64,000 bases of DNA from Candidatus Liptonbacteria bacterium (GTDB lineage Bacteria; Patescibacteriota; Minisyncoccia; UBA6257; 2-01-FULL-56-20). Position numbers and translations under genes: made by a program. The notes below the pieces were generated by a model that was not told the DNA's origin, ran no database searches, and saw only the letters and a list, made by a program, of their open reading frames with translations. How positions within the stretch are numbered: the first letter of the stretch is position 1; each line of letters opens with the position of its first letter. Of this stretch, positions 1 through 64,000 are shown in pieces. The stretch spans positions 335,702 to 399,701 of the forward strand of contig JAHFLL010000001.1 of NCBI GenBank assembly GCA_023244895.1, given 5' to 3'.

Positions 1-397
1 CCCAGAGAGCTTGCCGGACCACATAAAGGACGTGGAGGAATCAATTTTGGGAGAGATTATCGGTTGCAAAAACAGGGACAAGCTTTATCGTAAATGCTCT
101 ACGGCCTTCCGCATCACATCCGAAGAACTTGCTTTTTATAAGGGTATGAACATATCTTTGCCCAGGACGTGCGTGAATTGTCGCTACACAGAGCGCTTGA
201 ATTGGCGGAATCGTTTTCAAACCTGGCCGCGAATCTGTAGTTGTGCCGGCGCGGCTTCAGACAACGGAGCCTACGAGAACAATATTGCTCATGGTCATAG
301 CGCGGCTCATTGCAGCGAAGAATTTGAAACTACCTACGCCCCAGACCGACCAGAGATAATTTATTGCGATAAGTGCTATAAATCGGAATTTTTATAA
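1..397 (+). CDS. 3' portion of a Cys-rich zinc-ribbon protein whose 5' end lies outside the window. It is paralogous to the C-terminal domain of the 4209..5987 product
   Basis: The reading frame is open from position 2. The peptide PESLPDHIKDVEESILGEI...CVNCRYTER...EFETTYAPDRPEIIYCDKCY aligns residue by residue with the C-terminus of the 4209..5987 protein (LPDRIEDVQDSILDEI...CPNCRYFER...EFETSYALDRPEIVYCEQCY). DNA identity is about 80% over 331-390 versus 5912-5971. Confidence 0.6.
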   Translation, partial: PESLPDHIKDVEESILGEIIGCKNRDKLYRKCSTAFRITSEELAFYKGMNISLPRTCVNCRYTERLNWRNRFQTWPRICSCAGAASDNGAYENNIAHGHSAAHCSEEFETTYAPDRPEIIYCDKCYKSEFL

Positions 398-503
398 AAT
401 GTTTTGGCGCCTCAGAAAATACAAAATTATGGCACGTATGCTCTGGCAGATGTTCTCCTTCCGTCTCAAAGTGTTTCTGCGTAAGAGAAAGATTCTCTAG
501 GCG

Positions 504-512
504 TGGTATAAT
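504..512 (+). promoter_or_regulatory. Extended -10 element (TGgTATAAT) 6 nt upstream of the TspO start codon; leaderless-type promoter
   Basis: tggtataat sits directly before ATG 519; there is no room for an SD sequence. Confidence 0.4.
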
Positions 513-518
513 TCACCC

Positions 519-914
519 ATGTCTACATATTCTTGGTATCAAACACTAATAAAGCCTTCCTGGTCTCCGCCCGCCTGGATATTCGGTCCGGTCTGGACGT
601 TTCTCTACGTCCTCATCGCTATTTCGTATGGATATGTTGGATACCTATTCATCAATAAAAGGATTTCATTTTGGGTTGTTTTGCCGTTTATATTAAATCT
701 AGTATTCAACGCCCTTTTCACGCCCATACAGTTCGGCTGGCAGAATCTACCTTTGGCGGCGCTGGATATTCTGCTGGTACTAGGAACCTTGATTTGGGGG
801 ATGGCCGTGATTTGGCCACATGCCAGGTGGGTGGTTTACGCCAATATTCCCTATATTTTGTGGGTTTGTTTCGCGACCGTATTACAACTTACCGTTACCT
901 GGCTTAATAGATAA
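519..914 (+). CDS. tspO: TspO/MBR family tryptophan-rich sensory protein
   Basis: PSWSPPAWIFGPVWTFLY and multiple Trp-rich TM helices, typical of TspO; 131 aa. Confidence 0.8.
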   Translation: MSTYSWYQTLIKPSWSPPAWIFGPVWTFLYVLIAISYGYVGYLFINKRISFWVVLPFILNLVFNALFTPIQFGWQNLPLAALDILLVLGTLIWGMAVIWPHARWVVYANIPYILWVCFATVLQLTVTWLNR

Positions 915-917
915 TTT

Positions 918-1841
918 ATGTTCACTAAAACGCTAGAAATAGTTGCGCCCATATTTTTGATAGTTTTGGTTGGCTATCTTGCGCGCCGGTTTGGGCTGGC
1001 AAAAGAAAATTGGGTGCATTTACTGAATCGCTTTATTTATTTCGTGTCTTTGCCCGCGCTCATAATCGCCAGTTTTTGGAACGTTAATTGGCGAGCAGTT
1101 GGCCTGGGAAGCGCGCTTGCCTGGAATTTAGGACTAATGATGTTTTTCGCCGTCTTAGCGGTTGCGATCTTGAGATTTTTGAAGATATCCAAAGAGATGC
1201 GCGCCTCCATCTTCATGTCTGTGATAGTGGGCAACACTGTCTATATGGGATTCCCCCTGGTGGGTCGGGCAGTAGACGTGAGCCAATACGACGCGGTGGT
1301 GGCGGTAGCTACCTTGCAATTAGTCCTGGGACTACTCTTCTCCGTTTTCGCGATTGAGTTTTGGGTGATCAAGTCCAAGAAGCTCAAAATATATGTAGAC
1401 GACCTGCTTACCAGCCCGCTGATTATTTCCTTGGCGGTCGGTCTAATTCTGGGTTCTCTTAGTTGGCAAGATAAGACTGCCGGAACGATCAAGTCCGCGC
1501 TTGCGATGCTCGGCGCGACCGCGTCTCCGCTCGCCTTATTCGGATTGGGTGCGTTTATGCACGGTAAGTTTATGAAATTTCATGCGCGCGCATCTTGGAT
1601 AGTGTCTATTTTTAAGATAGTAATAATACCCGCCCTGGCATTCTTTATTTTACGGAAGCTGGGTTTGCCTCATTACGTGGTAGATGTTTCCGCGTTGCTC
1701 TTCGCCATGCCGGTTGCGGTGACCACCTTCGTTTTATCCGAGAAATACAGCCTGGAGAAACATTTTAACGCCAGTGTTATTGTTCTGAGTACGGCGCTCT
1801 CGGTGATAGTTATACCCATCTTTTTGATTTTATTTTTATGA
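918..1841 (+). CDS. AEC (auxin efflux carrier / malate permease) family transporter
   Basis: 10-TM membrane protein with an N-terminal IVAPIFLIVLVGYLARRFGL motif typical of PF03547. Confidence 0.55.
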   Translation: MFTKTLEIVAPIFLIVLVGYLARRFGLAKENWVHLLNRFIYFVSLPALIIASFWNVNWRAVGLGSALAWNLGLMMFFAVLAVAILRFLKISKEMRASIFMSVIVGNTVYMGFPLVGRAVDVSQYDAVVAVATLQLVLGLLFSVFAIEFWVIKSKKLKIYVDDLLTSPLIISLAVGLILGSLSWQDKTAGTIKSALAMLGATASPLALFGLGAFMHGKFMKFHARASWIVSIFKIVIIPALAFFILRKLGLPHYVVDVSALLFAMPVAVTTFVLSEKYSLEKHFNASVIVLSTALSVIVIPIFLILFL

Positions 1842-1844
1842 GCC

Positions 1845-2570
1845 ATGATCACCGGCTTGGTAGCTGTTAAAAAAGATCTCCGCAAGCTTGCCAATTCCCA
1901 AAAAGCCAAACTGCTTTCCGGATTTTTCAAGACTGGCAAGGGAGAGTATGGCGAAGGAGATGTTTTCCTGGGCGTGACCGTACCTCAAACGCGTTCGGTC
2001 GCGAAGAGGTATAAGGATTTACCGCTCCGAGACGTAGAGAATCTTTTAAAATCCAAGATTCACGAAGAGCGACTCTGCGCGATTTTGCTTCTGGTCCACA
2101 ATTACCAGATGGGGGACGCGCGCAAGAAGAAGGAAGTAGTGGGTTTTTATCTTAGAAATACCACTCGCATAAATAACTGGGATTTAGTTGACTTATCTGC
2201 GCACAAAATATTAGGTGATTATTTTTGGAAGAATAAAGCGGGACGAAGGACTTTACACAAGTTGGCTGGGTCGAAAAACATTTGGGAGCGGAGAATCGCG
2301 ATAATTTCTACTTTTGAGTTTATTCGAAATAATTATTTTAAAGATTCCCTGAAAATCGCGGAGATATTGCTTAGGGATGAGCACGATTTAATACATAAAG
2401 CGGTCGGCTGGATGCTGCGTGAAATAGGTAAGCGTGATTTACGGACAGAGGAAAATTTTTTTAAAAAGCACGCGTCCCAAATGTCTCGTACCGCCCTGCG
2501 CTACGCCATCGAAAAATTTCCAGACAGAAAACGTAAATCCTACCTCGCCCTTCCCTCCACTCCACGATAA
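1845..2570 (+). CDS. DNA alkylation repair enzyme (AlkD-like HEAT-repeat glycosylase family)
   Basis: GFFKTGKGEYGEGDVFLGVTVPQTR...NWDLVD...HKAVGWMLREIG pattern of PF08713. The 3' end overlaps palindromic repeat copy 1. Confidence 0.65.
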   Translation: MITGLVAVKKDLRKLANSQKAKLLSGFFKTGKGEYGEGDVFLGVTVPQTRSVAKRYKDLPLRDVENLLKSKIHEERLCAILLLVHNYQMGDARKKKEVVGFYLRNTTRINNWDLVDLSAHKILGDYFWKNKAGRRTLHKLAGSKNIWERRIAIISTFEFIRNNYFKDSLKIAEILLRDEHDLIHKAVGWMLREIGKRDLRTEENFFKKHASQMSRTALRYAIEKFPDRKRKSYLALPSTPR

Positions 2571-2595
2571 TTAACGATCGTCAATTATCGTGGAG
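2560..2595. repeat. 36-bp palindromic element, copy 1 (CTCCACGATAATTAACGATCGTcAATTATCGTGGAG, one mismatch); contains a PvuI-like CGATCG core
   Basis: Inverted repeat read directly. A second, perfect copy lies at 58380..58415. Both copies are preceded by CCA and followed by TT. Confidence 0.7.
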
Positions 2596-2695
2596 TTGGG
2601 AATTGACTGATGGAAAATTGATAGAGAGTTGGTGGCGTGGATGGGATGAAATGCAGTGAGACCCCGGAGCGTGTTCCGGGGTCTCTTGCTTCTTG

Positions 2696-3055
2696 CTACG
2701 TGCTGGCCCGTGCGCGGCCGCGGTTCAGTATGTCCGAGCCACGCACGATTCTCCGCGCCAGACCCGCTTCGCGCCTCAGCCTATCGAAGGCCGGTGCCGG
2801 GCGAAGGGGTCCATTGCCACGACGGACCCAGACACGAACGTGTTTGCCAATCGTGGGGTTCCGGCGGATGTGCTCTGCGAGAGTCCAGGTCGAGCACTCC
2901 CACGCGCGGTGGTCGGTCCCGGAACCGTCCTGGATCGTCTCGCACCTTGCGCTTTCAGTCGCCTCGATGGCATCTGCGACTATCTCATCAACATTGATGC
3001 CAATCGCAGTATTGGTTGATTCCACGTACCACCTCTGCCGCAGGCCTTTTGCCAC
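2696..3055 (-). CDS. Hypothetical protein encoded in a GC-rich insert (GTG start with an AAGGAG RBS 6 nt upstream)
   Basis: The minus-strand ORF has a good SD (caaggagcgtcacGTG). The surrounding 2600-3060 segment is about 60-65% GC, versus about 45% for its neighbours. No family was recognised. Confidence 0.3.
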   Translation of the reverse strand: MAKGLRQRWYVESTNTAIGINVDEIVADAIEATESARCETIQDGSGTDHRAWECSTWTLAEHIRRNPTIGKHVRVWVRRGNGPLRPAPAFDRLRREAGLARRIVRGSDILNRGRARAST

Positions 3056-3134
3056 GTGACGCTCCTTGAGTGGGGTTCTATATGAGAAATTATCCCATTT
3101 ACAGAAAATGTCAATTTTGGGGTAAGATTAGGGC

Positions 3135-3716
3135 ATGGTCATCTCTAGGGGTTTTGGCCCTAAAATTGTAGAAATGCTGAAAAACGGCGGGGTGGGCGTG
3201 GTCCCGACCGACACTATCTATGGTATTTCCGCATCCGCTCTAGATAAGGCGGCAGCAGAGCGAGCCTACTCTCTGAAGGGTAAGGCGGAACAAAAGCCCA
3301 TGATAGTATTAATCTCTTCGCTTAAAGATTTGGATATTTTCAATGTCCGCCTAAGCGTCATTGCCAAGAAGTTCTTGAAAACCTATTGGCCCGGGAGGAT
3401 TAGTGTAATTCTGGACTGTCCCGGCAAAAAACATGAATACTTACATCGTGGCACCAAGACACTAGCCTTTCGTGTGCCAGCCTATCCCGACTTGATAAGT
3501 TTATTAAAAAAAACGGGTCCGCTTGTTTCTACCAGTGCTAATCCTAGTGGGAAAAACCCGGCGGAGAGTATCGCGCAAGCCAAAAAATATTTTGGCGAGG
3601 AAATAGATTTTTACGTGGATACCGGCGACCTGGGATCAACTCCCTCCACGGTAGTGCGTCTTTACGAGGATGGAAAATTGGAAATAATCAGGAAGGGGAG
3701 CGTAAGAATAGGATGA
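3135..3716 (+). CDS. tsaC: L-threonylcarbamoyladenylate synthase (TsaC/YrdC/Sua5 family)
   Basis: VPTDTIYGISA, STSANPSG and other YrdC-domain motifs. Confidence 0.8.
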   Translation: MVISRGFGPKIVEMLKNGGVGVVPTDTIYGISASALDKAAAERAYSLKGKAEQKPMIVLISSLKDLDIFNVRLSVIAKKFLKTYWPGRISVILDCPGKKHEYLHRGTKTLAFRVPAYPDLISLLKKTGPLVSTSANPSGKNPAESIAQAKKYFGEEIDFYVDTGDLGSTPSTVVRLYEDGKLEIIRKGSVRIG

Positions 3717-4216
3717 GTAAGTTTATTATCGTGGACGAATCCGACAATATTATCGGCGCAAAAGAGCGTTCGGAAATTTTACCGGAAGATATTTACAGAG
3801 TAAGTGGTTTGATGCTTGCGAATAGTAATGATGAGGTGCTTATCGCCCGCCGCGCCTATACTAAAAGCCACGATCCCGGGAAATGGGGTCCGGCGGTAGC
3901 AGGAACAGTAGAAGAGGGCGAAACGTATGAGCAGAATATTATAAAGGAGGCAGAAGAAGAGCTCGGGCTTGTGAATATCAAGCCCATTCCGGGACCCAAA
4001 ATTTTCAGGAATGCCGAGCATCGTTATTTTGCCCAATGGTTCATTCTGAAAATGGACAAGCCGATTCGGGAATTTAAGGTTCAAGAGGTGGAGGTGGCAG
4101 AAATAAAGTGGATTAAGATAGAAGAGCTGATTGACGCCATACAGAATCAGCATCAGGATTTTTTGGCTGGTGCTCCGCAGTGGTTAGATATAGTAAAATC
4201 ACTAAAAGATGAATGA
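3713..4216 (+). CDS. NUDIX hydrolase
   Basis: Nudix box GTVEEGETYEQNIIKEAEEELGL. Confidence 0.7.
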   Translation: MSKFIIVDESDNIIGAKERSEILPEDIYRVSGLMLANSNDEVLIARRAYTKSHDPGKWGPAVAGTVEEGETYEQNIIKEAEEELGLVNIKPIPGPKIFRNAEHRYFAQWFILKMDKPIREFKVQEVEVAEIKWIKIEELIDAIQNQHQDFLAGAPQWLDIVKSLKDE

Positions 4217-5987
4217 AACTAGGAATTGTCAGAACTGCAAGAAGGATTTTGTAATAGAACCGGAGGACTTCGGGTTCTATGAGCGCATTAAGGTGCCGCC
4301 GCCGACCTGGTGCCCGGAGTGTAGACTGCAAAGAAGAATGTTGGTCAGAAATGACCATTTTCTATATAAAAGCGTAAGCAGTAAGAGCGGCGAGCCCATT
4401 TTCTCGTCTTTTCCACCCGAATCCGGCTTAAGGGTGTTCAGTCATAAGGAGTGGCTGGGCGACGATTGGGACCAAAATGAATCGGGCAAAGAATATGAAC
4501 CCCAGAAACCATTTCTGGCTCAGTTTTGGGACCTCCTCAAAACTGCGCCACTTCCAGCCAAGTCTGTGACCCAAGCAATTAATAGTGAGTACAGTAATAA
4601 TAGTAGCTATATAAAAAATTGTTATCTGTCTTTCGGATTAATGCATTCCGAGGGCATGCTCTATTGTGAAAATGCTAGCAAGTGTAAAGATTGTTTAGAC
4701 TGCTCTCTTTCACTGGGTTGTGAATTTTCCAGCGGAACTTTTTTAAACCAAAGGTGCTCGGTCGCGCACTACTCCTCTCATTGCGAGGATTGCCATAATA
4801 TATATTTATGTCGCGACTGTATTGGTGTTTCAAATTGCATAGGTTGCGTGGGCCTCAAAAACAAATCCTACCAGATTTTTAACGAGCAGTATTCCAAAGA
4901 AGAATACCTCCTTAAACTAAAAGAGTTTAATTTGGGTTCGCGCCAATCATTTAAAAATATTTTGGGAAAGGCTAGGGATTATTGGTTAAAATATCCCGTG
5001 AAATATGCCCGTAATTACAAAAATGAGGATTGCAGCGGGGAATACATAAGCAATTCTAAGAACGTGAAGTCTAGTTATTACATAGATGGGGGAGAAAATC
5101 TTAAATTTTGCCACTCGGTTTATGTTGCTTCCGGCCGGGATTCGTACGATCAATATAGATTTGGCAGTAATTCAGAATTGGTATATGAGAGTTGCTCCTG
5201 CGGAGACCACGTCTCCAATGTTAAGTTTTGTTATGGATGTTTTAATAATAGTCACGAGATGGAGTATTCCTTTTTGTGCTCTAGCTCTTCCCATCTTTTC
5301 GGTTGCGTGGGTTTGCATGGCAAGAAATATTGCATTTTGAATAAACAATACACAGAGGAAGAGTACGAAGTTCTTGTTCCTAAGATAATCAAACAAATGA
5401 GCGATATTCCCTATGTAGATAGGGCGGGTAGGACTTACAGGTACGGGGAATTTTTCCCGCCGGAGATTGGGCCGCTGGCTTACAATGAAAGCATTGCTCA
5501 AGAATATTTTCCCAAAAGCAAGGAGGGCGCAGAGGAGTATGGTTCTTTCTGGAGAGATCCAGGAGATAAAAATTATGTCCCAACCGTGCGACCCGAGAAT
5601 CTTCCAGATAGGATAGAAGACGTGCAAGATAGTATTTTAGATGAGATATTGGAGTGCTCTCATCTTGCAAAGTGCAGTCATCAATGCACCAGAGTATTTA
5701 AAATAATTCCTGACGAACTTGAATTTTATAGAAAGTTCCAATTGTCCCTGCCAGACTCTTGTCCCAATTGCAGATATTTCGAGAGAATTTCTCAGCGCGC
5801 TCCCATAAAGATGTGGCAGAGGAAGTGTCAGTGCGGGGGCGGTAAAAGCTCTAACGAGATATATCAGAATATGTCCCCGCATCAACATGGTGCGGAACCG
5901 TGTGCCAACGAATTTGAAACCAGTTACGCCCTAGACCGACCGGAAATCGTATATTGCGAACAATGCTACAATGCGGAAGTGGCGTAG
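4209..5987 (+). CDS. Cys-rich protein with zinc-ribbon motifs (CxxC..F..FY..P..CxxCR) at both termini and a central tandem Cys-rich repeat region; function unknown
   Basis: N-terminal CQNCKKDFVIEPEDFGFYERIKVPPPTWCPECR and C-terminal CTRVFKIIPDELEFYRKF...CPNCRYFER. Internal repeats include CIGCVGLKNKSYQIFN / LFGCVGLHGKKYCILN. Confidence 0.6.
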   Translation: MNETRNCQNCKKDFVIEPEDFGFYERIKVPPPTWCPECRLQRRMLVRNDHFLYKSVSSKSGEPIFSSFPPESGLRVFSHKEWLGDDWDQNESGKEYEPQKPFLAQFWDLLKTAPLPAKSVTQAINSEYSNNSSYIKNCYLSFGLMHSEGMLYCENASKCKDCLDCSLSLGCEFSSGTFLNQRCSVAHYSSHCEDCHNIYLCRDCIGVSNCIGCVGLKNKSYQIFNEQYSKEEYLLKLKEFNLGSRQSFKNILGKARDYWLKYPVKYARNYKNEDCSGEYISNSKNVKSSYYIDGGENLKFCHSVYVASGRDSYDQYRFGSNSELVYESCSCGDHVSNVKFCYGCFNNSHEMEYSFLCSSSSHLFGCVGLHGKKYCILNKQYTEEEYEVLVPKIIKQMSDIPYVDRAGRTYRYGEFFPPEIGPLAYNESIAQEYFPKSKEGAEEYGSFWRDPGDKNYVPTVRPENLPDRIEDVQDSILDEILECSHLAKCSHQCTRVFKIIPDELEFYRKFQLSLPDSCPNCRYFERISQRAPIKMWQRKCQCGGGKSSNEIYQNMSPHQHGAEPCANEFETSYALDRPEIVYCEQCYNAEVA

Positions 5988-6024
5988 GGGTAGAGAGTAG
6001 TAGGTAGAATGTAGTGTGTAAAAT

Positions 6025-6738
6025 ATGAATTTAGAAAAGAGAAAAGCATTGATTGGTATATTGTCTGTGCCGTGCGCCCTACTAGCTTTGTATCTGGTTT
6101 TCTGGTTGGTCTGGAGGTTGCTGGGATTACCGTCAGACGAATCGCTTATGGCGATAGTGGGAGATTTTTTCGGGCGTTACGGTCTTTGGGTGGTTTTTAT
6201 CAGTTCTCTAATCGAGGGTTTCTTAATTTTAGGCCAGTACTTTCCGGGTGGAACGGTGATATTCTTAGGAGTTATCTCCGCGGGGGAGGATGTTGGCCGA
6301 GCCATAGAAGTTGTAGCGGTGGTGTCTCTAGCCTTTTTTATCTCCTATACCCTTAACTACCTTATTGGGAAATACGGCTGGTATAAGCTATTGATTAGAT
6401 TTGGAATGAAGGGTTCATTGGAGGACGCAAAAAGAAAATTACAAAGACACGACTTAAACGCGGTTATATTCAGTTATTGGGAACCAAATCTGGCCTCTAT
6501 AACCGCTACTGCCGCAGGCATATTAAATATTCCAATTCTGAGATTTCTTGCTGTTTCCGCGGGAGGGATACTTATCTGGAATACATTCTGGGGAACGCTG
6601 GTCTTTAGCCTGGGCGCAGACGCGCTCAAGATTATAGGTCTGAAGTATGTCCTTATAATCTTTTGTGTTTGGGTCGCATTTCTGTTGGTCAGACACCATC
6701 TTGCCAACCGGCATAATTTGGCAGAATTAAAACGATAG
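6025..6738 (+). CDS. DedA/VTT-domain family membrane protein
   Basis: LIEGFLILGQYFPGGTVIF motif and 5-6 TM segments. Confidence 0.45.
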   Translation: MNLEKRKALIGILSVPCALLALYLVFWLVWRLLGLPSDESLMAIVGDFFGRYGLWVVFISSLIEGFLILGQYFPGGTVIFLGVISAGEDVGRAIEVVAVVSLAFFISYTLNYLIGKYGWYKLLIRFGMKGSLEDAKRKLQRHDLNAVIFSYWEPNLASITATAAGILNIPILRFLAVSAGGILIWNTFWGTLVFSLGADALKIIGLKYVLIIFCVWVAFLLVRHHLANRHNLAELKR

Positions 6739-6745
6739 ACTAAGA

Positions 6746-7543
6746 TTGGCTGGCAAAACGATTTTATCCAACCACTCTCCAATTGAAATGTATCAATTAC
6801 CGAAACTTTCCAAGATGCCAGAGCTGACTCACGCTTTTTCCGATAAATCGGATGGCAACATGGCCGTTAGGTTCGGTGCGGAAGATGAGGTTTATAGAAA
6901 CCGTGTGGAGTTTTTGAAAAAGCTTAAAATAGAAACCAGGCAAACCGTCCTGATGGAGGTTCAACATGGCACGGACATAGAGTTTGTGGATAAGGGTGAT
7001 GGCGGGAAGGGAATGCTGCCGGACGTGCCGGGCTATAAAGTGGACGCCTTAGTTGCCATGGAAGACGGGGTCTTCCCATTCCTATTAGTGGGCGACTGTT
7101 TGCCGATTGTTCTATATGACCCGAAGAATAGGGTTATCGCTCTCGCACACCTAGGTTGGCGCAACACAGACCAGAGGTTTGTGGAGCTGTTGATCGGGGA
7201 GCTTAAGAAAGAGTGCGGTACGGACCCAGCCGACTTAATAGCGGGCATTGGACCATCTATACGCAAAGAGTCTTATATTTTTAAGGAAGGCGAGATTGCC
7301 GAAAGAAATTTAAAATGGGGCAGTGAATTTCTGATTCCGATTGGCAGGGGAAATGTCGCGGTTGATATCGCGGGATATAATATCGCGCAAATAATGGGAA
7401 CTGGGGTTAAGCTTGATAACATTGAAATAAGCGAGAGGGACACGGCCCAAGACGAAAATTATTTTTCTCACTACCGCTCCGCCCGGATCAAGGAGGAGGT
7501 GGAGGGCAGGATAGCGGCGGTGGTTGGAATGGTATGGAAATGA
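6746..7543 (+). CDS. pgeF: Peptidoglycan editing factor PgeF (YfiH/DUF152 laccase-domain protein)
   Basis: HGTDIEFV...DALVAMEDGVFPFLLVGDCLPIVLYDPKNRVIALAHLGWRN. Confidence 0.75.
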   Translation: MAGKTILSNHSPIEMYQLPKLSKMPELTHAFSDKSDGNMAVRFGAEDEVYRNRVEFLKKLKIETRQTVLMEVQHGTDIEFVDKGDGGKGMLPDVPGYKVDALVAMEDGVFPFLLVGDCLPIVLYDPKNRVIALAHLGWRNTDQRFVELLIGELKKECGTDPADLIAGIGPSIRKESYIFKEGEIAERNLKWGSEFLIPIGRGNVAVDIAGYNIAQIMGTGVKLDNIEISERDTAQDENYFSHYRSARIKEEVEGRIAAVVGMVWK

Positions 7544-8600
7544 TATAATTCAGGAGATGTTGCAATCTAGACTGGAGAACACCTTTTATTTTGCGGTTTT
7601 GCTTTCGGTCTTGGTTTTGGCCTGCTATATTTTCTGGCCAAGCGTAACCGCCTTAGTTTTGGCACTTACCTTTGCTACGGCATTTCGTCCGGTATATAGA
7701 TTTCTTAAAAGGATTCTGCGCTGGGAAGGACTGGCGTCCATTGTTACCGTATTTTTGGTTTTGATTGTGGTTTTCCTGCCCTTGGGATATTTCGCGCGCG
7801 AGATTCTAAATCAGGCAACGGCTCTCTATGTGAATCTTGCCCAAGGCGAGACCGACCCGAGCAGTTTTGTGAGGCACATCTCCGAAACTAAAATAGGACA
7901 AATTCTGCCTTCCGTGACCGGCGCGGAATTTGATAAATACGTAAGCGAATCCCTGAGCTGGCTAGTGGGTCAGTTCGGCGCCATTTTCCAACAGATTACC
8001 AATATTCTCTTTACCATTTTCATTAGCTTGATAGCGCTTTATTATTTTTTGAGAGACGGCGAAAGGTTCAAGACGGAAGTGATAGGCGCACTGCCTATTC
8101 ATTCGGCCTACGCGGAAGAAATATTGCGCCAGACGGCGCGGGCCATTAAGTCGGTGATTTTGGGCGCGCTCGCGATAGCTGTCATTCAGGGCGTCTTATC
8201 TGGGATAGGGTTTGTTATTTTTGATGTGCCCCGTCCTGCGCTTTGGGCCGCAGTTACTATAGTGGCCGCTCTTGTGCCGACCCTCGGCACATCTTTAGTT
8301 CTCATTCCGGTCGTCGCTTACTTGTTTATTTCCGGTCAGACCATGGCCGCGCTAGGCATGGCGATCTGGGGCGCGATAGCAGTGGGTCTGATAGATAATC
8401 TCTTGGGTCCCAAGCTGATGCAATATGGCACCAAGGTGCATCCCTTGCTGATACTTTTAAGCGTAATCGGCGGTATATCGGTATTTGGAGTTATTGGTTT
8501 TCTGGTGGGTCCAATCGTGCTCGGGTTCTTATATGCCCTGCTTGATATTTATCCTAAAATTGTAAGACCAGAGACCAAAGCGATAAATGATCTGGCATAA
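7524..8600 (+). CDS. AI-2E family transporter (PerM/YdiK-like, PF01594)
   Basis: About 8 TM helices with a central cytoplasmic loop; length and topology typical of UPF0118. Confidence 0.6.
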   Translation: MEWYGNDIIQEMLQSRLENTFYFAVLLSVLVLACYIFWPSVTALVLALTFATAFRPVYRFLKRILRWEGLASIVTVFLVLIVVFLPLGYFAREILNQATALYVNLAQGETDPSSFVRHISETKIGQILPSVTGAEFDKYVSESLSWLVGQFGAIFQQITNILFTIFISLIALYYFLRDGERFKTEVIGALPIHSAYAEEILRQTARAIKSVILGALAIAVIQGVLSGIGFVIFDVPRPALWAAVTIVAALVPTLGTSLVLIPVVAYLFISGQTMAALGMAIWGAIAVGLIDNLLGPKLMQYGTKVHPLLILLSVIGGISVFGVIGFLVGPIVLGFLYALLDIYPKIVRPETKAINDLA

Positions 8601-11292
8601 ACTGCCTTTACCCGAAATAGAAAGAGAGCTCAACACGGACTACCGCTCTGGTTTAACGTCTGAGGAAGCCAAGGCGCGCCTTGCGCAAGATGGTCCAAAC
8701 GAACTACCAGAAGGAAAAAGAGAGGGCTGGCTCCGGATATTTTTGCGCCAATTTGAGAGTCCGCTTATATACGTACTTATTGTTGCGGCAATAGTTGTTT
8801 TTCTGTTGGGAGAAATAATAGACAGCCTACTGATAGCTATAGTTTTATTATTCAACGCTCTGGTGGGCGCGATTCAGGAGGGTCGCGCGGAAAATACTAT
8901 GCTCGCCCTGCGTCGTTTCACTACTACTAGCGCAACAGTTATTCGGGACGGTAGGGAGATGATAATTTCGGACCGGGAGGTCGTGCACGGAGACATTATC
9001 TTGTTGCATGAAGGAGACAAGGTTCCCGCGGATGCGCGTCTCATAGAGGCGAACACTTTGCGCTCCGAAGAAGCTTCCATTACGGGAGAGTCCCGACCAA
9101 TTCATAAAGATCCGGAATCTTCTCCGGACCAGTACGCCCCGATCTCCGCGCAGACCAACATGGTTTTTAAGGGCACGGGCATAGCGAGCGGTAGGGGCAA
9201 GGCAGTGGTTACCGCGATTGGTCAGGGTACGTATCTCGGTCTAGTCAGCCAAACTATTTCCAAGATAGATACAGAAATTCCCCTGAGGCGCAACATCCGT
9301 AAGTTTTCGGAATATCTTATCTGGGGTATTGGAATTTTTAGCGTTGGCCTGTTGGGCCTGGGAGTGGCGATGGGCCGCCCTTTGGCAGAAATGTTTTCGG
9401 TTACGGTTTCACTCGCGGTTTCCGTGATACCGGAAGGCCTGCCAATCGTCCTGACTCTTATCTTGGCGCGCGGCGTGTGGCGAATGGCTAAGCGCAACGC
9501 ACTCGTCAAAAAACTGCAGGCGGTAGAGGCTTTGGGCGAAGCAAAAATTATAGCGGTTGATAAGACTGGAACCCTGACGCGCAATGAGCTCGTAATACAC
9601 AGCATATATATTGATGGCAAGATGTTTGATGTCCTGGGCACCGGTTACGAACCGAAAGGAGAGATTAAATTGAATGGCAATACGGTTACTCCAGGCAGTC
9701 ATCCAGAACTATTGTTGGCGGGCAGAATCGCCGCAGTTTGCGCCAATGCGCGCACCGCCTACTCGGAAGAAGAAAGCTCCTGGAGAGTCTCGGGCGATCC
9801 CACCGAAGCTTCCATGTTCGTGCTGGCTAGCAAGCTGGGATTTGACAAGGACGACGTGGAGCGGGAGACGCCGCTAGTGGCGGAGATACCTTTTGATTAT
9901 CGCCTGAAATATCACGCTACCGCCCACGATATGGGTGGAGGGAAACAATTCATGACCGTGGTGGGCGCGCCCGAGTCGGTTTTGCCCCTGGGCGGTAAGG
10001 TTTTTGAAAATGGCAAGCCGGAGGAGCTAACTCAGGAGAAAAGAGAAAAAATAGAAAGCGTTTTTCACCACATGTCGCGGGCTGGCTTGCGAGTAGTCGC
10101 TTTTGGGTACAAGGAAGAGGGTCTGTCCCGTAAGGGAGACAATATAGAAGTTTCTAACTTGGTTTTGGCGGGATTTTACGGAATTCAAGATTCCTTGCGT
10201 CCGGAAGTTCCCGAGGCAATGTCGCGCGCCCGCGCGGCGGGCATAAGAGTAGTTATGATAACAGGCGACGCCAAGCTAACCGCGGTAGCCATCGCCAAAG
10301 AAGCGGGTATTTGGAGCGCGGGCGACGAGGTTCTAACAGATGAAGATTTGGAACACTTGTCCGAAAACGAGTTACAACAGCGCATTCGTCGCACCAGTGT
10401 TTTCGCGCGCATTACTCCGGAAAATAAAATGAAGATAATTGATGCTTACCGCAAGAACGGGCAAGTGGTGGCTATGACTGGAGACGGGGTAAACGACGCG
10501 CCCTCGCTTGTAGCCGCGGATTTGGGCGTGGCGATGGGTAAGATTGGAACCGAGGTGGCGCGCGAGGCGGCGGACATAGTTCTTTTAGATGACAATTTCG
10601 GTAGTATTGTTTCCGCGGTGGAGGAGGGCAGAAATATGTATGCCACGATTCAAAAAGTCATCCTTTTCCTTCTCTCTACTAGTTTGGGCGAGGTGCTGGT
10701 CATATTGGGGGCATTGATTTTGGGCTGGCCAATTCCGCTTTCTGCCCCGCAGATTTTATGGATGAATCTGGTAACTGACTCTTTTGTTGCTTTTGCTCTG
10801 GCGTTAGACTTAAAAGAAGAGGGTCTGTTGCAGGCCAGTCCGGTTCAGCGGGGAAGATTTTTAATAGACAGAACTTTTCTGGTTCGCATGTTTATTATGT
10901 CCGCAGTCATGACCTTTGGCGGACTTCTTTCTTTCGGACTGCTCTATTCCACGGATCTAGTTAAGGGCTGGACGATAACTCTCACGGTTCTGGCTATGTA
11001 TCAATGGCTGAATGGCTGGAACTGCCACTCCGCCACCCTCTCGGTTTTTGAGGAAGTTCCCTGGAAAAATAAATTTTTGGTTATCGGGGTTGGTTTAGCA
11101 GCGCTATTGCATATCGGAGCGATGTATACTCCCTTTATGCAAAAACTACTGGACATAACTCCGCTCAGCTTGGAAGAATGGGCTTGGTGCTTCGCGGTCG
11201 GATTCCTGATTGTCATATTTGAAGAACTTAGGAAGGGATGGCAAAAGAGGCCTCGTAGAAAGAAGTCAGGACTAATGGTCGGTAATCGATAA
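8587..11292 (+). CDS. Cation-transporting P-type ATPase (P2-type, Ca2+/Mg2+-like)
   Basis: DKTGTLT phosphorylation motif, PEGLP, TGDGVNDAPSL hinge; 901 aa. Confidence 0.9.
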   Translation: MIWHKLPLPEIERELNTDYRSGLTSEEAKARLAQDGPNELPEGKREGWLRIFLRQFESPLIYVLIVAAIVVFLLGEIIDSLLIAIVLLFNALVGAIQEGRAENTMLALRRFTTTSATVIRDGREMIISDREVVHGDIILLHEGDKVPADARLIEANTLRSEEASITGESRPIHKDPESSPDQYAPISAQTNMVFKGTGIASGRGKAVVTAIGQGTYLGLVSQTISKIDTEIPLRRNIRKFSEYLIWGIGIFSVGLLGLGVAMGRPLAEMFSVTVSLAVSVIPEGLPIVLTLILARGVWRMAKRNALVKKLQAVEALGEAKIIAVDKTGTLTRNELVIHSIYIDGKMFDVLGTGYEPKGEIKLNGNTVTPGSHPELLLAGRIAAVCANARTAYSEEESSWRVSGDPTEASMFVLASKLGFDKDDVERETPLVAEIPFDYRLKYHATAHDMGGGKQFMTVVGAPESVLPLGGKVFENGKPEELTQEKREKIESVFHHMSRAGLRVVAFGYKEEGLSRKGDNIEVSNLVLAGFYGIQDSLRPEVPEAMSRARAAGIRVVMITGDAKLTAVAIAKEAGIWSAGDEVLTDEDLEHLSENELQQRIRRTSVFARITPENKMKIIDAYRKNGQVVAMTGDGVNDAPSLVAADLGVAMGKIGTEVAREAADIVLLDDNFGSIVSAVEEGRNMYATIQKVILFLLSTSLGEVLVILGALILGWPIPLSAPQILWMNLVTDSFVAFALALDLKEEGLLQASPVQRGRFLIDRTFLVRMFIMSAVMTFGGLLSFGLLYSTDLVKGWTITLTVLAMYQWLNGWNCHSATLSVFEEVPWKNKFLVIGVGLAALLHIGAMYTPFMQKLLDITPLSLEEWAWCFAVGFLIVIFEELRKGWQKRPRRKKSGLMVGNR

Positions 11293-11321
11293 TCAATATC
11301 CTAGAGACGAGAAGTTAAGAT

Positions 11322-11792
11322 ATGCCGGAGAGCATAAACAAACATTTCAAAGCAAGACCAGGGCAAAGAGATTACACCCACGTTCGGGAAGCGCCAGTTA
11401 TAAACAGTGTTATAGAATGCGCCGGAGAAATATTACTAGTGCGTCGTAGCGATAAATTGGGGTTTTATCCTGGGCTATGGAGTGGAATCACGGGCTTTTT
11501 GGATGATGAAAAAAATCCAGAGAACAAACTGAAGGAGGAAATTTGGGAGGAACTTGGTATCGCAAGTGACAAGCTTGGGCCAATAGAATCTGCCCCTCCA
11601 TTTGAGACAGAGGACGCAAGGTATTCCAAGACATGGACGGTCTATCCTCTTAGGGCTGTCTTGTCTACCAAAGAGGTTAAGCTCAATTGGGAGGCGGAGG
11701 AATACGCTTGGATATTGCCCGAAAAGATTTATGAATACAATCTTATGCCCGGTTACGACAAGGTGTTTAGAATATTCTATCCGGAGCTGTAG
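11322..11792 (+). CDS. NUDIX-family hydrolase (divergent)
   Basis: GFLDDEKNPENKLKEEIWEELGI Nudix-like box. Confidence 0.5.
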   Translation: MPESINKHFKARPGQRDYTHVREAPVINSVIECAGEILLVRRSDKLGFYPGLWSGITGFLDDEKNPENKLKEEIWEELGIASDKLGPIESAPPFETEDARYSKTWTVYPLRAVLSTKEVKLNWEAEEYAWILPEKIYEYNLMPGYDKVFRIFYPEL

Positions 11793-11839
11793 TTGGGGCA
11801 AAATGGATAAAATGAGCGAGAAATGCTTTAATTTCAGCA

Positions 11840-12574
11840 ATGATTAAGATCTCTCGTTCTAAGCTAGAGTTATTTACAAAATGCCCGCGTTGCTTTTGGC
11901 TGGACGTAAAATATGGGGTTAAACGTCCTCCAGGCTTTCCCTTCACTATAAATAGCGCGATAGACTACTTATTTAAGCAGGAATTTGATATTTATCGCGC
12001 GGAGGGCAAGCCCCATCCAATTATGGTGGAGGCAGGAATAGATGCGGTGCCATATAACGGTCCGGAAATGGACGCCTGGCGGGACGCGCTAAAAAATGGA
12101 GTCATTTATCATGACCCGGAGAGCGATATTACCCTAAGAGGCGGAGTGGACGATGTTTGGATAAACTCGGCTGGGGAACTAATCGTAGTGGATTATAAGT
12201 CCACCGGCTCCGGTTCCGGCATTCCGACGGTCTACGACGAATATGTTCGCCAGTTGGAGGTTTATCAATGGCTACTCGCTAAAAATAATTACAAAGTTTC
12301 GCCGGTGGGTTATTGGGTGTACGCCCAGGCGGATAAGTCCCAAGGCTTTGGCCACGGCAAACCCATCTTGCCATTCAATCTTTATTTAAAGTCCGCGACC
12401 GGCAAGTGGGATTGGATTCCGGAAAAACTAATGGAAGCGAAGAAGGTATTAGAGATGGAAACTCCACCCGACCCAGGCGAGGAGTGTATGGCTTCCGGCA
12501 TACAGTCCTTTTGCAAATATCGCCAAGACTCTATGAGGGTCACCCGGGACGCGCTCCAGAAGGGAAAATCCTAG
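11840..12574 (+). CDS. Cas4-like PD-(D/E)XK nuclease with a four-Cys (Fe-S type) arrangement; no CRISPR array nearby
   Basis: N-terminal CPRCFWL, catalytic D...VVDYKS, QxxY, C-terminal ECMASGIQSFC. Confidence 0.6.
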   Translation: MIKISRSKLELFTKCPRCFWLDVKYGVKRPPGFPFTINSAIDYLFKQEFDIYRAEGKPHPIMVEAGIDAVPYNGPEMDAWRDALKNGVIYHDPESDITLRGGVDDVWINSAGELIVVDYKSTGSGSGIPTVYDEYVRQLEVYQWLLAKNNYKVSPVGYWVYAQADKSQGFGHGKPILPFNLYLKSATGKWDWIPEKLMEAKKVLEMETPPDPGEECMASGIQSFCKYRQDSMRVTRDALQKGKS

Positions 12575-12585
12575 AAAAGAAAAAA

Positions 12586-13059
12586 AGCGTGCCGATAATC
12601 CGTGGACTAAAGAAGATAATTTGGACGGTTCACTCCCGGCAAAAGATGCGCCAGTACGGTCTCTCCGAGGCGCGGGTTTTGCGCATAATTCACACACCCG
12701 CGCGAGTGGAGGATGGCGTCGCGGATAAGACGATTGCTTTTATGCAAAAGGCGGGCAGTAAGGCTCATCCCAACGAACTTTGGACTATGGTGCAGGATGT
12801 TGGACAGAAGAGGAAAATCATCAGCGCCTGGCGTTATCCGGGCGTGACCAAGCCCCGCGGGGAAGCGGCTATGAACTTTATCCGGGCAGAACTGGAAGAC
12901 TTCTTGGTCAAAGAAGAGGAGCCACCCAAACCTAAGCCTAAGCTCAAAAAATGGTTTAAGCCTCAAGCCAAAACAATGCCCAGGCAGCCCTGGCCCAAGC
13001 GTAAGTTCCAAAGTTTCCGTAACATAAAATTGGGAGACCAAAATAAGTCCGATGAATAG
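12586..13059 (+). CDS. Hypothetical protein with a Lys/Pro-rich C-terminal tail. The ORF track begins it at 12406, which overlaps the preceding gene; GTG 12586 is the more likely start
   Basis: The 12406 ORF overlaps 11840..12574 by 169 nt in another frame. The tail EEEPPKPKPKLKKWFKPQAKTMPRQPWPKRK is low-complexity. Confidence 0.35.
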   Translation, partial: SVPIIRGLKKIIWTVHSRQKMRQYGLSEARVLRIIHTPARVEDGVADKTIAFMQKAGSKAHPNELWTMVQDVGQKRKIISAWRYPGVTKPRGEAAMNFIRAELEDFLVKEEEPPKPKPKLKKWFKPQAKTMPRQPWPKRKFQSFRNIKLGDQNKSDE

Positions 13060-13194
13060 ACCCCATTATTGGATTTATGTAGCGATAGTACTCTTGTTTC
13101 TCTGTGCCTGGTTGCTTTGGACTTATTTTTATAAACCGGGCTTGATTTAGCGCAGGATTTTTCATCTCTAGCCCAGCGGAATATTTTTTCTCGC

Positions 13195-13400
13195 AAGAAG
13201 CTCTTGGAGACAATCTTCGCCTCTCCAGGTAAGTGGAGGCTTTCCCTTCGGGAGAAGCTTTCGGAGGCTAAATAAGCTAGGTATCGTTCAGAACGATTTA
13301 TTTAGCCGAGAAGCAGCGGGCAGCTTCCGCCGGAGAAGCTGAACCGCGGTTCTCTCGAAGAGAAAACCGCAGCGGAGTTATCCACAGAAATCTCTTCTCA
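13195..13400. other. Highly structured non-coding segment: stacked hairpins plus four GAGAAGC motifs; candidate ncRNA or island attachment/regulatory region
   Basis: GGCTAAATAAGC..GATTTATTTAGCC hairpin, CAGCTTC/GAAGCTG hairpin, CCGCGG..CCGCAGCGG pairing; no ORF. It is followed by a strong terminator at 13557-13590. Confidence 0.3.
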
Positions 13401-13556
13401 TGTCTCAGGCTTGCATTATCATCAAATTAATGAGCAATCAGACACCATCTTCCCACCAGTCGTATCTCATAATTACCCGTAACTATTTGTGGCTGTCTTT
13501 GGTTTTGTTTACTAAGGACGGTGGGGGAGGCTGATGTAATTTCACAGGATTTTTAC

Positions 13557-13590
13557 AAAAGCCCCCTCCCGCCGAGGGGGCTTTTGTGTG
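13557..13590. terminator. Bidirectional rho-independent terminator (GCCCCCTC-ccgcc-GAGGGGGC + TTTTGTGTG, A-run upstream)
   Basis: Read directly. Confidence 0.6.
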
Positions 13591-13676
13591 TCCGGGATTG
13601 ATTGCTAGTAATGGTAGGCAGTCCCGGGGACGCGAATGGGTTGCGTTCCAAATGCACCTTGAGAGGAGAGGGAGGG

Positions 13677-14036
13677 ATGGAGATAGAGTTCATCTGCACT
13701 GAGACGGACGAGGGCTTGCGCAAGCTCGTGGATTCGGACTGCTTCGTGGTGGCGCATGGTCTGGAATCCTTGCGCGACCCGAGGTTCGGTCCACTGGTTG
13801 AAGGGGAGCTGAGGGGTCTTCCGGTCGGTCCGCGACGGATCTATCTGAAGAGTGGCAATGGCACGCCGCCCGGCAAGACGATGCTGGTGCGGCTCGTAGA
13901 TGATCCCAGTCATCGCATTGATCTGGACCTGTATGCCACGGATGGCTGGGGCGTTATCTTGCCTGCGGGCATGAGTCCAGACCAGATGTGGAGGGTCATC
14001 ATCAAGGCGTTGTCCATTCTAGAAGTTCGGGACTAG
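13677..14036 (+). CDS. Hypothetical protein, first gene of the GC-rich island (ATG 13677 preceded by GGAGGG)
   Basis: High-GC codon usage, strong RBS gagaggagagggagggATG; no recognisable domain. Confidence 0.45.
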   Translation: MEIEFICTETDEGLRKLVDSDCFVVAHGLESLRDPRFGPLVEGELRGLPVGPRRIYLKSGNGTPPGKTMLVRLVDDPSHRIDLDLYATDGWGVILPAGMSPDQMWRVIIKALSILEVRD

Positions 14037-14225
14037 CGCGTCCCGCCTAGAGGCGCCATCTCTAACCTACCCCATAGTCTGTCGCGGGTCGTCCAAACGG
14101 GGACGACTCGCGGCACCAACTTGTTATCTGAAGACTGTTTATTAAAAGATAAATAGTCTTCAGATCGCAGGCAGCGATCTGATAAGCTGCGTCGGGCAGC
14201 TTACATAGCACCTTGAGGGGACCAT

Positions 14226-14450
14226 ATGACCGAAATCGCAACGGGCGGACCCACCTGGACCAGCGGCGCGAATACGAGCGGCCCCGGACGTTTCGCGGCC
14301 ATGAGTGCGGGAGAGAGGTATGCTCTCCCCGCATCATCCGTGGAGCGCGAGGGGCCGCTCGGAAGGGTTGGGCAGGAAGAGTCGGTCGGATCCGCTCCCG
14401 TCGGTCAGAGCGGAAGCCCGCGCGGGCGGCGGCTCGATAGCTGGGCCTAG
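14226..14450 (+). CDS. Possible small Gly/Ser/Pro/Ala-rich protein (74 aa) in the island; could be a frame artefact of GC-rich DNA
   Basis: ATG with gagggga 6 nt upstream and GC3 of about 70%. Competing ORFs exist in other frames. Confidence 0.2.
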   Translation: MTEIATGGPTWTSGANTSGPGRFAAMSAGERYALPASSVEREGPLGRVGQEESVGSAPVGQSGSPRGRRLDSWA

Positions 14451-14636
14451 GGGAGTATAGTCCTGAGAATATTTTGGGGGTCGTGAGAGTCTTCAGGCGC
14501 TCGCAAGTCACGACTCCCACCCCATTTATCAAAAATATGAGATTACTTTTAATCGCTAAGAAATATTATTGGTTTAGTTATGAACCTCTCACGAGAAAGG
14601 GGCTGTTTGAGTAACTGCGTATTTATACAAACAACC

Positions 14637-14667
14637 AAAAAACCTCTTTCTCGGAAGAGGTTTTTTG
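14637..14667. terminator. Rho-independent terminator (AACCTCTT-tctcgg-AAGAGGTT + TTTTTT), bidirectional
   Basis: Read directly, immediately upstream of the ligase genes. Confidence 0.55.
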
Positions 14668-14720
14668 TTCCTCTTTCGAAGTGTCGCCCCTTGAGAACTT
14701 AATACGGAAAGGACAGGGAC

Positions 14721-15479
14721 ATGCATCAGATACAGGACTTCTTGGCGAGTTTCCGTTTCCGGCCAGAGCTGGCCGGCTGCGTCGGCATCGAGAGGGAAAG
14801 GTTTCTCGTGTCGCCCGAAGGTGCGTTCGCGCCCAGGGCAGACGAGTTTCTCTCGGAGATGCGGGACGCGGCTTGGACGTACGAGCTGTCGCGCTGCCAG
14901 GTTGAAGACAGAACCAGGTCGGCGCGCGACCACTTCATCGTCAAGGCGAATCTGCTCTCGAACGACAACCGGGGCAAGTTCGTCGCGGCGAAGATCGGTC
15001 TTGGGCTCCAGACGCTGGAAGTGGCGCCCGAAAGCATGCCGCTCGACGTCTACCCGGAGCCCCGCTACTTGGCCATCGCGGAAAAGATCAGCCGGGAAAC
15101 GCTCTCGGCTGCATGCCGGGTCGCCGGCACGCACATCCACCTCGGGATGCGCAACATGGACGAGGCCATCGCGGCCTACAACCTGCTCCGTGCTGAGCTG
15201 GAGACGCTCACGCGGCTCGGCGATCATTCCGGCGGAGAGAGAATAAGGCTCTACCGGGCGATGGCGGGGAAGTGGAATCCGCCGCAGTACCGGGACGAGC
15301 AGGAGCTCTTCGAGATCGCGCGTCAGGAAGGATTCGCGGAGAACTCCAGAAACTGCTGGCATCTTATTCGGATAACTCAGAAGGGAACGGTGGAGTGCCG
15401 GATGTTCGGCGTAACCGTATTCCCGGACGAGATTCTGGAGTGGGTGTCGGCTGTAAGGCGCATCGCGAGGGGAGTCTAA
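14721..15479 (+). CDS. Compact glutamate-cysteine ligase family 2 (GCS2/YbdK-like) carboxylate-amine ligase
   Basis: VGIERERFLV (YbdK GIELEMQVV-like Mg site), ELSRCQVE, RVAGTHIHLGM (YbdK GQHVHVG), GTVECRMFG (YbdK GTVEVRVMD). High GC3. RBS ggaaaggacaggg. Confidence 0.6.
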   Translation: MHQIQDFLASFRFRPELAGCVGIERERFLVSPEGAFAPRADEFLSEMRDAAWTYELSRCQVEDRTRSARDHFIVKANLLSNDNRGKFVAAKIGLGLQTLEVAPESMPLDVYPEPRYLAIAEKISRETLSAACRVAGTHIHLGMRNMDEAIAAYNLLRAELETLTRLGDHSGGERIRLYRAMAGKWNPPQYRDEQELFEIARQEGFAENSRNCWHLIRITQKGTVECRMFGVTVFPDEILEWVSAVRRIARGV

Positions 15480-15483
15480 GAGT

Positions 15484-16797
15484 ATGAGTAACCCAATGCT
15501 CGACGCGTTCGACGCTCAAGCGGAAGATATCTGCTCTCGTAGAGACAGCTTCCGCGTATCCGCTCCGGCGGTCGTAGTCGGTCTCGAATCGGAAATCGCG
15601 CTATTCTCGGACGAAATCGAGCCGCGCGACATATCCCAATTGCGGGAAGAGATGATCCGCGAAAACGGAGAACTCGCCCACGAGCTCGGAGCCACTCAGC
15701 TCGAGTTCCGGACGTCGCCGGTCGATATTCTGGATCGGGGCATTGGGGCGCTGCAGGAAGAGTTGGCGGGGAAGTACGAACAGATTCGGAGACAGGCCGT
15801 AGCGAGAGATCTCTTCATTCTCCGCATCGGCGCGAATCCGTTCTACCCCATCCTGGGCGCGCCCCGAACCGATAAGCCGCGGTATCAGCTGGTGCCGGAC
15901 TTTCAGAACGTGAATCGGCGGGCGGGCATGGACACGACCATCGGGATGAACGGCACACGGGTTGACGTCGGAGACGCGGCCAGCGTGTCGTTGTTCCAGG
16001 CGCTCCACGTGAATCTGCAAGCAGATTCCATCCCGGACGCGGTGGACAAGCTGAACCGATCCCTCATGGTCAGCCCCTACGTCCTCGCCGCGGCGGGCAA
16101 CTCGCGCTACCTGAACCTCACGGACACGGGCCTCAATGAGGCGCGCATGGTCGTCTGGGAGTTGAGCCACGATACGCGGACTCCGGAGGAGTTGCGCCAG
16201 GGCGTCGGTCTCCGGATCGGCTTGCCGGAGAACTACTTCGGAAATCTGCGCGCCTACTTCAATCGGATGCGCAGGTATCCGTTCATCCTGGACGATCCGG
16301 CCAAGGCCTTCGGTATCGCGACTGGTCTGTCCTGGCTCGACGCGCGGATCAAATTCATCGGCAATCACGCGGTGGTCGAGTTGCGCTCCCTGCCCACCCT
16401 GCCCACTACCTCGCAGGAAGTGGCGTTCGTGTCGTTCTATCTCGGCCGGCTGTTCTACTCCCAGCTCTCCGGCGAGAACCTGCTCGACATTGCGATGGTC
16501 GAGGAGAACCGTCTGAATGCGATGCTCTACGGTCTCCAGGCTCGCTTCTGGTGCCATGCGGATGGGGGCGTCAAGGTCTTGAGCGGAACGGAGATGTTCC
16601 GCTCGGAGCTCGCCAAGGCGAAGTCCGGCCTGGGAGAGGTAGGACTATCCGCCGATGCTCTGGGAGAGATTGAGGATTGGGGAGAGCTCGGTTCTCCTTC
16701 GTCCCGTCTCGCCCAGAACCTCTCGGGATATGTCCAGGTCCCGCACTGCAAGATGGTAGATGCGCTGTGGCGCACCGGCATTCTGGACATGTGCTAG
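15484..16797 (+). CDS. Second, longer GCS2/YbdK-like carboxylate-amine ligase paralogue
   Basis: VVGLESEIALF, ELAHELGATQLEF, SLFQALHVNLQ, NHAVVELRSLPT correspond to the GCS2 motifs. RBS aggggag. 4-nt gap from the previous gene. Confidence 0.55.
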   Translation: MSNPMLDAFDAQAEDICSRRDSFRVSAPAVVVGLESEIALFSDEIEPRDISQLREEMIRENGELAHELGATQLEFRTSPVDILDRGIGALQEELAGKYEQIRRQAVARDLFILRIGANPFYPILGAPRTDKPRYQLVPDFQNVNRRAGMDTTIGMNGTRVDVGDAASVSLFQALHVNLQADSIPDAVDKLNRSLMVSPYVLAAAGNSRYLNLTDTGLNEARMVVWELSHDTRTPEELRQGVGLRIGLPENYFGNLRAYFNRMRRYPFILDDPAKAFGIATGLSWLDARIKFIGNHAVVELRSLPTLPTTSQEVAFVSFYLGRLFYSQLSGENLLDIAMVEENRLNAMLYGLQARFWCHADGGVKVLSGTEMFRSELAKAKSGLGEVGLSADALGEIEDWGELGSPSSRLAQNLSGYVQVPHCKMVDALWRTGILDMC

Positions 16798-16809
16798 TTC
16801 GCAGTTTGT

Positions 16810-16843
16810 GGCCCCCGGTACGTTTAACCGGGGGCTATTTTTA
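16810..16843 (+). terminator. Rho-independent terminator (GCCCCCGG-tacgtttaa-CCGGGGGC + TATTTTTA), closing the GC-rich island
   Basis: Read directly. Confidence 0.6.
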
Positions 16844-16917
16844 TCAATCTTCTTTTGCCGCAATTGTGACAGGCTCCACATCTTTTAAAAATAGTTACGA
16901 TATGAAATAATCTAATT

Positions 16918-17676
16918 ATGTGCAGAATATTGGCAGTTACGGGAAAAGATTGGCAGATGGATACAGTTTTGGAAGACTTCGGACGCCTGGCCGAATACGG
17001 ACATGTGCCCGAATCAACCGCGCCTGGCCACAAGGATGGTTGGGGAGTGGTGGCACACAATAAGGGCGGAGTTAGCTTTTATGCTCGTAGTACAGAAGAC
17101 GCTTTTAGCGATCCCAGGTTCAGAGAGGTAGCGGATTTCGTCGGCAAAACGAGCCCAGACGTTTTAATTTCTCATTTTAGAAAAGCGTCTATCGGCTCGG
17201 TAAATATCCCCAATACGCACCCGTTTTTGAACGGCAAGATTTCTTTTTGCCACAACGGCTCCATCCGTTCGGAAATATCTTTGAGCGAAAATTCTGAGGC
17301 TCTTTTGCAAGGAGAAACCGATTCGGAGAGATTCTTTTTTATGATATTAGAAAAAATGCAGGCCGGGGCGAGTCTTAAAGACGCGCTTAAAAATTGTGTA
17401 AAATTAGCGCGCGAAAACTTTGATTTTACGGCTATAAACTTATTGATATCAGACGGCGGTTTTGTCTGGGCCTTACGCGAGATTAACGAAAAAAGCGAAA
17501 TAGTTCAGAAGGAAAACTTATTGGATTATTACAGCTTGTTTTTGGGTAAAAATAAATCTTCTTTCGTGATTTGCTCCGAGCAATTGTCTGTAGGGGGAGA
17601 TTGGCAGTTAATGCAAAATCACGAGTTGGTGGAAATAGATGTTGCGAATTCGGTTGTTGAATCCGAAGTTATATAG
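16918..17676 (+). CDS. Class-II (Ntn) glutamine amidotransferase, YafJ/EgtC-like; host-type AT-rich codons
   Basis: MCRILAV... (Cys2 nucleophile after the initiator Met) and HFRKASIGSVNIPNTHPF, typical of GATase type 2. Confidence 0.75.
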   Translation: MCRILAVTGKDWQMDTVLEDFGRLAEYGHVPESTAPGHKDGWGVVAHNKGGVSFYARSTEDAFSDPRFREVADFVGKTSPDVLISHFRKASIGSVNIPNTHPFLNGKISFCHNGSIRSEISLSENSEALLQGETDSERFFFMILEKMQAGASLKDALKNCVKLARENFDFTAINLLISDGGFVWALREINEKSEIVQKENLLDYYSLFLGKNKSSFVICSEQLSVGGDWQLMQNHELVEIDVANSVVESEVI

Positions 17677-18104
17677 TTTGAGATATCTATAGGTTGGTGA
17701 TATAAGAGAATAAGCAGGCGCATTGTCGCCCACCAGCTGAGGAGGCTTCTGTGGATGTTCGGATCAGCCCTAGCGAGGAGTTGGCGAGAGGTATCCTCGC
17801 GACCCGAAATTGTCTTGTTCTTGTCGAGCTCCAGCTCGGCGAGGAAGAAGGCGATTTCGCGTGCGTCGTCTTCGGACCGGAGGATCTCCTGGAAGAGATC
17901 GCGGGGATTCAGGGTTGGGAACGAAGACCAACCGAGCCCCTCTCGATTCAAGTCCCTCTCCGGGCGGAGGCTTCGGAAGTAGTCAGGATTCTGGAACTTT
18001 CCATCGTTGATCTGTGCGTGGTGTCGGACGGCGATGGCGGGGAGATGGAATTCCCTGGTCCGGACGTCTCCCTTTAGCGAGTAGCAGTGGGTACGCGGAC
18101 GCAT
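17619..18104 (-). CDS. Possible GC-rich gene remnant on the minus strand (GC-rich patch about 17740-18120); function unknown, probably 3'-degraded
   Basis: The minus frame has the higher GC at codon position 3. agagg lies 7 nt upstream of ATG 18104. The ORF runs into the 3' end of the GATase gene. Confidence 0.2.
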   Translation of the reverse strand: MRPRTHCYSLKGDVRTREFHLPAIAVRHHAQINDGKFQNPDYFRSLRPERDLNREGLGWSSFPTLNPRDLFQEILRSEDDAREIAFFLAELELDKNKTISGREDTSRQLLARADPNIHRSLLSWWATMRLLILLYHQPIDISNYITSDSTTEFATSISTNS

Positions 18105-18201
18105 TTGTCGCCTCTGCCCACCCACCCGAGTTCATTATCCATATGGTGAATTGGGGTGGGTTTAATTGATTTAATCGGGCGAATCGCTATGATTAGCGTA
18201 A

Positions 18202-18969
18202 ATGACACAGTATCCTTTTAGGACTCGTTTTAAAAAAGAAATTGTGGCGGAATTTTTGCCTCCGGCGCGACCGGGTAAAAAACAACGCGTGATTATTTTG
18301 TGCGACGGCATGCCGAGCGTGCCCAATCGGCGTAGCTTGATGCAATTTTTATCTCGAAAGGGCTACTGGGTTTTCCATCCCCGTTATCGTGGCGCTTGGG
18401 AAAGCGGTGGGCAATTTTTGGCCAAGTCTCCGCACCTGGATATTCTGGACGTTGTAAGTGGTCTTAAGGGTAAGATAAAAGAAAGGGCTTACGGTAAAAC
18501 TTTTCCCATAAAGCCGGACGAAATATTTGTGGTCGGAGGCAGTTTTGGCGGTCCGGCGGCGATACTCTGCTCGCTTGATAAGCGCGTTAAAAAAGTTGTG
18601 GCTAACTGTCCGGTAGTGGATTGGCCGGCGAGTAAAGCGGGAGATAAGGCAGAGACATCCCATAAGAACTATGCCGCGTACGTGCGGGAGGCTTTCGGCA
18701 ACGGCTACCGCCTAACCGATAGAAACTGGAACAAGTTGTATTCCGGTAAGTTCTATAATCCTATGCATCATATAAAGGAAATTGATCCGTCCAAGATAAT
18801 AATGTTCCATGCCAAAGACGATCCGGTCGTGAACTGGCGGAGCGTCGCCAAGCTCTCCAAGCTGACCGGAGTCAAGCTAAAGTTACAGAACAGAGGCGGG
18901 CATATCTCAACCCCTTATGTGGTTGAGAAATATTGGAAACAGATAAGCAAATTTTTTAAGTCTAAATAA
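18202..18969 (+). CDS. Alpha/beta hydrolase (dienelactone hydrolase / peptidase S9-like)
   Basis: GGSFGG nucleophile elbow; 255 aa. Confidence 0.55.
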   Translation: MTQYPFRTRFKKEIVAEFLPPARPGKKQRVIILCDGMPSVPNRRSLMQFLSRKGYWVFHPRYRGAWESGGQFLAKSPHLDILDVVSGLKGKIKERAYGKTFPIKPDEIFVVGGSFGGPAAILCSLDKRVKKVVANCPVVDWPASKAGDKAETSHKNYAAYVREAFGNGYRLTDRNWNKLYSGKFYNPMHHIKEIDPSKIIMFHAKDDPVVNWRSVAKLSKLTGVKLKLQNRGGHISTPYVVEKYWKQISKFFKSK

Positions 18970-19476
18970 ATGGACACGCTGTCTCATGGGCTGTATGCCG
19001 GAATCGCTTTCGGTCGTAGAAGCAAAAGGGATTACCTGACAGCCTTTTTGTTCGGTATCGGACCGGATATATTGTCTTTTGGACCATTCTTCCTGGGTGC
19101 CATATTGGGTTTAGAAGATTGGCCCGGCCGGGGCGCGGAACCACCCAGCTCCGACCTAATCCCAGGTTTCGTCTATTTGCTCTACGATTTTACTCACAGT
19201 TTTCTAATTTATGCCCTATTCTTCGCCTTGTTGTGGTGGTTGGGCAGAAAAAGTTTCGCGTTGCTGACTCTGGGCTGGCCACTTCATATCCTAGTTGATA
19301 TTCCGACCCATTCCGCAATATTTTTCCCGACACCATTTCTTTGGCCGATTTCTAATTTTTATATAGATGGGCATCCTTGGGGTAGCCCGGAGATATTTCT
19401 TCCGAACGTGGTTTTACTGGTGGGACTCTACGCGTATTGGTATACTCACAGAAGAAAAAACCGCAAACAAGTCTAA
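18970..19476 (+). CDS. Membrane-bound metal-dependent hydrolase (YdjM/DUF457-like)
   Basis: His-rich TM protein; LHILVDIPTHS. Confidence 0.45.
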   Translation: MDTLSHGLYAGIAFGRRSKRDYLTAFLFGIGPDILSFGPFFLGAILGLEDWPGRGAEPPSSDLIPGFVYLLYDFTHSFLIYALFFALLWWLGRKSFALLTLGWPLHILVDIPTHSAIFFPTPFLWPISNFYIDGHPWGSPEIFLPNVVLLVGLYAYWYTHRRKNRKQV

Positions 19477-19493
19477 AGAACTAAAATATTAAA

Positions 19494-20513
19494 ATGAAAT
19501 TATCTCTCGGCATCGTTGGTCTTCCGAACGTGGGCAAATCCACCTTATTTAACATCTTGACCAAACAGAACGTTTTGGCGGCGAATTATCCCTTCGCGAC
19601 CATAGACCCGAACGTGGGAGTGGTGCCGGTGCCGGACGAGCGGGTAGACAAGCTCGCCAAATTAAGCAGTTCTAAAAAAGTAGTTCCCGCGGTGGTGGAG
19701 TTCTATGATATCGCGGGCCTAGTGAAGGGCGCGAGCCAGGGAGAGGGTCTGGGCAACCAGTTTTTGACGCATATTCGGGATACGCAGGCAGTCGTTATGG
19801 TCTTAAGGACATTTAAAGACGAGAACGTCGTGCATGTGGAAAGTAGTATAGATCCCATTCGGGATTTAGAAATCCTGAATGCGGAGCTCGCGCTCAAAGA
19901 TTTAGACACCATCGTAAAGCGTTTCGCTAAACTGGAAGGGGAGGCGCGTAGTGGAGACAAGACCGCGCTAGCCAACTTGGAACTTCTAAAGCGGGTTCAA
20001 GAAGAGGTGTCCGTCGGTTCCCTGATTCATAAATACGCAGAAGAACCCATAATAAAGGAGATGCAACTCTTGACCGCCAAGAAGCAGATTTATCTTCTGA
20101 ACGGCAAAGAGGAGGACGTAAGCGAGGAATTAAAGAAGAAGATAAAAGATATGGGCGCGGATTACGTTATTCTTGATCTCGCGCAAGCGCAAAATTCTGA
20201 CATTATTGAGAATGTCGGAATGTTGGATCTGATAAAAAAAAGCTACGAAATTTTGGGATTAATTTCCTTTCTGACCACCGGCGAGGATGAAACGCGGGCC
20301 TGGACAATTAAACGGGGCGAGAAGGCTCCGGAGGCGGCAGGGGCGATTCACACCGATTTTGAAAAGAAGTTTATCCGCGCGGAAGTAATAAATTGGCAGA
20401 AATTGATGGAAGCGGGTGGTTGGGTGGAGGCTAAGCAAAAAGGCTGGTTACGCCTAGAAGGTAAGGAATATGTGGTACAGGACGGAGACGTTCTAGTGAT
20501 AAGACACGGGTAG
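19494..20513 (+). CDS. ychF: Redox-regulated ATPase YchF (Obg-family)
   Basis: LGIVGLPNVGKSTLFNILT P-loop; C-terminal TGS domain. Confidence 0.9.
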   Translation: MKLSLGIVGLPNVGKSTLFNILTKQNVLAANYPFATIDPNVGVVPVPDERVDKLAKLSSSKKVVPAVVEFYDIAGLVKGASQGEGLGNQFLTHIRDTQAVVMVLRTFKDENVVHVESSIDPIRDLEILNAELALKDLDTIVKRFAKLEGEARSGDKTALANLELLKRVQEEVSVGSLIHKYAEEPIIKEMQLLTAKKQIYLLNGKEEDVSEELKKKIKDMGADYVILDLAQAQNSDIIENVGMLDLIKKSYEILGLISFLTTGEDETRAWTIKRGEKAPEAAGAIHTDFEKKFIRAEVINWQKLMEAGGWVEAKQKGWLRLEGKEYVVQDGDVLVIRHG

Positions 20514-20663
20514 GCGGGCTTGGTCAGTAAAAGATTCGGATTGAACAGCTTCTTTAACTATGAAGTCTCTTCGTGGTTCAAGTTATGTTGACTTCCCGTA
20601 AAATAATTGTAATGATTGGCACCAGTCCGAACGAATAAGTCCGTTCTTTCATGAGAGGTCGGA

Positions 20664-21107
20664 ATGAACAAGCTGACGTTGACGCAATGGCTCTACTTCG
20701 CGATAGCTATCTTGGGCTGGAGTTTCTGGCCCAACCTGGCACGGCGAGCGGATCTCCCGCCCGCACTGACCGGCCTGGTTGTATCCTCCGCCACGGCTAT
20801 CACCGTCCTATTAGGGACGGCCGGGGTTGTCGCGGGACAGCTCGGCAAGGCCGTCTGGGCGAAGGTCATCCTGCTGGTCGTCGCGGGAGTGATCAACGGT
20901 TTGGGCATGCTCTTTATGCCCAAGGTCTTCATGTCAGTACCACAGGCGCAGATGTCGGTATTCAACGCCGGCATGATTGCCTGTATTCTGGCGCTCAGTG
21001 TCGCGAGCTCGTTCCTGTTCTTCTTCGGGCAGGACATGCTCACCTGGCGGAAGATCGGAATCTTCGCCGCCGTGGGAGTAGCCATCTGGCTTTCCGCGAC
21101 CGGATAG
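20664..21107 (+). CDS. Small 4-TM membrane protein (EamA/DMT half-transporter-like) in a GC-rich cassette
   Basis: High-GC codons; RBS gagaggtcggaATG; hydrophobic throughout. Confidence 0.45.
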   Translation: MNKLTLTQWLYFAIAILGWSFWPNLARRADLPPALTGLVVSSATAITVLLGTAGVVAGQLGKAVWAKVILLVVAGVINGLGMLFMPKVFMSVPQAQMSVFNAGMIACILALSVASSFLFFFGQDMLTWRKIGIFAAVGVAIWLSATG

Positions 21108-21197
21108 GCCGGACTGGACCGAGTAGGCGGAGGAGTGGCCACGCCAAGCGTGGCCAGAGGCGACTCGGCGCGGAGTCATGGTTCTCGCGACCTCCTA

Positions 21198-21800
21198 CTA
21201 GTTCCGCCGATCGAGGGACGCCCCGAGCGTCTCGTCGTCCGCAAACTCGATTTCGCCGCCTGTCGGGAGACCTCTCCCCAGGCGGCTTGTTTTTTTCGCC
21301 AAGCCCGCCAATTCTTTATTTAAAATAGAGGCATGAAAATCTCCCACACTGGTTGGATTTACCCCGAAGATTATCTCTTTAGCCTGCCCGTCTAACTCTT
21401 TTTTGATAAACAATTTTAGTTGGTCCAGCCTTTTTCTCTGCCAGTCCAAGAGCGCGCCGGTGCGGGGGATGTCTCCTAGAACAAAATACCGCCCCTGGTA
21501 TTTTCCGGTATTCTCCAGAGATAACAGGTCGGTTTCTTTTTCTACGATTAAGATAATGCCTTGATCGCGTTTCGGATTAGAGCATATTTCGCAAACGCCC
21601 TCGACTTCTTGGTGTATAAAAAAACACTGCTCGCAAATCTTGAGTTTTTTGAGGTCGTCTATGTCTTTGGCCAGCCCACCAATAAAGCCCTGCCCCTGGT
21701 TCAGGAAATAAAAAATCAAACGGATAGCTTGGCGCGGTCCAATGGAGGGTAGTTCCGATAACTGGTCGGCTAGTTTTTTTATGGAATTGGGTAGGTGCAT
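21198..21800 (-). CDS. recR: Recombination protein RecR
   Basis: C4 zinc finger CEQCFFIHQEVEGVCEIC, Toprim domain, C-terminal GLPTGGEIEFADDETL. The last about 30 codons are GC-rich, unlike the rest of the gene. Confidence 0.9.
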   Translation of the reverse strand: MHLPNSIKKLADQLSELPSIGPRQAIRLIFYFLNQGQGFIGGLAKDIDDLKKLKICEQCFFIHQEVEGVCEICSNPKRDQGIILIVEKETDLLSLENTGKYQGRYFVLGDIPRTGALLDWQRKRLDQLKLFIKKELDGQAKEIIFGVNPTSVGDFHASILNKELAGLAKKTSRLGRGLPTGGEIEFADDETLGASLDRRN

Positions 21801-21866
21801 AGTCGATTTTATTGATATTTGCGAGTCGCAGACGATGCAAATATTATCATAAAATCTACTACCCCG

Positions 21867-22121
21867 TTAGATAGTAATGTCATTTTTGATTCTGTTTTTT
21901 ATATATCTTTTGCCCCAGGCGGTTTTTAGGTATATCTCGCGATGGTTTGCGTCCTTGGAGCTATTGCTCGCTTCAAAATATACCAGAACTAGCGGCCTTC
22001 TGTCCTTGGTGCTTTTAACTTCTCCTCTCGCGTGTTGCTTAATGCGGTCCTTTAATATTTCCGACTTACCGACATAAAAACCGCCATCCCTTAAGCTTTT
22101 TAGTATGTAAACATAATACAT
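21867..22121 (-). CDS. Small GIY-YIG nuclease-superfamily protein
   Basis: YYVYILKS...GFYVGKSEILKDRIKQH GIY-YIG motif; 84 aa. Confidence 0.65.
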   Translation of the reverse strand: MYYVYILKSLRDGGFYVGKSEILKDRIKQHARGEVKSTKDRRPLVLVYFEASNSSKDANHREIYLKTAWGKRYIKNRIKNDITI

Positions 22122-22177
22122 GTTTATCTAACGGGGTGAAGTTTTTTCAAACGAATCAAAGATTCGTTAAAAAATAA

Positions 22178-23587
22178 TCAGAACGCTCCGAAGTCTTCCA
22201 ATATGGGCCGGTCCGCGGACACGTGTTGCTCTCCCACGTTTTTATCAATAGCGCGGAAACTGACTGCGTCCGTGTCAAAGCGCAGGTCCACGGAGCCCAA
22301 AGGTCCATTGCGATGCTTGGCGATAATGATTTCCGCCATATTTTGCTCTTCCGGTGGAACATCTATCCTGTCCCGGTCTTTGCGGTAGATAAACATAACC
22401 ACGTCCGCATCTTGCTCAATGCTGCCCGATTCGCGCAGGTCATGCAATTGAGGACGCTTGTTGTCTCTTTGGTCTACCGCGCGTGAAAGCTGGGAGAGGG
22501 CGAGGACGGGCACGTTAAGCTCACGCGCCAAACCTTTGAGGCCGCGAGAGATTTCCGTAACTTGAGAAACCATATTATCGGAGCTGCGCCGGGGCGCGAT
22601 AAGCTGTAGATAGTCCACTACTAATAGTCCCAAGCCGTGCTCTATTTGCAGGCGGCGGCTCATAGAGCGCATTTGGAGAATATTTGGGGAGGGCGTGTCA
22701 TCAATATAAATCGGAACATTGGATAAGACGTCTAGGGCATGCTGGATGCGCTGGAAGTCGCCTTCGTTATTTAGCTTTCCGGTGCGTAATTTCCAAAGAG
22801 GGATGTCGGCCTGCCCGGATATCAAGCGGTCAATAACCTGTTCCCGAGACATTTCTAGAGAAAAAATACCCACCGGAATATTGCCTTTAACCGCCGCGTG
22901 GCGGGCCATATCCAAGGCAAGGGTGGTTTTGCCGAGAGATGGTCTCGCGCCCAAGACGACCAGGTCGGATTTTTGCAAGCCGGAAAGCAGATTGTCTATG
23001 CCATTAAATCCGGTCGGCACTCCGCGCAACGCGCCCTTATGCTCGTGCAAACGTTCTATTCTCTCGTATGCCTGCTTCAGCTCGTCTTTAACCGGTACGA
23101 AGTTCTGGGGTAGGGAACTTTGAGAAATTGACAGGATTTTATGTTCAATACTATCCAATAATTCTTCAAACTCTTGCCCCGGGGCGAGCGCGCCCTCGGT
23201 TATCTCGGCAGAGGCCTTAATTAAGTCGCGCAGGACCCTCTTTTCCTTTACTATGCGCGCGAAGTGGTCAATGTGAGAAGCGGTGGAAATCTTATTGGTC
23301 AGGTCGGTGATGTAGCCCGCTCCGCCCACGCTTTGCAGAAGCTGTTTTTCTTTAAGGAGGCTGGTCAGAGTTATGACATCTATCGGTTGTTTCTTCTCGT
23401 GAAGCTCCAAAATTATTTCGTATATTTTTTCGTGGGCGGGGCTGTAAAAATCGGCGGGAGTTAAAAGGTCCGCCACCTTATGGACGGAATTTTTGTCTAT
23501 CAAAAGACCGCCCAGAACGGACTGCTCCGCTTCCGTGTTCTGTGGCGGAATTCTTATGTCGTTTTGATTCTGTTGGGAATTGGGCAT
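22178..23587 (-). CDS. dnaB: Replicative DNA helicase DnaB
   Basis: GARPSLGKTTLALDMARH Walker A and DnaB N- and C-terminal domains; 469 aa, no intein. Confidence 0.9.
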   Translation of the reverse strand: MPNSQQNQNDIRIPPQNTEAEQSVLGGLLIDKNSVHKVADLLTPADFYSPAHEKIYEIILELHEKKQPIDVITLTSLLKEKQLLQSVGGAGYITDLTNKISTASHIDHFARIVKEKRVLRDLIKASAEITEGALAPGQEFEELLDSIEHKILSISQSSLPQNFVPVKDELKQAYERIERLHEHKGALRGVPTGFNGIDNLLSGLQKSDLVVLGARPSLGKTTLALDMARHAAVKGNIPVGIFSLEMSREQVIDRLISGQADIPLWKLRTGKLNNEGDFQRIQHALDVLSNVPIYIDDTPSPNILQMRSMSRRLQIEHGLGLLVVDYLQLIAPRRSSDNMVSQVTEISRGLKGLARELNVPVLALSQLSRAVDQRDNKRPQLHDLRESGSIEQDADVVMFIYRKDRDRIDVPPEEQNMAEIIIAKHRNGPLGSVDLRFDTDAVSFRAIDKNVGEQHVSADRPILEDFGAF

Positions 23588-24936
23588 TACCTGTGCTTTA
23601 GACTTGGTCCGTCCGCGCCGTCCTCGATTACATATCCTAACTCAAAAATCCTATCTCTCAAGGTGTCGGCTTGCATAAACTGTTTATTTCTCCGGGCGGC
23701 CTCTCTTTGGCTCAGTAATTCGGCTATCTCCGCTGGGATATTGCTTTCGGTCTCGTTCCTAAGAGAGGGGAGCTTTTTGGGCGAAAGACCCAATTCTTTA
23801 AGAAGGGCAACATTTTTGCCCAGCAGGGCGAGCGCTTGCGGCGCGTCTAAGTTGTCGTTGAGCGCGCCAAGGAGCGGGTCCATATCTTCTCTCGCACTTT
23901 TAGATTTTTTCACGGCAGAATATTTATTCCATAAATCGGAAAGTCTTTTTTGCGCGCCCGTGAGGCTCTCCCAGGTAAAATTAAGTTTGGTTTTATAGCC
24001 GGCCCCCAGCATTAGATAGCGCAGGGCGAGCGGGTCAAACCCTTTTTCGCGCAGATCAGTGAGGGTAAAAAGATTTCCTTTGGATTTAGACATTTTCTCT
24101 CCCTCTACCATTAAATGCTCCGGGTGGCACCAGATTTTTGTGAACGGCCGGTAAAGAGGCTGGCTTTGCGCGATTTCATTCACATGGTGGGGGAAGATCA
24201 AATCTACTCCGCCGGTATGAATATCGGTCGTTCCCTTAAAAGCTCCATAGTTAATAGCCGAGCATTCAATATGCCAACCCGGCCGGCCATCGCCTAGCTC
24301 CTTGTCTTTCCAGAAAATATTCCCGTCTTCTTTGTCGCGCGCCTTCCAGAGTGCGAAGTCGCTCAGGTTTTCTTTCTCGTATTCGTCTACTTTGACCCGC
24401 GCGCCCACCTTCTTGCCCTTTAGGAATCCCTTGCCGACTAGTTCGCCATAGTCTCCGAAGTCCTTTTGGTATTTCGCAATGTTGAAATATACGCCGTCGT
24501 TTGCTTTATAGGCATAACCCAGCTTGATTAGTTTTTTAATAAACTTCTTTATCTCCGGAATGCTATCCGAAACCTTCACGAATTTTATTTCTTTGCGGGA
24601 AATATTGAGCGCATCCAGGTCTTTCATAAACCCCCTGGTATAAAGATCGGTAAATTTTCTGAGTTCTTTAAGACCGGCCTTCTCGCCGTATTTGGCAATA
24701 GCCTGGCGGATGGTCTTATCGTCCACGTCCGTTATGTTCATAACCCAGCGCACCTTGTAGCCGTTCAGTTTCAGGGTGCGATAGAGAATATCCGCGAAGA
24801 TATAACTGCGCAGATTACCGATATGGGCAAAGTTATAAACCGTCGGCCCGCAAGTATAAAAATTAACCATGCCCTTATGGACGGGCTGGAGCTCTTCGGG
24901 CTTGCGGGAGAGGGTATTGTAGAGACGCAAAGACAT
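23587..24936 (-). CDS. cysS: Cysteine--tRNA ligase
   Basis: HIGNLRSY (HIGH) and KMSKSKGN motifs. Confidence 0.9.
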   Translation of the reverse strand: MSLRLYNTLSRKPEELQPVHKGMVNFYTCGPTVYNFAHIGNLRSYIFADILYRTLKLNGYKVRWVMNITDVDDKTIRQAIAKYGEKAGLKELRKFTDLYTRGFMKDLDALNISRKEIKFVKVSDSIPEIKKFIKKLIKLGYAYKANDGVYFNIAKYQKDFGDYGELVGKGFLKGKKVGARVKVDEYEKENLSDFALWKARDKEDGNIFWKDKELGDGRPGWHIECSAINYGAFKGTTDIHTGGVDLIFPHHVNEIAQSQPLYRPFTKIWCHPEHLMVEGEKMSKSKGNLFTLTDLREKGFDPLALRYLMLGAGYKTKLNFTWESLTGAQKRLSDLWNKYSAVKKSKSAREDMDPLLGALNDNLDAPQALALLGKNVALLKELGLSPKKLPSLRNETESNIPAEIAELLSQREAARRNKQFMQADTLRDRIFELGYVIEDGADGPSLKHR

Positions 24937-24952
24937 GAGAATTATTGGGTTA

Positions 24953-24983
24953 TTGTAGCACGCCTAACAGGTCTGTGGCTAAG
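24953..24983 (+). promoter_or_regulatory. Degenerate CIRCE-like inverted repeat (gTAGCACgc-N9-tgtGGCTAA) upstream of hrcA
   Basis: Compared by eye with the CIRCE consensus TTAGCACTC-N9-GAGTGCTAA: 7 of 9 and 5 of 9 half-site matches. Confidence 0.2.
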
Positions 24984-25011
24984 GGAGGTCTTCTGGCTAA
25001 TGTCATATCTT

Positions 25012-25051
25012 ATTGGCAGTCTTGACAAGGGATTGCCAATCGGGATATATT
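25012..25051 (+). promoter_or_regulatory. hrcA promoter (TTGACA-18-TATATT, ATG 7 nt downstream) overlapped by a perfect 7-bp inverted repeat ATTGGCA-N15-TGCCAAT
   Basis: Read directly at 25012-18, 25022-27, 25034-40 and 25046-51. Confidence 0.4.
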
Positions 25052-25058
25052 TTTGGCT

Positions 25059-25781
25059 ATGGAAGTTTTATCTCCTCGCGGAGCGGAAATATTGCATGCG
25101 GTCATACAGGAGTACATCGCTACCGGCCAACCCATCAGCTCGGAGTGGCTTTATGAGCGACATGATTTCGGTATTCGTCCGGCTATGATTCGGTTGGAGT
25201 TAAATGATTTAACGGAGAGAGGATTTTTAGAGCAACCTCATCCCGCTGCCGGCAGGGTGCCAAGCAATAAGGGCTATGAATTTTTTGCTCGCCAGGTTTT
25301 AAACACGGATACCGCCCTAAATGAACGCCGGGCGGACAAGTTAATGATGCAGCATTCCTGGGGGGATTTGGTGGATGAGATTTCAAAAGAATTGGGAGTT
25401 TTGGCCGCGGTTATGCGCGCGGAGAGTAGAGAGGTGCACAAGGGTTATTTGGAAAATCTATTAGATCACTTAGACTGGCAGTCCCGAGAAGAGGTTAAGG
25501 CGGTAGTTAGAGATTTTGAAGAGCTGGATAATCGTATGACCCTTTCTCTGGGCGATATGCAACAGGATTTCTTGGATATATTTATCGGTCGCAAAAGTCC
25601 CTTTACTAGTAGCGATTTTTTGTCGGTCGTGGCGGGGGACTATGAGGTGGACGGCGAGCGAGTGATGCTCTGCGCGATTGGTCCTAAGAGGATGGACTAC
25701 GAACAGGCCACTAAAATGTTTAAAGGTCTTAAACAATGCGCGAGTAGAGATAATAAAAATGAACGAAGAAAAAGACAATAA
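25059..25781 (+). CDS. hrcA: Heat-inducible transcription repressor HrcA (short form)
   Basis: N-terminal wHTH IQEYIATGQPISSEWLYERHDFGIRPAMIRLELNDLTERGFLEQPH. 241 aa, versus about 340 for the canonical protein. Confidence 0.65.
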   Translation: MEVLSPRGAEILHAVIQEYIATGQPISSEWLYERHDFGIRPAMIRLELNDLTERGFLEQPHPAAGRVPSNKGYEFFARQVLNTDTALNERRADKLMMQHSWGDLVDEISKELGVLAAVMRAESREVHKGYLENLLDHLDWQSREEVKAVVRDFEELDNRMTLSLGDMQQDFLDIFIGRKSPFTSSDFLSVVAGDYEVDGERVMLCAIGPKRMDYEQATKMFKGLKQCASRDNKNERRKRQ

Positions 25782-26283
25782 AAACATGGATACAGAAAAA
25801 GACTTACCAAATGGTGACGCGCCTTCTGGAGATGAGCTCTCCAAATGCAACGCGGAGCGGGATGAATATCTAGCGGGCTGGCAGAGGGCCAAAGCGGATT
25901 TGATTAATTATAAAAAGGAGGAATTCAAGCGTTTAGAAGAAGCCGCCAGATATCAATTGGAAGATGTTGTTTACGACTTGGTGGCGGTGCTGGATAATTT
26001 TGACCTGGCTATTTCCGCTATGGAGAAGCAGGGTCAGGTGGAAAAAGGAATATATCTTATCAGAACCCAGTTGGAAGACTCTTTAAAACGCCGCGGTTTA
26101 ACGAAAATAGCGGCCAGCCCCGGGGACGATTTTAGCCCCGGAACTATGGAGGCGGTTGCCATGGCGGAGGTGGACGGTCCGCCGGACAAGGTAGTAGAGG
26201 TAATAGAGACAGGCTATAAGATTTACGAGAAAATATTAAGACCGGTCAGGGTGAGAGTCAGCAAGGAGAAAGGCTTAAATTAA
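25759..26283 (+). CDS. grpE: Nucleotide exchange factor GrpE (the ORF track begins it at 25678; ATG 25759 is the more likely start)
   Basis: DNFDLAI and the C-terminal GYKIYEKILRPVRVRV beta-domain. Confidence 0.8.
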   Translation: MNEEKDNKNMDTEKDLPNGDAPSGDELSKCNAERDEYLAGWQRAKADLINYKKEEFKRLEEAARYQLEDVVYDLVAVLDNFDLAISAMEKQGQVEKGIYLIRTQLEDSLKRRGLTKIAASPGDDFSPGTMEAVAMAEVDGPPDKVVEVIETGYKIYEKILRPVRVRVSKEKGLN

Positions 26284-26307
26284 ACAAAAAATATAAAATA
26301 AAAAAAT

Positions 26308-28176
26308 ATGGCTAAAATAATCGGTATAGACTTGGGTACGACCAACTCCGCGGTAGCCGTGATGGAAGGCGGAGAGGCAAAAATATTGGAAAACGCGGAG
26401 GGTAATCGCACCACGCCGTCCATCGTCGCGATGAGTAAAGGCAATGAGCGCCTGGTGGGACTTTTGGCTAAGCGCCAAGCGATCACTAACCCCAAGAACA
26501 CTATTTCTTCGGTGAAGCGTTTAATCGGCAGAAAATTTAGCGACAAGGAAATCGGGCGGGATAAGAATTGGTTGCCCTACGAGATGGTAGAAAGCAGCCA
26601 TGGCGGAGTGGAGGTAAAGATGGGCGACAAAAATTATTCGCCGGAAGAAGTGTCCGCTTTTATATTGGGTAAATTAAAGGCGGATGCGGAGGCGCGGCTG
26701 GGAGAAAAGGTGGAAGAGGCAGTTATAACTGTGCCGGCTTATTTCGACGACTCTCAGCGTCAGGCGACTAAGAACGCGGGCGAGATTGCGGGCCTGAAGG
26801 TTCGGCGCATAATCAACGAGCCGACCGCGGCCGCGCTGGCCTACGGGATGAATAAGCAGAAAAACGAGAAAATTGTGGTCTATGATTTCGGGGGAGGTAC
26901 TTTTGATATCTCCGTTCTGGAAGTCGGGGACGACACGGTAGAGGTAAAATCAACCGGAGGAGACACTCATTTGGGCGGAGACGACTTGGACAAGCGTGTC
27001 ATAGAGTTTCTCTTAGCGGAATACAAAAAGGCGGAAGGAATAGATTTGGCCAAAGACGCTTTGGCTCTTCAGCGCCTTAAGGAGGCAGCCGAGCGCGCCA
27101 AGCACGAGCTTTCTACTGCGGTAGAGACCGAAGTTAATCTGCCCTACATCACTTCCGACGCGAATGGACCCAAGCACTTCGTGTACAAAATGTCGCGGGC
27201 TAAATTGGAGAGCTTGGTCAAAGATTTAATTGATCACTCCGTAGAATTAACCGAACAAGTAGTTAAGGAGGCGGGCTTCAAATTATCCGACATTAATGAA
27301 GTGATTATGGTGGGTGGCCAGACCCGTATGCCCGCGATTCAGGAGGCGGTAAAAAATTTGTTTGGTAAGGAGCCGCATAAGGGCATTAACCCGGATGAGG
27401 TGGTAGCAATGGGCGCGGCCATTCAGGCTGGAATTTTGCAAGGAGACGTGAAGGATATCCTCCTACTCGACGTAACTCCCTTAACCTTAAGTATTGAAAC
27501 TTTGGGTAGCGTGGCTACGCCCATGATAGCCAAGAATACGACCGTGCCGACCAGCAAGACCCAGGTTTTCTCTACTGCCGCGGATAATCAAACCTCGGTA
27601 GAGGTGCATGTTTTGCAGGGTGAGCGTCCTATGGCATCTGATAATCGCACCCTGGCGCGTTTCATGCTGGAAGGTATCCCGCCCGCGCCCCGAGGCATTC
27701 CGCAGGTAGAAGTCGCTTTTGATATAGACGCGAACGGTATTTTGAGCGTCAAAGCGACCGACAAGGCTAGCGGCAAATCCCAGTCCGTGCGCATTGAGGC
27801 ATCTACCAATCTGTCCAAAGAAGAGATAGAGAAGTTGAGGCAAGACGCGGCGGCACACGCTGCGGAAGACGAGAAGAAAAAGGAGTTGATAGAAGCGCGT
27901 AATCACGCGGAAAGCATGATCTACCTTTCGGAAAAATCTTTGAAAGACGCGGGGGATAAGATCGGAGAAGATATAAAGACTCCCGTGAATCAAAAGATTG
28001 AAGAACTAAAGAGGGTCAAAGAAGGAGAGGATTTAGAGGCAATCAAATCCGCTACGGAAGGTCTTTCCCAAGAGATACAAAAAATAGGTCAGGCGATGTA
28101 TAATAAAGGACAAGATGCAACCGGGACTAATCAATCCGAACCGGAACCTCCCGCCCAGGCAGAATCCGGCAACTAA
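26308..28176 (+). CDS. dnaK: Molecular chaperone DnaK (Hsp70)
   Basis: [24 protein letters not shown] and other motifs; 622 aa. Confidence 0.95.
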
Positions 28177-29161
28177 CGAGAACCTTATCAAGCCCCTTTC
28201 GGCGGAACATGTTGTCCGCCCGCCCGGTTTTTGGTCGGGATTGATCGTGGACCTAATGGTTATTCTTTTGGCCTGCTGGTCGGGATATCTTTACTATAAA
28301 TATCTGACCATAGGCGGGAACCTTCTGGTTTACGCCATAGCCGCCAGCTCCTTATTGCTTGTAGTGTCTTTATTCGACACGCTGCTTACTAAAAGTTTTA
28401 CCCGCAGGATAGTGATTGTGGTAGCGGAGGTCGTGGTAATGTCTCTGTGGTTCATGACCTCCGGAATGATGAGCTTTGTCTTAGCAGTGGCAGGCGCAAC
28501 AGCGTTCTTTATGCTCTGGGGCGAACTGCAGAGTCGTCGGGAGATGGAGAATGGTCTGGAGGTGCAGTTCTTTAAAATAGCCCGCTACCAGTTAAATAAA
28601 GGTATTACCGCACTGGTTCTGTTTGGGGTTCTGTCCTACTTGCCGCTTTATAGTCAGGAAAAAATATTTTTGCCGGAGAATGTTTTCTCTTCTGTTTATG
28701 GCTGGGCGGCCAGCGTAGTGAAGGGCATGTATCCGGAACTGGAGCTAACCGGTGATTTCAACAACTTTATAGGCAGCATCACCGATCTTAAAGTTAAAAC
28801 CAACTACGACTTTGCCGGCTTGCCGGACGACGCTCAAAAACTGATTTTACAAGAAATGAACGCGCAGACTATAAAGGCGATAAAAGACAGAATAAACATA
28901 GATTTTTCGGAAAATCAGCCCATGCATCAGATCTTCTATAACTATCTAAAAGGAGTAGTTAAAAATTGGGAAGGTAAGTTTGGAGAAAAGTTTTTGGCTG
29001 CCTGGGCGGTGGTGGTGTTCTTTATTATGCGCAGTTTCGGTTTTGTCTTGTATATTATTCTGTCCATAGTTTCATTCTTCATCTATCAGATACTCCTAGC
29101 CACCAATTTTATCCATATCGTCGGGGAAAGCAGGGTGCACGAGAAACTGGAATACAGTTGA
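28115..29161 (+). CDS. Hypothetical multi-TM membrane protein between dnaK and dnaJ (the start is probably downstream of 28115)
   Basis: The ORF overlaps the dnaK 3' end in another frame; there are hydrophobic helices at both ends. Confidence 0.4.
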
Positions 29162-29244
29162 TTAAAGTAAGTAGCAGGTGGTATGTAGTAAGTAAGTTAG
29201 TTTTCCCCTCGAACTACTACTCACTACTATCTACTCATTGATCC

Positions 29245-30321
29245 ATGAAAGACTACTATAAAATATTAGGCGTAGAAAAAACCGCTTCCGAAGAGGAAAT
29301 AAAGAAAGCTTTTCGCAAGCTGGCACATCAGCACCATCCCGACAAGCAGGGCGGGAACGAGAGCAAATTTAAGGAGGCGAATGAGGCTTATCAGGTTTTG
29401 TCCGATAAGCAGAAGCGCGCGCAGTACGACCGCTTTGGTACGGCAGATGGTGGTTTTGGCGGATTCGGAGGCGGACCCCAGGGATTTGAGGGATTTGATT
29501 TTAGTGGATTTCAGAGCGGGCAGGTTGGCGATTTGGGAGATATTTTTGAATCTTTTTTTGAAGGCTTGGGAGTCCAGAACCGCCGGCCGACCTATCGTAA
29601 AGGCTCGGACTTGGAGATGTCTATGGAGATATCTCTGGAAGATGCTTTCAGTGGCATAACCAGAGAGGTTTCGTTTGACACTTTTATTGTCTGTGCGAAA
29701 TGTAGTGGTAAGGGCGGCGACTTGTCGGCGGGAACTAAAAATTGCGCGACTTGCAATGGCCGGGGCGAGGTGCGAGAAGAGAGGCAGACTTTTTTTGGTA
29801 ATTTTGCCCAAAATCGCGTTTGCCCCACCTGTAACGGCCATCGTCAGGTTCCCAATAAGCCCTGCCCGGAGTGTAAAGGTAGCGGACGGACCAAGGGCGC
29901 GCGCAAAGTACGGGTAGAAATAGTTGCCGGCGTGCAGAATGGCCAGATCGTAAAAATGGCCGGAGCGGGGGAGACGGGCGAAAAAGGTAGCGGCAACGGC
30001 GATCTGTACCTGCATATTAAAATAAAGCCACATAATATTTTCACCCGCCAAGGCGATGATCTGATTGTAAAAAAAGAAATAACCGCCTGGGATTTGCTTT
30101 TAGAGAGAAAAATTGAGGTTCAGACCATTGAGGGCAAGAAGATAAAAGTAGAATTGCCTTCTGGATTGAATCTACGGGAATATCTGAAAGTCGCGGGCGA
30201 GGGCATGCCTCGTTTCGGCAGTTTTGGTCGGGGCGCCCTTTTGATTAACTTAACATTGAAATCTCCAGGTAAATTGAGCCATAAGGCTCAGAAGCTTATT
30301 GAGGAGGCGGAAGGGGCATAG
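29245..30321 (+). CDS. dnaJ: Molecular chaperone DnaJ
   Basis: J-domain HPD, Gly/Phe-rich region, four CxxCxGxG zinc-finger repeats. Confidence 0.9.
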
Positions 30322-30390
30322 TATTTCGGTCTTGATTCTTTTTTAATAAATAGTATTAATAGATGTAGTTTCGGGCGTTTTCAGAAAGAG

Positions 30391-30801
30391 GTGTTTATGT
30401 CGTGGCCGATGTTTCTCGTCGCAGCGATCTTTCTGACTTTCGGGTTTCTCTATTGGTTCTACCTCACTCCCAGCGGTGTCAGGGCTCGGCTGCGCGAGGA
30501 GATCAAGCGGGAGGATGGGTCAGAATCCTTGAGAAGTCACAGTCTCCAGACGGCAACAGACTGGCTGATTGCCAGAAAGGTGAGGGTCTGGAAGAACTGG
30601 AACGAGACGCGCCGGGCGGCGACAGCCTCCAATCTTCCCCGGGAGACAGTGGAAGTGTATGAGGGAAGATGCGCTTCGGCCAAGAACGACTTGGAAAGGT
30701 TGTATGAACTGGCCAAGAAAGGCAAGCTCTCGGTGTTTGCCCTTTGGGGCACCTATCTCGAGCGTGGCTTGGACACCTTTCCGCCCAAGGCATCAGTCTA
30801 G
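30391..30801 (+). CDS. Hypothetical protein with an N-terminal TM helix, in a GC-rich cassette directly upstream of tRNA-Lys
   Basis: RBS agaaagaggtgtttATG; high GC; no recognisable domain. Confidence 0.4.
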   Translation: MFMSWPMFLVAAIFLTFGFLYWFYLTPSGVRARLREEIKREDGSESLRSHSLQTATDWLIARKVRVWKNWNETRRAATASNLPRETVEVYEGRCASAKNDLERLYELAKKGKLSVFALWGTYLERGLDTFPPKASV

Positions 30802-30810
30802 CGAGTCATG

Positions 30811-30847
30811 GGGGCGCCAACGTCGGCGCCCTCGTTCGTTTTATTTG
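30811..30847 (+). terminator. Rho-independent terminator (GGGCGCCAACGTCGGCGCCC + T-rich)
   Basis: Read directly. Confidence 0.5.
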
Positions 30848-30886
30848 AAAAATATAAGATTGCTGTTATAATTTTCCCTGCGATTT

Positions 30887-30960
30887 GCGCCCATAGCTCA
30901 GTCTGGTAGAGCAGCTCCCTTTTAAGGAGATGGTCCCAGGTTCAAATCCTGGTGGGCGCA
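30887..30960 (+). tRNA. tRNA-Lys (anticodon UUU)
   Basis: Manual cloverleaf. The acceptor stem GCGCCCA pairs with TGGGCGC. The D-arm is GCTC/GAGC. The anticodon loop is CTTTTAA. The T-arm is CCAGG-TTCAAAT-CCTGG. 74 nt, no encoded CCA. Confidence 0.85.
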
Positions 30961-31075
30961 CTAGGTTAACTCATAATTTATATTTTTTCTTTACTATAGG
31001 CACGGGCTTGATTATTTTTGTTTAGCTTATATATACTCTGTTCAGTTTCCTTGCTCCAACCGAGAGGAGGGTTTC

Positions 31076-31444
31076 GTGCCATTGCTGGGCGCTTTCATGA
31101 CGGTCGCGTTCTTTCTATATAGCGCGGCAATTTGGTCAGAAAGGTGTCAGCGCAGGCTGGTCCTTTGGATGGCGGTTCTGATGGCGTTCGGCTTTCTGGC
31201 CGACTCTATCGGGACCGGCATGATGATGCAGCTGGCCCGGGACAAGGGTCTGCAAGTGGGCGTGCATGGTTGCTTCGGCTATGTGGCCCTGGCCATCATG
31301 TTCCTCCATTTCGTATGGGCGGTGGGCACGGTGCTCTTTGACGAGAAATGGCAGATCTACTTCAGTCGTTTCTCCATCTGGGCGTGGTGCCTCTGGGTTA
31401 TCGCTTTCGTCATCGGCGGGATGGGGGCAGTGAACAAGGGATGA
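31076..31444 (+). CDS. Hypothetical 4-TM membrane protein in a GC-rich cassette downstream of tRNA-Lys (GTG start)
   Basis: RBS gagaggaggg; high GC. Confidence 0.4.
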   Translation: MPLLGAFMTVAFFLYSAAIWSERCQRRLVLWMAVLMAFGFLADSIGTGMMMQLARDKGLQVGVHGCFGYVALAIMFLHFVWAVGTVLFDEKWQIYFSRFSIWAWCLWVIAFVIGGMGAVNKG

Positions 31445-31454
31445 GGAGGAGCGC

Positions 31455-31688
31455 GTGATGCACAAGATGGTTTCGGTTGTGGTCCCGTTAGAGCTTTACG
31501 GGATCTTCAGCGGGAACTTCGGTTCGGCTTCGCCGGTCACGGTATCGCTTTCGACCAAGCTGGGGCTCGGCCAAGGCGACACTGTGTCCTGGGAGTGTGG
31601 TAGCGGGCACTCCGGCCAGGCGCGAGTGCTGCATAGTTCGCCGTGCGACGAAGTCGGCAAGGCGAACTACGTCATCGAGAAGCTCTGA
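31455..31688 (+). CDS. Small protein with an AbrB/MazE/SpoVT-like swapped-hairpin motif (putative antitoxin-like DNA binder)
   Basis: VTVSLSTKLGLGQGDTVSWE resembles MazE/AbrB (RIPATLMQALNLNIDDEV); RBS gaggagg. Confidence 0.3.
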   Translation: MMHKMVSVVVPLELYGIFSGNFGSASPVTVSLSTKLGLGQGDTVSWECGSGHSGQARVLHSSPCDEVGKANYVIEKL

Positions 31689-31695
31689 GATCTTC

Positions 31696-31728
31696 GGCCC
31701 CGGCCAGCATCGTGCTGTGTCCGGGGCC
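31696..31728 (+). terminator. Long GC hairpin (GGCCCCGG..CCGGGGCC) followed by a T-rich tract; probable terminator of the cassette
   Basis: Read directly. Confidence 0.4.
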
Positions 31729-31783
31729 GGCTACGTTTATGGTTTTAACTATATATTGATTGAAATTGTGGAAATTTGTTAAG

Positions 31784-32080
31784 ATGAGTATACAAAATAT
31801 GGAAACAAGCAAGATAGACGGAGGCAAGAAACTTTGGTTCAAAAGACGACTGTTTGGTTGGGGCTGGTGTCCCTGCTCTTGGCAGGGCTGGGTGGTGACG
31901 CTCGGCTACGTAGTGTTGGTGGCATTTTTCGCTTTCACCATAGACGAAAATTCCTCAGATAAGGAAGTTGTTTTTACTTTTCTTCTGCCGTTAGTTTTCC
32001 TGACGCTCACGCTTTTGCGTATAGCCTATAAAACCGGCGAGAAGCCTAGGTGGCAGTGGGGCAAGAGGAGGGAGGACTGA
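31784..32080 (+). CDS. Small hypothetical membrane protein
   Basis: ATG 31784 after TATATT; one or two TM helices. Confidence 0.35.
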   Translation: MSIQNMETSKIDGGKKLWFKRRLFGWGWCPCSWQGWVVTLGYVVLVAFFAFTIDENSSDKEVVFTFLLPLVFLTLTLLRIAYKTGEKPRWQWGKRRED

Positions 32081-32083
32081 TAC

Positions 32084-32851
32084 ATGCTGGGGAAGAAAGA
32101 AAAACTGAGATATATTGACTGGTTGATACGGGACAAGCACCCGGATTTTTTGGCGCATCCTAAGAAATATTTACCGCTTGTAGAAAAAGATATTAAGAGA
32201 TTAGAGGCAGGGGAGCCACTCGCGTATGTGATTGGCTGGGTGGATTTTCTGGGCGCCCGGATAGATTTGTCTTATAAGCCACTTATCCCGCGAGTGGAAA
32301 CCGAATTTTGGGTAGGGGAAGCTCTGCGCCTAATTCCTAATTCTAAATTCTCAATTCATTGTCTGGACCTGTGCGCCGGGTCGGGATGTATTGGGTTGGC
32401 TATTCTGAAGCGTCTGCCGAACTCAAAAGTGGTCTTCGCGGATAATTCTCCAAAAGCTATTGGGCAGATAAATAAAAACCTAACAATAAATAAGATAAAA
32501 AAATCACGAACAAGAGTTGTTGAGAGTAGCCTCTTTAAGAATGTGAAAGGCAAATTTGACTACATATTTACTAACCCGCCTTATATTCCCGCGGGACGCA
32601 AATTGCCTGTTTCGGTCAAAAAATATGAACCGAATAGCGCTCTTTTTGCCGGGCAGGATGGACTTAATCTTTTAAAGCGTATTCTGCGAGAAGCTCCGGG
32701 GCATCTTTCCGCTAACGGTCTGATTCTCTTTGAGTTTGATAGTGCTCAGAAAAATAAACTGGAAAAATTTATGGAACAGTTGCCTTATCGGAATGTGGAA
32801 TTCTATAAAGACCAATATGGCAAGTGGCGGTATGGGCGCGCCAAAATTTAA
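32084..32851 (+). CDS. prmC: Release-factor glutamine N5-methyltransferase PrmC/HemK
   Basis: NPPY motif (FTNPPYIP) and SAM-binding DLCAGSGCIG. Confidence 0.8.
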   Translation: MLGKKEKLRYIDWLIRDKHPDFLAHPKKYLPLVEKDIKRLEAGEPLAYVIGWVDFLGARIDLSYKPLIPRVETEFWVGEALRLIPNSKFSIHCLDLCAGSGCIGLAILKRLPNSKVVFADNSPKAIGQINKNLTINKIKKSRTRVVESSLFKNVKGKFDYIFTNPPYIPAGRKLPVSVKKYEPNSALFAGQDGLNLLKRILREAPGHLSANGLILFEFDSAQKNKLEKFMEQLPYRNVEFYKDQYGKWRYGRAKI

Positions 32852-32896
32852 ACAAAGGGCGCCTGGGGTTGCCAAAGCGCTCTAAAATCTGCTAAA

Positions 32897-34144
32897 ATGG
32901 GCGTCATGCGAAAATACTCTGGCTTATTACTGGCCCTTATCGTGGCCTTGGCGGTTGCGTCCGGTTTCTTCGTCTATCCCAAAAGCGAGTGGTCTAACAA
33001 GTGGCAGCCCTGGCGGCTCGGTTTGGATTTGGCCGGAGGAGCTCATTTGGTGTACAGAGTGGACCTTTCCAAAGTTAATCCCAGCGACCAACAGTCCGTC
33101 TTGGACGGTTTGCGAGACGTAATTGAGAGAAGGGTAAATTTGTTCGGCGTATCCGAGCCGCAGGTGTACGTGGCGAAGTCCGGCGAGAATTCCGAACTAG
33201 TAGTGGAATTGGCTGGTGTCACGAGCGTGGACCAGGCTATAAAAAATATTGGCGAGACTCCAATTTTGGACTTTCGCGAGGTAGAGGAAGGTCCCTCCAG
33301 CACGATAAACTACGTGTATACCAATCTGACCGGTCAATACATGACCGGCGCCCAGTTAACGTACAATCAGACTACCGGCGCGCCGGAAGTAGCTATTTCA
33401 TTCAACGAAGAAGGTGGCAAAATATTTGAGAAAATAACCGAGGCCAATATTGGAAAACCGCTAGCCATTTTCTTGGATAATGGCCTGGTAAGCGCGCCTA
33501 CGGTTCAGAATAAGATTAGCGGCGGCAGCGCGGTTATCAACGGCGTATCTCTTGCGGAGGCCAAGGACATGATCCAGAGATTCAACGCGGGAGCCTTACC
33601 TGCGCCCATAAGTTTGGTTGACCAAATGTCTATCAGCCCCAGCCTTGGCACAGACTCTCTGAAGTCCGCCGTCTGGGCCGGTTTCCTCGGAACTCTTCTG
33701 GTAATGTTGTTTATGGTCGGTTACTACCGCAAACTTGGTATTTTTGCCTCCTTGGCTCTCGTCATATATATACTCCTCACGCTCGGGGTATTTAAGATAT
33801 TCGCCATCACTATGACCTTGGCCGGCGTAGCCGGATTCATTCTGACTATCGGTATGGCGGTGGACGCGAACATTCTTATTTTTGAAAGAGTAAGGGAGGA
33901 GCTTAAAAAGGGCTTGTCTCGGGCAGCCGCTATGCACGAAGGTTTTAAGCGCGCCTGGCCTTCTATCCGGGATTCAAACACCAGCACCTTTATCACTGCG
34001 GCCATTCTTTACTTCTTTACCACCAGCTTCGTGAAGGGTTTCGCCCTGAACTTGGCACTGGGAGTGGCCATCTCCCTTTTCTCCGCTATTACCACCACGC
34101 GCTTGCTATTGGAGGTGTTTATGAAAGATAAAAAAGCACAATAA
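32897..34144 (+). CDS. secD: Protein translocase subunit SecD
   Basis: Periplasmic domain plus a 6-TM SecD/SecF C-terminus. Confidence 0.9.
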   Translation: MGVMRKYSGLLLALIVALAVASGFFVYPKSEWSNKWQPWRLGLDLAGGAHLVYRVDLSKVNPSDQQSVLDGLRDVIERRVNLFGVSEPQVYVAKSGENSELVVELAGVTSVDQAIKNIGETPILDFREVEEGPSSTINYVYTNLTGQYMTGAQLTYNQTTGAPEVAISFNEEGGKIFEKITEANIGKPLAIFLDNGLVSAPTVQNKISGGSAVINGVSLAEAKDMIQRFNAGALPAPISLVDQMSISPSLGTDSLKSAVWAGFLGTLLVMLFMVGYYRKLGIFASLALVIYILLTLGVFKIFAITMTLAGVAGFILTIGMAVDANILIFERVREELKKGLSRAAAMHEGFKRAWPSIRDSNTSTFITAAILYFFTTSFVKGFALNLALGVAISLFSAITTTRLLLEVFMKDKKAQ

Positions 34145-34149
34145 CTAAT

Positions 34150-35067
34150 ATGCACACCAATATTAACGTAGTTGGTAATCGCAGGATATTCTTAGGCATT
34201 GCGGCCGCTTTAATCGCGGCGGCAATTCTCGCGATAGTGATTTTCAAATTTGAACCGGGCGTGGATTTCAGCGGGGGAGCCTTGATTAAATTTAAGTTAG
34301 CCAATCAGGTTGACACGGAAGAGCTCCAAAAATATTTTGTGGAAGAGCTCAAATTTCCAGAGACTCGCGTAAGCTATGATCCAGTAACCGCTAGCTATCT
34401 CGCGCGCCTACCGGGAGACGTAAGCAGTGAGCACGAAAGAATAACCGCTGGTCTGACCACGAAGCTTTCTGGTTTTGAGGAGCAGTCCTTCCAGTCCATT
34501 GGTCCATCCATTGGAGCGGAGCTTCGCAAAAAATCTATAATTGCCATGATCTTGGTTTTGGTCGGAATCTCCTTTTATGTGGCTTATGCGTTTCGCAAGG
34601 TTTTCCGCCCGGTTAGTTCCTGGAAGTACGGCTGGGTAACACTCATGTCCCTTTTCCACGACGTGGTGATTCCCGCCGGACTCTTGGCCGTTATGGGTCA
34701 CTTCTTCGGCGTGGAGATTGACGGTAACTTTGTGGTGGCACTTCTGGTTATCATGGGATTCTCGGTGCACGACACGATTGTGGTTTTTGACCGTATCCGC
34801 GAAAACTTGGTTCTGGATCGGGGCAAGAGCGAGTTTGGTCACGTTATCAATCGTAGCGTGAACGAAACCCTGGCCCGCTCCATAAACACCTCGCTCACCC
34901 TTATTATCGTGTTGCTGGCCCTTTATTTTGCTGGCCCGGCAGCCCTTAAGTACTTCATTCTGACCCTTCTGGTAGGAGTCACAACCGGTATATACTCTTC
35001 AGTATTCGTAGCCAGTCCATTGCTTCTTATATGGCACAACTGGTCTAACCGCCACAAAACAAATTAG
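34150..35067 (+). CDS. secF: Protein translocase subunit SecF
   Basis: Adjacent to secD; conserved SecF TM core. Confidence 0.9.
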   Translation: MHTNINVVGNRRIFLGIAAALIAAAILAIVIFKFEPGVDFSGGALIKFKLANQVDTEELQKYFVEELKFPETRVSYDPVTASYLARLPGDVSSEHERITAGLTTKLSGFEEQSFQSIGPSIGAELRKKSIIAMILVLVGISFYVAYAFRKVFRPVSSWKYGWVTLMSLFHDVVIPAGLLAVMGHFFGVEIDGNFVVALLVIMGFSVHDTIVVFDRIRENLVLDRGKSEFGHVINRSVNETLARSINTSLTLIIVLLALYFAGPAALKYFILTLLVGVTTGIYSSVFVASPLLLIWHNWSNRHKTN

Positions 35068-35132
35068 TTGTCAAAGCCAGGGGTATTGTCAATCTTGACT
35101 GGTAGGGTATAGTAGGATATAATCAAAAAGTT

Positions 35133-36167
35133 ATGAAATATTCCGCCAACAAGTTAGTAGACAACCTATTGGAGTCTTTAAACGAACGTCAGCGGGAGGT
35201 TTTGGTTGGTCGTTTCGGTCTGGGTAAAAGTGGCAAGTCTGAAACCCTGGCCTCTTTAGGTGCGCGTTACCGGGTAACCCGTGAAAGAGTGCGTCAGATT
35301 GAGGCTTCTGCCCTCCAGATTTTAAAGAAGCATATCTCTCAAAATTCCGTTTGCCAGGAAATATTGGAGCGGGGCAAGAAAGAACTCAAGGAGGCGGGCG
35401 GAGTATTGAAGGCGGATGAATTACTGAAGCTTTTAAAAGATATCGCGGATGATCTAACCCAGAATCAATTGGCGATGATTTTGGAATCTTCCAAGTCCTT
35501 CTTTTTCTATCCGGAAGATAAAGACCGCTGGCATTTCTACGCTTTGGACAAGAATAGTTTTAAAAACGCCGCGCTTCTGGTAGAAAAGTGGACCGCTCTC
35601 TTGCAGGCTAAAAAGGAACACGTCCTGAATGGGAAATATGAAGTTTTGTGGGACGAGTTCGTGAGCAAAAGAGATTTAAAAGCGCATCACGCCAAAAATC
35701 ACCTTTCAATTTCCAAAAAGATACATCGCAATCCTTATGGCGACACCGGTCTCGCGGAATGGTCCGAGATCTTGCCGCGCACTATTCGGGACAGAGTTTA
35801 TCTAATATTGCGTAAAAAGAAGGAACCAATGCACTTCCGCAATATCGCCAAAGCGATAAACGAGATGTTCAAAGCTCGCAGTCAGGCTTCCGCTCCTACC
35901 GTTCATAACGAGCTCATCAAAGATGATCGTTTCGTATTAGTGGGCAGGGGAATATACGCTTTGCGCGAGCATGGCTACGAGCCGGGTACGGCCAAAGAGG
36001 TAATAGTAAGGATTTTAAAGCGCCACGGCTCATTGCGTCCCAAAGATGTTATCCTAGCCGTGCAGAAAGAGCGTTTCTTTAAGCCCAATACCGTACTCGT
36101 TAATCTTCAGAATAGGAACCATTTCACTCGCAAGAAAGACGGAACCTACATAGTGAGGGAGGCGTAG
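35133..36167 (+). CDS. DNA-binding protein with an N-terminal sigma-70 region-4-like HTH and a C-terminal HARE-HTH (RpoE-delta-like) domain
   Basis: RQREVLVGRFGL...TLASLGARYRVTRERVRQIEASALQILKK, and C-terminal PMHFRNIAKAI. Confidence 0.5.
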   Translation: MKYSANKLVDNLLESLNERQREVLVGRFGLGKSGKSETLASLGARYRVTRERVRQIEASALQILKKHISQNSVCQEILERGKKELKEAGGVLKADELLKLLKDIADDLTQNQLAMILESSKSFFFYPEDKDRWHFYALDKNSFKNAALLVEKWTALLQAKKEHVLNGKYEVLWDEFVSKRDLKAHHAKNHLSISKKIHRNPYGDTGLAEWSEILPRTIRDRVYLILRKKKEPMHFRNIAKAINEMFKARSQASAPTVHNELIKDDRFVLVGRGIYALREHGYEPGTAKEVIVRILKRHGSLRPKDVILAVQKERFFKPNTVLVNLQNRNHFTRKKDGTYIVREA

Positions 36168-36279
36168 AGATTGTCCTTGAGTTAAGAATTGAGAGCTAGG
36201 AATTAAGAAAAACTTAAAAACCACCAGTCTTAAACAAGGCAGGTGGTTTTTAAGCTGATGATTTGATAAAATATAAACA

Positions 36280-37674
36280 ATGGAGGTGGCCGTCAAGCTG
36301 ATTAACGACGTATTGGTATTTGCCTGGGAGTTATTTACCTGGACCTGGTGGTTTTGGTTGTTTTTAATCCTGCAGGGATTAGCGGTTTCTACCTGGTTGT
36401 TCTGGCGCAGAGAATGGTATAAAAAATATGATCTGAAGAGGATCATTATGGAGATAAGAGTTCCTCGAGAAATTACCAAAAGTCCGCGGGCCATGGAGCA
36501 GGTTTTAGCGTCCATGCACTCCATGATCAACGAGGCCGGAAACTTGAGGGAGAAATGGTGGGACGGGGAGGTTGTGCGCTGGTTTACTTTAGAGATGACC
36601 AGTTTCGGTGGAGAGATACACCTCTATGTCACTATGTATCACAAATACCGCAATCTGGTGGAGGCGGCATTCTATTCCTACTATCCGGACGTGGAGCTGG
36701 AGGAGGTGGAGGATTACACCGGTCGTTTCCCGGAAAATGTCCAGGAGATGTATGCTCAGGGGTATGACATGTGGGGCACGGAAATGGTCTTAGCCAAAGA
36801 ATCATTTTACCCGATAAAGACCTATGAGGATTTCGAGTCGCCGGACGAAGATAAGCAGTACGACCCTATTTCTGCTTTCTTGGAAGTATTGAGTCAGGTT
36901 AAGCCGGAACAGATGGTGGGTATTCAGATACACATTACGCCCGTCTGGCCAAATCAGTGGAGGGGCAAATATGAGGAAAAGATTAAGGAGCTAAAAGAAA
37001 GCGCGCAGAAGGGAGGTGGAAAGGGCAATGGCAAATCCGCCAAGATGAATGTCTCCTTTGAAAATGGCCCCTTGCCCATTTTTGAAGTGCAGAAGATGGA
37101 AGAAAAGAAAAGCGATTTTGACGCTCTAAAATCCTTATCGCGTTCCCCGGGAGAGACGGAAACTCTGCGAGCGGTAGAAGAAAACTTGTCCAAACAAGCT
37201 TTTAAAACTCTGGTTAGGTTTATCTATCTTTCTCCGGTCGCGCTGTACTACGACAGTTTCGCGCGCCGCGGTTTGGCTGGCTCTTTTAATCAATACGGCA
37301 CGACGGATATGAACTTCTTTATCAGAAACGACTTGGTTTCCACCAAGGTTGATTTTTGGACTTGGGGCATACCGCGCTTTTTCCCGGCTATTCGCAGAGA
37401 ATACCGTAAGCAACGTTTGCTATACAACTATTGTAAGCGTAAGAAGCCGCTTTCCAATTTTATGGGCAGGGTAATAACTTCTCACTTTTTCAATTGGAAC
37501 TTTTCTTCCAAGGAATTTTTGATGAATACAAAATGCTTAGCGACTTTGTTCCACCCGCCCACCAGCATGGTTCTTACCGCGCCCCACATTCGCAGAGTAG
37601 AAAGTCGCAAAGCTGGACCTCCCGCTGGGTTGGCTATTTTCGGGGACGAAGACGAATTGGAAAAGTTTTTGTAA
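36280..37674 (+). CDS. Hypothetical membrane protein (N-terminal Trp-rich TM hairpin), first gene of the T4CP-like ATPase locus
   Basis: FTWTWWFWLFLILQGLAVSTWLFW; TAAAAT 7 nt before the ATG. Confidence 0.5.
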   Translation: MEVAVKLINDVLVFAWELFTWTWWFWLFLILQGLAVSTWLFWRREWYKKYDLKRIIMEIRVPREITKSPRAMEQVLASMHSMINEAGNLREKWWDGEVVRWFTLEMTSFGGEIHLYVTMYHKYRNLVEAAFYSYYPDVELEEVEDYTGRFPENVQEMYAQGYDMWGTEMVLAKESFYPIKTYEDFESPDEDKQYDPISAFLEVLSQVKPEQMVGIQIHITPVWPNQWRGKYEEKIKELKESAQKGGGKGNGKSAKMNVSFENGPLPIFEVQKMEEKKSDFDALKSLSRSPGETETLRAVEENLSKQAFKTLVRFIYLSPVALYYDSFARRGLAGSFNQYGTTDMNFFIRNDLVSTKVDFWTWGIPRFFPAIRREYRKQRLLYNYCKRKKPLSNFMGRVITSHFFNWNFSSKEFLMNTKCLATLFHPPTSMVLTAPHIRRVESRKAGPPAGLAIFGDEDELEKFL

Positions 37675-37680
37675 ATAAAT

Positions 37681-38235
37681 ATGTTTACCGTAGCTACCTC
37701 CACAACTTTAATACAAAAGACCATAGCTTTTCTAAGGGACCTGCCCGGTTGGGAGTATTTGCATCCCGCTTATAACTTTTTGAAGGTCGTATTTATTATT
37801 TTGGACATTCTTCTATTCGGCATATTCGTCTTTGCTTTCTATAAATCGTTAGAATATAGACCTCATCTGGAGCTGACTCGCAAGCCCAGATCGGGATCTA
37901 AAACTTTACGTCTAGATTTAATAGAGAGCCGTTGGAAGAAAATTATGCAACGCAAGAAAGAGGGAAACCTGGATTCTTTGCGGATTGCCATTATAGAGGC
38001 GGACTCTTTAGTGGATGACGTTCTAAAGCAGAAGGGAGTCCCGGGAGAGCATATGGCAGATCGCTTGTCCAATCTGGATACATCCGACTTGCCATCCATC
38101 GAAAAGCTATGGGCCGCGCATCGTTTGCGCAACGATCTGGTGCACACCTCCGGCTTTTTCGTTTCTCCCGACAACGCCTCCACCACCCTGGAAAGTTATC
38201 ATGTTTTTCTGAAGGAGTTGGGCGCTCTGAACTAA
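37681..38235 (+). CDS. Hypothetical single-TM protein
   Basis: ORF, 6 nt after the previous gene. Confidence 0.4.
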   Translation: MFTVATSTTLIQKTIAFLRDLPGWEYLHPAYNFLKVVFIILDILLFGIFVFAFYKSLEYRPHLELTRKPRSGSKTLRLDLIESRWKKIMQRKKEGNLDSLRIAIIEADSLVDDVLKQKGVPGEHMADRLSNLDTSDLPSIEKLWAAHRLRNDLVHTSGFFVSPDNASTTLESYHVFLKELGALN

Positions 38236-38239
38236 AAAT

Positions 38240-39682
38240 ATGGCCAGAACAAATAAGGTTCAAATAATTAAATACGCTCCGCCTCCTGCGGAACTGCCGA
38301 TGTATGGTCAGGTTAGCCCCAAAGACGCTTCTTTTATTGGTCGTACGAATTATGTCGCCGCGCTGGAGGAAAAGAAATTTATTTTTGGCATAAAGCGGGT
38401 GGACCGTCGTCGGCACCTATACATTATCGGCAAAAGCGGGGTAGGCAAGTCCAAGCTACTGGAACTTCTAATCAGGCAGGATATTGCCTTCGGTCACGGC
38501 GTGTGCCTAATAGATCCGCACGGAGAGACAATTGACGCGGTTTTGGATGCAGTTCCGGAGAATAGAGTGGACGACGTGGTTATTATTGACCCCTCCGATA
38601 TCAATTATCCCGCCTCCTTTAATCCTCTGGCCAATATAGATATGAATTTCAAGCACCAACTTACTCAGGGCTTGATCGAGGTTATGGAGAAACAATTCGG
38701 CGCTAACTGGACTCCGCGCTTGGAACACGTTTTCCGCTTTACCTGTCTCGCGCTCTTGGACTACCCCCATGCCACTATGCGCGGCATGATTTCAATGCTG
38801 ACCGACCGCAACTACCGCCAGAAAGTGGTGGAATATATAGAAGACGATATGGTCAAACGTTTCTGGGCGATTGAATTCGCGGATTGGTCGGAGAAGTTTG
38901 ATACCGACGCCATTATCCCCTTGGTTAACAAGTTGGGTCAGTTTTTGTCCGATCCTATGTTGCGTAATATTTTTGGACAGAAGGAAAATAAAATTGATTT
39001 GGAGAAATTAATGAACTCCAAAAAACTCATTTTTATCAACCTGTCTAAGGGTAAAATAGGCGAAGAGAATTCCAGTTTTTTCGGTTCCATGTTTATTACC
39101 AAGATTAAACAGGCCGGTATGGCGCGCGCCAATATTCCAGACTCGGAACGTCATGATTTTTACCTGTACGTAGATGAGTTCCATAATTTAGTTACGGAGA
39201 CGTTTGAAAATATTTTATCCGAAGCCAGAAAATACGGTCTATGTATGACTTTCGCGCATCAATACGTGGGTCAGCTTATCCCGCGCGTGGCCGCGGCTGT
39301 TTTGGGCAACGTGGGCAGTATGATTACTTTTCGCGTGGGTGGAGACGACGCGGTTAAGCTTAAACCGGAGTTTGAGCCTATTTTTGACGTAAAAGATATG
39401 ATTAACCTAGGAGTGGGCGAGTTTTATATTAAGATGACGATTGACGGAGAGTCTTACGATCCTTTTTCCGCAAGCACCCTCAGGGTTATGCCCATGCCCT
39501 ACAAGTCCAATAAAGAAAAGATATATGAATCCTCCCGTCGTAAATATGCCATATCCGCGGACGCGGCCAAGAAGCTTATCGCGGAAGAGGAGGCAACCAT
39601 ATTCCGTAGCGCCCAAGAGAAAGCTATAATTGAGGGCAAGAAGGGCGCTCCGCCTCCGTCTAACCCCGAGCCTTTAATCTAA
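38240..39682 (+). CDS. TraD/TrwB/VirD4-like (type IV coupling-protein-like) P-loop ATPase lacking a TM domain
   Basis: Walker A YIIGKSGVGKS followed by LIDPHGE (compare TraD GTTGSGKS...IVDPNGD); Walker B FYLYVDEF. Confidence 0.65.
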   Translation: MARTNKVQIIKYAPPPAELPMYGQVSPKDASFIGRTNYVAALEEKKFIFGIKRVDRRRHLYIIGKSGVGKSKLLELLIRQDIAFGHGVCLIDPHGETIDAVLDAVPENRVDDVVIIDPSDINYPASFNPLANIDMNFKHQLTQGLIEVMEKQFGANWTPRLEHVFRFTCLALLDYPHATMRGMISMLTDRNYRQKVVEYIEDDMVKRFWAIEFADWSEKFDTDAIIPLVNKLGQFLSDPMLRNIFGQKENKIDLEKLMNSKKLIFINLSKGKIGEENSSFFGSMFITKIKQAGMARANIPDSERHDFYLYVDEFHNLVTETFENILSEARKYGLCMTFAHQYVGQLIPRVAAAVLGNVGSMITFRVGGDDAVKLKPEFEPIFDVKDMINLGVGEFYIKMTIDGESYDPFSASTLRVMPMPYKSNKEKIYESSRRKYAISADAAKKLIAEEEATIFRSAQEKAIIEGKKGAPPPSNPEPLI

Positions 39683-39705
39683 AGGTCGTAATAAAGAAAA
39701 CCAAC

Positions 39706-40011
39706 ATGGTATTTATATATACCACCTGCCTGGACCAAGATTCGGCAGGGGGAGTTTGCCAGGCAATCATGGACCGTCGTCTGGCTTTTTCGGTGCACGT
39801 TACTCCGGTGGAATCAATCCACATTACGAGCGATAGCTACGAGAAAAGGCCGGAATATTCTATCCTGATAAAGACCAATGAGACCAAGATGCAGGATATT
39901 GAAGACGAAATAGTGGCGCACTCCAATGATCCCAACCCTTTTATCGGGGTAGTTGACATTCGTCGATTAAACCACGATTATAAAGAGCGGGTTTCCCACC
40001 TAATTCAATAA
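39706..40011 (+). CDS. cutA: CutA1 divalent-cation tolerance protein homologue
   Basis: VFIYTTCLDQDSAGGVCQAIMDRRLAFSVHVTPVESIH matches the CutA N-terminal consensus. Confidence 0.6.
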   Translation: MVFIYTTCLDQDSAGGVCQAIMDRRLAFSVHVTPVESIHITSDSYEKRPEYSILIKTNETKMQDIEDEIVAHSNDPNPFIGVVDIRRLNHDYKERVSHLIQ

Positions 40012-40020
40012 AGCGGAATC

Positions 40021-40188
40021 ATGCTGTATTACATCTTAGGTGCCGTACTGGCAATAATAGCGATTATTCTGGTGGTGGCCGTGATTAAGGCCTGCATTTA
40101 TCATCAGGAGATAAAACATCTCAAAAAAACAATCTACAGTTTGTCTGGAGACGAAGAGACCGAGCACTACGACAAGTCTGGTGGTTGA
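40021..40188 (+). CDS. Possible 55-aa single-TM miniprotein (below the ORF-track size cutoff)
   Basis: ATG..TGA read manually; MLYYILGAVLAIIAIILVVAVIK... Confidence 0.2.
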   Translation: MLYYILGAVLAIIAIILVVAVIKACIYHQEIKHLKKTIYSLSGDEETEHYDKSGG

Positions 40189-40241
40189 TAACAAACTTGG
40201 AATAATTCAGTTTTGGTGGTTTTTGTTTTATAATCTAACAG

Positions 40242-42098
40242 ATGGGAGCTGATCCCGATCGAGACGTAATTTATTTTGGTAAGACCGACTTCCGCGACAA
40301 GCAGCGGCTTTTTGGTATAAAAAGAAAAGACCGCCGCCAGCACGTTTATATCATAGGTAAAACCGGTACCGGCAAAAGTGCTTTAGAGCACAATATGATT
40401 ATTCAGGACATCGTAAACGGGGAGGGCGTGTGCGTGGTGGATCCGCACGGAGAGCTGGTGGAAGGCGTCTTGCATATGATTCCCACGGAACGTAAGGATG
40501 ACGTGATCTATTTCAATCCTGCGGACGTGGATTTTAATATAGGTTTTAATATTTTGGATTTACCCGACCCTAAATATAAGCATTTAGTCGCGTCCGGCTT
40601 GATGGGTATTTTTACCAAAATATGGGCGGGAGTCTGGTCCGCCAGAATGGAATACATTTTAAACAACGCTATTTTGGCGCTCTTAGACAACCCGGGCACA
40701 ACACTCCTCGGCGTAACGCGCATATTGGTGGACAAAGACTATCGCCAGCGAATTATCGCGAACGTGGACGATCCGGTGGTTAAGGCTTTTTGGATCAACG
40801 AATTTGAGCAATGGAAAGACCAGTTCCGCAATGAAGCCATAGCTCCTATTCAAAACAAGGTAGGTCAGTTTCTGTCTACCGGACTCATCCGTAATATTGT
40901 CGGTCAGTCCAAGAGCACGCTGGATATATTTAAGGCCATGAACGAGGGCAAAATTCTTTTAGTTAATGTCTCAAAAGGTAGGATCGGAGAGGATAACTCT
41001 TCTTTGCTGGGCGCTATGATCATTACTAAAATACAGCTGGCGGCAATGGAAAGAGTTCGTATCCCGGAAGATGAGCGCGTGGATTTTTATCTTTATGTAG
41101 ACGAATTCCAAAATTTCGTGACGGACGCTTTCGCGAGCATTCTTTCGGAAGCGCGCAAGTATCGCCTTAATTTGATTATGGCGCACCAATACATCGGACA
41201 ATTGGTCACCGATCAGTCTACCGCAGTGCGCGACGCGGTTTTCGGCAACGTCGGGACCATGATAGCCTTCCGAGTAGGCGCGGCCGACGCGGAATTTTTG
41301 GAACAGGAGTTTGAGCCGGAATTCGTGATCCAGGATTTGGTTAATCTTCCCAACTATCGTATCTATCTGCGCATGATGGTGGGCGGCATAAGCAGCCGGC
41401 CATTTTCCGCCGCGACCCTTCCGCCTTTTATGCCCCGGCATGGTTCTAACCTGCAGGAGATTATAAATGCTTCCCGCGCGAGATACGCCCGTCCGCGGGA
41501 AATCGTGGAAGAAGAAATAAAGTCTTGGGCCAGTTCCATGACCCAATCCATGCTTTCCGCGTCCGACGATGACAGCACAGGAGCCTTTGAGGGAACCTGT
41601 TCCGTGTGTGGTAAGAAAATCAGGTTGCCGTTTGAGCCGACCCCGGGGCGGCCGGTTTACTGCAAAGCAGACCTGGCTAAAATCAAGAGCGGAGAAATAT
41701 CTCCTCCCTCCCGCGCCAAGGCGCAGAGAGGGGAAAACCAAGAAGAAGTTGCCTCCGACCATTATGCCGCTCTGGCGGGTCTGGGTATTGAATTTCCTCC
41801 GGAAGAAGTTAAAAGTAAAATTAAAGAAAGACCGGCGGAGAGAAGGCCCGTGGAGCAAGGCAGGGAGAGGAGGGTTGTGCCCTCCGCGCCTCCCCGAAAA
41901 GAGGAATCGCCTCGCAGGCCGGAGCCGCCTCGCAAAGAAGAGCCGGTCAAGACCTTAGGCCTGTCGGAATTGGTGCCTCAAGACAAGAAGCCCAAACCTC
42001 ACAACGAGAAAAAAGATCAGGCGGAAGTAAACGTGGAAGAGTTAAGACAGGCCATTGCCGCATCTCTGATGCAAGCGAACGAAAATGAAAAAGAATAA
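40242..42098 (+). CDS. Second TraD/VirD4-like coupling-protein-like ATPase, with a Lys/Glu/Pro-rich C-terminal tail containing a zinc-ribbon-like motif
   Basis: YIIGKTGTGKS...VVDPHGE, YLYVDEF. Tail CSVCGKKIRLPFEPTPGRPVYC. Paralogue of 38240..39682. Confidence 0.65.
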   Translation: MGADPDRDVIYFGKTDFRDKQRLFGIKRKDRRQHVYIIGKTGTGKSALEHNMIIQDIVNGEGVCVVDPHGELVEGVLHMIPTERKDDVIYFNPADVDFNIGFNILDLPDPKYKHLVASGLMGIFTKIWAGVWSARMEYILNNAILALLDNPGTTLLGVTRILVDKDYRQRIIANVDDPVVKAFWINEFEQWKDQFRNEAIAPIQNKVGQFLSTGLIRNIVGQSKSTLDIFKAMNEGKILLVNVSKGRIGEDNSSLLGAMIITKIQLAAMERVRIPEDERVDFYLYVDEFQNFVTDAFASILSEARKYRLNLIMAHQYIGQLVTDQSTAVRDAVFGNVGTMIAFRVGAADAEFLEQEFEPEFVIQDLVNLPNYRIYLRMMVGGISSRPFSAATLPPFMPRHGSNLQEIINASRARYARPREIVEEEIKSWASSMTQSMLSASDDDSTGAFEGTCSVCGKKIRLPFEPTPGRPVYCKADLAKIKSGEISPPSRAKAQRGENQEEVASDHYAALAGLGIEFPPEEVKSKIKERPAERRPVEQGRERRVVPSAPPRKEESPRRPEPPRKEEPVKTLGLSELVPQDKKPKPHNEKKDQAEVNVEELRQAIAASLMQANENEKE

Positions 42099-42741
42099 AA
42101 AAATCAGGTTTGATTTCTTGACCGTTTTTCCGAACATCTTGGATTCATATTGGCAGGAGTCTTTGTGGAAGCGGGCTATGGCGCGAGGGATTATTGAGGT
42201 TAATTTTCATAATCTACGGGACTACTCTTTGGAGAAGCATCGTAAGGTGGATGACCGCCCTTTTGGTGGGGGACCGGGTATGGTTTTGCAGATAGAGCCT
42301 ATCTATCGCGCGCTTAAGAAAATAAACGCGCGCAAAAAAGGGCGCGTTATTCTTCTTTCCGCCCGGGGTAAAAAATTCAGCCAAAAAGATGCCTTGCGCC
42401 TATCCAAGTACGATCAGATTATATTTTTATGCGGACGCTACGAAGGCGTAGACGAAAGAGTTGCGCTCAATATAGCGGACGAAGAAATATCCGTTGGCGA
42501 TTATGTTCTAAGCGGAGGAGAGCTGCCGGCGATGGTTATCGCGGAAGCGGTGGCGCGTCACCGAGAAGGGTTCTTGGGCAAGGCGGAATCACTGGAAGAA
42601 GTTAATGGTTCTTTTGCGACCTACACCCGTCCGCCTGTCTTCTATCCGGAAAAGAACAACAAAAGGAGGTCCTGGCGGGTTCCTAAAGTTCTTCTGGGCG
42701 GAAACCATAAAGAAATTGAGACATGGCGGCGGCGCGCTTAG
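42085..42741 (+). CDS. trmD: tRNA (guanine37-N1)-methyltransferase TrmD
   Basis: DDRPFGGGPGMVL signature. Confidence 0.9.
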   Translation: MKKNKKIRFDFLTVFPNILDSYWQESLWKRAMARGIIEVNFHNLRDYSLEKHRKVDDRPFGGGPGMVLQIEPIYRALKKINARKKGRVILLSARGKKFSQKDALRLSKYDQIIFLCGRYEGVDERVALNIADEEISVGDYVLSGGELPAMVIAEAVARHREGFLGKAESLEEVNGSFATYTRPPVFYPEKNNKRRSWRVPKVLLGGNHKEIETWRRRA

Positions 42742-44123
42742 CACCTATCGCGGGCGGAGCTTTTATTTTAGGAGTGATCGCGGCCAATCTTGATTGGTCT
42801 TTATTTTTTTTAATAGTTCTAATTTTTGGGAGCTTAGTTCCATTGAGGCTTAAAAGCCGAACGGAATATTCCTCAATAATATTTTCCGCTTTCTGTCTGC
42901 TCGGATTTGTTTATGCCCTCGTTTTCTCCAATTGGTTGGTAACGAGTCGTATTCTGCCGGAGGGGGTTATTTCCGGGAAGATAATTTCGGACCCGGAAGA
43001 TTCCGAACGCTACAGCTATTTCGTAGTTAATTTGGATTCTCCCGGGAAAGGGGTGGTAAGAGCGCGCGCCGATTCTATAAATGATCTGCGCTATGGAGAT
43101 AGATTCTCCGCGCGGGGCGATTGGCGTTGGAGCGGAAACAAAAAGGAGACGCCCTTATTTCTATCGAAAGAGATTAAAGTTTTAGACCAGGAGCCGGAAT
43201 TCAGTCTCAAAGGGGAGCTGTACTCTTTCAAGAATCGCTTAACGGATAAATTCCGTAAATATCTCGGTAGAGACGCGTCTGCTCTAGCGGCAGGCATAAC
43301 TCTGGGCGACACCTCCGGCTTTTCCTATGAGCTGAAAGAAGATATGAAAAAGAGCGGCACTACGCACTTGGTCGCGCTTTCGGGTTACAATATAAGCTTG
43401 GTGGTAACTTTAATCTCTTATTTATTCGGCCTATGGCTCAGCCGGAGCAAATCTTTTTGGTTGACCGTCCTCTCCATCCTGATATTCACGGTTATGACCG
43501 GAGCGGCTAGTTCCGTTTCACGCGCCGCCATTATGGGAGTGCTCGTGCTTCTAGCTGGTAAAGTGGGACGCTTTTATGATCCCGAAAGAGCTATAATTTT
43601 CGCGGCGGGGACGATGTTGTTATTCAATCCGCTCCTATTTAAAAATGATCTTGGATTTACTCTTTCCTTTCTGAGTTTCGCGGGTATGGCGTATTTGGAG
43701 CCTATCTTTAAGCGTTTCTTAGGCTGGGATAAACTGGAGCGAATCTCCGGTTGGCGGGAAAACTTCTTGCACACGCTTTCCGCTCAAGCCGCGGTTTTGC
43801 CGTTGCTGATGCTATATTTAGGCTCCTTTTCGCTGACGTCCATACTGGCTAATATTTTAGTCCTGAGCGTTACCCCTCTCGCCATGCTCCTGGGCTTTAT
43901 GTCCCTTTTCGCGGGCTTAGCCTTTGAATTCTTGGGGCAGCTGCTCGCCTGGCTGCTCGCTCCAATCCTGATCTATCAACTCGCAATTATCAGAATATTT
44001 TCGGCATGGAGCGTGCCCATGGATTATCTGAATTTGTTTGGTCCCTGGCCGATATATATTTTTTCACTTGGATTGGTCTGGCTGGTGATTAGAGATAAAA
44101 TACTTAAAAAGAATCATGCCTAA
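42723..44123 (+). CDS. comEC: ComEC/Rec2 DNA-internalisation channel (competence domain only)
   Basis: GTTHLVALSGYNISLVV and multi-TM topology. Confidence 0.8.
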   Translation: MAAARLAPIAGGAFILGVIAANLDWSLFFLIVLIFGSLVPLRLKSRTEYSSIIFSAFCLLGFVYALVFSNWLVTSRILPEGVISGKIISDPEDSERYSYFVVNLDSPGKGVVRARADSINDLRYGDRFSARGDWRWSGNKKETPLFLSKEIKVLDQEPEFSLKGELYSFKNRLTDKFRKYLGRDASALAAGITLGDTSGFSYELKEDMKKSGTTHLVALSGYNISLVVTLISYLFGLWLSRSKSFWLTVLSILIFTVMTGAASSVSRAAIMGVLVLLAGKVGRFYDPERAIIFAAGTMLLFNPLLFKNDLGFTLSFLSFAGMAYLEPIFKRFLGWDKLERISGWRENFLHTLSAQAAVLPLLMLYLGSFSLTSILANILVLSVTPLAMLLGFMSLFAGLAFEFLGQLLAWLLAPILIYQLAIIRIFSAWSVPMDYLNLFGPWPIYIFSLGLVWLVIRDKILKKNHA

Positions 44124-44985
44124 TAGCTCGTCTCGCAAAAGGTTATTTTACGCGATAACGCTCCTCGTCATTTTCAATTTGTTTATCTGGTTAAAAGTTA
44201 TTTACGGCGCGGGCGTTTTGCCGGCGGAGATATTTTTCTTGGATGTCGGACAGGGAGACGCAAGTTTAATAAAACTTAAGGGCGGACACAAAATATTGAT
44301 AGACGGAGGTCCCGACCCGGGGCTGGTGGGTAAGCTGGACGAGGCTGTGGGGCAAGAACATAAATACTTGGATCTCGTAGCGGTTAGCCATCCCCAGAGA
44401 GATCATTTTGCCGGTCTAAATTATCTGCTGGATTATTATGATGTAGGAGCCTTCTTGTATTCCGGTCGTGATCCGCTGGAAAGCGAGACGGAGTGGCAAG
44501 CTCTCAAGGCAAAACTGCGAGAGAAGAACGTTCCCATATTAGCCCTGCGCCAGAGAGATTCTATAAAGATCGGTTCGGATAGTATAGATGTCCTTTCTCC
44601 CAGTTTGGAATTTTGGCAGAGCGGAGAGTTAAATGACACCAGCTTGGTCTTATGGCTTAAAACAGAGGGTGCGAAGGCTTTGTTTGTGGGCGACATAGGG
44701 GAGTCGGTGGAACGAGCAATTTTGTCTCAAAGCGGTGTTTCCGCGGATATCCTTAAGATTGGGCACCATGGCTCCAAATATTCCAGCAGTCCCATATTCT
44801 TATCTCAAATAAAACCGCTAGTGAGTATTATCTCGGTTGGAGCGCGCAATAACTATGGACACCCCTCTCCGTTGGTCATAGACAGACTAAAAAACGAAGA
44901 AAGTAGCATTTTCCGAACAGATCAGAATGGAACCATTCGGATTAACTTGGGAGAAAATAGGTTGCGAGTGTTCACGGAAAGATAA
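44116..44985 (+). CDS. ComEC-associated metallo-beta-lactamase-fold domain protein (split from comEC)
   Basis: FLDVGQGDASLI...VAVSHPQRDHFAGL MBL motifs; overlaps the comEC stop. Confidence 0.75.
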   Translation: MPNSSSRKRLFYAITLLVIFNLFIWLKVIYGAGVLPAEIFFLDVGQGDASLIKLKGGHKILIDGGPDPGLVGKLDEAVGQEHKYLDLVAVSHPQRDHFAGLNYLLDYYDVGAFLYSGRDPLESETEWQALKAKLREKNVPILALRQRDSIKIGSDSIDVLSPSLEFWQSGELNDTSLVLWLKTEGAKALFVGDIGESVERAILSQSGVSADILKIGHHGSKYSSSPIFLSQIKPLVSIISVGARNNYGHPSPLVIDRLKNEESSIFRTDQNGTIRINLGENRLRVFTER

Positions 44986-45007
44986 GAGGGTAGTATAATG
45001 GTGGGGT

Positions 45008-46504
45008 ATGACTACGCTCGTAAAAAATATCCAGCTGTTGCGGGGCGATGGCTCTCCGGCGGAAAGAAAAGATGTTTTGATAAGCGGTCAGAAAATATCT
45101 GCCATAGGTAATTTTTCCGACAAAATCGCCATAAATGTGTATGACGGACAGAATTCCTATCTCTCTCCGGGCTGGATAGATTTTCATAGCGAAATAGACC
45201 ACCAAGCGATACTTCAAAACAACACCCACCACTCTGAAATATTGAAGCAGGGCGTAACTACGGTAATCGGAGGGCAGGATGGAGTCTCTCTCGCGCCCGC
45301 GACTCTTGCGAGCTTAAAATATTTTAGAAATTACGGCGGGCAGGGTCACGGCGTAAGTTGGCGTACCTTTAGCGAGTTTTTGGCGTATCAGGAAAAGAAT
45401 AAGCTGGCTATTAATTTTGGCAGTTTGGTGGGGTATTCAACACTGCGCGCGATAGCCTGCGGGGGGCATCATGTTCAGTGCACCAACTCCCGTATGAATA
45501 ATCTGAGCACTCTTCTCCAGGATTCTTTGTCTGCCGGAGCGCTTGGACTCTCGATGGATATCAATATGGCCCACAATGCATCCGCTTTTTTGAAAGAAGT
45601 AGAGAGGTTGGCTCCCATCCTCGCGAAAAGAAAAAAAATACTAGTATTGGACTTATCGCAAGGATCGTTTCGCAACAGAACCGAGTTGATGGGCTGGCTA
45701 TCTAATATTAATTGCCGGGTAGTTTTAGACAATTTTCTTACGCTTCCCGGCAAGGAAGAATCTTTTGTGGAAGAAGTATCCAAGCTGGAGAATGTTTATC
45801 TAGAATACCCCAGCGGTTCTCAAGACATACCTATCTTTAAATTTTTTCCGGAATGGTTTTTACAGAACCCAGACTTCGGCTGGAAGTCGCTTGCGGACCC
45901 GTGGGTAAAAAACAGAGTTTTGAAAGATATGCCTACTGTTTCCGGCAAAGATCTTCGGGTGGCCCGCACCCGACATAGTCCGGCTATTTTAGGGCTCACC
46001 ATATCGGAGTACGCGAAGCATTGTGATTTTAAGAATACAAAGGAGGCATTGGTTTTTTTGGCCTGTTCTACTTATGGGCAGACTACTCTGTCCAGGGCGT
46101 ATCGTAAGACGTATCCTCATTGGCTGGAGTTGCCTCGGGTGTTGTTTAGCGGACAATCAGCGCGAGCGAATGTGGAAAGTAGGGAGCATCCGGGTGCCTG
46201 GGCTGGCGAGCGTTCGGTGTCCGACTTCTTGGCGACCCTTATAAACGGTAAGGTCTTAAAACTTCCGGAGGCCATCAAAAAGATGACCGCCCTTCCGGCA
46301 GAGTTAATGAATTTACCCAGCCGAGGGGAGATAAAAGAAGGCAATCCAGCGGATTTAACTATCTTTGAAGTCCAGCCCGGTGCGCGGCACAAAGACAAAA
46401 TGGCGATTCGGTCCGTATTCGTGAATGGCGCCTTGGCCTGGGATAGACAGCTGGGGGTTGTTGATTCCAGTCGAGGCTTAATAGTTAGATCTAACCGCAA
46501 CTAA
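45008..46504 (+). CDS. Metal-dependent amidohydrolase (D-aminoacylase-like)
   Basis: N-terminal ...SPGWIDFHSEIDH and a length of about 500 aa. Confidence 0.5.
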   Translation: MTTLVKNIQLLRGDGSPAERKDVLISGQKISAIGNFSDKIAINVYDGQNSYLSPGWIDFHSEIDHQAILQNNTHHSEILKQGVTTVIGGQDGVSLAPATLASLKYFRNYGGQGHGVSWRTFSEFLAYQEKNKLAINFGSLVGYSTLRAIACGGHHVQCTNSRMNNLSTLLQDSLSAGALGLSMDINMAHNASAFLKEVERLAPILAKRKKILVLDLSQGSFRNRTELMGWLSNINCRVVLDNFLTLPGKEESFVEEVSKLENVYLEYPSGSQDIPIFKFFPEWFLQNPDFGWKSLADPWVKNRVLKDMPTVSGKDLRVARTRHSPAILGLTISEYAKHCDFKNTKEALVFLACSTYGQTTLSRAYRKTYPHWLELPRVLFSGQSARANVESREHPGAWAGERSVSDFLATLINGKVLKLPEAIKKMTALPAELMNLPSRGEIKEGNPADLTIFEVQPGARHKDKMAIRSVFVNGALAWDRQLGVVDSSRGLIVRSNRN

Positions 46505-46505
46505 G

Positions 46506-47621
46506 ATGTTTCGGAGCACATCATCTTCCCGTAAGGGGAAAAAGATTGACTATACCATCGTGGCGATAGTTTCTATTTTGGTATTGGCGGGTCTAATCTT
46601 TTTGGCCAGTGCTACCGGTCAACCAAAAGAAGTGTTGAAGGACCAGCTAATCAAGGGCGTGATACCGGGGTTTGTTTTATTCCTGATAGCGTCATTTTTT
46701 TCATATCAGAGATTAAAACCTTTCGCGTTTTATCTACTAATATTAAACATAATATTGTTGTGCATTTTATTCATTCCCGGATTGGGCTTAGTTCAGTCCA
46801 GCGGGGGAGCCGCGCGTTGGATAAAAATAGGGCCGATTGGCTTTCAGCCCTCGGAGTTGCTTAAGATAACTCTGGTTTTGTATTTGGCCGCGTGGTTCTC
46901 CAATTCTAAAATGGAACGCGCCAAAAGTCTTACCAAGGGGACAATCCCTTTCGCTATCATATGCTTGGTCATAGCCGCCCTGTTGTACTTCCAGCCTGCG
47001 ACCAGTATGATTTTGATACTTATCTTGTCTGGCGGAGTTATGTATTTCCTATCCGGCGCGCCTTGGAAATATATAGCCATTATGTCCGTCTCGGCGGGGG
47101 TGATCTGCGCCCTGGCGGTTTTATTCTTTTTATCCAACCCGAACTCGCATCGTGCCAGAAGAATAAAAACATTCTTAAATCCCACCGAAGACACCTTAAA
47201 TACCGGCTACCAGGCCAACCAGGCCAGAATAGCTATAGGTTCGGGAGGCTTATTTGGGGCCGGTTATGGCAGAGATTCAGACAGAGTATCCGTGCCCAAA
47301 TCGGATAATGACTTAATCTTTTCCGTTATCGCTCAGCAAACTGGTTTCGCCGGCGCGGGATTCGTAGTTATCTTATTCGCGATACTGGTAGCTCGCTTAT
47401 TTTGGTTGGCCCGCAGAATCAGAGATAGATTCGGCGGAATGATCCTGGGAGGATTTGCGAGTATTATGGCCTTGCAATCTTTTTTTCACATGGCGGCCAA
47501 CTCTGGCATGATACCGCTTACCGGACTGCCGTTGCCTTTTATCAGCCTGGGTGGCACCTCTATGATCGTGTCTTTGATTATGATGGGAATAGCGGTTAAT
47601 ATTTCTAAGTACAGCAACTAA
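46506..47621 (+). CDS. ftsW: SEDS-family peptidoglycan glycosyltransferase FtsW/RodA
   Basis: 10-TM SEDS topology, conserved central loop, adjacent to murG. Confidence 0.8.
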   Translation: MFRSTSSSRKGKKIDYTIVAIVSILVLAGLIFLASATGQPKEVLKDQLIKGVIPGFVLFLIASFFSYQRLKPFAFYLLILNIILLCILFIPGLGLVQSSGGAARWIKIGPIGFQPSELLKITLVLYLAAWFSNSKMERAKSLTKGTIPFAIICLVIAALLYFQPATSMILILILSGGVMYFLSGAPWKYIAIMSVSAGVICALAVLFFLSNPNSHRARRIKTFLNPTEDTLNTGYQANQARIAIGSGGLFGAGYGRDSDRVSVPKSDNDLIFSVIAQQTGFAGAGFVVILFAILVARLFWLARRIRDRFGGMILGGFASIMALQSFFHMAANSGMIPLTGLPLPFISLGGTSMIVSLIMMGIAVNISKYSN

Positions 47622-47622
47622 T

Positions 47623-48756
47623 ATGGCCAAAAGCAGAATATTATTAACCGGAGGAGGCAGCGGGGGACACGTCTATCCACTCTGGGCGGTAGCGGAGTCT
47701 TTAAGGGATAAATTGCCGGAGGTGGACTTGCACTATCTTGGACCCACGGATGAGTTCTCCTCTATCTTATTCGAGAAGGGCGTGAAAACTCACTCCATTC
47801 TGTCCAGTAAGCTGAGACGCTACGCGGCGGGTATATTAGAGAACCTAATAGATGTCCCCAGGTTTTTTATAGCTTTAGCTCAGGCTCTTTTTAAAATATA
47901 CCTCTTAATGCCGGACGTTGTTTTCTCTAAGGGCGGGCCGGGCGCGTTTGCCACGGTCCTCGCCGCGCGTTTCTATCGGATACCGGTTGTTATTCATGAA
48001 TCCGACTCCATCCCCGGTCTGACTAATATTTTTTGCCGCCCGTTCGCGAAATATATCGCGGTCAGTTTTCCGGACGCGCAGAAGTATTTTCCGGCTAGTA
48101 AGACGTTTTTGACCGGTCAGCCCATCCGCAAAGAACTCTTCTCAAATATTCCGCGCCAGGACATAGCCAAGCAGGAGTTGCATTTTGACCCCAACAAACC
48201 CTTAATCTTGATCTTGGGAAGTTCGCAAGGCTCCGCTCGTATTAATGAGTTCACGGTTGTTAATCTAAAAGATATCTTAAGAGTCGGGCAAGTATTGCAT
48301 CAAACCGGTAACGCCAACTTCAAGGCAACCAAGGAGATAAGTCAGGTTGCTTTGCGCCAGTTGCCTGCCGAGCTTGCGGCAGAAACCCGCTATCTGCCCG
48401 TACCGTTTTTATACGAAGATATGAAGAGGGCGCTCTCCGCGGCGGACGTTGTGGTCTCGCGCGCCAGCAGTACCATTATGGAAATCGCCGGTTTTGGTAA
48501 GCCGGCTATACTCATACCGCTTAAGGAGTCCGCGAACGACCATCAACGCGGGAACGCCTATGCTTTTGCCAAGGCGGGCGGAGGCGTGGTCATAGAAGAG
48601 CCCAATCTTTTGCCGGTTATCTTTTTAAATGAGTTAAAAAAGATAGTGGAGCACAATGAAACCAGAGAAAAAATGAGCCAGGCCTCCGGCGCTTTTTTCA
48701 AGCCGAATGGAGCCGATAATGTGGCTGATTTAATTATCTCTCTTGTCAAGCCATAG
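47623..48756 (+). CDS. murG: UDP-N-acetylglucosamine--N-acetylmuramyl-(pentapeptide) pyrophosphoryl-undecaprenol N-acetylglucosamine transferase MurG
   Basis: LLTGGGSGGHVYP glycine-rich loop. Confidence 0.85.
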   Translation: MAKSRILLTGGGSGGHVYPLWAVAESLRDKLPEVDLHYLGPTDEFSSILFEKGVKTHSILSSKLRRYAAGILENLIDVPRFFIALAQALFKIYLLMPDVVFSKGGPGAFATVLAARFYRIPVVIHESDSIPGLTNIFCRPFAKYIAVSFPDAQKYFPASKTFLTGQPIRKELFSNIPRQDIAKQELHFDPNKPLILILGSSQGSARINEFTVVNLKDILRVGQVLHQTGNANFKATKEISQVALRQLPAELAAETRYLPVPFLYEDMKRALSAADVVVSRASSTIMEIAGFGKPAILIPLKESANDHQRGNAYAFAKAGGGVVIEEPNLLPVIFLNELKKIVEHNETREKMSQASGAFFKPNGADNVADLIISLVKP

Positions 48757-48795
48757 CCCTGGAATCCTTTTGTTTTCGGTGCTAAAATAGCCATT

Positions 48796-50274
48796 ATGGA
48801 GGCTTCCTCTAAGAAACCGGTGCGTTTGCGTATGGCGCCCAGCCCGACTGGCTATCTTCATATCGGCACGGCACGGACTACGTTGTTTAACTGGCTATAC
48901 GCCAGACACATTGGCGGAGTTTTTGTCTTGCGCATGGAGGATACGGACAAGGAACGGTCTAAGCCGGAATACGAGATTCAGCTAATAGAGGGCCTGCATT
49001 GGCTTGGTTTAGAGTGGGACGAGGGGCCGGATATTGATGAGAGTGGCAAACTTGTGTCTAAGGGTGAATATGGTCCGTATCGCCAGAGCGAGAGAACGGA
49101 TATATATAAGAAGTATTTAGAGAAACTGTTATCCGAAGGAAAGGCCTATTATTGTTATTGCACTGCGGAAGAGCTGGAGGCGCAACGCCAATCTATGGAA
49201 GCAGATGGAGTGTCTCCTAAATACAGCGGTAAATGTCGGAGTCTAACCTCTCCGCCATCGGACCGAAAATCAAGCGTAATAAGATTTAAGGTCGCGGAAG
49301 AAAAAGTCTCCTTTAAAGATTTAATTCGTGGTACGGTAGAATTTGACGCGGCACTTATGGGAGATATTGTGATAGCGAAGGACTTGGATACCCCTTTGTA
49401 TAATTTTGCGGTAGTAGTAGACGATTACGAAATGAGAATTTCTCATGTAGTTAGGGGTGAGGACCATATCGCGAACACGCCCAAGCAGATACTCATTCAA
49501 AAGGCATTAGATTTTGAGACTCCTGTCTACGCGCACGTACCACTGATATTAAATTCGGATAGGAGTAAATTATCCAAGAGAAAGAATAAGGCCTCCCTTC
49601 TGGAATATAGAGACGATGGATACCTACCGGAGGCAATGTGCAACTTTATGGCCCTTTTGGGTTGGCATCCTTCTGCGGATGACAGAGAGATATTATCTCT
49701 AGAAGAAATATCTAAAGAGTTCACCATAGAAAGAGTTCAAAAGGCGGGAGCTATTTTTGATAAAAATAAATTGGATTGGATAAATAGCCAATACATTAAA
49801 AAGCTTAGCGAAGTGGATTTGGCCGAAAAACTAACACCTCTATTGGAAACCAAAAGGGGAGTAGTAGACAAAAAAATACTAAATAAGCTGATTGCCCTGG
49901 AGAGAGACCGCATCAAAACCCTTTCTGAGTTCGTGGATGCAACCGCGTTGTTTTTTGAGTTGCCGGATTATGGTGGCAAGATACTCACTTGGCGCAAAAG
50001 CAATCCCCAGGAAGCGCGCGAAGTACTCATGGAAGCGATAGAGCTAATGAAGGGAGCGGACGAAGAATTTTTTGAAGACAAGGAGGCTTTATCTAATCTA
50101 ATCGCTCCTCTGCTCACGAAGCATGAAAAGGGATCGGTTTTTTGGCCGATACGTGTTGCCTTGTCCGGCTCAGAGACCTCGCCCGACCCGCTTGATATTG
50201 CCTGTGTGGTGGGTAGACGAGAAACAGTGAAAAGATTGGAGATAGCCCTGGGCAAGATAGGTTCCGCCATCTAA
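48796..50274 (+). CDS. gltX: Glutamate--tRNA ligase
   Basis: PSPTGYLHIGTARTTLFNWLYAR, KLSKR. Confidence 0.9.
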   Translation: MEASSKKPVRLRMAPSPTGYLHIGTARTTLFNWLYARHIGGVFVLRMEDTDKERSKPEYEIQLIEGLHWLGLEWDEGPDIDESGKLVSKGEYGPYRQSERTDIYKKYLEKLLSEGKAYYCYCTAEELEAQRQSMEADGVSPKYSGKCRSLTSPPSDRKSSVIRFKVAEEKVSFKDLIRGTVEFDAALMGDIVIAKDLDTPLYNFAVVVDDYEMRISHVVRGEDHIANTPKQILIQKALDFETPVYAHVPLILNSDRSKLSKRKNKASLLEYRDDGYLPEAMCNFMALLGWHPSADDREILSLEEISKEFTIERVQKAGAIFDKNKLDWINSQYIKKLSEVDLAEKLTPLLETKRGVVDKKILNKLIALERDRIKTLSEFVDATALFFELPDYGGKILTWRKSNPQEAREVLMEAIELMKGADEEFFEDKEALSNLIAPLLTKHEKGSVFWPIRVALSGSETSPDPLDIACVVGRRETVKRLEIALGKIGSAI

Positions 50275-50276
50275 AA

Positions 50277-51572
50277 ATGGATTTTGCATTTAAATTTTCT
50301 AAGAAAACTATTGGTGCGCTAGCCCTATTCGGCCTGGTTCTATTTTGCGTTTCCGTCGGTGTTTTATCTTTTACAAAGAAAGCAGATGCTCAATCCAAAG
50401 AAGAGCTGGAACAGCAGATTAAAACTAAGTCCGACGAGCTGGAAAGAATAAACAAACAGCTGGAAGACACTCGCCAGAACCTGGAGAGTACTAAAACCGA
50501 GAGGCTGACCCTGCAGAGAGAGGTCGCCAATCTTCAGGCCAGCGTCCGCCAACTGGAGCTTAATATCAAATCAGACGAGATAACCAACCAGAAACTTTCT
50601 TTGGAAATTAACTCTATTAATTATGATCTGCGCGACATAGAAATTTCTGTAGAGCGCAAAAAAGAAACTATTGTCAGCCTTTTGCAGGAACTTCAGCAGA
50701 ACGAACAGAAAAGCCTCCTGGTCACGTTTCTAAAAAATGTTACTTTGGCGGAGGGCGTATTGGAAGCTCAATCTTTGAGCAACATCAGAAGCCAATTGGT
50801 TTCCGACATTGGAGAGTTAAATGATTTAAAACAAAGCCTAGGTCGAAAGGTGCAACAGGTCAGCACAAAAAAACAGGAGGTGGAGGTTCGCAAAAAAACT
50901 TTAGCGGTGCGTAAGACTTTAGTGGAGGATCAGCAGGAAGAACAAAAGGCGGTTCTGGCGCAAGCAAAAAACAAAGAATCTCTTTTCCAGCAACAACTGA
51001 GTAATCTTCAGAAACAACAGGACGCGATTGAGGATGAAATCGTGAAGATGGAAGATAAGCTTAAATCCGAATTTGATTCCAGCGTTCTACCGGCTCCGGG
51101 CACTAAATATTTTAGCTATTCTGTTTTGCTTAGGAAAGACGGAGGCACGGGCACAATAACGCAACATTATGGAGAAGTGTCAAGGTTGTATGGCGGAAAG
51201 CCTCATAACGGATTTGATATCGGCACACCGGTGGGAACCCAGGTTTTAGCCGCGGCGGATGGGGAAGTCGTTGCAGTTGGAAATAACGATAAAAGCTCGC
51301 GCCTAAAGTACCAATACGGCAAATATATCGTAGTTAAGCATCCTAATAATTTGGCGACATTATACGCGCACTTATCCCAACAGTCCGTTTCGGTCGGCCA
51401 GAAGATCACGCGTGGTCAAATTATCGGCTATTCCGGCAATACCGGTTATTCTACTGGAGCTCATTTGCACTTTGGACTGTATTGGGCGCCAACTATTACA
51501 TATAAGCCGGTTGCGCCCGCCGCGGGATTAGTTCCAATCGGGGTAACTTTAAATCCGGAAAGCTATTTATAA
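50277..51572 (+). CDS. M23 family metallopeptidase with an N-terminal coiled coil (EnvC-like)
   Basis: HNGFDIG...GYSGNTGYSTGAHLHFGLY LytM motifs; long heptad-rich N-terminus. Confidence 0.75.
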   Translation: MDFAFKFSKKTIGALALFGLVLFCVSVGVLSFTKKADAQSKEELEQQIKTKSDELERINKQLEDTRQNLESTKTERLTLQREVANLQASVRQLELNIKSDEITNQKLSLEINSINYDLRDIEISVERKKETIVSLLQELQQNEQKSLLVTFLKNVTLAEGVLEAQSLSNIRSQLVSDIGELNDLKQSLGRKVQQVSTKKQEVEVRKKTLAVRKTLVEDQQEEQKAVLAQAKNKESLFQQQLSNLQKQQDAIEDEIVKMEDKLKSEFDSSVLPAPGTKYFSYSVLLRKDGGTGTITQHYGEVSRLYGGKPHNGFDIGTPVGTQVLAAADGEVVAVGNNDKSSRLKYQYGKYIVVKHPNNLATLYAHLSQQSVSVGQKITRGQIIGYSGNTGYSTGAHLHFGLYWAPTITYKPVAPAAGLVPIGVTLNPESYL

Positions 51573-51867
51573 GAGGGATTTAGGCAGAAATTATTTCTTC
51601 AATGGTAGGACAAGGCTTGTTTTACGATAGATTAGTTAATCTGTTGCAAAACAAGCATAATCTTTTGCGTCAGGTATGCTATCCCATATATCTGACGTAA
51701 AAGATATATTGGGCGACAGGTGCTATAGAGAGAAAGAGCCCTTCCCCCTCCGGAATCAGTGTTACTCAAATTATCGATTGTTAATCATTTATTATTGTTA
51801 ATTTGGTATAATTAACTGGTATTGGATTAAAGGTCGAAAGCAAATAAAACTACTCCTTTAAACCAAA

Positions 51868-52074
51868 ATGAAAGTTATACATATGGTGGCCTTCATTCTC
51901 CTAGTCATAGGAGGCTTGAACTGGCTCTTGACCGGACTTATCTCCGGTTGGGACTTGGCTAGCTACCTGGGCCCCACGCTCGCCATGATTATCTATATCT
52001 TGGTCGGCTTGTCCGCGATTTGGGAAGTTGCGACTCACAAGAAAAACTGCAAGGCTTGTGACGCTTCTATGTAA
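51868..52074 (+). CDS. DUF378-family small membrane protein
   Basis: ILLVIGGLNWLLTGL...YILVGLSAIW. Confidence 0.55.
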   Translation: MKVIHMVAFILLVIGGLNWLLTGLISGWDLASYLGPTLAMIIYILVGLSAIWEVATHKKNCKACDASM

Positions 52075-52163
52075 GAGGTATATCATTTAGTTCGTCAGTT
52101 AAACCAAGAGCGGAATCTGTGAGGGGTTCCGTTTTTGGTTTTCTGTGCTTTAATATACTTCAT

Positions 52164-53591
52164 ATGCCTTCTCGTAAAACTTCTAACTTCCAACTTCTAA
52201 ATTCCAATCCCTCTCCCAATCTCCCCCATCCGCCGCACGTTCATCTGGTTGGTATCGGTGGTATCGGAATGAGCAGTTTAGCTTACTGGTTTTTAGGTCA
52301 AAAATGGCTTGTTTCCGGCTCGGACAGGGAGAAGAGCCTGATTACCCAAGACCTCTTAAAACGGGGCGTAAGGGTCAAAATTGGGCATAAATCTGCCCAT
52401 GTGGACCCCCAGACAGACCTCTTAATCCACAATCAAGCCATAGACCAGGACAACCCCGAATTAAAACGGGCCAGACAGCTTGAAATAGAGGTCCTCTCCT
52501 ACCCTCAAATGATAGGTAATATCACTCGGCTTTATACCACCGTGGCGATCGCCGGCGCGCACGGCAAGAGCACTACCACCGCAATTACGGCTCTTATAAT
52601 GAATAAAGCCAAGCTGGATCCGAGCGTCATTATCGGGACCCGTTTAAAGGAATTTGATAATACCAACTCCCGAGTCGGTAAAGGCGACTATTTGGTTTTA
52701 GAGTCCGATGAATACGGTCGGGCGTTTCTAAACTATCAGCCCGTTTATGGAATTATTACCAATATTGATAAAGAGCACTTAGATATTTATCGCGACCTTC
52801 AGGATATTAAAAATACTTTTCTAAAATACATTGCTGGTTTTCGCCCCGGTGGTGGATTGGTTCTCAATAAGGACGACAAAAACTTATTCTCTCTTAAGTC
52901 CAAGATAGAAAAAATAGCGAAAGAAAATAGCCTGCAGGTCGTCTGGTATTCACTTAAAGATCCAACCACTGCCAAGATCAAGAAAATAATCCAGGTACCG
53001 GGCAGGCATAATTTGAGTAACGCGCAGGGGGCGCATCTCCTCGCTACCAAGTTTTTACGGGTTTCCGAAAAAGATTCCCTTTCCGCCATAAAATCATTCC
53101 GGGGCACTTGGCGCAGAATGGAACTAGTCGGCAAATATGATGGCGCGCCGGTTTTTGATGATTACGCCCACCACCCCACTGAGATTAAGGCGACACTATC
53201 CGCTTTTAAGGAAAAATATCCCAATAAAAAAATAGTTTGCGTATTCCAACCGCACTTATCCGACCGGCTTACGAAATTGTTCGGAGAATTTATAACCGCT
53301 TTTAACGACGCGAATGAAACCCTTATTCTGCCAATTTATAAAGTTGCCGGGCGAGAAAATAACGCCAAACACAAAAGCTCGCAAGATTTGGCGCGTGCTA
53401 TTCAAAAGAAGCAGCCCCACAAACCGCTCTTCTATATGGAGCATCCCAAGGACTTACATCTGGCACTCGCCTCTTTCGGTCCATTAAATAAACGGGTGAT
53501 TGTAATGATGGGCGCCGGAGATATCGCGAGCCTAACTCAAAAACTCATCAAAACCACTCCTCCGCGGAATATTAGGATGGGATGTTGCTAG
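52164..53591 (+). CDS. murC: UDP-N-acetylmuramate--L-alanine ligase MurC (the ORF track begins it at 52119; ATG 52164 after TAATAT is the more likely start)
   Basis: HLVGIGGIGMSSLA, GTHGKSTTTA Mur-ligase motifs. Confidence 0.85.
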   Translation: MPSRKTSNFQLLNSNPSPNLPHPPHVHLVGIGGIGMSSLAYWFLGQKWLVSGSDREKSLITQDLLKRGVRVKIGHKSAHVDPQTDLLIHNQAIDQDNPELKRARQLEIEVLSYPQMIGNITRLYTTVAIAGAHGKSTTTAITALIMNKAKLDPSVIIGTRLKEFDNTNSRVGKGDYLVLESDEYGRAFLNYQPVYGIITNIDKEHLDIYRDLQDIKNTFLKYIAGFRPGGGLVLNKDDKNLFSLKSKIEKIAKENSLQVVWYSLKDPTTAKIKKIIQVPGRHNLSNAQGAHLLATKFLRVSEKDSLSAIKSFRGTWRRMELVGKYDGAPVFDDYAHHPTEIKATLSAFKEKYPNKKIVCVFQPHLSDRLTKLFGEFITAFNDANETLILPIYKVAGRENNAKHKSSQDLARAIQKKQPHKPLFYMEHPKDLHLALASFGPLNKRVIVMMGAGDIASLTQKLIKTTPPRNIRMGCC

Positions 53592-53617
53592 AAGTCTTTA
53601 ATTAAAATATCCACATA

Positions 53618-54091
53618 GTGATAAAAGAAAAGAGCGTACATCGGATATTTTTAGTCAGTCTTATCCTCAAAGGACTGAACGCCTTTCTGGAAATTACGGG
53701 CGGTATTCTTTTCCTTTTTACGGGAACGCTAAGCAGTGTGCTTATATTTCTTACTAAAGGAGAGCTGATTGAGGACCCGACCGATCTCCTCGCAAGCCGT
53801 CTTGTCGGTCTCATCCCCTATCTATCCGTTCATACACAATTATTTGCTTCCTTTTACTTGCTTTCGCACGGAATAATAAAGATTTTTTTGGTAGCCAATC
53901 TGCTTCGCAACAAACTCTGGGCATATCCCGCGACTATAGGATTTTTAGGACTTTTTATCCTTTACCAACTCTACCGTATCGCCTACGCTCACTCCCTGTT
54001 TCTAATCGCGCTTACCTTATTTGATATCCTTCTAATATATCTTACCTGGCACGAATACAGCCTTGTTAAAAAGCATATTTCTCTAGAATAA
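53618..54091 (+). CDS. DUF2127-like multi-TM membrane protein
   Basis: Composition and topology. Confidence 0.35.
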   Translation: MIKEKSVHRIFLVSLILKGLNAFLEITGGILFLFTGTLSSVLIFLTKGELIEDPTDLLASRLVGLIPYLSVHTQLFASFYLLSHGIIKIFLVANLLRNKLWAYPATIGFLGLFILYQLYRIAYAHSLFLIALTLFDILLIYLTWHEYSLVKKHISLE

Positions 54092-54180
54092 TACCGACGA
54101 CAAATTGATTGAAAAACCTTCTAGCCATATAATAAGGATTAAACGTGAAAGAAGTATCGTGAAGAATTAATATAAGACAT

Positions 54181-54513
54181 ATGCTTACTAAGCTTCCCGA
54201 AAGTTTGAATTCGGATGGTAAAGGCTCAGATGCGCCTCCTCGAGTGGTTCCATCTCGGATGCTGGCATTGCTTATGGCCATATTATTATCTGCCCTCTGT
54301 GCTCCAAGAGGAGTTAAACGTGCCGTTTTCAGAATGGGGATCATCGATTCCCCTTTTCCTTTCGTTACTACCTTAAGCGTGGTTGTTCTAGTCTTTTTTG
54401 TAGCGCAAATTATTGTGACCTATTCTATTATTAGAGCCCCTCTCGATATGAAATCTAAAGTTGTATTAATATTTTTCATATCTTTATTGTCTTTTATTGT
54501 CAGTGTGAACTAG
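54181..54513 (+). CDS. Hypothetical small membrane protein
   Basis: ORF only. Confidence 0.25.
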   Translation: MLTKLPESLNSDGKGSDAPPRVVPSRMLALLMAILLSALCAPRGVKRAVFRMGIIDSPFPFVTTLSVVVLVFFVAQIIVTYSIIRAPLDMKSKVVLIFFISLLSFIVSVN

Positions 54514-54623
54514 GCAATAGAATCAGAAATATACTTTTGCCCTACCACATACTTGGAGCATTTTAGGGACTCCCGAAGAGGGCGCGTCTCCCTATATTCG
54601 TAATACTAATTTATATCAACATA

Positions 54624-54652
54624 TTGACATTATGGCAATAATAGTATATAAT
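54624..54652 (+). promoter_or_regulatory. Perfect consensus sigma70-type promoter TTGACA-17-TATAAT, in host-like AT-rich DNA, driving the GC-rich secreted-protein gene
   Basis: TTGACA 54624-29, 17-nt spacer, TATAAT 54647-52. Confidence 0.6.
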
Positions 54653-54741
54653 GTACCTCGTTTGTCCTTGGGAAATGACTCCCCTGGACGGACTTCAATT
54701 CTCGGCGGCGCCTAGCGCCGCGATGCCTTGCGGAGGGCACC

Positions 54742-55644
54742 TTGAAGAACAAGCTCTTTTACACCATCGGACTCATCGTCCTCGTGGCGCTCGCGTTCGC
54801 CGCGCCGGTCTCGGCGCAGTCGAAGACGCCAACTTTCGGCAAGGGCGCGCCACGCCCCGGCATGGTGGTCGTGGAGACCGCAAGCAACCCCATCCCCGCC
54901 CTCATGACCGAGGGTCTGAAGGGCAGCATCCAGACCGGCAACGGCTGGAAGTTGCCGTACGAGATGAAGGTGCTCGTCTTCCGCGCCCGGCGGAACTGGA
55001 ACGAGGTGGCCGGCAGCTACATCGAACCCGTCGGGGAACCGATTGCGACGCTCGCAACGTGCCCCGTCCTGGTGGTGATTTCGGGCGCCTTCCAGGAGGT
55101 TCCACAGGACTGCGTCACCCGCGACGGCTACTGGACGCTCAGCAAGCGCCTGGATCAGGACTACTACATGATCCGCGTCCTCGCGAAGGGCGGATGGTAC
55201 CATCCCTCCTACCAGGAAGTCTGGAACTACCACTCCGGTGGCGTGACGGAGTTCGACACGGTTCAGCTCCAGCGGTTCAGCATCCTGGTCAGCGACTTCA
55301 CCCTCAATCGGTGGGCCGCGAACCGGGTCTACGCCGAATTCCAACTGGCGAACAACTCCGAGTGGCAGGAGCCGGTCGTGATTCGGATCAAGCTCCGTGG
55401 GCCGTCCTACACGACGATCGATGCACCCCTCGCCGACGGGCAGCCCTTCGGGGGCTGGCTGGAGCCTTGGTCTCAGACTCCGGTCTGGTACTACTTCGGT
55501 ATCCCGTCTTGGACCGGCTCCAATGGGAAAGGCAAGGTCTGCGGCCAACTCGAGATCTCGAGCGGGTGGCAGTACGATCAGGGCTGGGTCTACGCCCAGC
55601 AGGACGTCTGCATCGACGCCTACTACCGCCAGCCCAAGGGCTAG
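54742..55644 (+). CDS. Secreted hypothetical protein (Sec signal peptide) encoded by a GC-rich cassette; TTG start
   Basis: MKNKLFYTIGLIVLVALAFAAPVSAQ signal peptide; high-GC codons; RBS ggaggg. Confidence 0.5.
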   Translation: MKNKLFYTIGLIVLVALAFAAPVSAQSKTPTFGKGAPRPGMVVVETASNPIPALMTEGLKGSIQTGNGWKLPYEMKVLVFRARRNWNEVAGSYIEPVGEPIATLATCPVLVVISGAFQEVPQDCVTRDGYWTLSKRLDQDYYMIRVLAKGGWYHPSYQEVWNYHSGGVTEFDTVQLQRFSILVSDFTLNRWAANRVYAEFQLANNSEWQEPVVIRIKLRGPSYTTIDAPLADGQPFGGWLEPWSQTPVWYYFGIPSWTGSNGKGKVCGQLEISSGWQYDQGWVYAQQDVCIDAYYRQPKG

Positions 55645-55700
55645 CCGCACAAGTCCGCCGGGTAGCTGATCCCCGTTCAGATCAGCATCGTGCAACATTC

Positions 55701-55742
55701 AACAGGCCGAGGGGAGTATATCCCCCGGCCTGTTCGTTTTTT
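55701..55742. terminator. Strong bidirectional rho-independent terminator (AACAGGCCGAGGGGA..TCCCCCGGCCTGTT + CGTTTTTT)
   Basis: Read directly; sits between convergent genes. Confidence 0.65.
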
Positions 55743-56679
55743 ATAAGACTCCCAACAGGGCTTCAATTATTTTCTTATCGGCCCCTACCCTCTCCCAATC
55801 TATCTCAGCGGAAGTGTTCTGATTGAATTGAATGCCTTTTTCGGATAACCAATATATACGATTTAAAATAGCGTAAATAGTGACGATTCTTCTCTGCTCT
55901 ACATTTAGCCCTAGTCCGTCCTCTATGGCGGATGAATACTCTTCTCCGTAATGCGTGCCAAACCAGCTTGCTTTTATTCTGCCCACCGCCTCCAGTGGGT
56001 CGCCATAAGCTACTCCATCTAAATCAACCAACCCGGAGAATTTACCATCGTGAATCATTACGTTTTTCGTGCAGATATCGTCAAAATAGCAGACGGATTT
56101 AACCGTGGAGAAATATTCCTTATTTTCCTCCATTAGTTTTTCAAATATACCAATAAAACGCTCGCCGATAACCTTGGTTTTAGCGTCTCTTTCTTTTATC
56201 TTCGGAAGCATATTCCCCAGAGATTCAACCCAAGATGAAGAGGTTTTGTCTTTTAGAGGAGAATACCAGCCGAACCGTCCATTGGTAGGAACGCTTTCCA
56301 GCTTGCGGAAGATATTAACTATATCCTTAGCTATATCTTTGAGTTGCTCATCCGTGAGGTCCTGAATAACCTCTCCCATATCTCGCCCGTCAATTTTGGA
56401 TAAAATTTGATATACGAACGGAACATCTTTTTTGGAATAATCGGAGGCGATTATGTCCGGCACTTTTATACCTAAAGACTTAAAAAGTGGGATAAACTTC
56501 TCGGAAGCTTTCATCTCGTTGCCAATGGAATGAAGTCTTATGATGACGGATCTATCCGGCAAAGATACGGAATAAACCTCGTTGCAAATACCCGACTTCA
56601 TCCGCTCAATCTCAAGAGCGGGCTGATTAAGCTCTTTCTTTAATATCTGATTAATAACCTCTCTGTGGTCTGATTCCAT
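55741..56679 (-). CDS. Phosphotransferase-family (APH/ChoK-like) kinase
   Basis: DICTKNVMIHDG...LVDLDG catalytic and Mg-binding loops of PF01636. Confidence 0.6.
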   Translation of the reverse strand: MESDHREVINQILKKELNQPALEIERMKSGICNEVYSVSLPDRSVIIRLHSIGNEMKASEKFIPLFKSLGIKVPDIIASDYSKKDVPFVYQILSKIDGRDMGEVIQDLTDEQLKDIAKDIVNIFRKLESVPTNGRFGWYSPLKDKTSSSWVESLGNMLPKIKERDAKTKVIGERFIGIFEKLMEENKEYFSTVKSVCYFDDICTKNVMIHDGKFSGLVDLDGVAYGDPLEAVGRIKASWFGTHYGEEYSSAIEDGLGLNVEQRRIVTIYAILNRIYWLSEKGIQFNQNTSAEIDWERVGADKKIIEALLGVL

Positions 56680-56685
56680 TTGATA

Positions 56686-57438
56686 TTACATACCGAACAC
56701 TTTCCTTAAAATCAAAGCACTTATTATATTTCCTGCTACAACTACTACAAGGGCCACTCCGACGTACCAAAAAAATTTAACCCAGAAGGTTTCCTGTGGC
56801 ACAAGCTGGCCAGACACAGATTTAAAATTACTTGATTCCCCTATGTTTCCGGTGAAGTTTTCAATATGTTGAATTTGATATCTTGGTTTTACTTCTTTCG
56901 CATCTGCAACATCTTTAGCCGAGAACTCAGAAGGTTCATCCGGAACCCCGGCTTTCTTTAGATTTATGCTCCAATCTAGAATGATATTTCTGACGTGCTC
57001 GATAATACCTACCACCGCCGCTCTATCTATGGATAGTTGAATATCTATGTCGTACCTGATGCTTTTCCTCAATTGAGCCTCAACATCTGGAGGATACTTA
57101 ACAGCGAGAGAGCCTTTGTCGCTTTTCAAAATTTCTTCAAGCTGACCCACGGACTGACCGATTCCCCTGCTCGAAATAATTTCCTGACTTTTAGGGTCGT
57201 TGTTAAAATATGGTATCCATCCCCTATATGGATTATGTCCTTGGGGTATTCCCTTTATCACACGATACTCGGGAACTTTATCGTCTTTTGAGTATCCATT
57301 TAGCTCCTTATCTAGCCAGCTAATGAAATCATTCTGATTTAAGTTTGAAGCAACGATTTTTGCCTCCCTGAGCAATGTTGACACCTTTACATCACTATCG
57401 TTCGCCATCCTTTGTATCTCTATGATATTAGGTTTCAT
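56686..57438 (-). CDS. AbiTii-like abortive-infection-type protein with a C-terminal TM anchor (tentative)
   Basis: N-terminal LLREAKIVASNLNQNDFISWLDKELNGY...VPEYRVIKG resembles the AbiTii domain signature as recalled; C-terminal hydrophobic helix. Confidence 0.35.
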   Translation of the reverse strand: MKPNIIEIQRMANDSDVKVSTLLREAKIVASNLNQNDFISWLDKELNGYSKDDKVPEYRVIKGIPQGHNPYRGWIPYFNNDPKSQEIISSRGIGQSVGQLEEILKSDKGSLAVKYPPDVEAQLRKSIRYDIDIQLSIDRAAVVGIIEHVRNIILDWSINLKKAGVPDEPSEFSAKDVADAKEVKPRYQIQHIENFTGNIGESSNFKSVSGQLVPQETFWVKFFWYVGVALVVVVAGNIISALILRKVFGM

Positions 57439-57579
57439 AAAATATTTTCCAAACTAGACATCTCATTGAGAGCGACTAGATATTTAAGTCAATTAAAATC
57501 CTACTCCTTCCGTATGGATTGACAAGGGGCCGAAAACTACCTACTACTCACTACCTACTTTCCCCTGTATAATACCCCG

Positions 57580-58344
57580 GTGTTTAATTTCAAATCAGCC
57601 GAGCAATTCAAGGAAGAGTGCGGATACGACATAGACGGAGTTTGGTACCCGCGCGTGACTAAAATCGTTTCCATCAAATCCAAACCCGCGCTTTTCAATT
57701 TCTACGCGGAGATGAAGAGCGTGAAGGCGGGCCAGGCGGTTTCGGAACAGTCCGCCCAGGAAGGAACTATGATTCATACCGCCGTGGAGGCGCTTCTTTT
57801 GGGCCAGATAGACGTAGAGATACCCGACATAATCCGCCCGGCGGTGGAAGGATTTATTAAGTTTAGCGAAAAGAACCATATTGAAACCGAGCACGACTTC
57901 GTAGAACGCAGAATTATAAGCTACGAGCACCGCTATGCCGGAACGGTGGATGCTATCGCCAAAATCGGCGGGAAGCGCGGCGTGCTGGACATCAAAACTT
58001 CCCAGGCAATCTACCGGGATTACAACCTCCAAACTGCCGCCTACTTCGCCTCGCTCAAAGACAGTTTTGAAGATTTGGAAACACGCTGGATTTTGCGCAT
58101 TGACCAGAACCAATTCTGCACTCGTTGCGGCTCCAAGCGCCGGGTAAAAGGCGGGCGCGAAAAGATAAAACCGAACGGTCATATGAGTTGTCCGCCCAAA
58201 GAACACGCCTGGTCCGAAATAAAAGCAGAAATAGAAATAAAAGAATTCCCCTCCTGGCAATCCGACTTTGAAGCCTTCCTCGCTGCCAAGCGCCTCTGGG
58301 AATGGGAGAATGAGTATTGGCTAAAACAAATCGGCTACCTTTAA
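57580..58344 (+). CDS. PD-(D/E)XK family nuclease (RecB/YqaJ-like) with a C-terminal zinc ribbon
   Basis: GTVDAIAKIGGKRGVLDIKTS (D..DxK), CTRCGS...CPPKEH; GTG start 6 nt after TGTATAAT. Confidence 0.55.
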   Translation: MFNFKSAEQFKEECGYDIDGVWYPRVTKIVSIKSKPALFNFYAEMKSVKAGQAVSEQSAQEGTMIHTAVEALLLGQIDVEIPDIIRPAVEGFIKFSEKNHIETEHDFVERRIISYEHRYAGTVDAIAKIGGKRGVLDIKTSQAIYRDYNLQTAAYFASLKDSFEDLETRWILRIDQNQFCTRCGSKRRVKGGREKIKPNGHMSCPPKEHAWSEIKAEIEIKEFPSWQSDFEAFLAAKRLWEWENEYWLKQIGYL

Positions 58345-58379
58345 CTAGGGTTTAGTTATTAGTCTTTAGGACCTAGCCA

Positions 58380-58415
58380 CTCCACGATAATTAACGATCG
58401 TTAATTATCGTGGAG
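58380..58415. repeat. 36-bp perfect palindromic element, copy 2 (CTCCACGATAATTAACGATCGTTAATTATCGTGGAG)
   Basis: Read directly, 36 nt after the stop of the PD-(D/E)XK gene; same flanks as copy 1 (CCA..TT). Confidence 0.7.
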
Positions 58416-58650
58416 TTAATGAGGGAACAAAGGGGAAGGGACAGAGCGTCGCCTTGTTCTACCTATTGCCATTTGCTTTTCGCCTACTGATTACATTCGC
58501 TGCACTTCTCTATAATGATTGGGCTTCGGCTTGAGCTCTGACTATATAAATATCCGGAGCCAAAGCTTAGAACGGCCACCAGGAACAAAATAAGACCCCA
58601 AAATAGCTCTTTTTCGTGCCCTCGGCGCCACTCCCCCGCCTCTTGCCAGA

Positions 58651-58679
58651 TTGACATTAGCCCAATTATAGCATAGAAT
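58651..58679 (+). promoter_or_regulatory. rpmA promoter TTGACA-17-TAGAAT
   Basis: Read directly. Confidence 0.5.
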
Positions 58680-58746
58680 ATAACCCGTCTAGGAATGGCG
58701 TCCCGACTATTTTGCGGACAAATTCCTAATACTCACTAAGAAAAAT

Positions 58747-59022
58747 ATGGCACATACTAAATCCGGTGGATCAACTAAGTTAGGCAGAGAATCCAGGGCC
58801 AAGCGCCTAGGCGTTAAGGTTCAGGACGGCCAACCGATAAAAATCGGTCAGATTATCATTCGTCAGCGTGGAACCCATTATGTTCCCGGCAAGAATGTAG
58901 GCCAGGGAGAAGATGACACGCTTTTTGCCCTTAAAGACGGCGTGGTGCGTTTTTCCGAAATAACCAAGAAGAACTTCAATCGCACTACTCGCAAGGCAAC
59001 CGTGGTAACAGTGGCTGTATAA
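58747..59022 (+). CDS. rpmA: 50S ribosomal protein L27
   Basis: [24 protein letters not shown]. Confidence 0.95.
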
Positions 59023-59044
59023 CAATTAACTTGCATTGAAACTA

Positions 59045-59074
59045 AAACGCCCCGAGAAGGGGCGTTTTAGTTTT
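59045..59074. terminator. Bidirectional rho-independent terminator (AACGCCCC-gagaa-GGGGCGTT + TTTAGTTTT) between the convergent rpmA and rplI
   Basis: Read directly. Confidence 0.7.
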
Positions 59075-59087
59075 AGCGCAAAGACAA

Positions 59088-59540
59088 CTATTTCTGCTGG
59101 GGAGACACTACAACCTTTAATTTAGAAGTTATGTCGTGCCCCAAATCAACTTCCAGTTCTGTTTCCCCAAATTCCTTAATCGGCCGTTCTAAATGTATCT
59201 CCGCCCTTTCTTTCCCCAGCCAACCCTTATCGCGCAAGGCGGTCAAAATCATTTCTTTGTTTACCGACCCGAATATGGAATTGTGTTTATCCGTTTTGAG
59301 CTTAAATTCCAGCTTGCGATCCTTGAGTAATAGTGCTATTTCGTGCAGCTTCTTTATTAGTGCTATTTCGTGCTCAGTCTGCTTTTCTTGGATTTGTTTA
59401 ACCTCTGCCACAACGCCTTGGGTGGCGAGCTTTGCAACACCCTTGGGAATCAAAAAGTTGCGGGCGTGCCCCTCAGAAACGTCTTTAAGCTCTCCTTTCT
59501 TGCCCATGCCCCGCACGTCTTTTAATAAGATAATCTTCAT
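59088..59540 (-). CDS. rplI: 50S ribosomal protein L9
   Basis: [34 protein letters not shown]. Confidence 0.9.
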
Positions 59541-59548
59541 CGGATTAA

Positions 59549-60751
59549 TTATTTTTTATTAATCTCTTCCTTCGCTATCTCTAGGGCCTTTTCCAGTTGT
59601 GGGTCTTTCTTGTTCTCAATGTCTTTATCTGTCATTTCAATTTTTACATCCGGCTCTAATCCGCCGTCATCCAGAATTTTACCGCTGGGCATAACCCAGT
59701 GAGCGATGGTTATCTTCATGGAAGACTCGTCGTGTAGGTTAACCAGCTCCTGAACCGTGCCTTTGCCGAAACTCTTTTCGCCTACCAGTTTTATCTTGCG
59801 TATGTCGCGCAAAGCGCCGGCCAAAATCTCAGAAGCGGAAGCAGAACCCTGATTAATCAGAACCACCACCGGAATATCAAGTAATGCGGCATTACCTCGG
59901 GCGTACAACTTCTCGGATTCGCCGGTCCTGCCCTCCTCGCTGACCACCAATGTCCCTTTGGGCACAAACCAACCCGCTAAGTCCACTGCCACCTGTAGAT
60001 ATCCGCCGGGATTATTTCTTAAATCCAAAACTATCGCCTGAGCGCCCTGTTTGGACGCCCCTAATATCGCTTCATAAAACAAGCTGGAAGCGTTGGCGTT
60101 AAAACTATACAGCTCGATATAAGCGGTTTTGTCGCGCATCTCCCAATCTAGGGTTGGCACCTCTATGGTATCTCGTGTTATTTCAATATCTTTAGGCTTA
60201 TCCCAGGATTCGCGAAACATTTTTAGCGTTACCTTGGTGCCCTTCTCTCCGCGTATCCAATTCACGGCCTGGTCTATGGAAACGCCTTCAGTGGAAGAAG
60301 AATTCACTTCTACGATATAATCACCCGCTATTAAACCCGCCTTCATGGCGGGAGTATTTTTAAGCGGGGCGATAACCACCAGTCTTTCTTTGCGAATGCC
60401 GAGTTCCGCGCCTATGCCTCCGAAATTGCCCTGCACGTCCTCCTCGAACTTTTTAGATTCTTGAGGAGAGAAAAACTGGGAGTAGGGATCCCCCAGAGAA
60501 GCAACCAGGCCCCGGGTTGCGCCATACATTTTGTCTTCGGACGAGACCTTGTCGTTTTTGAGATACTTGTCGTTTACCGCCTGCCACGCCTCCCAGAAAG
60601 TGCTAAAATCGGCCGGTACCTTGGAGTCGGTACGGTTAATCGCGTCCTTTATGACGATTTCCTGTGGAAAAGCCTGCCCAATTCTAAAACCAAGACCCAG
60701 AGCAACCAGGAAAAGTATTATAGTGGAAACGATTAATAGTATTTTACGCAT
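59549..60751 (-). CDS. ctp: Carboxyl-terminal processing protease (S41 family)
   Basis: PDZ domain plus [11 protein letters not shown] and [12 protein letters not shown]41 motifs. Confidence 0.85.
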
Positions 60752-60841
60752 TTATATACAGTAGACTAATTTTATACTGAAACAGGCTTTAAAACAATCT
60801 GTTTCTTGCCGATTTGGCCAATAATCGCTTAGAATAAGTCT

Positions 60842-61102
60842 GTGCCCAATGCTAAGGAATATTTGAAGGAGCTCGCCCGGCGCAAGAAGGAATCTCACGT
60901 CTATCAGAAGCATCAGCTGGACGGCCTGGAAATATCCCAAATTCTGGAAGACGAGAAGCATAAGGCGCTTTATATAAAACTAGCCAAGGAGTACGACGCG
61001 GGAGAATTGCGCCAACTAGCTCAAAGCGTGGCGGAGAAAAAAGACGTGCGCAATAAGGGAGCATATTTTATGTCTTGCTTAAACGAAATAAGAAAAAAAT
61101 AA
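60842..61102 (+). CDS. Hypothetical small basic protein upstream of def (GTG start)
   Basis: ORF with a TTGCCG-18-TAGAAT promoter-like element upstream. Confidence 0.35.
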   Translation: MPNAKEYLKELARRKKESHVYQKHQLDGLEISQILEDEKHKALYIKLAKEYDAGELRQLAQSVAEKKDVRNKGAYFMSCLNEIRKK

Positions 61103-61636
61103 ATGGAAGCCAAACCGATTGTAACCATAACCTTAGATAGAGACGAGAAGTTTCTGCGTAAAAAAGCGGTGCCGTTTGAGATAAAGAACGGTAAATTCAC
61201 ACACGGAGAAAAAACATTCACCCGCGCGGAAATCACCCAACTGCTTATGGAAATGAAGAAGTCCATGCGCGCGGCACATGGCGTAGGTCTCTCTGCTAAC
61301 CAAATCGGTTTGACCTACAAGCTGTTTGTGGCAGAAGTGCCGGACAGCCAGGGTCAAAATAAATTCTACGCCATCTTCAATCCCGAATTGGAACCAAATG
61401 GCTCAGATAAGGAGAAGGCGGAAGAAGGATGCTTAAGCGTGCCTTCTCTCTGGGGCGAGGTGAACCGCTACGAGCGAGTGATTCTGCGCGGTTACGACAA
61501 GAATGCCAAGCCGGTCAAAATAAAGGCTTGGGCCCTTTTGGCCAGAGTCTTTCAGCACGAAACCGATCACTTGAATGGAACCCTCTTCATAGATAAGGCC
61601 AAGAGCCTGCACGGTCCGGAAGATACAGCCGCTTAA
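61103..61636 (+). CDS. def: Peptide deformylase
   Basis: GVGLSANQIG, EGCLSVP, HETDHLNG motifs. Confidence 0.9.
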   Translation: MEAKPIVTITLDRDEKFLRKKAVPFEIKNGKFTHGEKTFTRAEITQLLMEMKKSMRAAHGVGLSANQIGLTYKLFVAEVPDSQGQNKFYAIFNPELEPNGSDKEKAEEGCLSVPSLWGEVNRYERVILRGYDKNAKPVKIKAWALLARVFQHETDHLNGTLFIDKAKSLHGPEDTAA

Positions 61637-61638
61637 GA

Positions 61639-62502
61639 ATGAAATATATATTTTTCGGTACCCCTAGTTTCGCCGCTCATATTTTAGACACCCTTTGCGC
61701 GGCCGGCTTGCCGCCTGTTGCGGTAGTCTGTAATCCAGACAGACCGACTGGCCGTAAAAAGATAATCACTGCTCCGCCCGTAAAAGAAGTTGCGCTAAAA
61801 TATGGCGTCAAATTGCTTCAGCCGGAGAAACCGGATGATATTATTCCAGAACTGAAGGCCCTGGCGCCTGATTTTTTTGTAGTAGCCGCTTACAGCCAAC
61901 TCCTTAAGCCGGGCGTGCTTGGTATACCGCCCCAGGGCACAATCGGCGTTCATCCTTCCCTTTTACCGAAACTCCGGGGCGCGTCTCCTATCCAATCCGC
62001 TATCCTACGAGGCGACCCAGAAACCGGCTTGTCGCTCTATATGATAGACGAGAAAATGGACCACGGCCCGATTTTGGCGCAAGAGAAAATGAAGATTGGA
62101 GATTTATATTATCCTGAACTGCAAGATAAGCTCGCGGCACTAGCCGGAAATATGTTGGTTAAAGTTCTGCCGTCTTTCACGTCCGGCGAGACGACTCCCA
62201 AAACTCAAAACCACGAACTGGCGACACTCACAATTAAATTTGAACGAGAAGACGGATTTATTGACCCGATTTTGCTTAAAACCGCGCTCTCCGGAGAAAG
62301 CTGGGAGGCGGCCCAAGAAACCGAGAAAAAAATTAGAGCGCTAAACCCGGAACCCGGAACCTGGACTTTCGGCAAAGCTTTTACCAACTTAAAGATTGAA
62401 CCCGAAAAAGAAGTGAAAATAATTAAAGCCAAGCTGGATGACGGCAAGCTGGTCCCGGAGATTATTCAAATCGCCGGCAAAACCCCACAGACTTATTCTT
62501 AG
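61639..62502 (+). CDS. fmt: Methionyl-tRNA formyltransferase
   Basis: FFGTPSFAAHIL N-terminal motif, HPSLLPKLRG, C-terminal domain. Confidence 0.9.
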   Translation: MKYIFFGTPSFAAHILDTLCAAGLPPVAVVCNPDRPTGRKKIITAPPVKEVALKYGVKLLQPEKPDDIIPELKALAPDFFVVAAYSQLLKPGVLGIPPQGTIGVHPSLLPKLRGASPIQSAILRGDPETGLSLYMIDEKMDHGPILAQEKMKIGDLYYPELQDKLAALAGNMLVKVLPSFTSGETTPKTQNHELATLTIKFEREDGFIDPILLKTALSGESWEAAQETEKKIRALNPEPGTWTFGKAFTNLKIEPEKEVKIIKAKLDDGKLVPEIIQIAGKTPQTYS

Positions 62503-62505
62503 AAC

Positions 62506-63771
62506 TTAGTTCAAGCTGCTTTTGCGACGCAGCTTGCGGTGATAGCTTATCGCGAAACGGTGCGCCTCGTCTCGTACGCGAATTAGTGTTTCCAGGTCGG
62601 TCCAATCCGGTATTTCGCCCACGATATCGTTTCTCTTGCGTTCCGGTCCCTTTGTGATACCTACGATAGGTATTCTCTTGCCAACTCTTAGCATTATTTT
62701 ACGGACTGCGCCCACCTGCCCCACTCCTCCATCCACCATTATTAGGTCTGGCAAGGGCCAATTCGCCCCGACCGTAGCGTCGGAGCTGCCACCGCCCCCC
62801 GCATGCTTAAATCTACGACCTAGAACCTCCTCCAACATCCCCGTGTCGTCCGATCCGACCACCGTCTTTATCTTAAACTTCCGATACTGCGACTTGTTTG
62901 GTCTATCACCTTCAAAAACCACCATAGAACCCACCGCGGACGTCCCGCTGATATTTGAAATATCATAACCCTCAATCCTTTTACCACCCCGAAGGCTTTG
63001 TCCTGGTAACAGTAAGCTGTCTTTGGATATCAAAACGGAATCTTGAATGTGTTTGAGCGCAAAGATCTTCTTACGGGCCGCCTCCGCCAACTCAAACTCC
63101 TCCCTCTTGGAAGCATTCTTCATTTCTCTATTGAGCCAGCGTAGAAGTTCGCTATGTTTCCCCCGCAAGAACATTTTTAAACCCCTAATATTCCTAAGAT
63201 AATCCGCCCGAGAGATGCTCCCTACGCAAACTCCGGGGCACAGGCCTATTTCCGCGTCCAGACAGGGTCGCTTGAATTTGCCCACTTTTTCGGGCTCATG
63301 TTGGTGGTAGGGAAATATCCTTCTCAATATTTTGAGGGCCTGCCGGGCGCTTTGCGCAGAAGTGAATGGTCCAAATCTTTCCCCCGCAGCCTTTTCCGTG
63401 CCACGCTTCAAGAGAACTCGGGGGTATTTCTCCTTAGTGAACTCCGCGTACAAGAAACTCCGGTCGTCTTTTTCTTTAATATTAAATTCCGGCTCTAATT
63501 TTTTTATCAATTGAGCTTCCAGAATTAACGCCCCTATTGCCGTCTCTGTTTTTTTGTAATCAATCTTCCTTATTTCCTCAACTAATTTTTCTAGGCGCGT
63601 GTCGTGAGGTCGCAAAAAATAGCTGGAGACTCTGCGCCTTAGGTTAATCGCTTTACCGACATAAATCACGCGATTCTTGGAATCGCGCATCAAATACACC
63701 CCCGGACTTTCCGGCAAATTTCGATAAAACCTATCTGTCTGGTTATTCTTCATCAATCCCCCCGCCAACAA
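62506..63771 (-). CDS. uvrC: Excinuclease ABC subunit C (short form lacking the C-terminal HhH2 domain)
   Basis: GIY-YIG N-terminus (GVYLMRDSKNRVIYVGKA) and RNase-H-like C-domain (EGYDISNISGTSAVGSMVVFEG...RDEAHRFAI). 421 aa, versus about 600 for the typical protein. Confidence 0.75.
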   Translation of the reverse strand: MLAGGLMKNNQTDRFYRNLPESPGVYLMRDSKNRVIYVGKAINLRRRVSSYFLRPHDTRLEKLVEEIRKIDYKKTETAIGALILEAQLIKKLEPEFNIKEKDDRSFLYAEFTKEKYPRVLLKRGTEKAAGERFGPFTSAQSARQALKILRRIFPYHQHEPEKVGKFKRPCLDAEIGLCPGVCVGSISRADYLRNIRGLKMFLRGKHSELLRWLNREMKNASKREEFELAEAARKKIFALKHIQDSVLISKDSLLLPGQSLRGGKRIEGYDISNISGTSAVGSMVVFEGDRPNKSQYRKFKIKTVVGSDDTGMLEEVLGRRFKHAGGGGSSDATVGANWPLPDLIMVDGGVGQVGAVRKIMLRVGKRIPIVGITKGPERKRNDIVGEIPDWTDLETLIRVRDEAHRFAISYHRKLRRKSSLN

Positions 63772-64000
63772 GTAAACGTATCGCTAGACGACCGATGTCG
63801 GGCAAATCCGCACCTTCAATATCCTCTACCATGTCGTCCAGATTTTTAGAATCGCTGGATCCCTCAAAGTAGACGTGGTTATCTTTAACGTGAGCGAGCC
63901 TGTGCGCCTCAACATTGTAGACCTCGTCGTGCGTGAAGTAACCCAACTTCTTGCCGTCCTCGCTGAAAACATATTTACTTCCCTCAATCCAGCCGACCTT
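63743..64000 (-). CDS. 3' end of an unidentified minus-strand gene that continues beyond the window
   Basis: The frame is open to position 64000; no domain recognised. Confidence 0.3.
   Translation of the reverse strand, partial: KVGWIEGSKYVFSEDGKKLGYFTHDEVYNVEAHRLAHVKDNHVYFEGSSDSKNLDDMVEDIEGADLPDIGRLAIRLLVGGGIDEE

What the first reader, a model, noticed from the sequence alone, without database searches (positions are those of the whole stretch)
36280..44985. Tandem TraD/VirD4-like ATPases with membrane proteins next to split comEC
Two paralogous coupling-protein-like P-loop ATPases (38240..39682 and 40242..42098) are present. Each has Walker A immediately followed by the TraD/TrwB-type (I/V)DPHGE motif, and neither has the N-terminal TM anchor of a bona fide T4CP. 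They are preceded by a 464-aa Trp-rich membrane protein and a 184-aa TM protein. Between them are a CutA homologue and a 55-aa TM miniprotein. After them come trmD and a split ComEC DNA-uptake channel. Neither VirB4 nor other T4SS core genes, nor ComFA, were seen here. One hypothesis is that these soluble T4CP-like motors dock on the upstream membrane proteins and power DNA uptake or export through ComEC-type machinery in this lineage. This arrangement is poorly characterised.
Basis: partly seen in the sequence, partly recalled or inferred. Interest (0 to 1): 0.6.

Follow-up and report, generated by a model that had tools for sequence, protein, structure and literature searches.

The report
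Split type IV coupling protein, Patescibacteria
The two 'soluble' TraD/VirD4-like ATPases and the 464-aa protein upstream are the separated halves of one type IV coupling protein, conserved across these ultrasmall bacteria and accompanied here by a membrane-anchored HEPN protein; the neighbouring ComEC DNA-uptake gene is an incidental neighbour.

Summary
In detail: every ORF and motif is at the stated coordinates.

**Docking on the upstream membrane protein: supported.**
- The 464-aa protein is Pfam DUF8128, with an N-terminal hydrophobic anchor and a ~410-aa cytoplasmic domain.
- That domain is homologous to the N-terminal region of long conjugative T4CPs. hhalign gives probability 99.1%, E=5e-19 against Bacillus pBM69, and 92%, E=5e-7 against Embleya/Streptomyces.
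- The NBDs of those same T4CPs are the ATPases' best conjugative relatives (E down to 9e-70).
- The gene pair is therefore a split T4CP.

**Other components.**
- The 184-aa protein is a single-pass membrane protein with a HEPN domain and an invariant R-N-x3-H motif.

**Gene order across 80 species.**
- DUF8128→TM184 in 78/78 loci; an ATPase follows in 64/66.
- A σ70-region-4/HARE-HTH gene lies upstream in 70/76.
- ComEC lies within 10 kb in only 6/46.

**Distant lineages.** They keep σ4/HARE-HTH→DUF8128→ATPase2-type, without the HEPN gene.

**Context.** The 64-kb window is core chromosome, with no VirB4, relaxase or integrase.

**Function.** It is unknown. The most likely role is substrate receptor and motor for the Patescibacteria T4SS. 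A T4SS-independent role is not excluded.

The parts
35133..36167 (+). Sigma-70 region 4 + HARE-HTH protein (344 aa), the conserved upstream partner of the module
   Evidence: Pfam Sigma70_r4 at residues 12-66 (1.4e-13) and HARE-HTH at 217-279 (1e-7). TRERVRQIE at residues 49-57 and TVHNELI at 256-262. Directly upstream of DUF8128 in 70/76 species loci and in all three distant loci L086-L088. Best promoter-like site of the region (11/12) at 35095-35123. Not related to MOB_L relaxases.
36280..37674 (+). DUF8128 protein (464 aa): N-terminal hydrophobic anchor plus a cytoplasmic domain homologous to the N-terminal region of long monoderm T4CPs. This is the anchor half of the split T4CP.
   Evidence: Homologues carry PF26449/DUF8128. 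AF2 model pLDDT 84.9. hhalign against the pBM69 T4CP N-terminal region: probability 99.1%, E=4.9e-19. Against actinobacterial T4CP N-terminal regions: probability 92.3%, E=5.4e-7, with clean controls. Foldseek top 13 PDB hits are all TrwK/VirB4. The family has 2,461 clusters at 50% identity. Absent from 72,556 plasmids.
37681..38235 (+). TM184: single-pass membrane protein with a cytoplasmic HEPN domain (R150-N-D-L-V-H155, nt 38128-38145)
   Evidence: TM segment about residues 29-58. AF2 pLDDT 91.3. Foldseek top hits are HEPN proteins: SO_3166, HepT, AF_0298, ST0689, Csm6; probability about 1, TMt 0.55-0.59. R150, N151 and H155 are invariant in 54 homologues. Follows DUF8128 in 78/78 loci. Absent in distant loci L086-L088.
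38240..39682 (+). ATPase1 (480 aa): TMD-less T4CP-type NBD. Walker A at nt 38429-38452, DPHGE at 38513-38527, Walker B at 39167-39181.
   Evidence: Pfam TrwB_AAD_bind 1e-9, T4SS-DNA_transf 4e-9, TraG-D_C 2e-5, DUF87 3e-10. blastp to the Embleya T4CP NBD E=8e-63 and pBM69 E=3e-30. Median 79% identity across species, higher than SecD at 62%. Follows TM184 in 64/66 loci.
39706..40011 (+). CutA1-like protein (101 aa): a facultative neighbour between the two ATPases
   Evidence: Pfam CutA1 4.9e-14. Within 10 kb downstream in 14/46 loci, often directly after ATPase1.
40021..40188 (+). 55-aa single-TM miniprotein; not conserved
   Evidence: Hydrophobic segment at residues 1-31. tblastn match only in the closest relative, L005.
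40242..42098 (+). ATPase2 (618 aa): T4CP-type NBD plus a C-terminal treble-clef zinc finger (nt 41598-41663) and a Lys/Glu/Pro-rich tail. Orthologue of the ATPase that follows DUF8128 in distant lineages.
   Evidence: Pfam TrwB_AAD_bind 1e-11, TraG-D_C 3e-6, zf_Tbcl_2 2.7e-9. 54-60% identical to the ATPases of L086-L088, against 47-49% for ATPase1. blastp to the Embleya T4CP NBD E=9e-70. The fourth Cys of the finger is replaced in this genome (YCKAD).

Best explanation
The module is a type IV coupling protein (T4CP) whose two halves are encoded as separate genes.

**Shown**
- DUF8128 (36280-37674) corresponds to the N-terminal region of a subclass of long T4CPs found in monoderm conjugative clusters (Bacillus pBM69, Embleya, Streptomyces).
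- ATPase2 and ATPase1 correspond to the NBD of those same proteins.

**Inferred**
- DUF8128 is inserted in the membrane by its N-terminal hydrophobic hairpin, with its ~410-aa domain in the cytoplasm. The basic stretch RREWYKKYDLKR follows the anchor.
- DUF8128 serves as the docking platform on which the TMD-less ATPases assemble, presumably as hexamers that may mix the two paralogues.
- ATPase2, with its zinc finger and basic tail, is the ancestral partner. ATPase1 is an older paralogue. In this clade ATPase1 sits in the operon together with TM184.
- TM184 places a dimer-prone HEPN domain with an intact R-x4-H site next to the motor. It may act as an adaptor, as the HEPN domain of Agrobacterium VBP does for VirD4, or as an RNase.
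- The σ70-region-4/HARE-HTH protein encoded just upstream is a conserved DNA- or RNAP-binding partner.

**Inferred, least certain**
- The complex is the substrate receptor and ATP-driven translocase for the chromosomal MPF-FATA-type T4SS that Patescibacteria encode elsewhere. That T4SS cluster lacks a recognisable coupling protein.
- The substrate is unknown. The module is not mechanistically tied to ComEC.
For: **Both halves are collinear with fused T4CPs**
- DUF8128 profile against the pBM69 T4CP N-terminal region: probability 99.1%, E=4.9e-19, 270 columns.
- Against three actinobacterial T4CPs: probability 92.3%, E=5.4e-7, 323 columns. The family invariants D195-P196 and the ELA.L.H.P motif are shared.
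- Reversed, shuffled and unrelated controls give P of 0.07-0.95.
- The ATPases hit the NBDs of the same proteins at E from 9e-70 to 3e-30. They hit TrsK only at E>=0.01 and the VirB4s at 1e-3 to 8e-6.
- Those fused T4CPs sit beside replication-relaxation relaxases, VirB4-like, PrgI and TrbL genes.

**Gene order**: 78/78 and 64/66. The pairing persists at about 30% DUF8128 identity.

**Tight spacing**: 6-nt and 4-nt gaps between the three genes.

**T4CP signatures**.

**Fold**: DUF8128 resembles only TrwK/VirB4 in the PDB. The VirB4 N-terminal domain (residues 15-400) is the membrane-proximal platform that binds VirB3 and the VirB8 tails (PMC9259494).

**Precedents**
- A recognised T4CP subfamily lacks a TMD and pairs with small membrane proteins (TraJ/TraI of pIP501; PMC7434980).
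- The HEPN-containing protein VBP binds VirD4 (PMC3953389).

**Patescibacteria context**
- The T4SS is of MPF-FATA ancestry, and its T4CP homologues are encoded away from virB4 (PMC12102498).
- The S. epibionticum T4SS cluster has no recognisable coupling protein (PMC10633639).
- S. epibionticum has a 921-aa T4CP with its NBD starting near residue 400, directly downstream of a 349-aa 'RpoS'. It also has a second, essential T4CP-like protein of 1,019 aa.
Against: - No T4SS gene lies within the 64-kb window.
- In the published census, T4CP homologues occur in 2,918 genomes but VirB4 in only 2,417. At least about 500 genomes therefore have the former without a detected VirB4.
- SEML1_0293 is non-essential although the T4SS genes are essential.
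- ATPase1 is more conserved than SecD or TrmD, which is unusual for a coupling protein.
- No relaxase is present.
- Physical interaction, oligomeric state, membrane topology and substrate are all untested.
- The VirB4-like fold rests on one protein in the PDB, at TM-score 0.31-0.36 with no sequence signal.
- The orthology of SEML1_0293 and SEML1_0294 to the window genes is inferred from annotation, size and position only.
Confidence: 0.55

Rival explanations
1. Exapted housekeeping translocase. The split T4CP no longer serves a T4SS. It works on its own at the membrane as a nucleic-acid translocase or processor. The σ4/HARE-HTH protein would act as the DNA- or RNAP-binding specificity factor and the HEPN protein as a nuclease.
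For: - Core-chromosome context.
- Conserved linkage to σ4/HARE-HTH and SecDF even at about 30% identity.
- ATPase1 is 79% identical across species.
- T4CP homologues are found in more genomes than VirB4, and the authors state that exaptation cannot be ruled out.
- The families are flagged as core and Patescibacteria-enriched. SEML1_0294 and SEML1_0142 are essential.
- The R-x4-H motif is invariant.
- ATPase2-type proteins carry a basic tail and a zinc finger.
Against: - No channel-forming polytopic protein belongs to the conserved core.
- The closest relatives of both halves are conjugative T4CPs.
- SEML1_0293 is dispensable.
- No specific process can be named from the data.
Confidence: 0.25
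2. One reading: the soluble motors power DNA uptake or export through ComEC.
For: - ComEC is adjacent in the window and in a few relatives.
- T4CPs bind and translocate ssDNA (established knowledge of TrwB; PMC7434980).
- No ComFA-like motor was seen in the window.
Against: - ComEC lies within 10 kb in only 6/46 loci.
- Distant loci have unrelated downstream genes.
- The region is one long co-directional gene array.
- ComEC is dispensable for growth in S. epibionticum, whereas one T4CP-like paralogue is essential.
Confidence: 0.1
3. Anti-phage or conflict system built from a HEPN effector and a P-loop ATPase.
For: - HEPN fold with an intact R-x4-H motif.
- The ATPases hit PADLOC mad8 (1e-13) and HerA models.
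Against: - Vertically inherited at a fixed chromosomal position across 80 species.
- Very high conservation.
- No PADLOC hit for DUF8128 or TM184.
- HEPN is absent from the deeper form of the module.
Confidence: 0.03
4. Remnant of an integrated conjugative element, or HerA/FtsK-family ATPases mis-read as T4CPs.
For: - DUF87 (HerA central domain) is hit above its cut-off.
- The best non-Patescibacteria relatives are on plasmids.
Against: - No integrase, relaxase or T4SS genes in 64 kb, and no marked compositional break across the module at 36-42 kb (GC 0.45-0.49).
- There is no FtsK_SpoIIIE Pfam hit, and no HerA or FtsK chain in the profile-against-PDB search.
- DUF8128 is absent from 72,556 plasmids.
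Confidence: 0.03

Closest known systems
Long monoderm conjugative T4CPs with a DUF8128-type N-terminal region (Bacillus methanolicus pBM69 WP_003349917, 833 aa; Embleya sp. WP_331738717, 812 aa; Streptomyces sp. BHT-5-2)
   Same: - Both halves are homologous and collinear. The N-terminal region matches DUF8128 (hhalign 99.1%/5e-19 and 92%/5e-7) and the NBD matches ATPase1 and ATPase2 (E from 3e-30 to 9e-70).
- The Embleya protein has one N-terminal TM helix, like DUF8128.
   Different: - They are single polypeptides.
- They are plasmid-borne, next to a replication-relaxation relaxase, VirB4-like, PrgI and TrbL genes.
- The window has separate genes, two NBD paralogues, a HEPN protein inserted between the halves, no relaxase or T4SS nearby, and a chromosomal housekeeping context.
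T4CPs lacking a TMD: TraJ with the small membrane protein TraI of pIP501
   Same: A soluble T4CP whose membrane attachment is supplied by a separately encoded membrane protein. This is a recognised T4CP subfamily (PMC7434980).
   Different: - The partner here is a 464-aa protein with a large cytoplasmic domain, not a small TM protein.
- Homology of DUF8128 to TraI was not tested.
- pIP501 is a conjugative plasmid with a relaxase.
TrwB (R388) and VirD4, the canonical T4CPs
   Same: - Walker A followed by the (V/I)DP(N/H)G(D/E) motif, and Walker B.
- TrwB_AAD_bind, TraG-D_C and T4SS-DNA_transf signatures.
- TrwB is the best solved relative, E=2e-6.
   Different: - No TMD in the ATPase polypeptide.
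- Very low overall identity.
- Scores are far below the NCBIfam equivalog cut-offs (for example 50 against 250 bits).
VirB4 (TrwK) with VirB3
   Same: - The DUF8128 model's only significant PDB matches are TrwK (E from 1e-4 to 9e-4).
- DUF8128's cytoplasmic part is the size of the VirB4 N-terminal domain (residues 15-400).
- Its N-terminal helical hairpin parallels the TM helices of VirB3, which wraps that domain.
   Different: - No sequence similarity to TrsD, TrsE, the Embleya VirB4-like protein or any PDB sequence.
- TM-score is only 0.31-0.36.
- The region of TrwK that is matched was inferred, not read from an alignment.
- The ATPases are closer to T4CPs than to VirB4.
Agrobacterium VBP (VirD2-binding protein; nucleotidyltransferase + HEPN)
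   Same: A HEPN-domain protein that dimerises through HEPN and binds the VirD4 T4CP, and also VirB4 and VirB11, as a recruiting or docking factor (PMC3953389).
   Different: - VBP is soluble and has a nucleotidyltransferase domain.
- TM184 is membrane-anchored, has no such domain, and keeps a canonical R-N-x3-H motif.
- Direct homology was not tested.
S. epibionticum SEML1_0294 / SEML1_0293, and SEML1_0141 / SEML1_0142
   Same: - A 349-aa 'RpoS'-annotated gene lies directly upstream of a T4CP (TrwB_AAD_bind at 402-719 of 921 aa).
- There is a second T4CP-like paralogue.
- All are flagged as core, Patescibacteria-enriched families.
   Different: - The N-terminal region and NBD appear to be fused there.
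- Fitness calls: 0293 non-essential; 0294 and 0142 essential.

Membership tests
Type IV coupling protein (VirD4/TraG/TraD/TrwB) | P-loop NBD with Walker A and Walker B, invariant across the family | tested here: met
   GKSGVGKS / YVDEF in ATPase1 and GKTGTGKS / YVDEF in ATPase2. G64, K65, G67, G69, K70, D312 and E313 are invariant in 26 ATPase1/ATPase2 sequences.
Type IV coupling protein (VirD4/TraG/TraD/TrwB) | Sequence match to T4CP family models above curated thresholds | tested here: met
   - Pfam TrwB_AAD_bind 38-45 bits (cut-off 20.5), T4SS-DNA_transf 27-36 (20.1), TraG-D_C 25-28 (22).
- Family profile against PDB: TrwB 2e-6, DotL 0.03.
- NCBIfam equivalog cut-offs are NOT reached, for example conju_CD1115 at 50 against 250 bits.
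Type IV coupling protein (VirD4/TraG/TraD/TrwB) | All-alpha domain inserted between Walker A and Walker B | tested here: inconclusive
   About 240 residues separate the two motifs. The TrwB_AAD_bind alignment spans residues 56-366 to profile positions 14-310. No structure of the ATPase was predicted.
Type IV coupling protein (VirD4/TraG/TraD/TrwB) | N-terminal transmembrane domain in the same polypeptide | tested here: not met
   No hydrophobic 19-mer in either ATPase. The anchor is on the separate DUF8128 protein. A TMD-less subfamily is recognised.
Type IV coupling protein (VirD4/TraG/TraD/TrwB) | Encoded with a T4SS (VirB4, VirB6) and/or a relaxase | tested here: not met
   None in the 64-kb window.
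Type IV coupling protein (VirD4/TraG/TraD/TrwB) | Hexameric, DNA-dependent ATPase that couples substrate to the channel | not testable with these tools
   Needs biochemistry and genetics.
DUF8128-type long T4CP (fused form) | N-terminal DUF8128-like region followed by a T4CP NBD, with both halves homologous | tested here: met
   for the N-terminal region and for the NBD. Here the two halves are on separate genes 6-560 nt apart.
Pfam PF26449 (DUF8128) | Match to the family model | tested here: met
   Homologues 97-50% identical carry PF26449 in the precomputed annotation. The local Pfam copy lacks the model.
VirB4 | VirB4-type N-terminal domain fold | tested here: inconclusive
VirB4 | VirB4-type ATPase domain signatures (AAA_10 / CagE_TrbE_VirB / TIGR00929) | tested here: not met
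   AAA_10 scores 17-18 bits against a cut-off of 27.5. TIGR00929 gives E=0.007 at 14.6 bits against 643.
HEPN superfamily (TM184) | Helical-bundle HEPN fold | tested here: met
   AF2 pLDDT 91.3. Foldseek hits to HEPN toxins and HEPN-domain proteins with probability about 1 and TMt 0.55-0.59, though E-values are only 0.02-0.1. No Pfam or NCBIfam hit.
HEPN superfamily (TM184) | Conserved R-x4-6-H motif | tested here: met
   R150, N151 and H155 are invariant in 54 sequences. RNDLVH at residues 150-155.
HEPN superfamily (TM184) | RNase or nucleotide-binding activity | not testable with these tools
   Needs an enzyme assay.
HerA / FtsK-SpoIIIE | Closest family by profile | tested here: not met
   DUF87 is hit, but that model also covers VirB4 and T4CP relatives. 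No FtsK_SpoIIIE hit. No HerA or FtsK chain at E<=1 with the family profile.
ComFA-type competence motor | DEAD-box helicase fold and conserved linkage to com genes | tested here: not met
   The ATPases are FtsK/HerA-superfamily P-loops, not DEAD-box. ComEC lies within 10 kb in 6/46 loci.

The most novel reading that the evidence does not exclude
Across Patescibacteria a conjugative coupling protein was taken apart into an anchor (DUF8128) and motors (ATPase1 and ATPase2) and fixed in the core genome. It sits beside a σ70-region-4/HARE-HTH protein and, in this clade, a membrane-bound HEPN nuclease. On this reading the assembly works independently of the T4SS as a membrane-bound nucleic-acid translocation and processing machine of these nucleotide-auxotrophic epibionts. 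A corollary is that its N-terminal domain is a VirB4-NTD homologue. This T4CP subclass would then preserve the ancestral two-domain VirB4 architecture.
Probability: 0.2. Interest if true: 0.8.

Novelty: new variant of a known kind. Interest (0 to 1): 0.55.

Why it matters
**The open question it addresses**
- The Patescibacteria T4SS is essential for the epibiotic lifestyle. It is the first T4SS shown to be essential for the survival of the bacterium that carries it (PMC12857230).
- Its substrate and its coupling protein are unknown. The S. epibionticum cluster has 'no recognisable coupling protein'.
- About 5,700 orphan VirD4-like genes were left unexplained.

**What this finding adds**
- These orphans form a split T4CP with a defined anchor (DUF8128, a family of 2,461 clusters at 50% identity that had no assigned function).
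- The module has a conserved DNA- or RNAP-binding neighbour and, in one large clade, a HEPN partner.
- This gives a concrete, testable parts list for substrate recruitment.
- It assigns a role to a DUF.
- It identifies a so-far undescribed N-terminal domain in Bacillus and actinobacterial conjugative T4CPs.
- It removes a tempting but unsupported link to ComEC.

Tried and rejected
- **DUF8128 against PDB sequences by profile:** nothing.
- **DUF8128 against pSK41 TrsD, TrsE and TrsK, and the Embleya VirB4-like protein, by hhalign:** nothing.
- **Permissive Pfam scan of 80 diverse DUF8128 members:** no recurrent family.
- **R388 record:** not in the plasmid collection.
- **Promoter and terminator scan:** counts at chance level.
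- **Rfam:** only one tRNA in the window.
- **FtsK replacement idea** (anchor + motor + wHTH resembling a disassembled FtsK): no support, because TM7x has an annotated ftsK. Not pursued.
- **σ4/HARE-HTH as a disguised MOB_L relaxase:** rejected.
- **N-terminal region of the Bradyrhizobium 708-aa T4CP-like protein:** not DUF8128-like.
- **Defence-system reading:** PADLOC gives only generic ATPase hits.
- **The GGKGNGKS string in DUF8128** (residues 246-253): it matches the Walker A pattern but lies in a non-conserved loop with pLDDT below 50. Treated as chance.
- **Supplement of PMC12102498:** figure legends only, so no per-genome co-occurrence table could be extracted.

Full report

Yes. All ORFs are present on the + strand at the stated coordinates. 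The two ATPases are paralogues: 45% identical over 441 aa, E=2e-136.

Each has a Walker A motif, a DPHGE motif about 20 residues later, and a YVDEF Walker B. Neither has a hydrophobic segment. Both exceed the Pfam gathering cut-offs for TrwB_AAD_bind, T4SS-DNA_transf, TraG-D_C and DUF87. ATPase2 also carries a treble-clef zinc finger, zf_Tbcl_2. Scores are far below the NCBIfam equivalog cut-offs.

CutA, TrmD and a two-ORF ComEC are confirmed. The ComEC split recurs in at least one relative, L003.

The organism is a Patescibacteria member close to Candidatus Liptonbacteria. An identical copy of the 184-aa protein sits on an 840,672-bp contig.

About 50 ORFs across the window are housekeeping genes: DnaB, CysRS, DnaK/DnaJ/GrpE, SecDF, FtsW, MurG, GltX, a Mur ligase, UvrC, Fmt, Def. 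None is VirB4, VirB6, a relaxase, an integrase or ComFA.

**2. What the upstream 'membrane proteins' are**

*The 464-aa protein.*
- It belongs to Pfam DUF8128 (PF26449), as shown in the precomputed annotation of its homologues. My local Pfam copy lacks that model.
- The family is large: 2,461 clusters at 50% identity with E<=1e-3. The top 150 are all stand-alone proteins of about 400-590 aa.
- A confident AlphaFold model (pLDDT 84.9, pTM 0.80) shows an N-terminal helical hairpin at residues 2-50 followed by alpha/beta domains.
- In distant homologues the hairpin is strongly hydrophobic. In the window protein it is Trp-rich.
- The basic stretch after it suggests that the large domain is cytoplasmic. 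This is an inference from the positive-inside rule.

*The 184-aa protein (TM184).*
- It has one TM helix and a helical domain, modelled at pLDDT 91.3.
- Its best structural matches are HEPN proteins.
- R150, N151 and H155 are invariant in 54 homologues, which is the canonical HEPN R-x4-H motif.

**3. The key result: a split coupling protein**

ATPase1 has distant relatives on plasmids. Two of the conjugative ones were examined:
- **Embleya (812 aa).** It lies in a cluster with a TrbL-like protein, PrgI, a VirB4-like ATPase, a replication-relaxation protein and NlpC/P60.
- **Bacillus methanolicus pBM69 (833 aa).** It is followed by a replication-relaxation protein, conjugal transfer proteins and another ATPase.

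In both, the match to ATPase1 covers only the C-terminal half. The N-terminal 300-400 residues are homologous to DUF8128:

| Comparison (DUF8128 profile of 80 sequences vs) | hhalign probability | E-value | Aligned columns |
|---|---|---|---|
| Embleya protein alone | 91% | 9e-7 | 129 |
| Alignment of three actinobacterial N-terminal regions | 92.3% | 5.4e-7 | 323 (almost all of DUF8128) |
| pBM69 N-terminal region | 99.1% | 4.9e-19 | 270 |

Positions that are invariant across DUF8128 are shared, namely D195-P196 and the C-terminal ELA.L.H.P...AP...R...PP motif. Reversed and column-shuffled templates give P of 0.38-0.95, and unrelated alignments give P of 0.07-0.39.

The ATPases match the NBDs of these same proteins far better than other ATPases:

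| Subject | ATPase2 E-value | ATPase1 E-value |
|---|---|---|
| Embleya T4CP NBD | 9e-70 | 8e-63 |
| pBM69 T4CP NBD | 7e-38 | 3e-30 |
| pSK41 TrsK (classical T4CP) | 0.011 | 5.5 |
| VirB4 proteins (TrsE; Embleya VirB4-like) | 8e-5; 8e-6 | 1e-3; 3e-3 |

DUF8128 plus the ATPase is therefore collinear with a single-polypeptide T4CP subclass. This is a Rosetta-stone fusion. It is the strongest available evidence that the two gene products act together.

The general architecture, a TMD-less T4CP with a separately encoded membrane partner, is a recognised T4CP subfamily: TraJ/TraI of pIP501 (PMC7434980). I found no description of this N-terminal domain in the papers I read on pLS20-family plasmids, on T4CPs or on Patescibacteria T4SS.

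**4. A weaker structural lead**

- The only significant PDB matches of the DUF8128 model are 13 chains of one protein, TrwK/VirB4 of R388: E from 1e-4 to 9e-4, probability about 1, but TM-score only 0.31-0.36.
- TrwB, HerA, FtsK and the VirB4-CTD crystal structure are absent from the list. The matched part must therefore be the VirB4-specific N-terminal domain, residues 15-400. That domain is wrapped by VirB3 and binds the VirB8 tails (PMC9259494). This step is an inference.
- If the lead is right, this T4CP subclass keeps a VirB4-like two-domain plan.

**5. Neighbourhood conservation**

Counts from 80 loci of distinct species, with DUF8128 46-83% identical to the window protein:

| Gene relative to DUF8128 | Loci with it / loci with enough sequence |
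|---|---|
| TM184 directly after | 78/78 |
| A T4CP-like ATPase within 1.5 kb downstream | 64/66 |
| σ70-region-4/HARE-HTH gene upstream | 70/76 |
| SecDF further upstream | 56/65 |
| Second ATPase within 10 kb | 13/46 |
| CutA within 10 kb | 14/46 |
| TrmD within 10 kb | 6/46 |
| ComEC within 10 kb | 6/46 |

Three loci with DUF8128 only about 30% identical show a simpler form:
- The order is (SecD-SecF-)σ4/HARE-HTH → DUF8128 → ATPase, with no TM184 gene.
- The ATPase there is the ATPase2-type orthologue: 54-60% identical to ATPase2 against 47-49% to ATPase1.
- It has a Lys/Arg-rich tail, with or without the zinc finger.

I infer the following:
- The older core is σ4/HARE-HTH + DUF8128 + ATPase2-type.
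- TM184 + ATPase1 joined the operon in the window's clade.
- ATPase1 is probably an old paralogue. It evolves slowly (median 79% identity, against SecD 62%, TrmD 60%, ATPase2 64%, DUF8128 51% and TM184 41%), yet it is only 45-49% identical to ATPase2-type proteins.

Gene spacing is tight: 6 nt between DUF8128 and TM184, and 4 nt between TM184 and ATPase1. The same is true of the unrelated genes downstream, with overlaps of 14, 19 and 8 nt. Adjacency alone therefore carries little weight in this genome.

**6. Literature context**

- **PMC12102498** reports 5,713 VirD4-like homologues in 2,918 of 3,035 Patescibacteria genomes, about two per genome. Only 148 lie near virB4. VirB4 itself was found in 2,417 genomes. 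The T4SS is of MPF-FATA (monoderm) ancestry. Relaxases are nearly absent. The authors state that exaptation of the T4CP 'cannot be ruled out'.
- **PMC10633639** shows that the S. epibionticum T4SS (SEML1_0006-0019) is essential and lacks a recognisable coupling protein in its cluster. ComEC is needed for transformation but not for growth.
- **Tables S1 and S2 of that paper**:

| Gene | Annotation and size | Notes | Fitness calls |
|---|---|---|---|
| SEML1_0293 | T4SS DNA-binding protein, 921 aa | TrwB_AAD_bind at 402-719, so an N-terminal region of about 400 aa | NE/NE/NE |
| SEML1_0294 | 'RpoS', 349 aa | Directly upstream of 0293 | ES/ES/ES |
| SEML1_0142 | Second T4CP-like protein, 1,019 aa | P-loop at 381-800 | ES/ES/ES |

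  All three are flagged as core, Patescibacteria-enriched families. I infer from annotation, size and order, without sequences, that 0294/0293 is the fused counterpart of σ4/HARE-HTH → DUF8128 + ATPase.
- **PMC3953389** gives a precedent for a HEPN-domain protein working with a coupling protein. Agrobacterium VBP dimerises through its HEPN domain and binds VirD2, VirD4, VirB4 and VirB11.

**7. How it most likely works**

*Shown:*
- Homology of both halves to a fused T4CP.
- Intact catalytic motifs in both paralogues.
- Conserved gene order.
- The HEPN fold and motif.

*Inferred:*
- DUF8128 anchors and organises the ATPase ring at the cytoplasmic face of the membrane.
- ATPase1 and ATPase2 may form mixed or alternative rings.
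- TM184 adds an adaptor or nuclease.
- The σ4/HARE-HTH protein supplies DNA or RNAP binding.

*Least certain:* the complex serves the T4SS encoded elsewhere in the genome.

The evidence for a T4SS role is the conjugative ancestry of both halves, the shared MPF-FATA origin and the missing coupling protein. The evidence against is that T4CP homologues outnumber VirB4-positive genomes, SEML1_0293 is dispensable, ATPase1 is unusually conserved and no T4SS gene lies nearby. I put the T4SS-coupled reading at about 0.45-0.55 and a T4SS-independent exapted role at about 0.25. The split-T4CP identity itself stands at about 0.85.

**8. Verdict**

The ComEC hypothesis is not supported.
- It is a new variant of a known kind: a TMD-less, split T4CP.
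- Three parts appear to be undescribed: the role of DUF8128, the HEPN partner and the σ4/HARE-HTH linkage.
- Interest is moderate. It gives the open question of substrate recruitment by the essential Patescibacteria T4SS a concrete parts list, but no function has been demonstrated.

Noticed in passing
window 4209-5987 (+), and the truncated ORF at 11-397 (+); loci L007-L084 downstream of ATPase1: A family of Cys-rich (36 Cys in 592 aa), CxxC-rich proteins of about 580 aa with no Pfam, NCBIfam or PADLOC hit. In 46 of the 80 species loci, 1-5 tandem copies (110 members) lie on the + strand, mostly just downstream of ATPase1. In the window the copies sit about 30 kb upstream instead. Many members carry segments near both ends that match an HMM of the ATPase2 zinc finger, with domain E-values down to about 1e-7. 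They could be cargo or adaptors of the module.
   Followed up: partly
window 35133-36167 (+): A protein with only sigma-70 region 4 (TRERVRQIE) plus a HARE-HTH domain, conserved directly upstream of DUF8128 from close relatives to lineages at about 30% identity. The likely S. epibionticum counterpart (SEML1_0294, annotated RpoS) is essential. It cannot be a complete sigma factor because it has no region 2.
   Followed up: partly
window 32897-35067 (+); L086 4162-6725; L087 3360-6547: SecD-SecF lies upstream of the σ4/HARE-HTH-DUF8128 block in 56/65 close loci and in two deeply diverged loci. In those two, SecD additionally carries a rotamase (PpiC) domain. The synteny is unusually deep. Whether it reflects function is unknown.
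   Followed up: no
window 38240-39682 (+): ATPase1 is the most conserved protein of the neighbourhood: median 79% identity across species, against 62% for SecD, 60% for TrmD and 51% for DUF8128. This is atypical for coupling proteins, which usually diverge quickly.
   Followed up: partly
window 42723-44123 and 44116-44985 (+): ComEC is encoded as two overlapping ORFs (8-nt overlap): DUF4131 + Competence, and the MBL domain. The same two-gene form is called in L003, so it looks like a lineage feature rather than a frameshift error.
   Followed up: partly
window about 50000-56000: GC skew changes sign from positive to negative at about 52 kb, where cumulative skew peaks. Gene orientation switches from + to - from about 55.7 kb. 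This may be a replication terminus or an inversion boundary.
   Followed up: no
window 55741-57438 (-): An AbiTii-domain protein (E=1e-41) lies next to an APH-type phosphotransferase. It is a small defence-like pair in an otherwise housekeeping window.
   Followed up: no
window 14000-16800: The highest-GC stretch of the window (0.587 at 14-16 kb) holds two adjacent GCS2 (glutamate-cysteine ligase family 2) ORFs at 14721-15479 and 15484-16797. This could be a split or duplicated gene, or a foreign insert.
   Followed up: no
L081 7123-8625; L021 11898-13453: In L081 the ATPase1 orthologue contains an in-frame stop and is only 52% identical. In L021 it matches in two pieces. These may be pseudogenes or assembly errors.
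   Followed up: no
L093 (Bradyrhizobium plasmid p131_1) 3026-5152; L089 (Sulfitobacter plasmid) 6992-8179: Proteobacterial plasmids carry orphan relatives of these ATPases. One is a 395-aa TMD-less protein, 36-41% identical, with no T4SS genes nearby. The other is a 708-aa protein whose N-terminal region is not DUF8128-like and which sits next to CHAT and TPR proteins. The NBD type has evidently been recruited to other contexts.
   Followed up: partly

What the first reader, a model, noticed from the sequence alone, without database searches (positions are those of the whole stretch)
55741..58344. Defence-like trio: APH-type kinase, AbiTii-like membrane-anchored protein, PD-(D/E)XK nuclease
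Convergent with the secreted-protein cassette and bounded by the second palindromic element are three genes. The first is a phosphotransferase-family kinase. The second is a 250-aa protein whose N-terminus resembles the AbiTii abortive-infection domain and which ends in a TM helix. The third is a RecB-like PD-(D/E)XK nuclease with a zinc ribbon. Kinase/Abi/nuclease combinations are typical of phage-defence islands. The AbiTii assignment is from memory of the ELNGY...P.YR signature and needs confirmation.
Basis: partly seen in the sequence, partly recalled or inferred. Interest (0 to 1): 0.55.

Follow-up and report, generated by a model that had tools for sequence, protein, structure and literature searches.

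The report
Lone membrane-anchored AbiTii gene, not trio
The three genes are real and correctly named, but they are not a unit: only the middle one is a phage-defence-type (AbiT-family) protein, here an unusual version with a membrane anchor, while the nuclease is a conserved core gene and the kinase an unrelated accessory gene.

Summary
All three ORFs exist as described. The domain calls hold: APH-family kinase (PF01636, E=3e-17), AbiTii domain (PF18864, E=1e-41; PADLOC AbiTii, E=3e-45) plus a C-terminal TM helix, and a RecB/MGME1-like PD-(D/E)XK exonuclease with a CxxC...C/H-H insert.

The "trio" reading fails. The nuclease occurs in at least 429 Patescibacteria species genomes. In 63 of 80 fetched loci it lies directly downstream of murC, within a conserved housekeeping block. 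None of those 80 loci carries the AbiTii gene or the kinase. Conversely, 0 of 80 AbiTii loci and 0 of 4 kinase neighbourhoods show the other two genes.

In this genome a roughly 4 kb, compositionally atypical islet (53592-57579) has been inserted between murC and the nuclease. It carries DUF2127, a small ORF, a 64% GC secreted-protein ORF, the kinase and AbiTii.

The AbiTii protein is a rare ~250-aa variant. It has the AbiTii domain, the N-terminal motif of AbiTi, and a true TM helix where most relatives carry a fused AbiTi helical body. It is most likely a stand-alone, tail-anchored abortive-infection-type protein. That function and mechanism are inferred, not tested.

The parts
56686..57438 (-). 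Gene for a 250-aa tail-anchored AbiTii-domain protein, the only defence-type gene of the three
   Evidence: PF18864 E=1e-41 and PADLOC AbiTii E=3.4e-45. 20 homologs in 5.8 billion clusters. AF2 mean pLDDT 77.
56890..57423 (-). AbiTii alpha+beta domain (residues 6-183), with invariant E45, G48, Y58, R59 and W74
   Evidence: AF2 secondary-structure elements span residues 5-162, with block-mean pLDDT mostly 76-93. No PDB fold match.
56809..56883 (-). AbiTi N-terminal motif fused in cis (residues 186-210, YQIQHIENFTGNIGESS...)
   Evidence: An HMM of AbiTi and AbiTi-like tails scores 8.6-17 bits in 17 of 17 TM-form proteins, against a maximum of 4.7 bits in 340 shuffles. hhalign probability 94%, E=8.5e-8.
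56695..56787 (-). C-terminal transmembrane helix (residues 218-248), conserved in the subfamily with a nearly invariant G236-N237 pair
   Evidence: KD19 2.4-3.1 in all the ~250-aa forms, against about 0.7-1.7 in the ~300-aa forms. AF2 helix. Alignment.
55741..56679 (-). APH-family small-molecule kinase gene, an unrelated accessory gene 6 nt downstream of AbiTii
   Evidence: PF01636. No PADLOC hit. PDB profile: hygromycin-B 4-O-kinase E=2e-6. Four unrelated neighbourhoods elsewhere.
57580..58344 (+). Lineage-core MGME1/RecB-like PD-(D/E)XK exonuclease gene with a CxxC...H insert; not part of the defence gene's unit
   Evidence: More than 2,000 homologs at 60-69% identity. At least 429 species genomes. 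Follows murC in 63 of 80 loci. Foldseek MGME1 probability 1.0.
53592..57579 (.). Variable islet of about 4 kb inserted between murC and the nuclease gene (DUF2127, orf110, high-GC secreted ORF, kinase, AbiTii)
   Evidence: None of the five genes is present in 80 syntenic loci. GC is 0.40-0.41, or 0.64 for the secreted ORF, against 0.45-0.50 in the flanks. The closest relative has a different 5.9 kb insert at the same junction.
55701..55743 (.). Hairpin plus T-run between the convergent secreted-protein ORF and kinase gene; a likely bidirectional terminator
   Evidence: dG -28.4 and -27.0 kcal/mol, z -5.3 and -4.8 on the two strands.
57439..57579 (.). Divergent intergenic region between AbiTii(-) and the nuclease(+); weak promoter-like sites only
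   Evidence: Minus-strand TTGTCA-16-TAGGAT, 9 of 12 matches. TGTATAAT lies 6 nt before the nuclease GTG (sequence).
58379..58416 (.). 38-bp perfect palindrome downstream of the nuclease gene, a repeated element of this genome and not a boundary of a defence unit
   Evidence: Second copy at 2559-2596; 0 expected by chance. dG -28.1 kcal/mol, z -7.2.

Best explanation
The locus is a small variable islet, not a three-gene system. The genome is a Liptonbacteria/Paceibacteria-type Patescibacteria (CPR) genome.

Shown: in this lineage the ancestral arrangement is murC followed directly by a core MGME1/RecB-like exonuclease gene. In this genome about 4 kb of foreign-looking DNA has been inserted between them. 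The insert carries five unrelated accessory genes, including an APH-family kinase and an AbiTii-domain gene. The AbiTii gene moves on its own between genomes.

Shown: the AbiTii protein has an N-terminal AbiTii domain, then the short N-terminal motif of AbiTi, a disordered linker, and one hydrophobic C-terminal helix. This contrasts with the canonical two-gene AbiT (AbiTi plus AbiTii) and with the dominant single-chain AbiTii-AbiTi fusions.

Inferred: the protein is a single-gene abortive-infection-type defence protein. The cytoplasmic AbiTii domain would sense a phage product, and the tail-anchored helix would localise the protein to the membrane and possibly disrupt it, killing or arresting the infected cell. 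The kinase is most likely a small-molecule (antibiotic-like substrate) phosphotransferase. The nuclease is most likely a housekeeping DNA-end-processing exonuclease.
For: Domain identity.

Nuclease is core and syntenic: more than 2,070 homologs at 60-69% identity; at least 429 species genomes; murC is immediately upstream in 63 of 80 loci and rpmA/rplI/ctpA/def/fmt are downstream in 25-37 of 80.

Islet: AbiTii, kinase, DUF2127, orf110 and the secreted ORF are found in 0 of 80 loci. Composition is atypical. The closest relative has a different insert at the same junction.

Independence of the genes: AbiTii homologs at 50-70% identity sit in four unrelated contexts. Kinase and nuclease are absent from all 80 metagenomic AbiTii loci, and no neighbour is shared among the 17 TM-form loci. 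Four kinase contexts are unrelated to each other, and one comes from the same genome as the closest relative.

Defence affiliation of the AbiTii family: 122 plasmids carry AbiTii-domain genes, and one copy lies between an Abi family gene, a VapC toxin-antitoxin pair and CBASS. Other family members are embedded in type I R-M operons or paired with AbiTi. AbiT is an experimentally shown two-component Abi system (PMC13064643). The AbiTii domain has been proposed as an N-terminal module fused to HEPN effector domains (PMC3710099).

Architecture: TM helix; AbiTi N-motif; 64 of 104 near relatives carry a fused AbiTi module, while the window protein does not.
Against: No experiment exists for any AbiTii protein outside Lactococcus, and none for the TM form. 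The molecular mechanism of AbiT itself is unknown (PMC13064643).

The TM helix could be only an anchor, with no effector role. Its homology to AbiTi's C-terminal helix is not statistically supported.

No AbiTi partner is present, and both genes make up lactococcal AbiT.

The TM-form neighbourhoods are mostly ordinary genes rather than recognisable defence islands.

AbiTii and the kinase share low GC and a 6-nt spacing, so co-transcription and co-acquisition in this genome cannot be excluded.
Confidence: 0.62

Rival explanations
1. One reading: kinase, AbiTii protein and nuclease form one three-gene defence system or defence island.
For: Physical adjacency in the window. AbiTii is a defence-family domain. 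The nuclease gives weak Cas4-model hits.
Against: The nuclease is a lineage-core gene in housekeeping synteny and is divergently transcribed. AbiTii and kinase are absent from all 80 nuclease loci. Kinase and nuclease are absent from all 80 AbiTii loci. The kinase has no PADLOC hit. The flanking genes are murC, rpmA, rplI, ctpA, def and fmt.
Confidence: 0.03
2. AbiTii-TM and the APH kinase form a lineage-specific two-gene operon, with the kinase acting as effector or regulator in place of AbiTi.
For: Same strand, 6-nt gap, no intervening terminator. Similar low GC, 0.40 and 0.41. Canonical AbiT is a two-gene system (PMC13064643).
Against: The pairing is seen only in this organism. L001 and L002 encode 100% identical proteins, so they are not independent. 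There is no kinase next to AbiTii in 84 other loci and no AbiTii next to the kinase in 4 loci. The kinase family is widespread as a stand-alone gene in several phyla. Tight spacing to unrelated genes is the norm here.
Confidence: 0.07
3. The AbiTii-TM protein is not an antiphage protein. It is a membrane-anchored protein with another role, for example a mobile-element or addiction function, or a surface or epibiont-related function.
For: TM-form homologs lie among ordinary genes, even inside a ribosomal-protein operon and after dnaK. One lies two genes from a rolling-circle Rep gene. There is no structural or functional precedent. Only 4 distant non-TM copies occur in IMG/VR.
Against: Strong, full-length match to the AbiTii defence domain with its conserved Glu. 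Patchy, mobile distribution typical of defence genes. Family members occur in R-M operons, in AbiT pairs and in a plasmid defence island.
Confidence: 0.2

Closest known systems
AbiT of Lactococcus lactis (AbiTi 127 aa + AbiTii 213 aa; Bouchard et al. 2002, as summarised in PMC13064643)
   Same: Full-length AbiTii domain with the conserved glutamate. It also carries the N-terminal motif of AbiTi.
   Different: One gene instead of two. The AbiTi helical body (PADLOC AbiTi profile positions ~27-113) is missing, and a true TM helix stands in its place. The host is a CPR bacterium. No phenotype is known.
Single-chain AbiTii-AbiTi fusions of about 300 aa (e.g. P0016; plasmid copies in Rhizobium, Pantoea, Aeromonas, Klebsiella)
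   Same: Same N-terminal domain and linker motif. Single-gene architecture. The tail ends in a helix containing a G-N pair.
   Different: The fusions carry a helical AbiTi body of about 50 extra residues and a weakly hydrophobic, Gly/Ala-rich tail (KD about 0.7-1.7). The window form is shorter and strongly hydrophobic (KD 2.65).
AbiTii-HEPN fusions (c2405 and Ymh families; Anantharaman et al. 2013, PMC3710099)
   Same: N-terminal AbiTii domain followed by a C-terminal output module.
   Different: No HEPN domain here. The output module is a single TM helix.
Membrane-anchored single-gene Abi proteins (AbiP, AbiC, AbiZ; PMC13064643)
   Same: Single-gene Abi proteins whose TM segment is needed (AbiP) or which act on membrane permeability (AbiZ). 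They are a functional analogy for a TM-dependent Abi.
   Different: No sequence relationship. AbiP's anchor is N-terminal. The analogy is only inferred.
MGME1 / RecE / Cas4 (RecB-type PD-(D/E)XK exonucleases), for the nuclease
   Same: Same fold and catalytic motifs.
   Different: About 13-15% identity. It has its own CxxC...H insert and lacks the Cas4 four-Cys cluster pattern. It is a core gene following murC in Patescibacteria, with no CRISPR context.
APH(4)-Ia hygromycin-B kinase and APH(2'') enzymes, for the kinase
   Same: APH fold, with conserved catalytic-loop Asp/Asn and Mg-binding Asp.
   Different: Far below every NCBIfam resistance-enzyme cutoff (26.6 bits against 205). The substrate is unknown.

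Membership tests
AbiT abortive-infection system (two-component) | AbiTii domain (PF18864 / PADLOC PDLC02334) with conserved glutamate | tested here: met
   143.7 bits against a cutoff of 27.6; PADLOC E=3.4e-45. E45 is invariant in 104 sequences.
AbiT abortive-infection system (two-component) | AbiTi partner (PADLOC PDLC02333), as a separate gene or fused | tested here: not met
   The window protein has no AbiTi hit at E<=0.01, or at E<=1. No AbiTi-like ORF appears in the six-frame translation of the window. Only the ~25-residue AbiTi N-motif is present.
AbiT abortive-infection system (two-component) | Abortive-infection phenotype against phage | not testable with these tools
   Needs expression and phage challenge. 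No cultured host or phage is available for this lineage.
AbiTii-HEPN fusion proteins (c2405 / Ymh) | C-terminal HEPN domain | tested here: not met
   Only 67 residues follow the AbiTii domain. No Pfam or PADLOC HEPN hit. AF2 shows a linker and one helix.
Multi-gene defence system or island (kinase + Abi + nuclease) | Conserved co-occurrence of the component genes across genomes | tested here: not met
   0 of 80 nuclease loci have AbiTii or the kinase. 0 of 80 AbiTii loci have the kinase or the nuclease. 0 of 4 kinase contexts have either.
APH phosphotransferase family (PF01636) | Family HMM above its cutoff, and catalytic Asp/Asn plus metal-binding Asp | tested here: met
   63.7 bits against 23.2. 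D201, N206 and D221 are invariant.
Aminoglycoside-resistance APH equivalogs (NCBIfam) | Score above the equivalog cutoff | tested here: not met
   Best hit is APH(3'), 26.6 bits against 205.
RecB-type PD-(D/E)XK nucleases (MGME1/RecE/Cas4 fold) | D...D-x-K and Q-x3-Y motifs, and the fold | tested here: met
   D124, D137-x-K139 and Q151-x3-Y155 are invariant. PHROG 298 E=1.1e-24. Foldseek MGME1 probability 1.0. The Pfam PDDEXK_1 score is below its cutoff (15.9 against 22).
Cas4 | Family HMM above its cutoff, the four-Cys Fe-S cluster pattern, and CRISPR-cas neighbourhood | tested here: not met
   TIGR00372 17.5 bits against 65. Only C180 and C183 are invariant cysteines. The neighbours are murC and rpmA.

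The most novel reading that the evidence does not exclude
The 250-aa protein is a minimal single-chain AbiT. In it, the AbiTi helical body has been replaced by, or evolved into, a membrane-spanning helix. This would imply that the output of AbiT-family systems is membrane-directed, with the weakly hydrophobic, Gly/Ala-rich AbiTi tail as the membrane-active element. It would also imply that two-gene AbiT, single-chain AbiTii-AbiTi fusions and this TM form are one modular family, and it would give Patescibacteria a lineage-specific Abi gene.
Probability: 0.2. Interest if true: 0.5.

Novelty: new variant of a known kind. Interest (0 to 1): 0.3.

Why it matters
Very few defence systems have been identified in Patescibacteria genomes (PMC12366544). 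The mechanism of AbiT has been unknown since 2002 (PMC13064643).

A naturally occurring AbiTii protein whose only output module is a transmembrane helix suggests a testable hypothesis: membrane targeting. The finding that most AbiTii relatives are AbiTii-AbiTi fusions adds to this. The short form also offers a compact construct for experiments.

The correction has practical value. Adjacency in these tightly packed genomes is not evidence of a system. A Cas4-like nuclease next to an Abi gene can be a core housekeeping gene.

Tried and rejected
- PDB sequence search with the single nuclease and kinase sequences found nothing useful. Profile searches were needed.
- Foldseek of the AbiTii model against the PDB gave no match with E<=0.001.
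- tblastn against plasmids did not retrieve lactococcal AbiT. The original AbiT papers are not in the held library. The AbiTi identity therefore rests on the PADLOC AbiTi model.
- Homology of the TM helix to AbiTi's C-terminal helix: MAFFT aligns the G-N pair, but HMM and hhalign give no significant score for that segment. I treat it as unproven.
- The 42-nt direct repeat 54620/58647 was considered as a possible mobile-element boundary. I rejected this: both copies are near-consensus sigma-70 promoters.
- The palindrome was considered as the boundary of a defence unit. I rejected this: it lies beyond the core nuclease gene and is a dispersed repeat. It is absent from all 182 fetched loci.
- The IMG/VR scan found only 4 distant, non-TM AbiTii copies, so there is no evidence that the TM form is phage-borne.
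Full report
OBSERVATION

The first two are co-directional with a 6-nt gap. The third is divergent across a 141-nt spacer.

- Kinase: a clear APH-family member. PF01636 scores 63.7 bits against a cutoff of 23.2. The catalytic-loop D201/N206 and the metal-binding D221 are invariant.
- Middle protein: matches Pfam AbiTii (PF18864) over residues 6-183 at E=1e-41, and the PADLOC AbiTii model at E=3.4e-45. The recalled ELNGY...P.YR signature is real: E45, L46, G48, Y49, P56, Y58 and R59 are invariant and N47 nearly so. The C-terminus is strongly hydrophobic (Kyte-Doolittle 2.65). AlphaFold2 models it as a single helix at 218-248 after a disordered linker.
- Nuclease: misses the Pfam cutoffs. It matches PHROG 298 'exonuclease' at E=1.1e-24. 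It has invariant D124, D137-x-K139 and Q151-x3-Y155. Structurally it is closest to human MGME1, then RecE and Cas4. The zinc-ribbon-like insert has invariant C180-x2-C183 and H209, plus a variable Cys/His.

ARE THE THREE GENES A UNIT? NO.

The three gene families have very different population structures.

- The nuclease has more than 2,070 relatives of uniform length at 60-69% identity. It is encoded in at least 429 species-level Patescibacteria genomes.
- The kinase has 413 relatives spread over Patescibacteria, Gammaproteobacteria and Acidobacteria.
- The AbiTii-TM protein has only 20 relatives in that search.

I fetched 80 nuclease loci and mapped the window's genes onto them.

- murC lies immediately upstream, on the same strand, in 63 of 80 loci, often with a gap under 60 nt.
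- A small TM ORF, rpmA, rplI, ctpA, orf86, def and fmt follow in the window's order in 25-37 of 80 loci. Many of the remaining loci are cut by contig ends.
- AbiTii, the kinase, DUF2127, orf110 and the secreted-protein ORF are found in 0 of 80 loci.

The nuclease is therefore a lineage-core gene in housekeeping synteny. Window 53592-57579 is an insertion between murC and the nuclease.

- The closest relative (L010, nuclease 87% identical, Candidatus Liptonbacteria) carries a different 5.9 kb insert at the same junction.
- The islet is compositionally atypical. DUF2127, orf110, the kinase and AbiTii are 0.40-0.41 GC, which is the lowest ~3% of 750-nt windows. The secreted ORF is 0.64 GC with GC3 0.88. 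The flanks are 0.45-0.50 GC.

The reverse tests agree.

- AbiTii homologs at 50-70% identity sit next to a GDSL lipase gene, next to an asparaginase gene and near a rolling-circle Rep gene, between secY and adk inside a ribosomal-protein operon, and 6 nt after dnaK.
- Among 80 metagenomic AbiTii loci, none has the kinase or the nuclease within 5 kb. The 17 TM-form loci share no neighbour.
- The kinase's closest homolog (76% identity) is in the same genome as L010, but on another contig beside Dus, a methyltransferase and an HTH gene. Three further kinase neighbourhoods are all different.
- The kinase has no PADLOC hit.
- The 6-nt spacing is ordinary for these compact genomes.

WHAT THE AbiTii PROTEIN IS

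The AbiTii family is large: 6,831 representative clusters at E<=1e-3. It occurs on 122 plasmids. One copy lies between an Abi family gene, a VapC toxin-antitoxin pair and CBASS.

Among the fetched relatives I found four architectures.

(a) Proteins of about 212 aa with a partner of about 125 aa located 11-13 nt upstream. The partner is a full-length AbiTi by the PADLOC model (E=1.1e-43). This is canonical two-gene AbiT.

(b) Single-chain proteins of about 300 aa that are AbiTii-AbiTi fusions. P0016 has AbiTii at 3-187 and AbiTi at 212-298 (E=1.2e-7). In total, 64 of 104 near relatives hit AbiTi.

(c) Forms of about 310 aa embedded between the upstream and downstream genes of type I R-M-like operons. 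This agrees with the R-M-embedded HEPN fusions described by Anantharaman et al. 2013 (PMC3710099).

(d) The window's ~250-aa form, which is rare: about 18 of 169 proteins examined.

Form (d) keeps the AbiTii domain and the first ~25 residues of AbiTi. For that motif, the HMM scores 8.6-17 bits in 17 of 17 proteins against a maximum of 4.7 bits in 340 shuffles, and hhalign gives 94% probability, E=8.5e-8. It lacks the AbiTi helical body and ends in a true TM helix. Whether that helix derives from AbiTi's C-terminal, Gly/Ala-rich helix is unproven. No separate AbiTi ORF exists in the window. The AbiTii domain model has no PDB fold neighbour, in line with the 2026 review (PMC13064643).

MECHANISM (inferred)

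AbiT is an experimentally established two-component Abi system. Its escape mutations map to the major capsid protein and to early genes, and its molecular mechanism is unknown (PMC13064643). The AbiTii domain was proposed as an N-terminal module attached to interchangeable effector domains (PMC3710099).

By analogy, I propose three things. The cytoplasmic AbiTii domain recognises a phage product. The C-terminal helix tethers the protein to the membrane and possibly perturbs it. The result is arrest or death of the infected cell. Membrane-anchored single-gene Abi proteins such as AbiP and AbiZ provide a precedent for TM-dependent Abi action (PMC13064643).

The genomic and architectural statements are shown. 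The sensing and membrane steps are inference.

THE OTHER TWO GENES

The kinase is closest by profile to hygromycin-B 4-O-kinase and APH(2'') enzymes. It falls far below every resistance-enzyme cutoff. It is most likely a small-molecule phosphotransferase of unknown substrate.

The nuclease is an MGME1/RecB-like exonuclease, conserved after murC across Paceibacteria-type CPR genomes. It is most likely a housekeeping DNA-end-processing enzyme, and it is uncharacterised in its own right.

VERDICT

Interest is modest.

Noticed in passing
window 58379-58416 and 2559-2596: A 38-bp perfect palindrome (ACTCCACGATAATTAACGATCGTTAATTATCGTGGAGT) occurs twice in the window, the second copy with 1 mismatch; 0 copies are expected by chance. 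It forms a very stable hairpin (z = -7.2). Two short-read contigs of the same organism (L001, L002) end about 64 nt past the nuclease stop, which is inside this element, as expected for a dispersed repeat. It is absent from all 182 fetched loci.
   Followed up: partly
window 54742-55644 (+), antisense ORF 54712-55698 (-): A 300-aa ORF that looks as if it starts with a signal peptide sits in a 64% GC patch (GC3 0.88) within a 48% GC window. It has no Pfam, PADLOC or PHROG family hit at E<=0.01. It is driven by a perfect TTGACA-17-TATAAT promoter at 54624-54652. Public gene calls chose the antisense 328-aa ORF instead. It looks like a recent foreign acquisition.
   Followed up: partly
L010 2053-8001; also L028, L033, L018 and others (gap between murC and the nuclease gene): The murC-nuclease junction and the nuclease-rpmA junction are recurrent insertion hotspots in this lineage. 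Gaps range from under 60 nt to about 6-7 kb, with different cargo in different genomes.
   Followed up: partly
P0016, P0262 and others; L158 and L167 partner ORFs: Most close AbiTii relatives (64 of 104) are single-chain AbiTii-AbiTi fusions. The AbiTi module consists of an N-motif 'NxxGxVxxxQIQQ', a helical body, and a Gly/Ala/Ser-rich C-terminal helix. It also occurs on other N-terminal domains (282-aa and 328-aa proteins in L167), and it resembles the tail of the PADLOC candidate family PDC-M14B. I did not see this in the papers I read. The 2026 review instead assigns AbiTi an endoribonuclease-like fold.
   Followed up: partly
L114, L115, L117, L123, L144-L147: AbiTii-domain proteins of about 305-312 aa are embedded in what look like type I restriction-modification operons. 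A 483-aa HsdS-like gene lies immediately downstream, a ~600-aa gene lies upstream, and a 977-aa HsdR-like gene lies further down. The R-M subunit names were inferred from sequence and size and were not HMM-tested.
   Followed up: no
L007 / L008 5334-9735: In a Minisyncoccia genome the AbiTii-TM gene and several small unknown ORFs are inserted inside the ribosomal-protein operon, between secY and adk. S5 is followed directly by L15, with no L30 gene between them. To my knowledge, absence of L30 is a CPR hallmark.
   Followed up: no
window 57565-57582: The nuclease gene starts with GTG only 6 nt after an extended -10-like TGTATAAT. This suggests a leaderless or very short-leader transcript, created after the insertion separated the gene from murC.
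   Followed up: no
window 57580-58344 and at least 429 genomes: The MGME1-like exonuclease with a CxxC...H insert is a near-universal, uncharacterised core gene of Paceibacteria-type Patescibacteria, and it is almost always placed right after murC. It may deserve study in its own right.
   Followed up: partly
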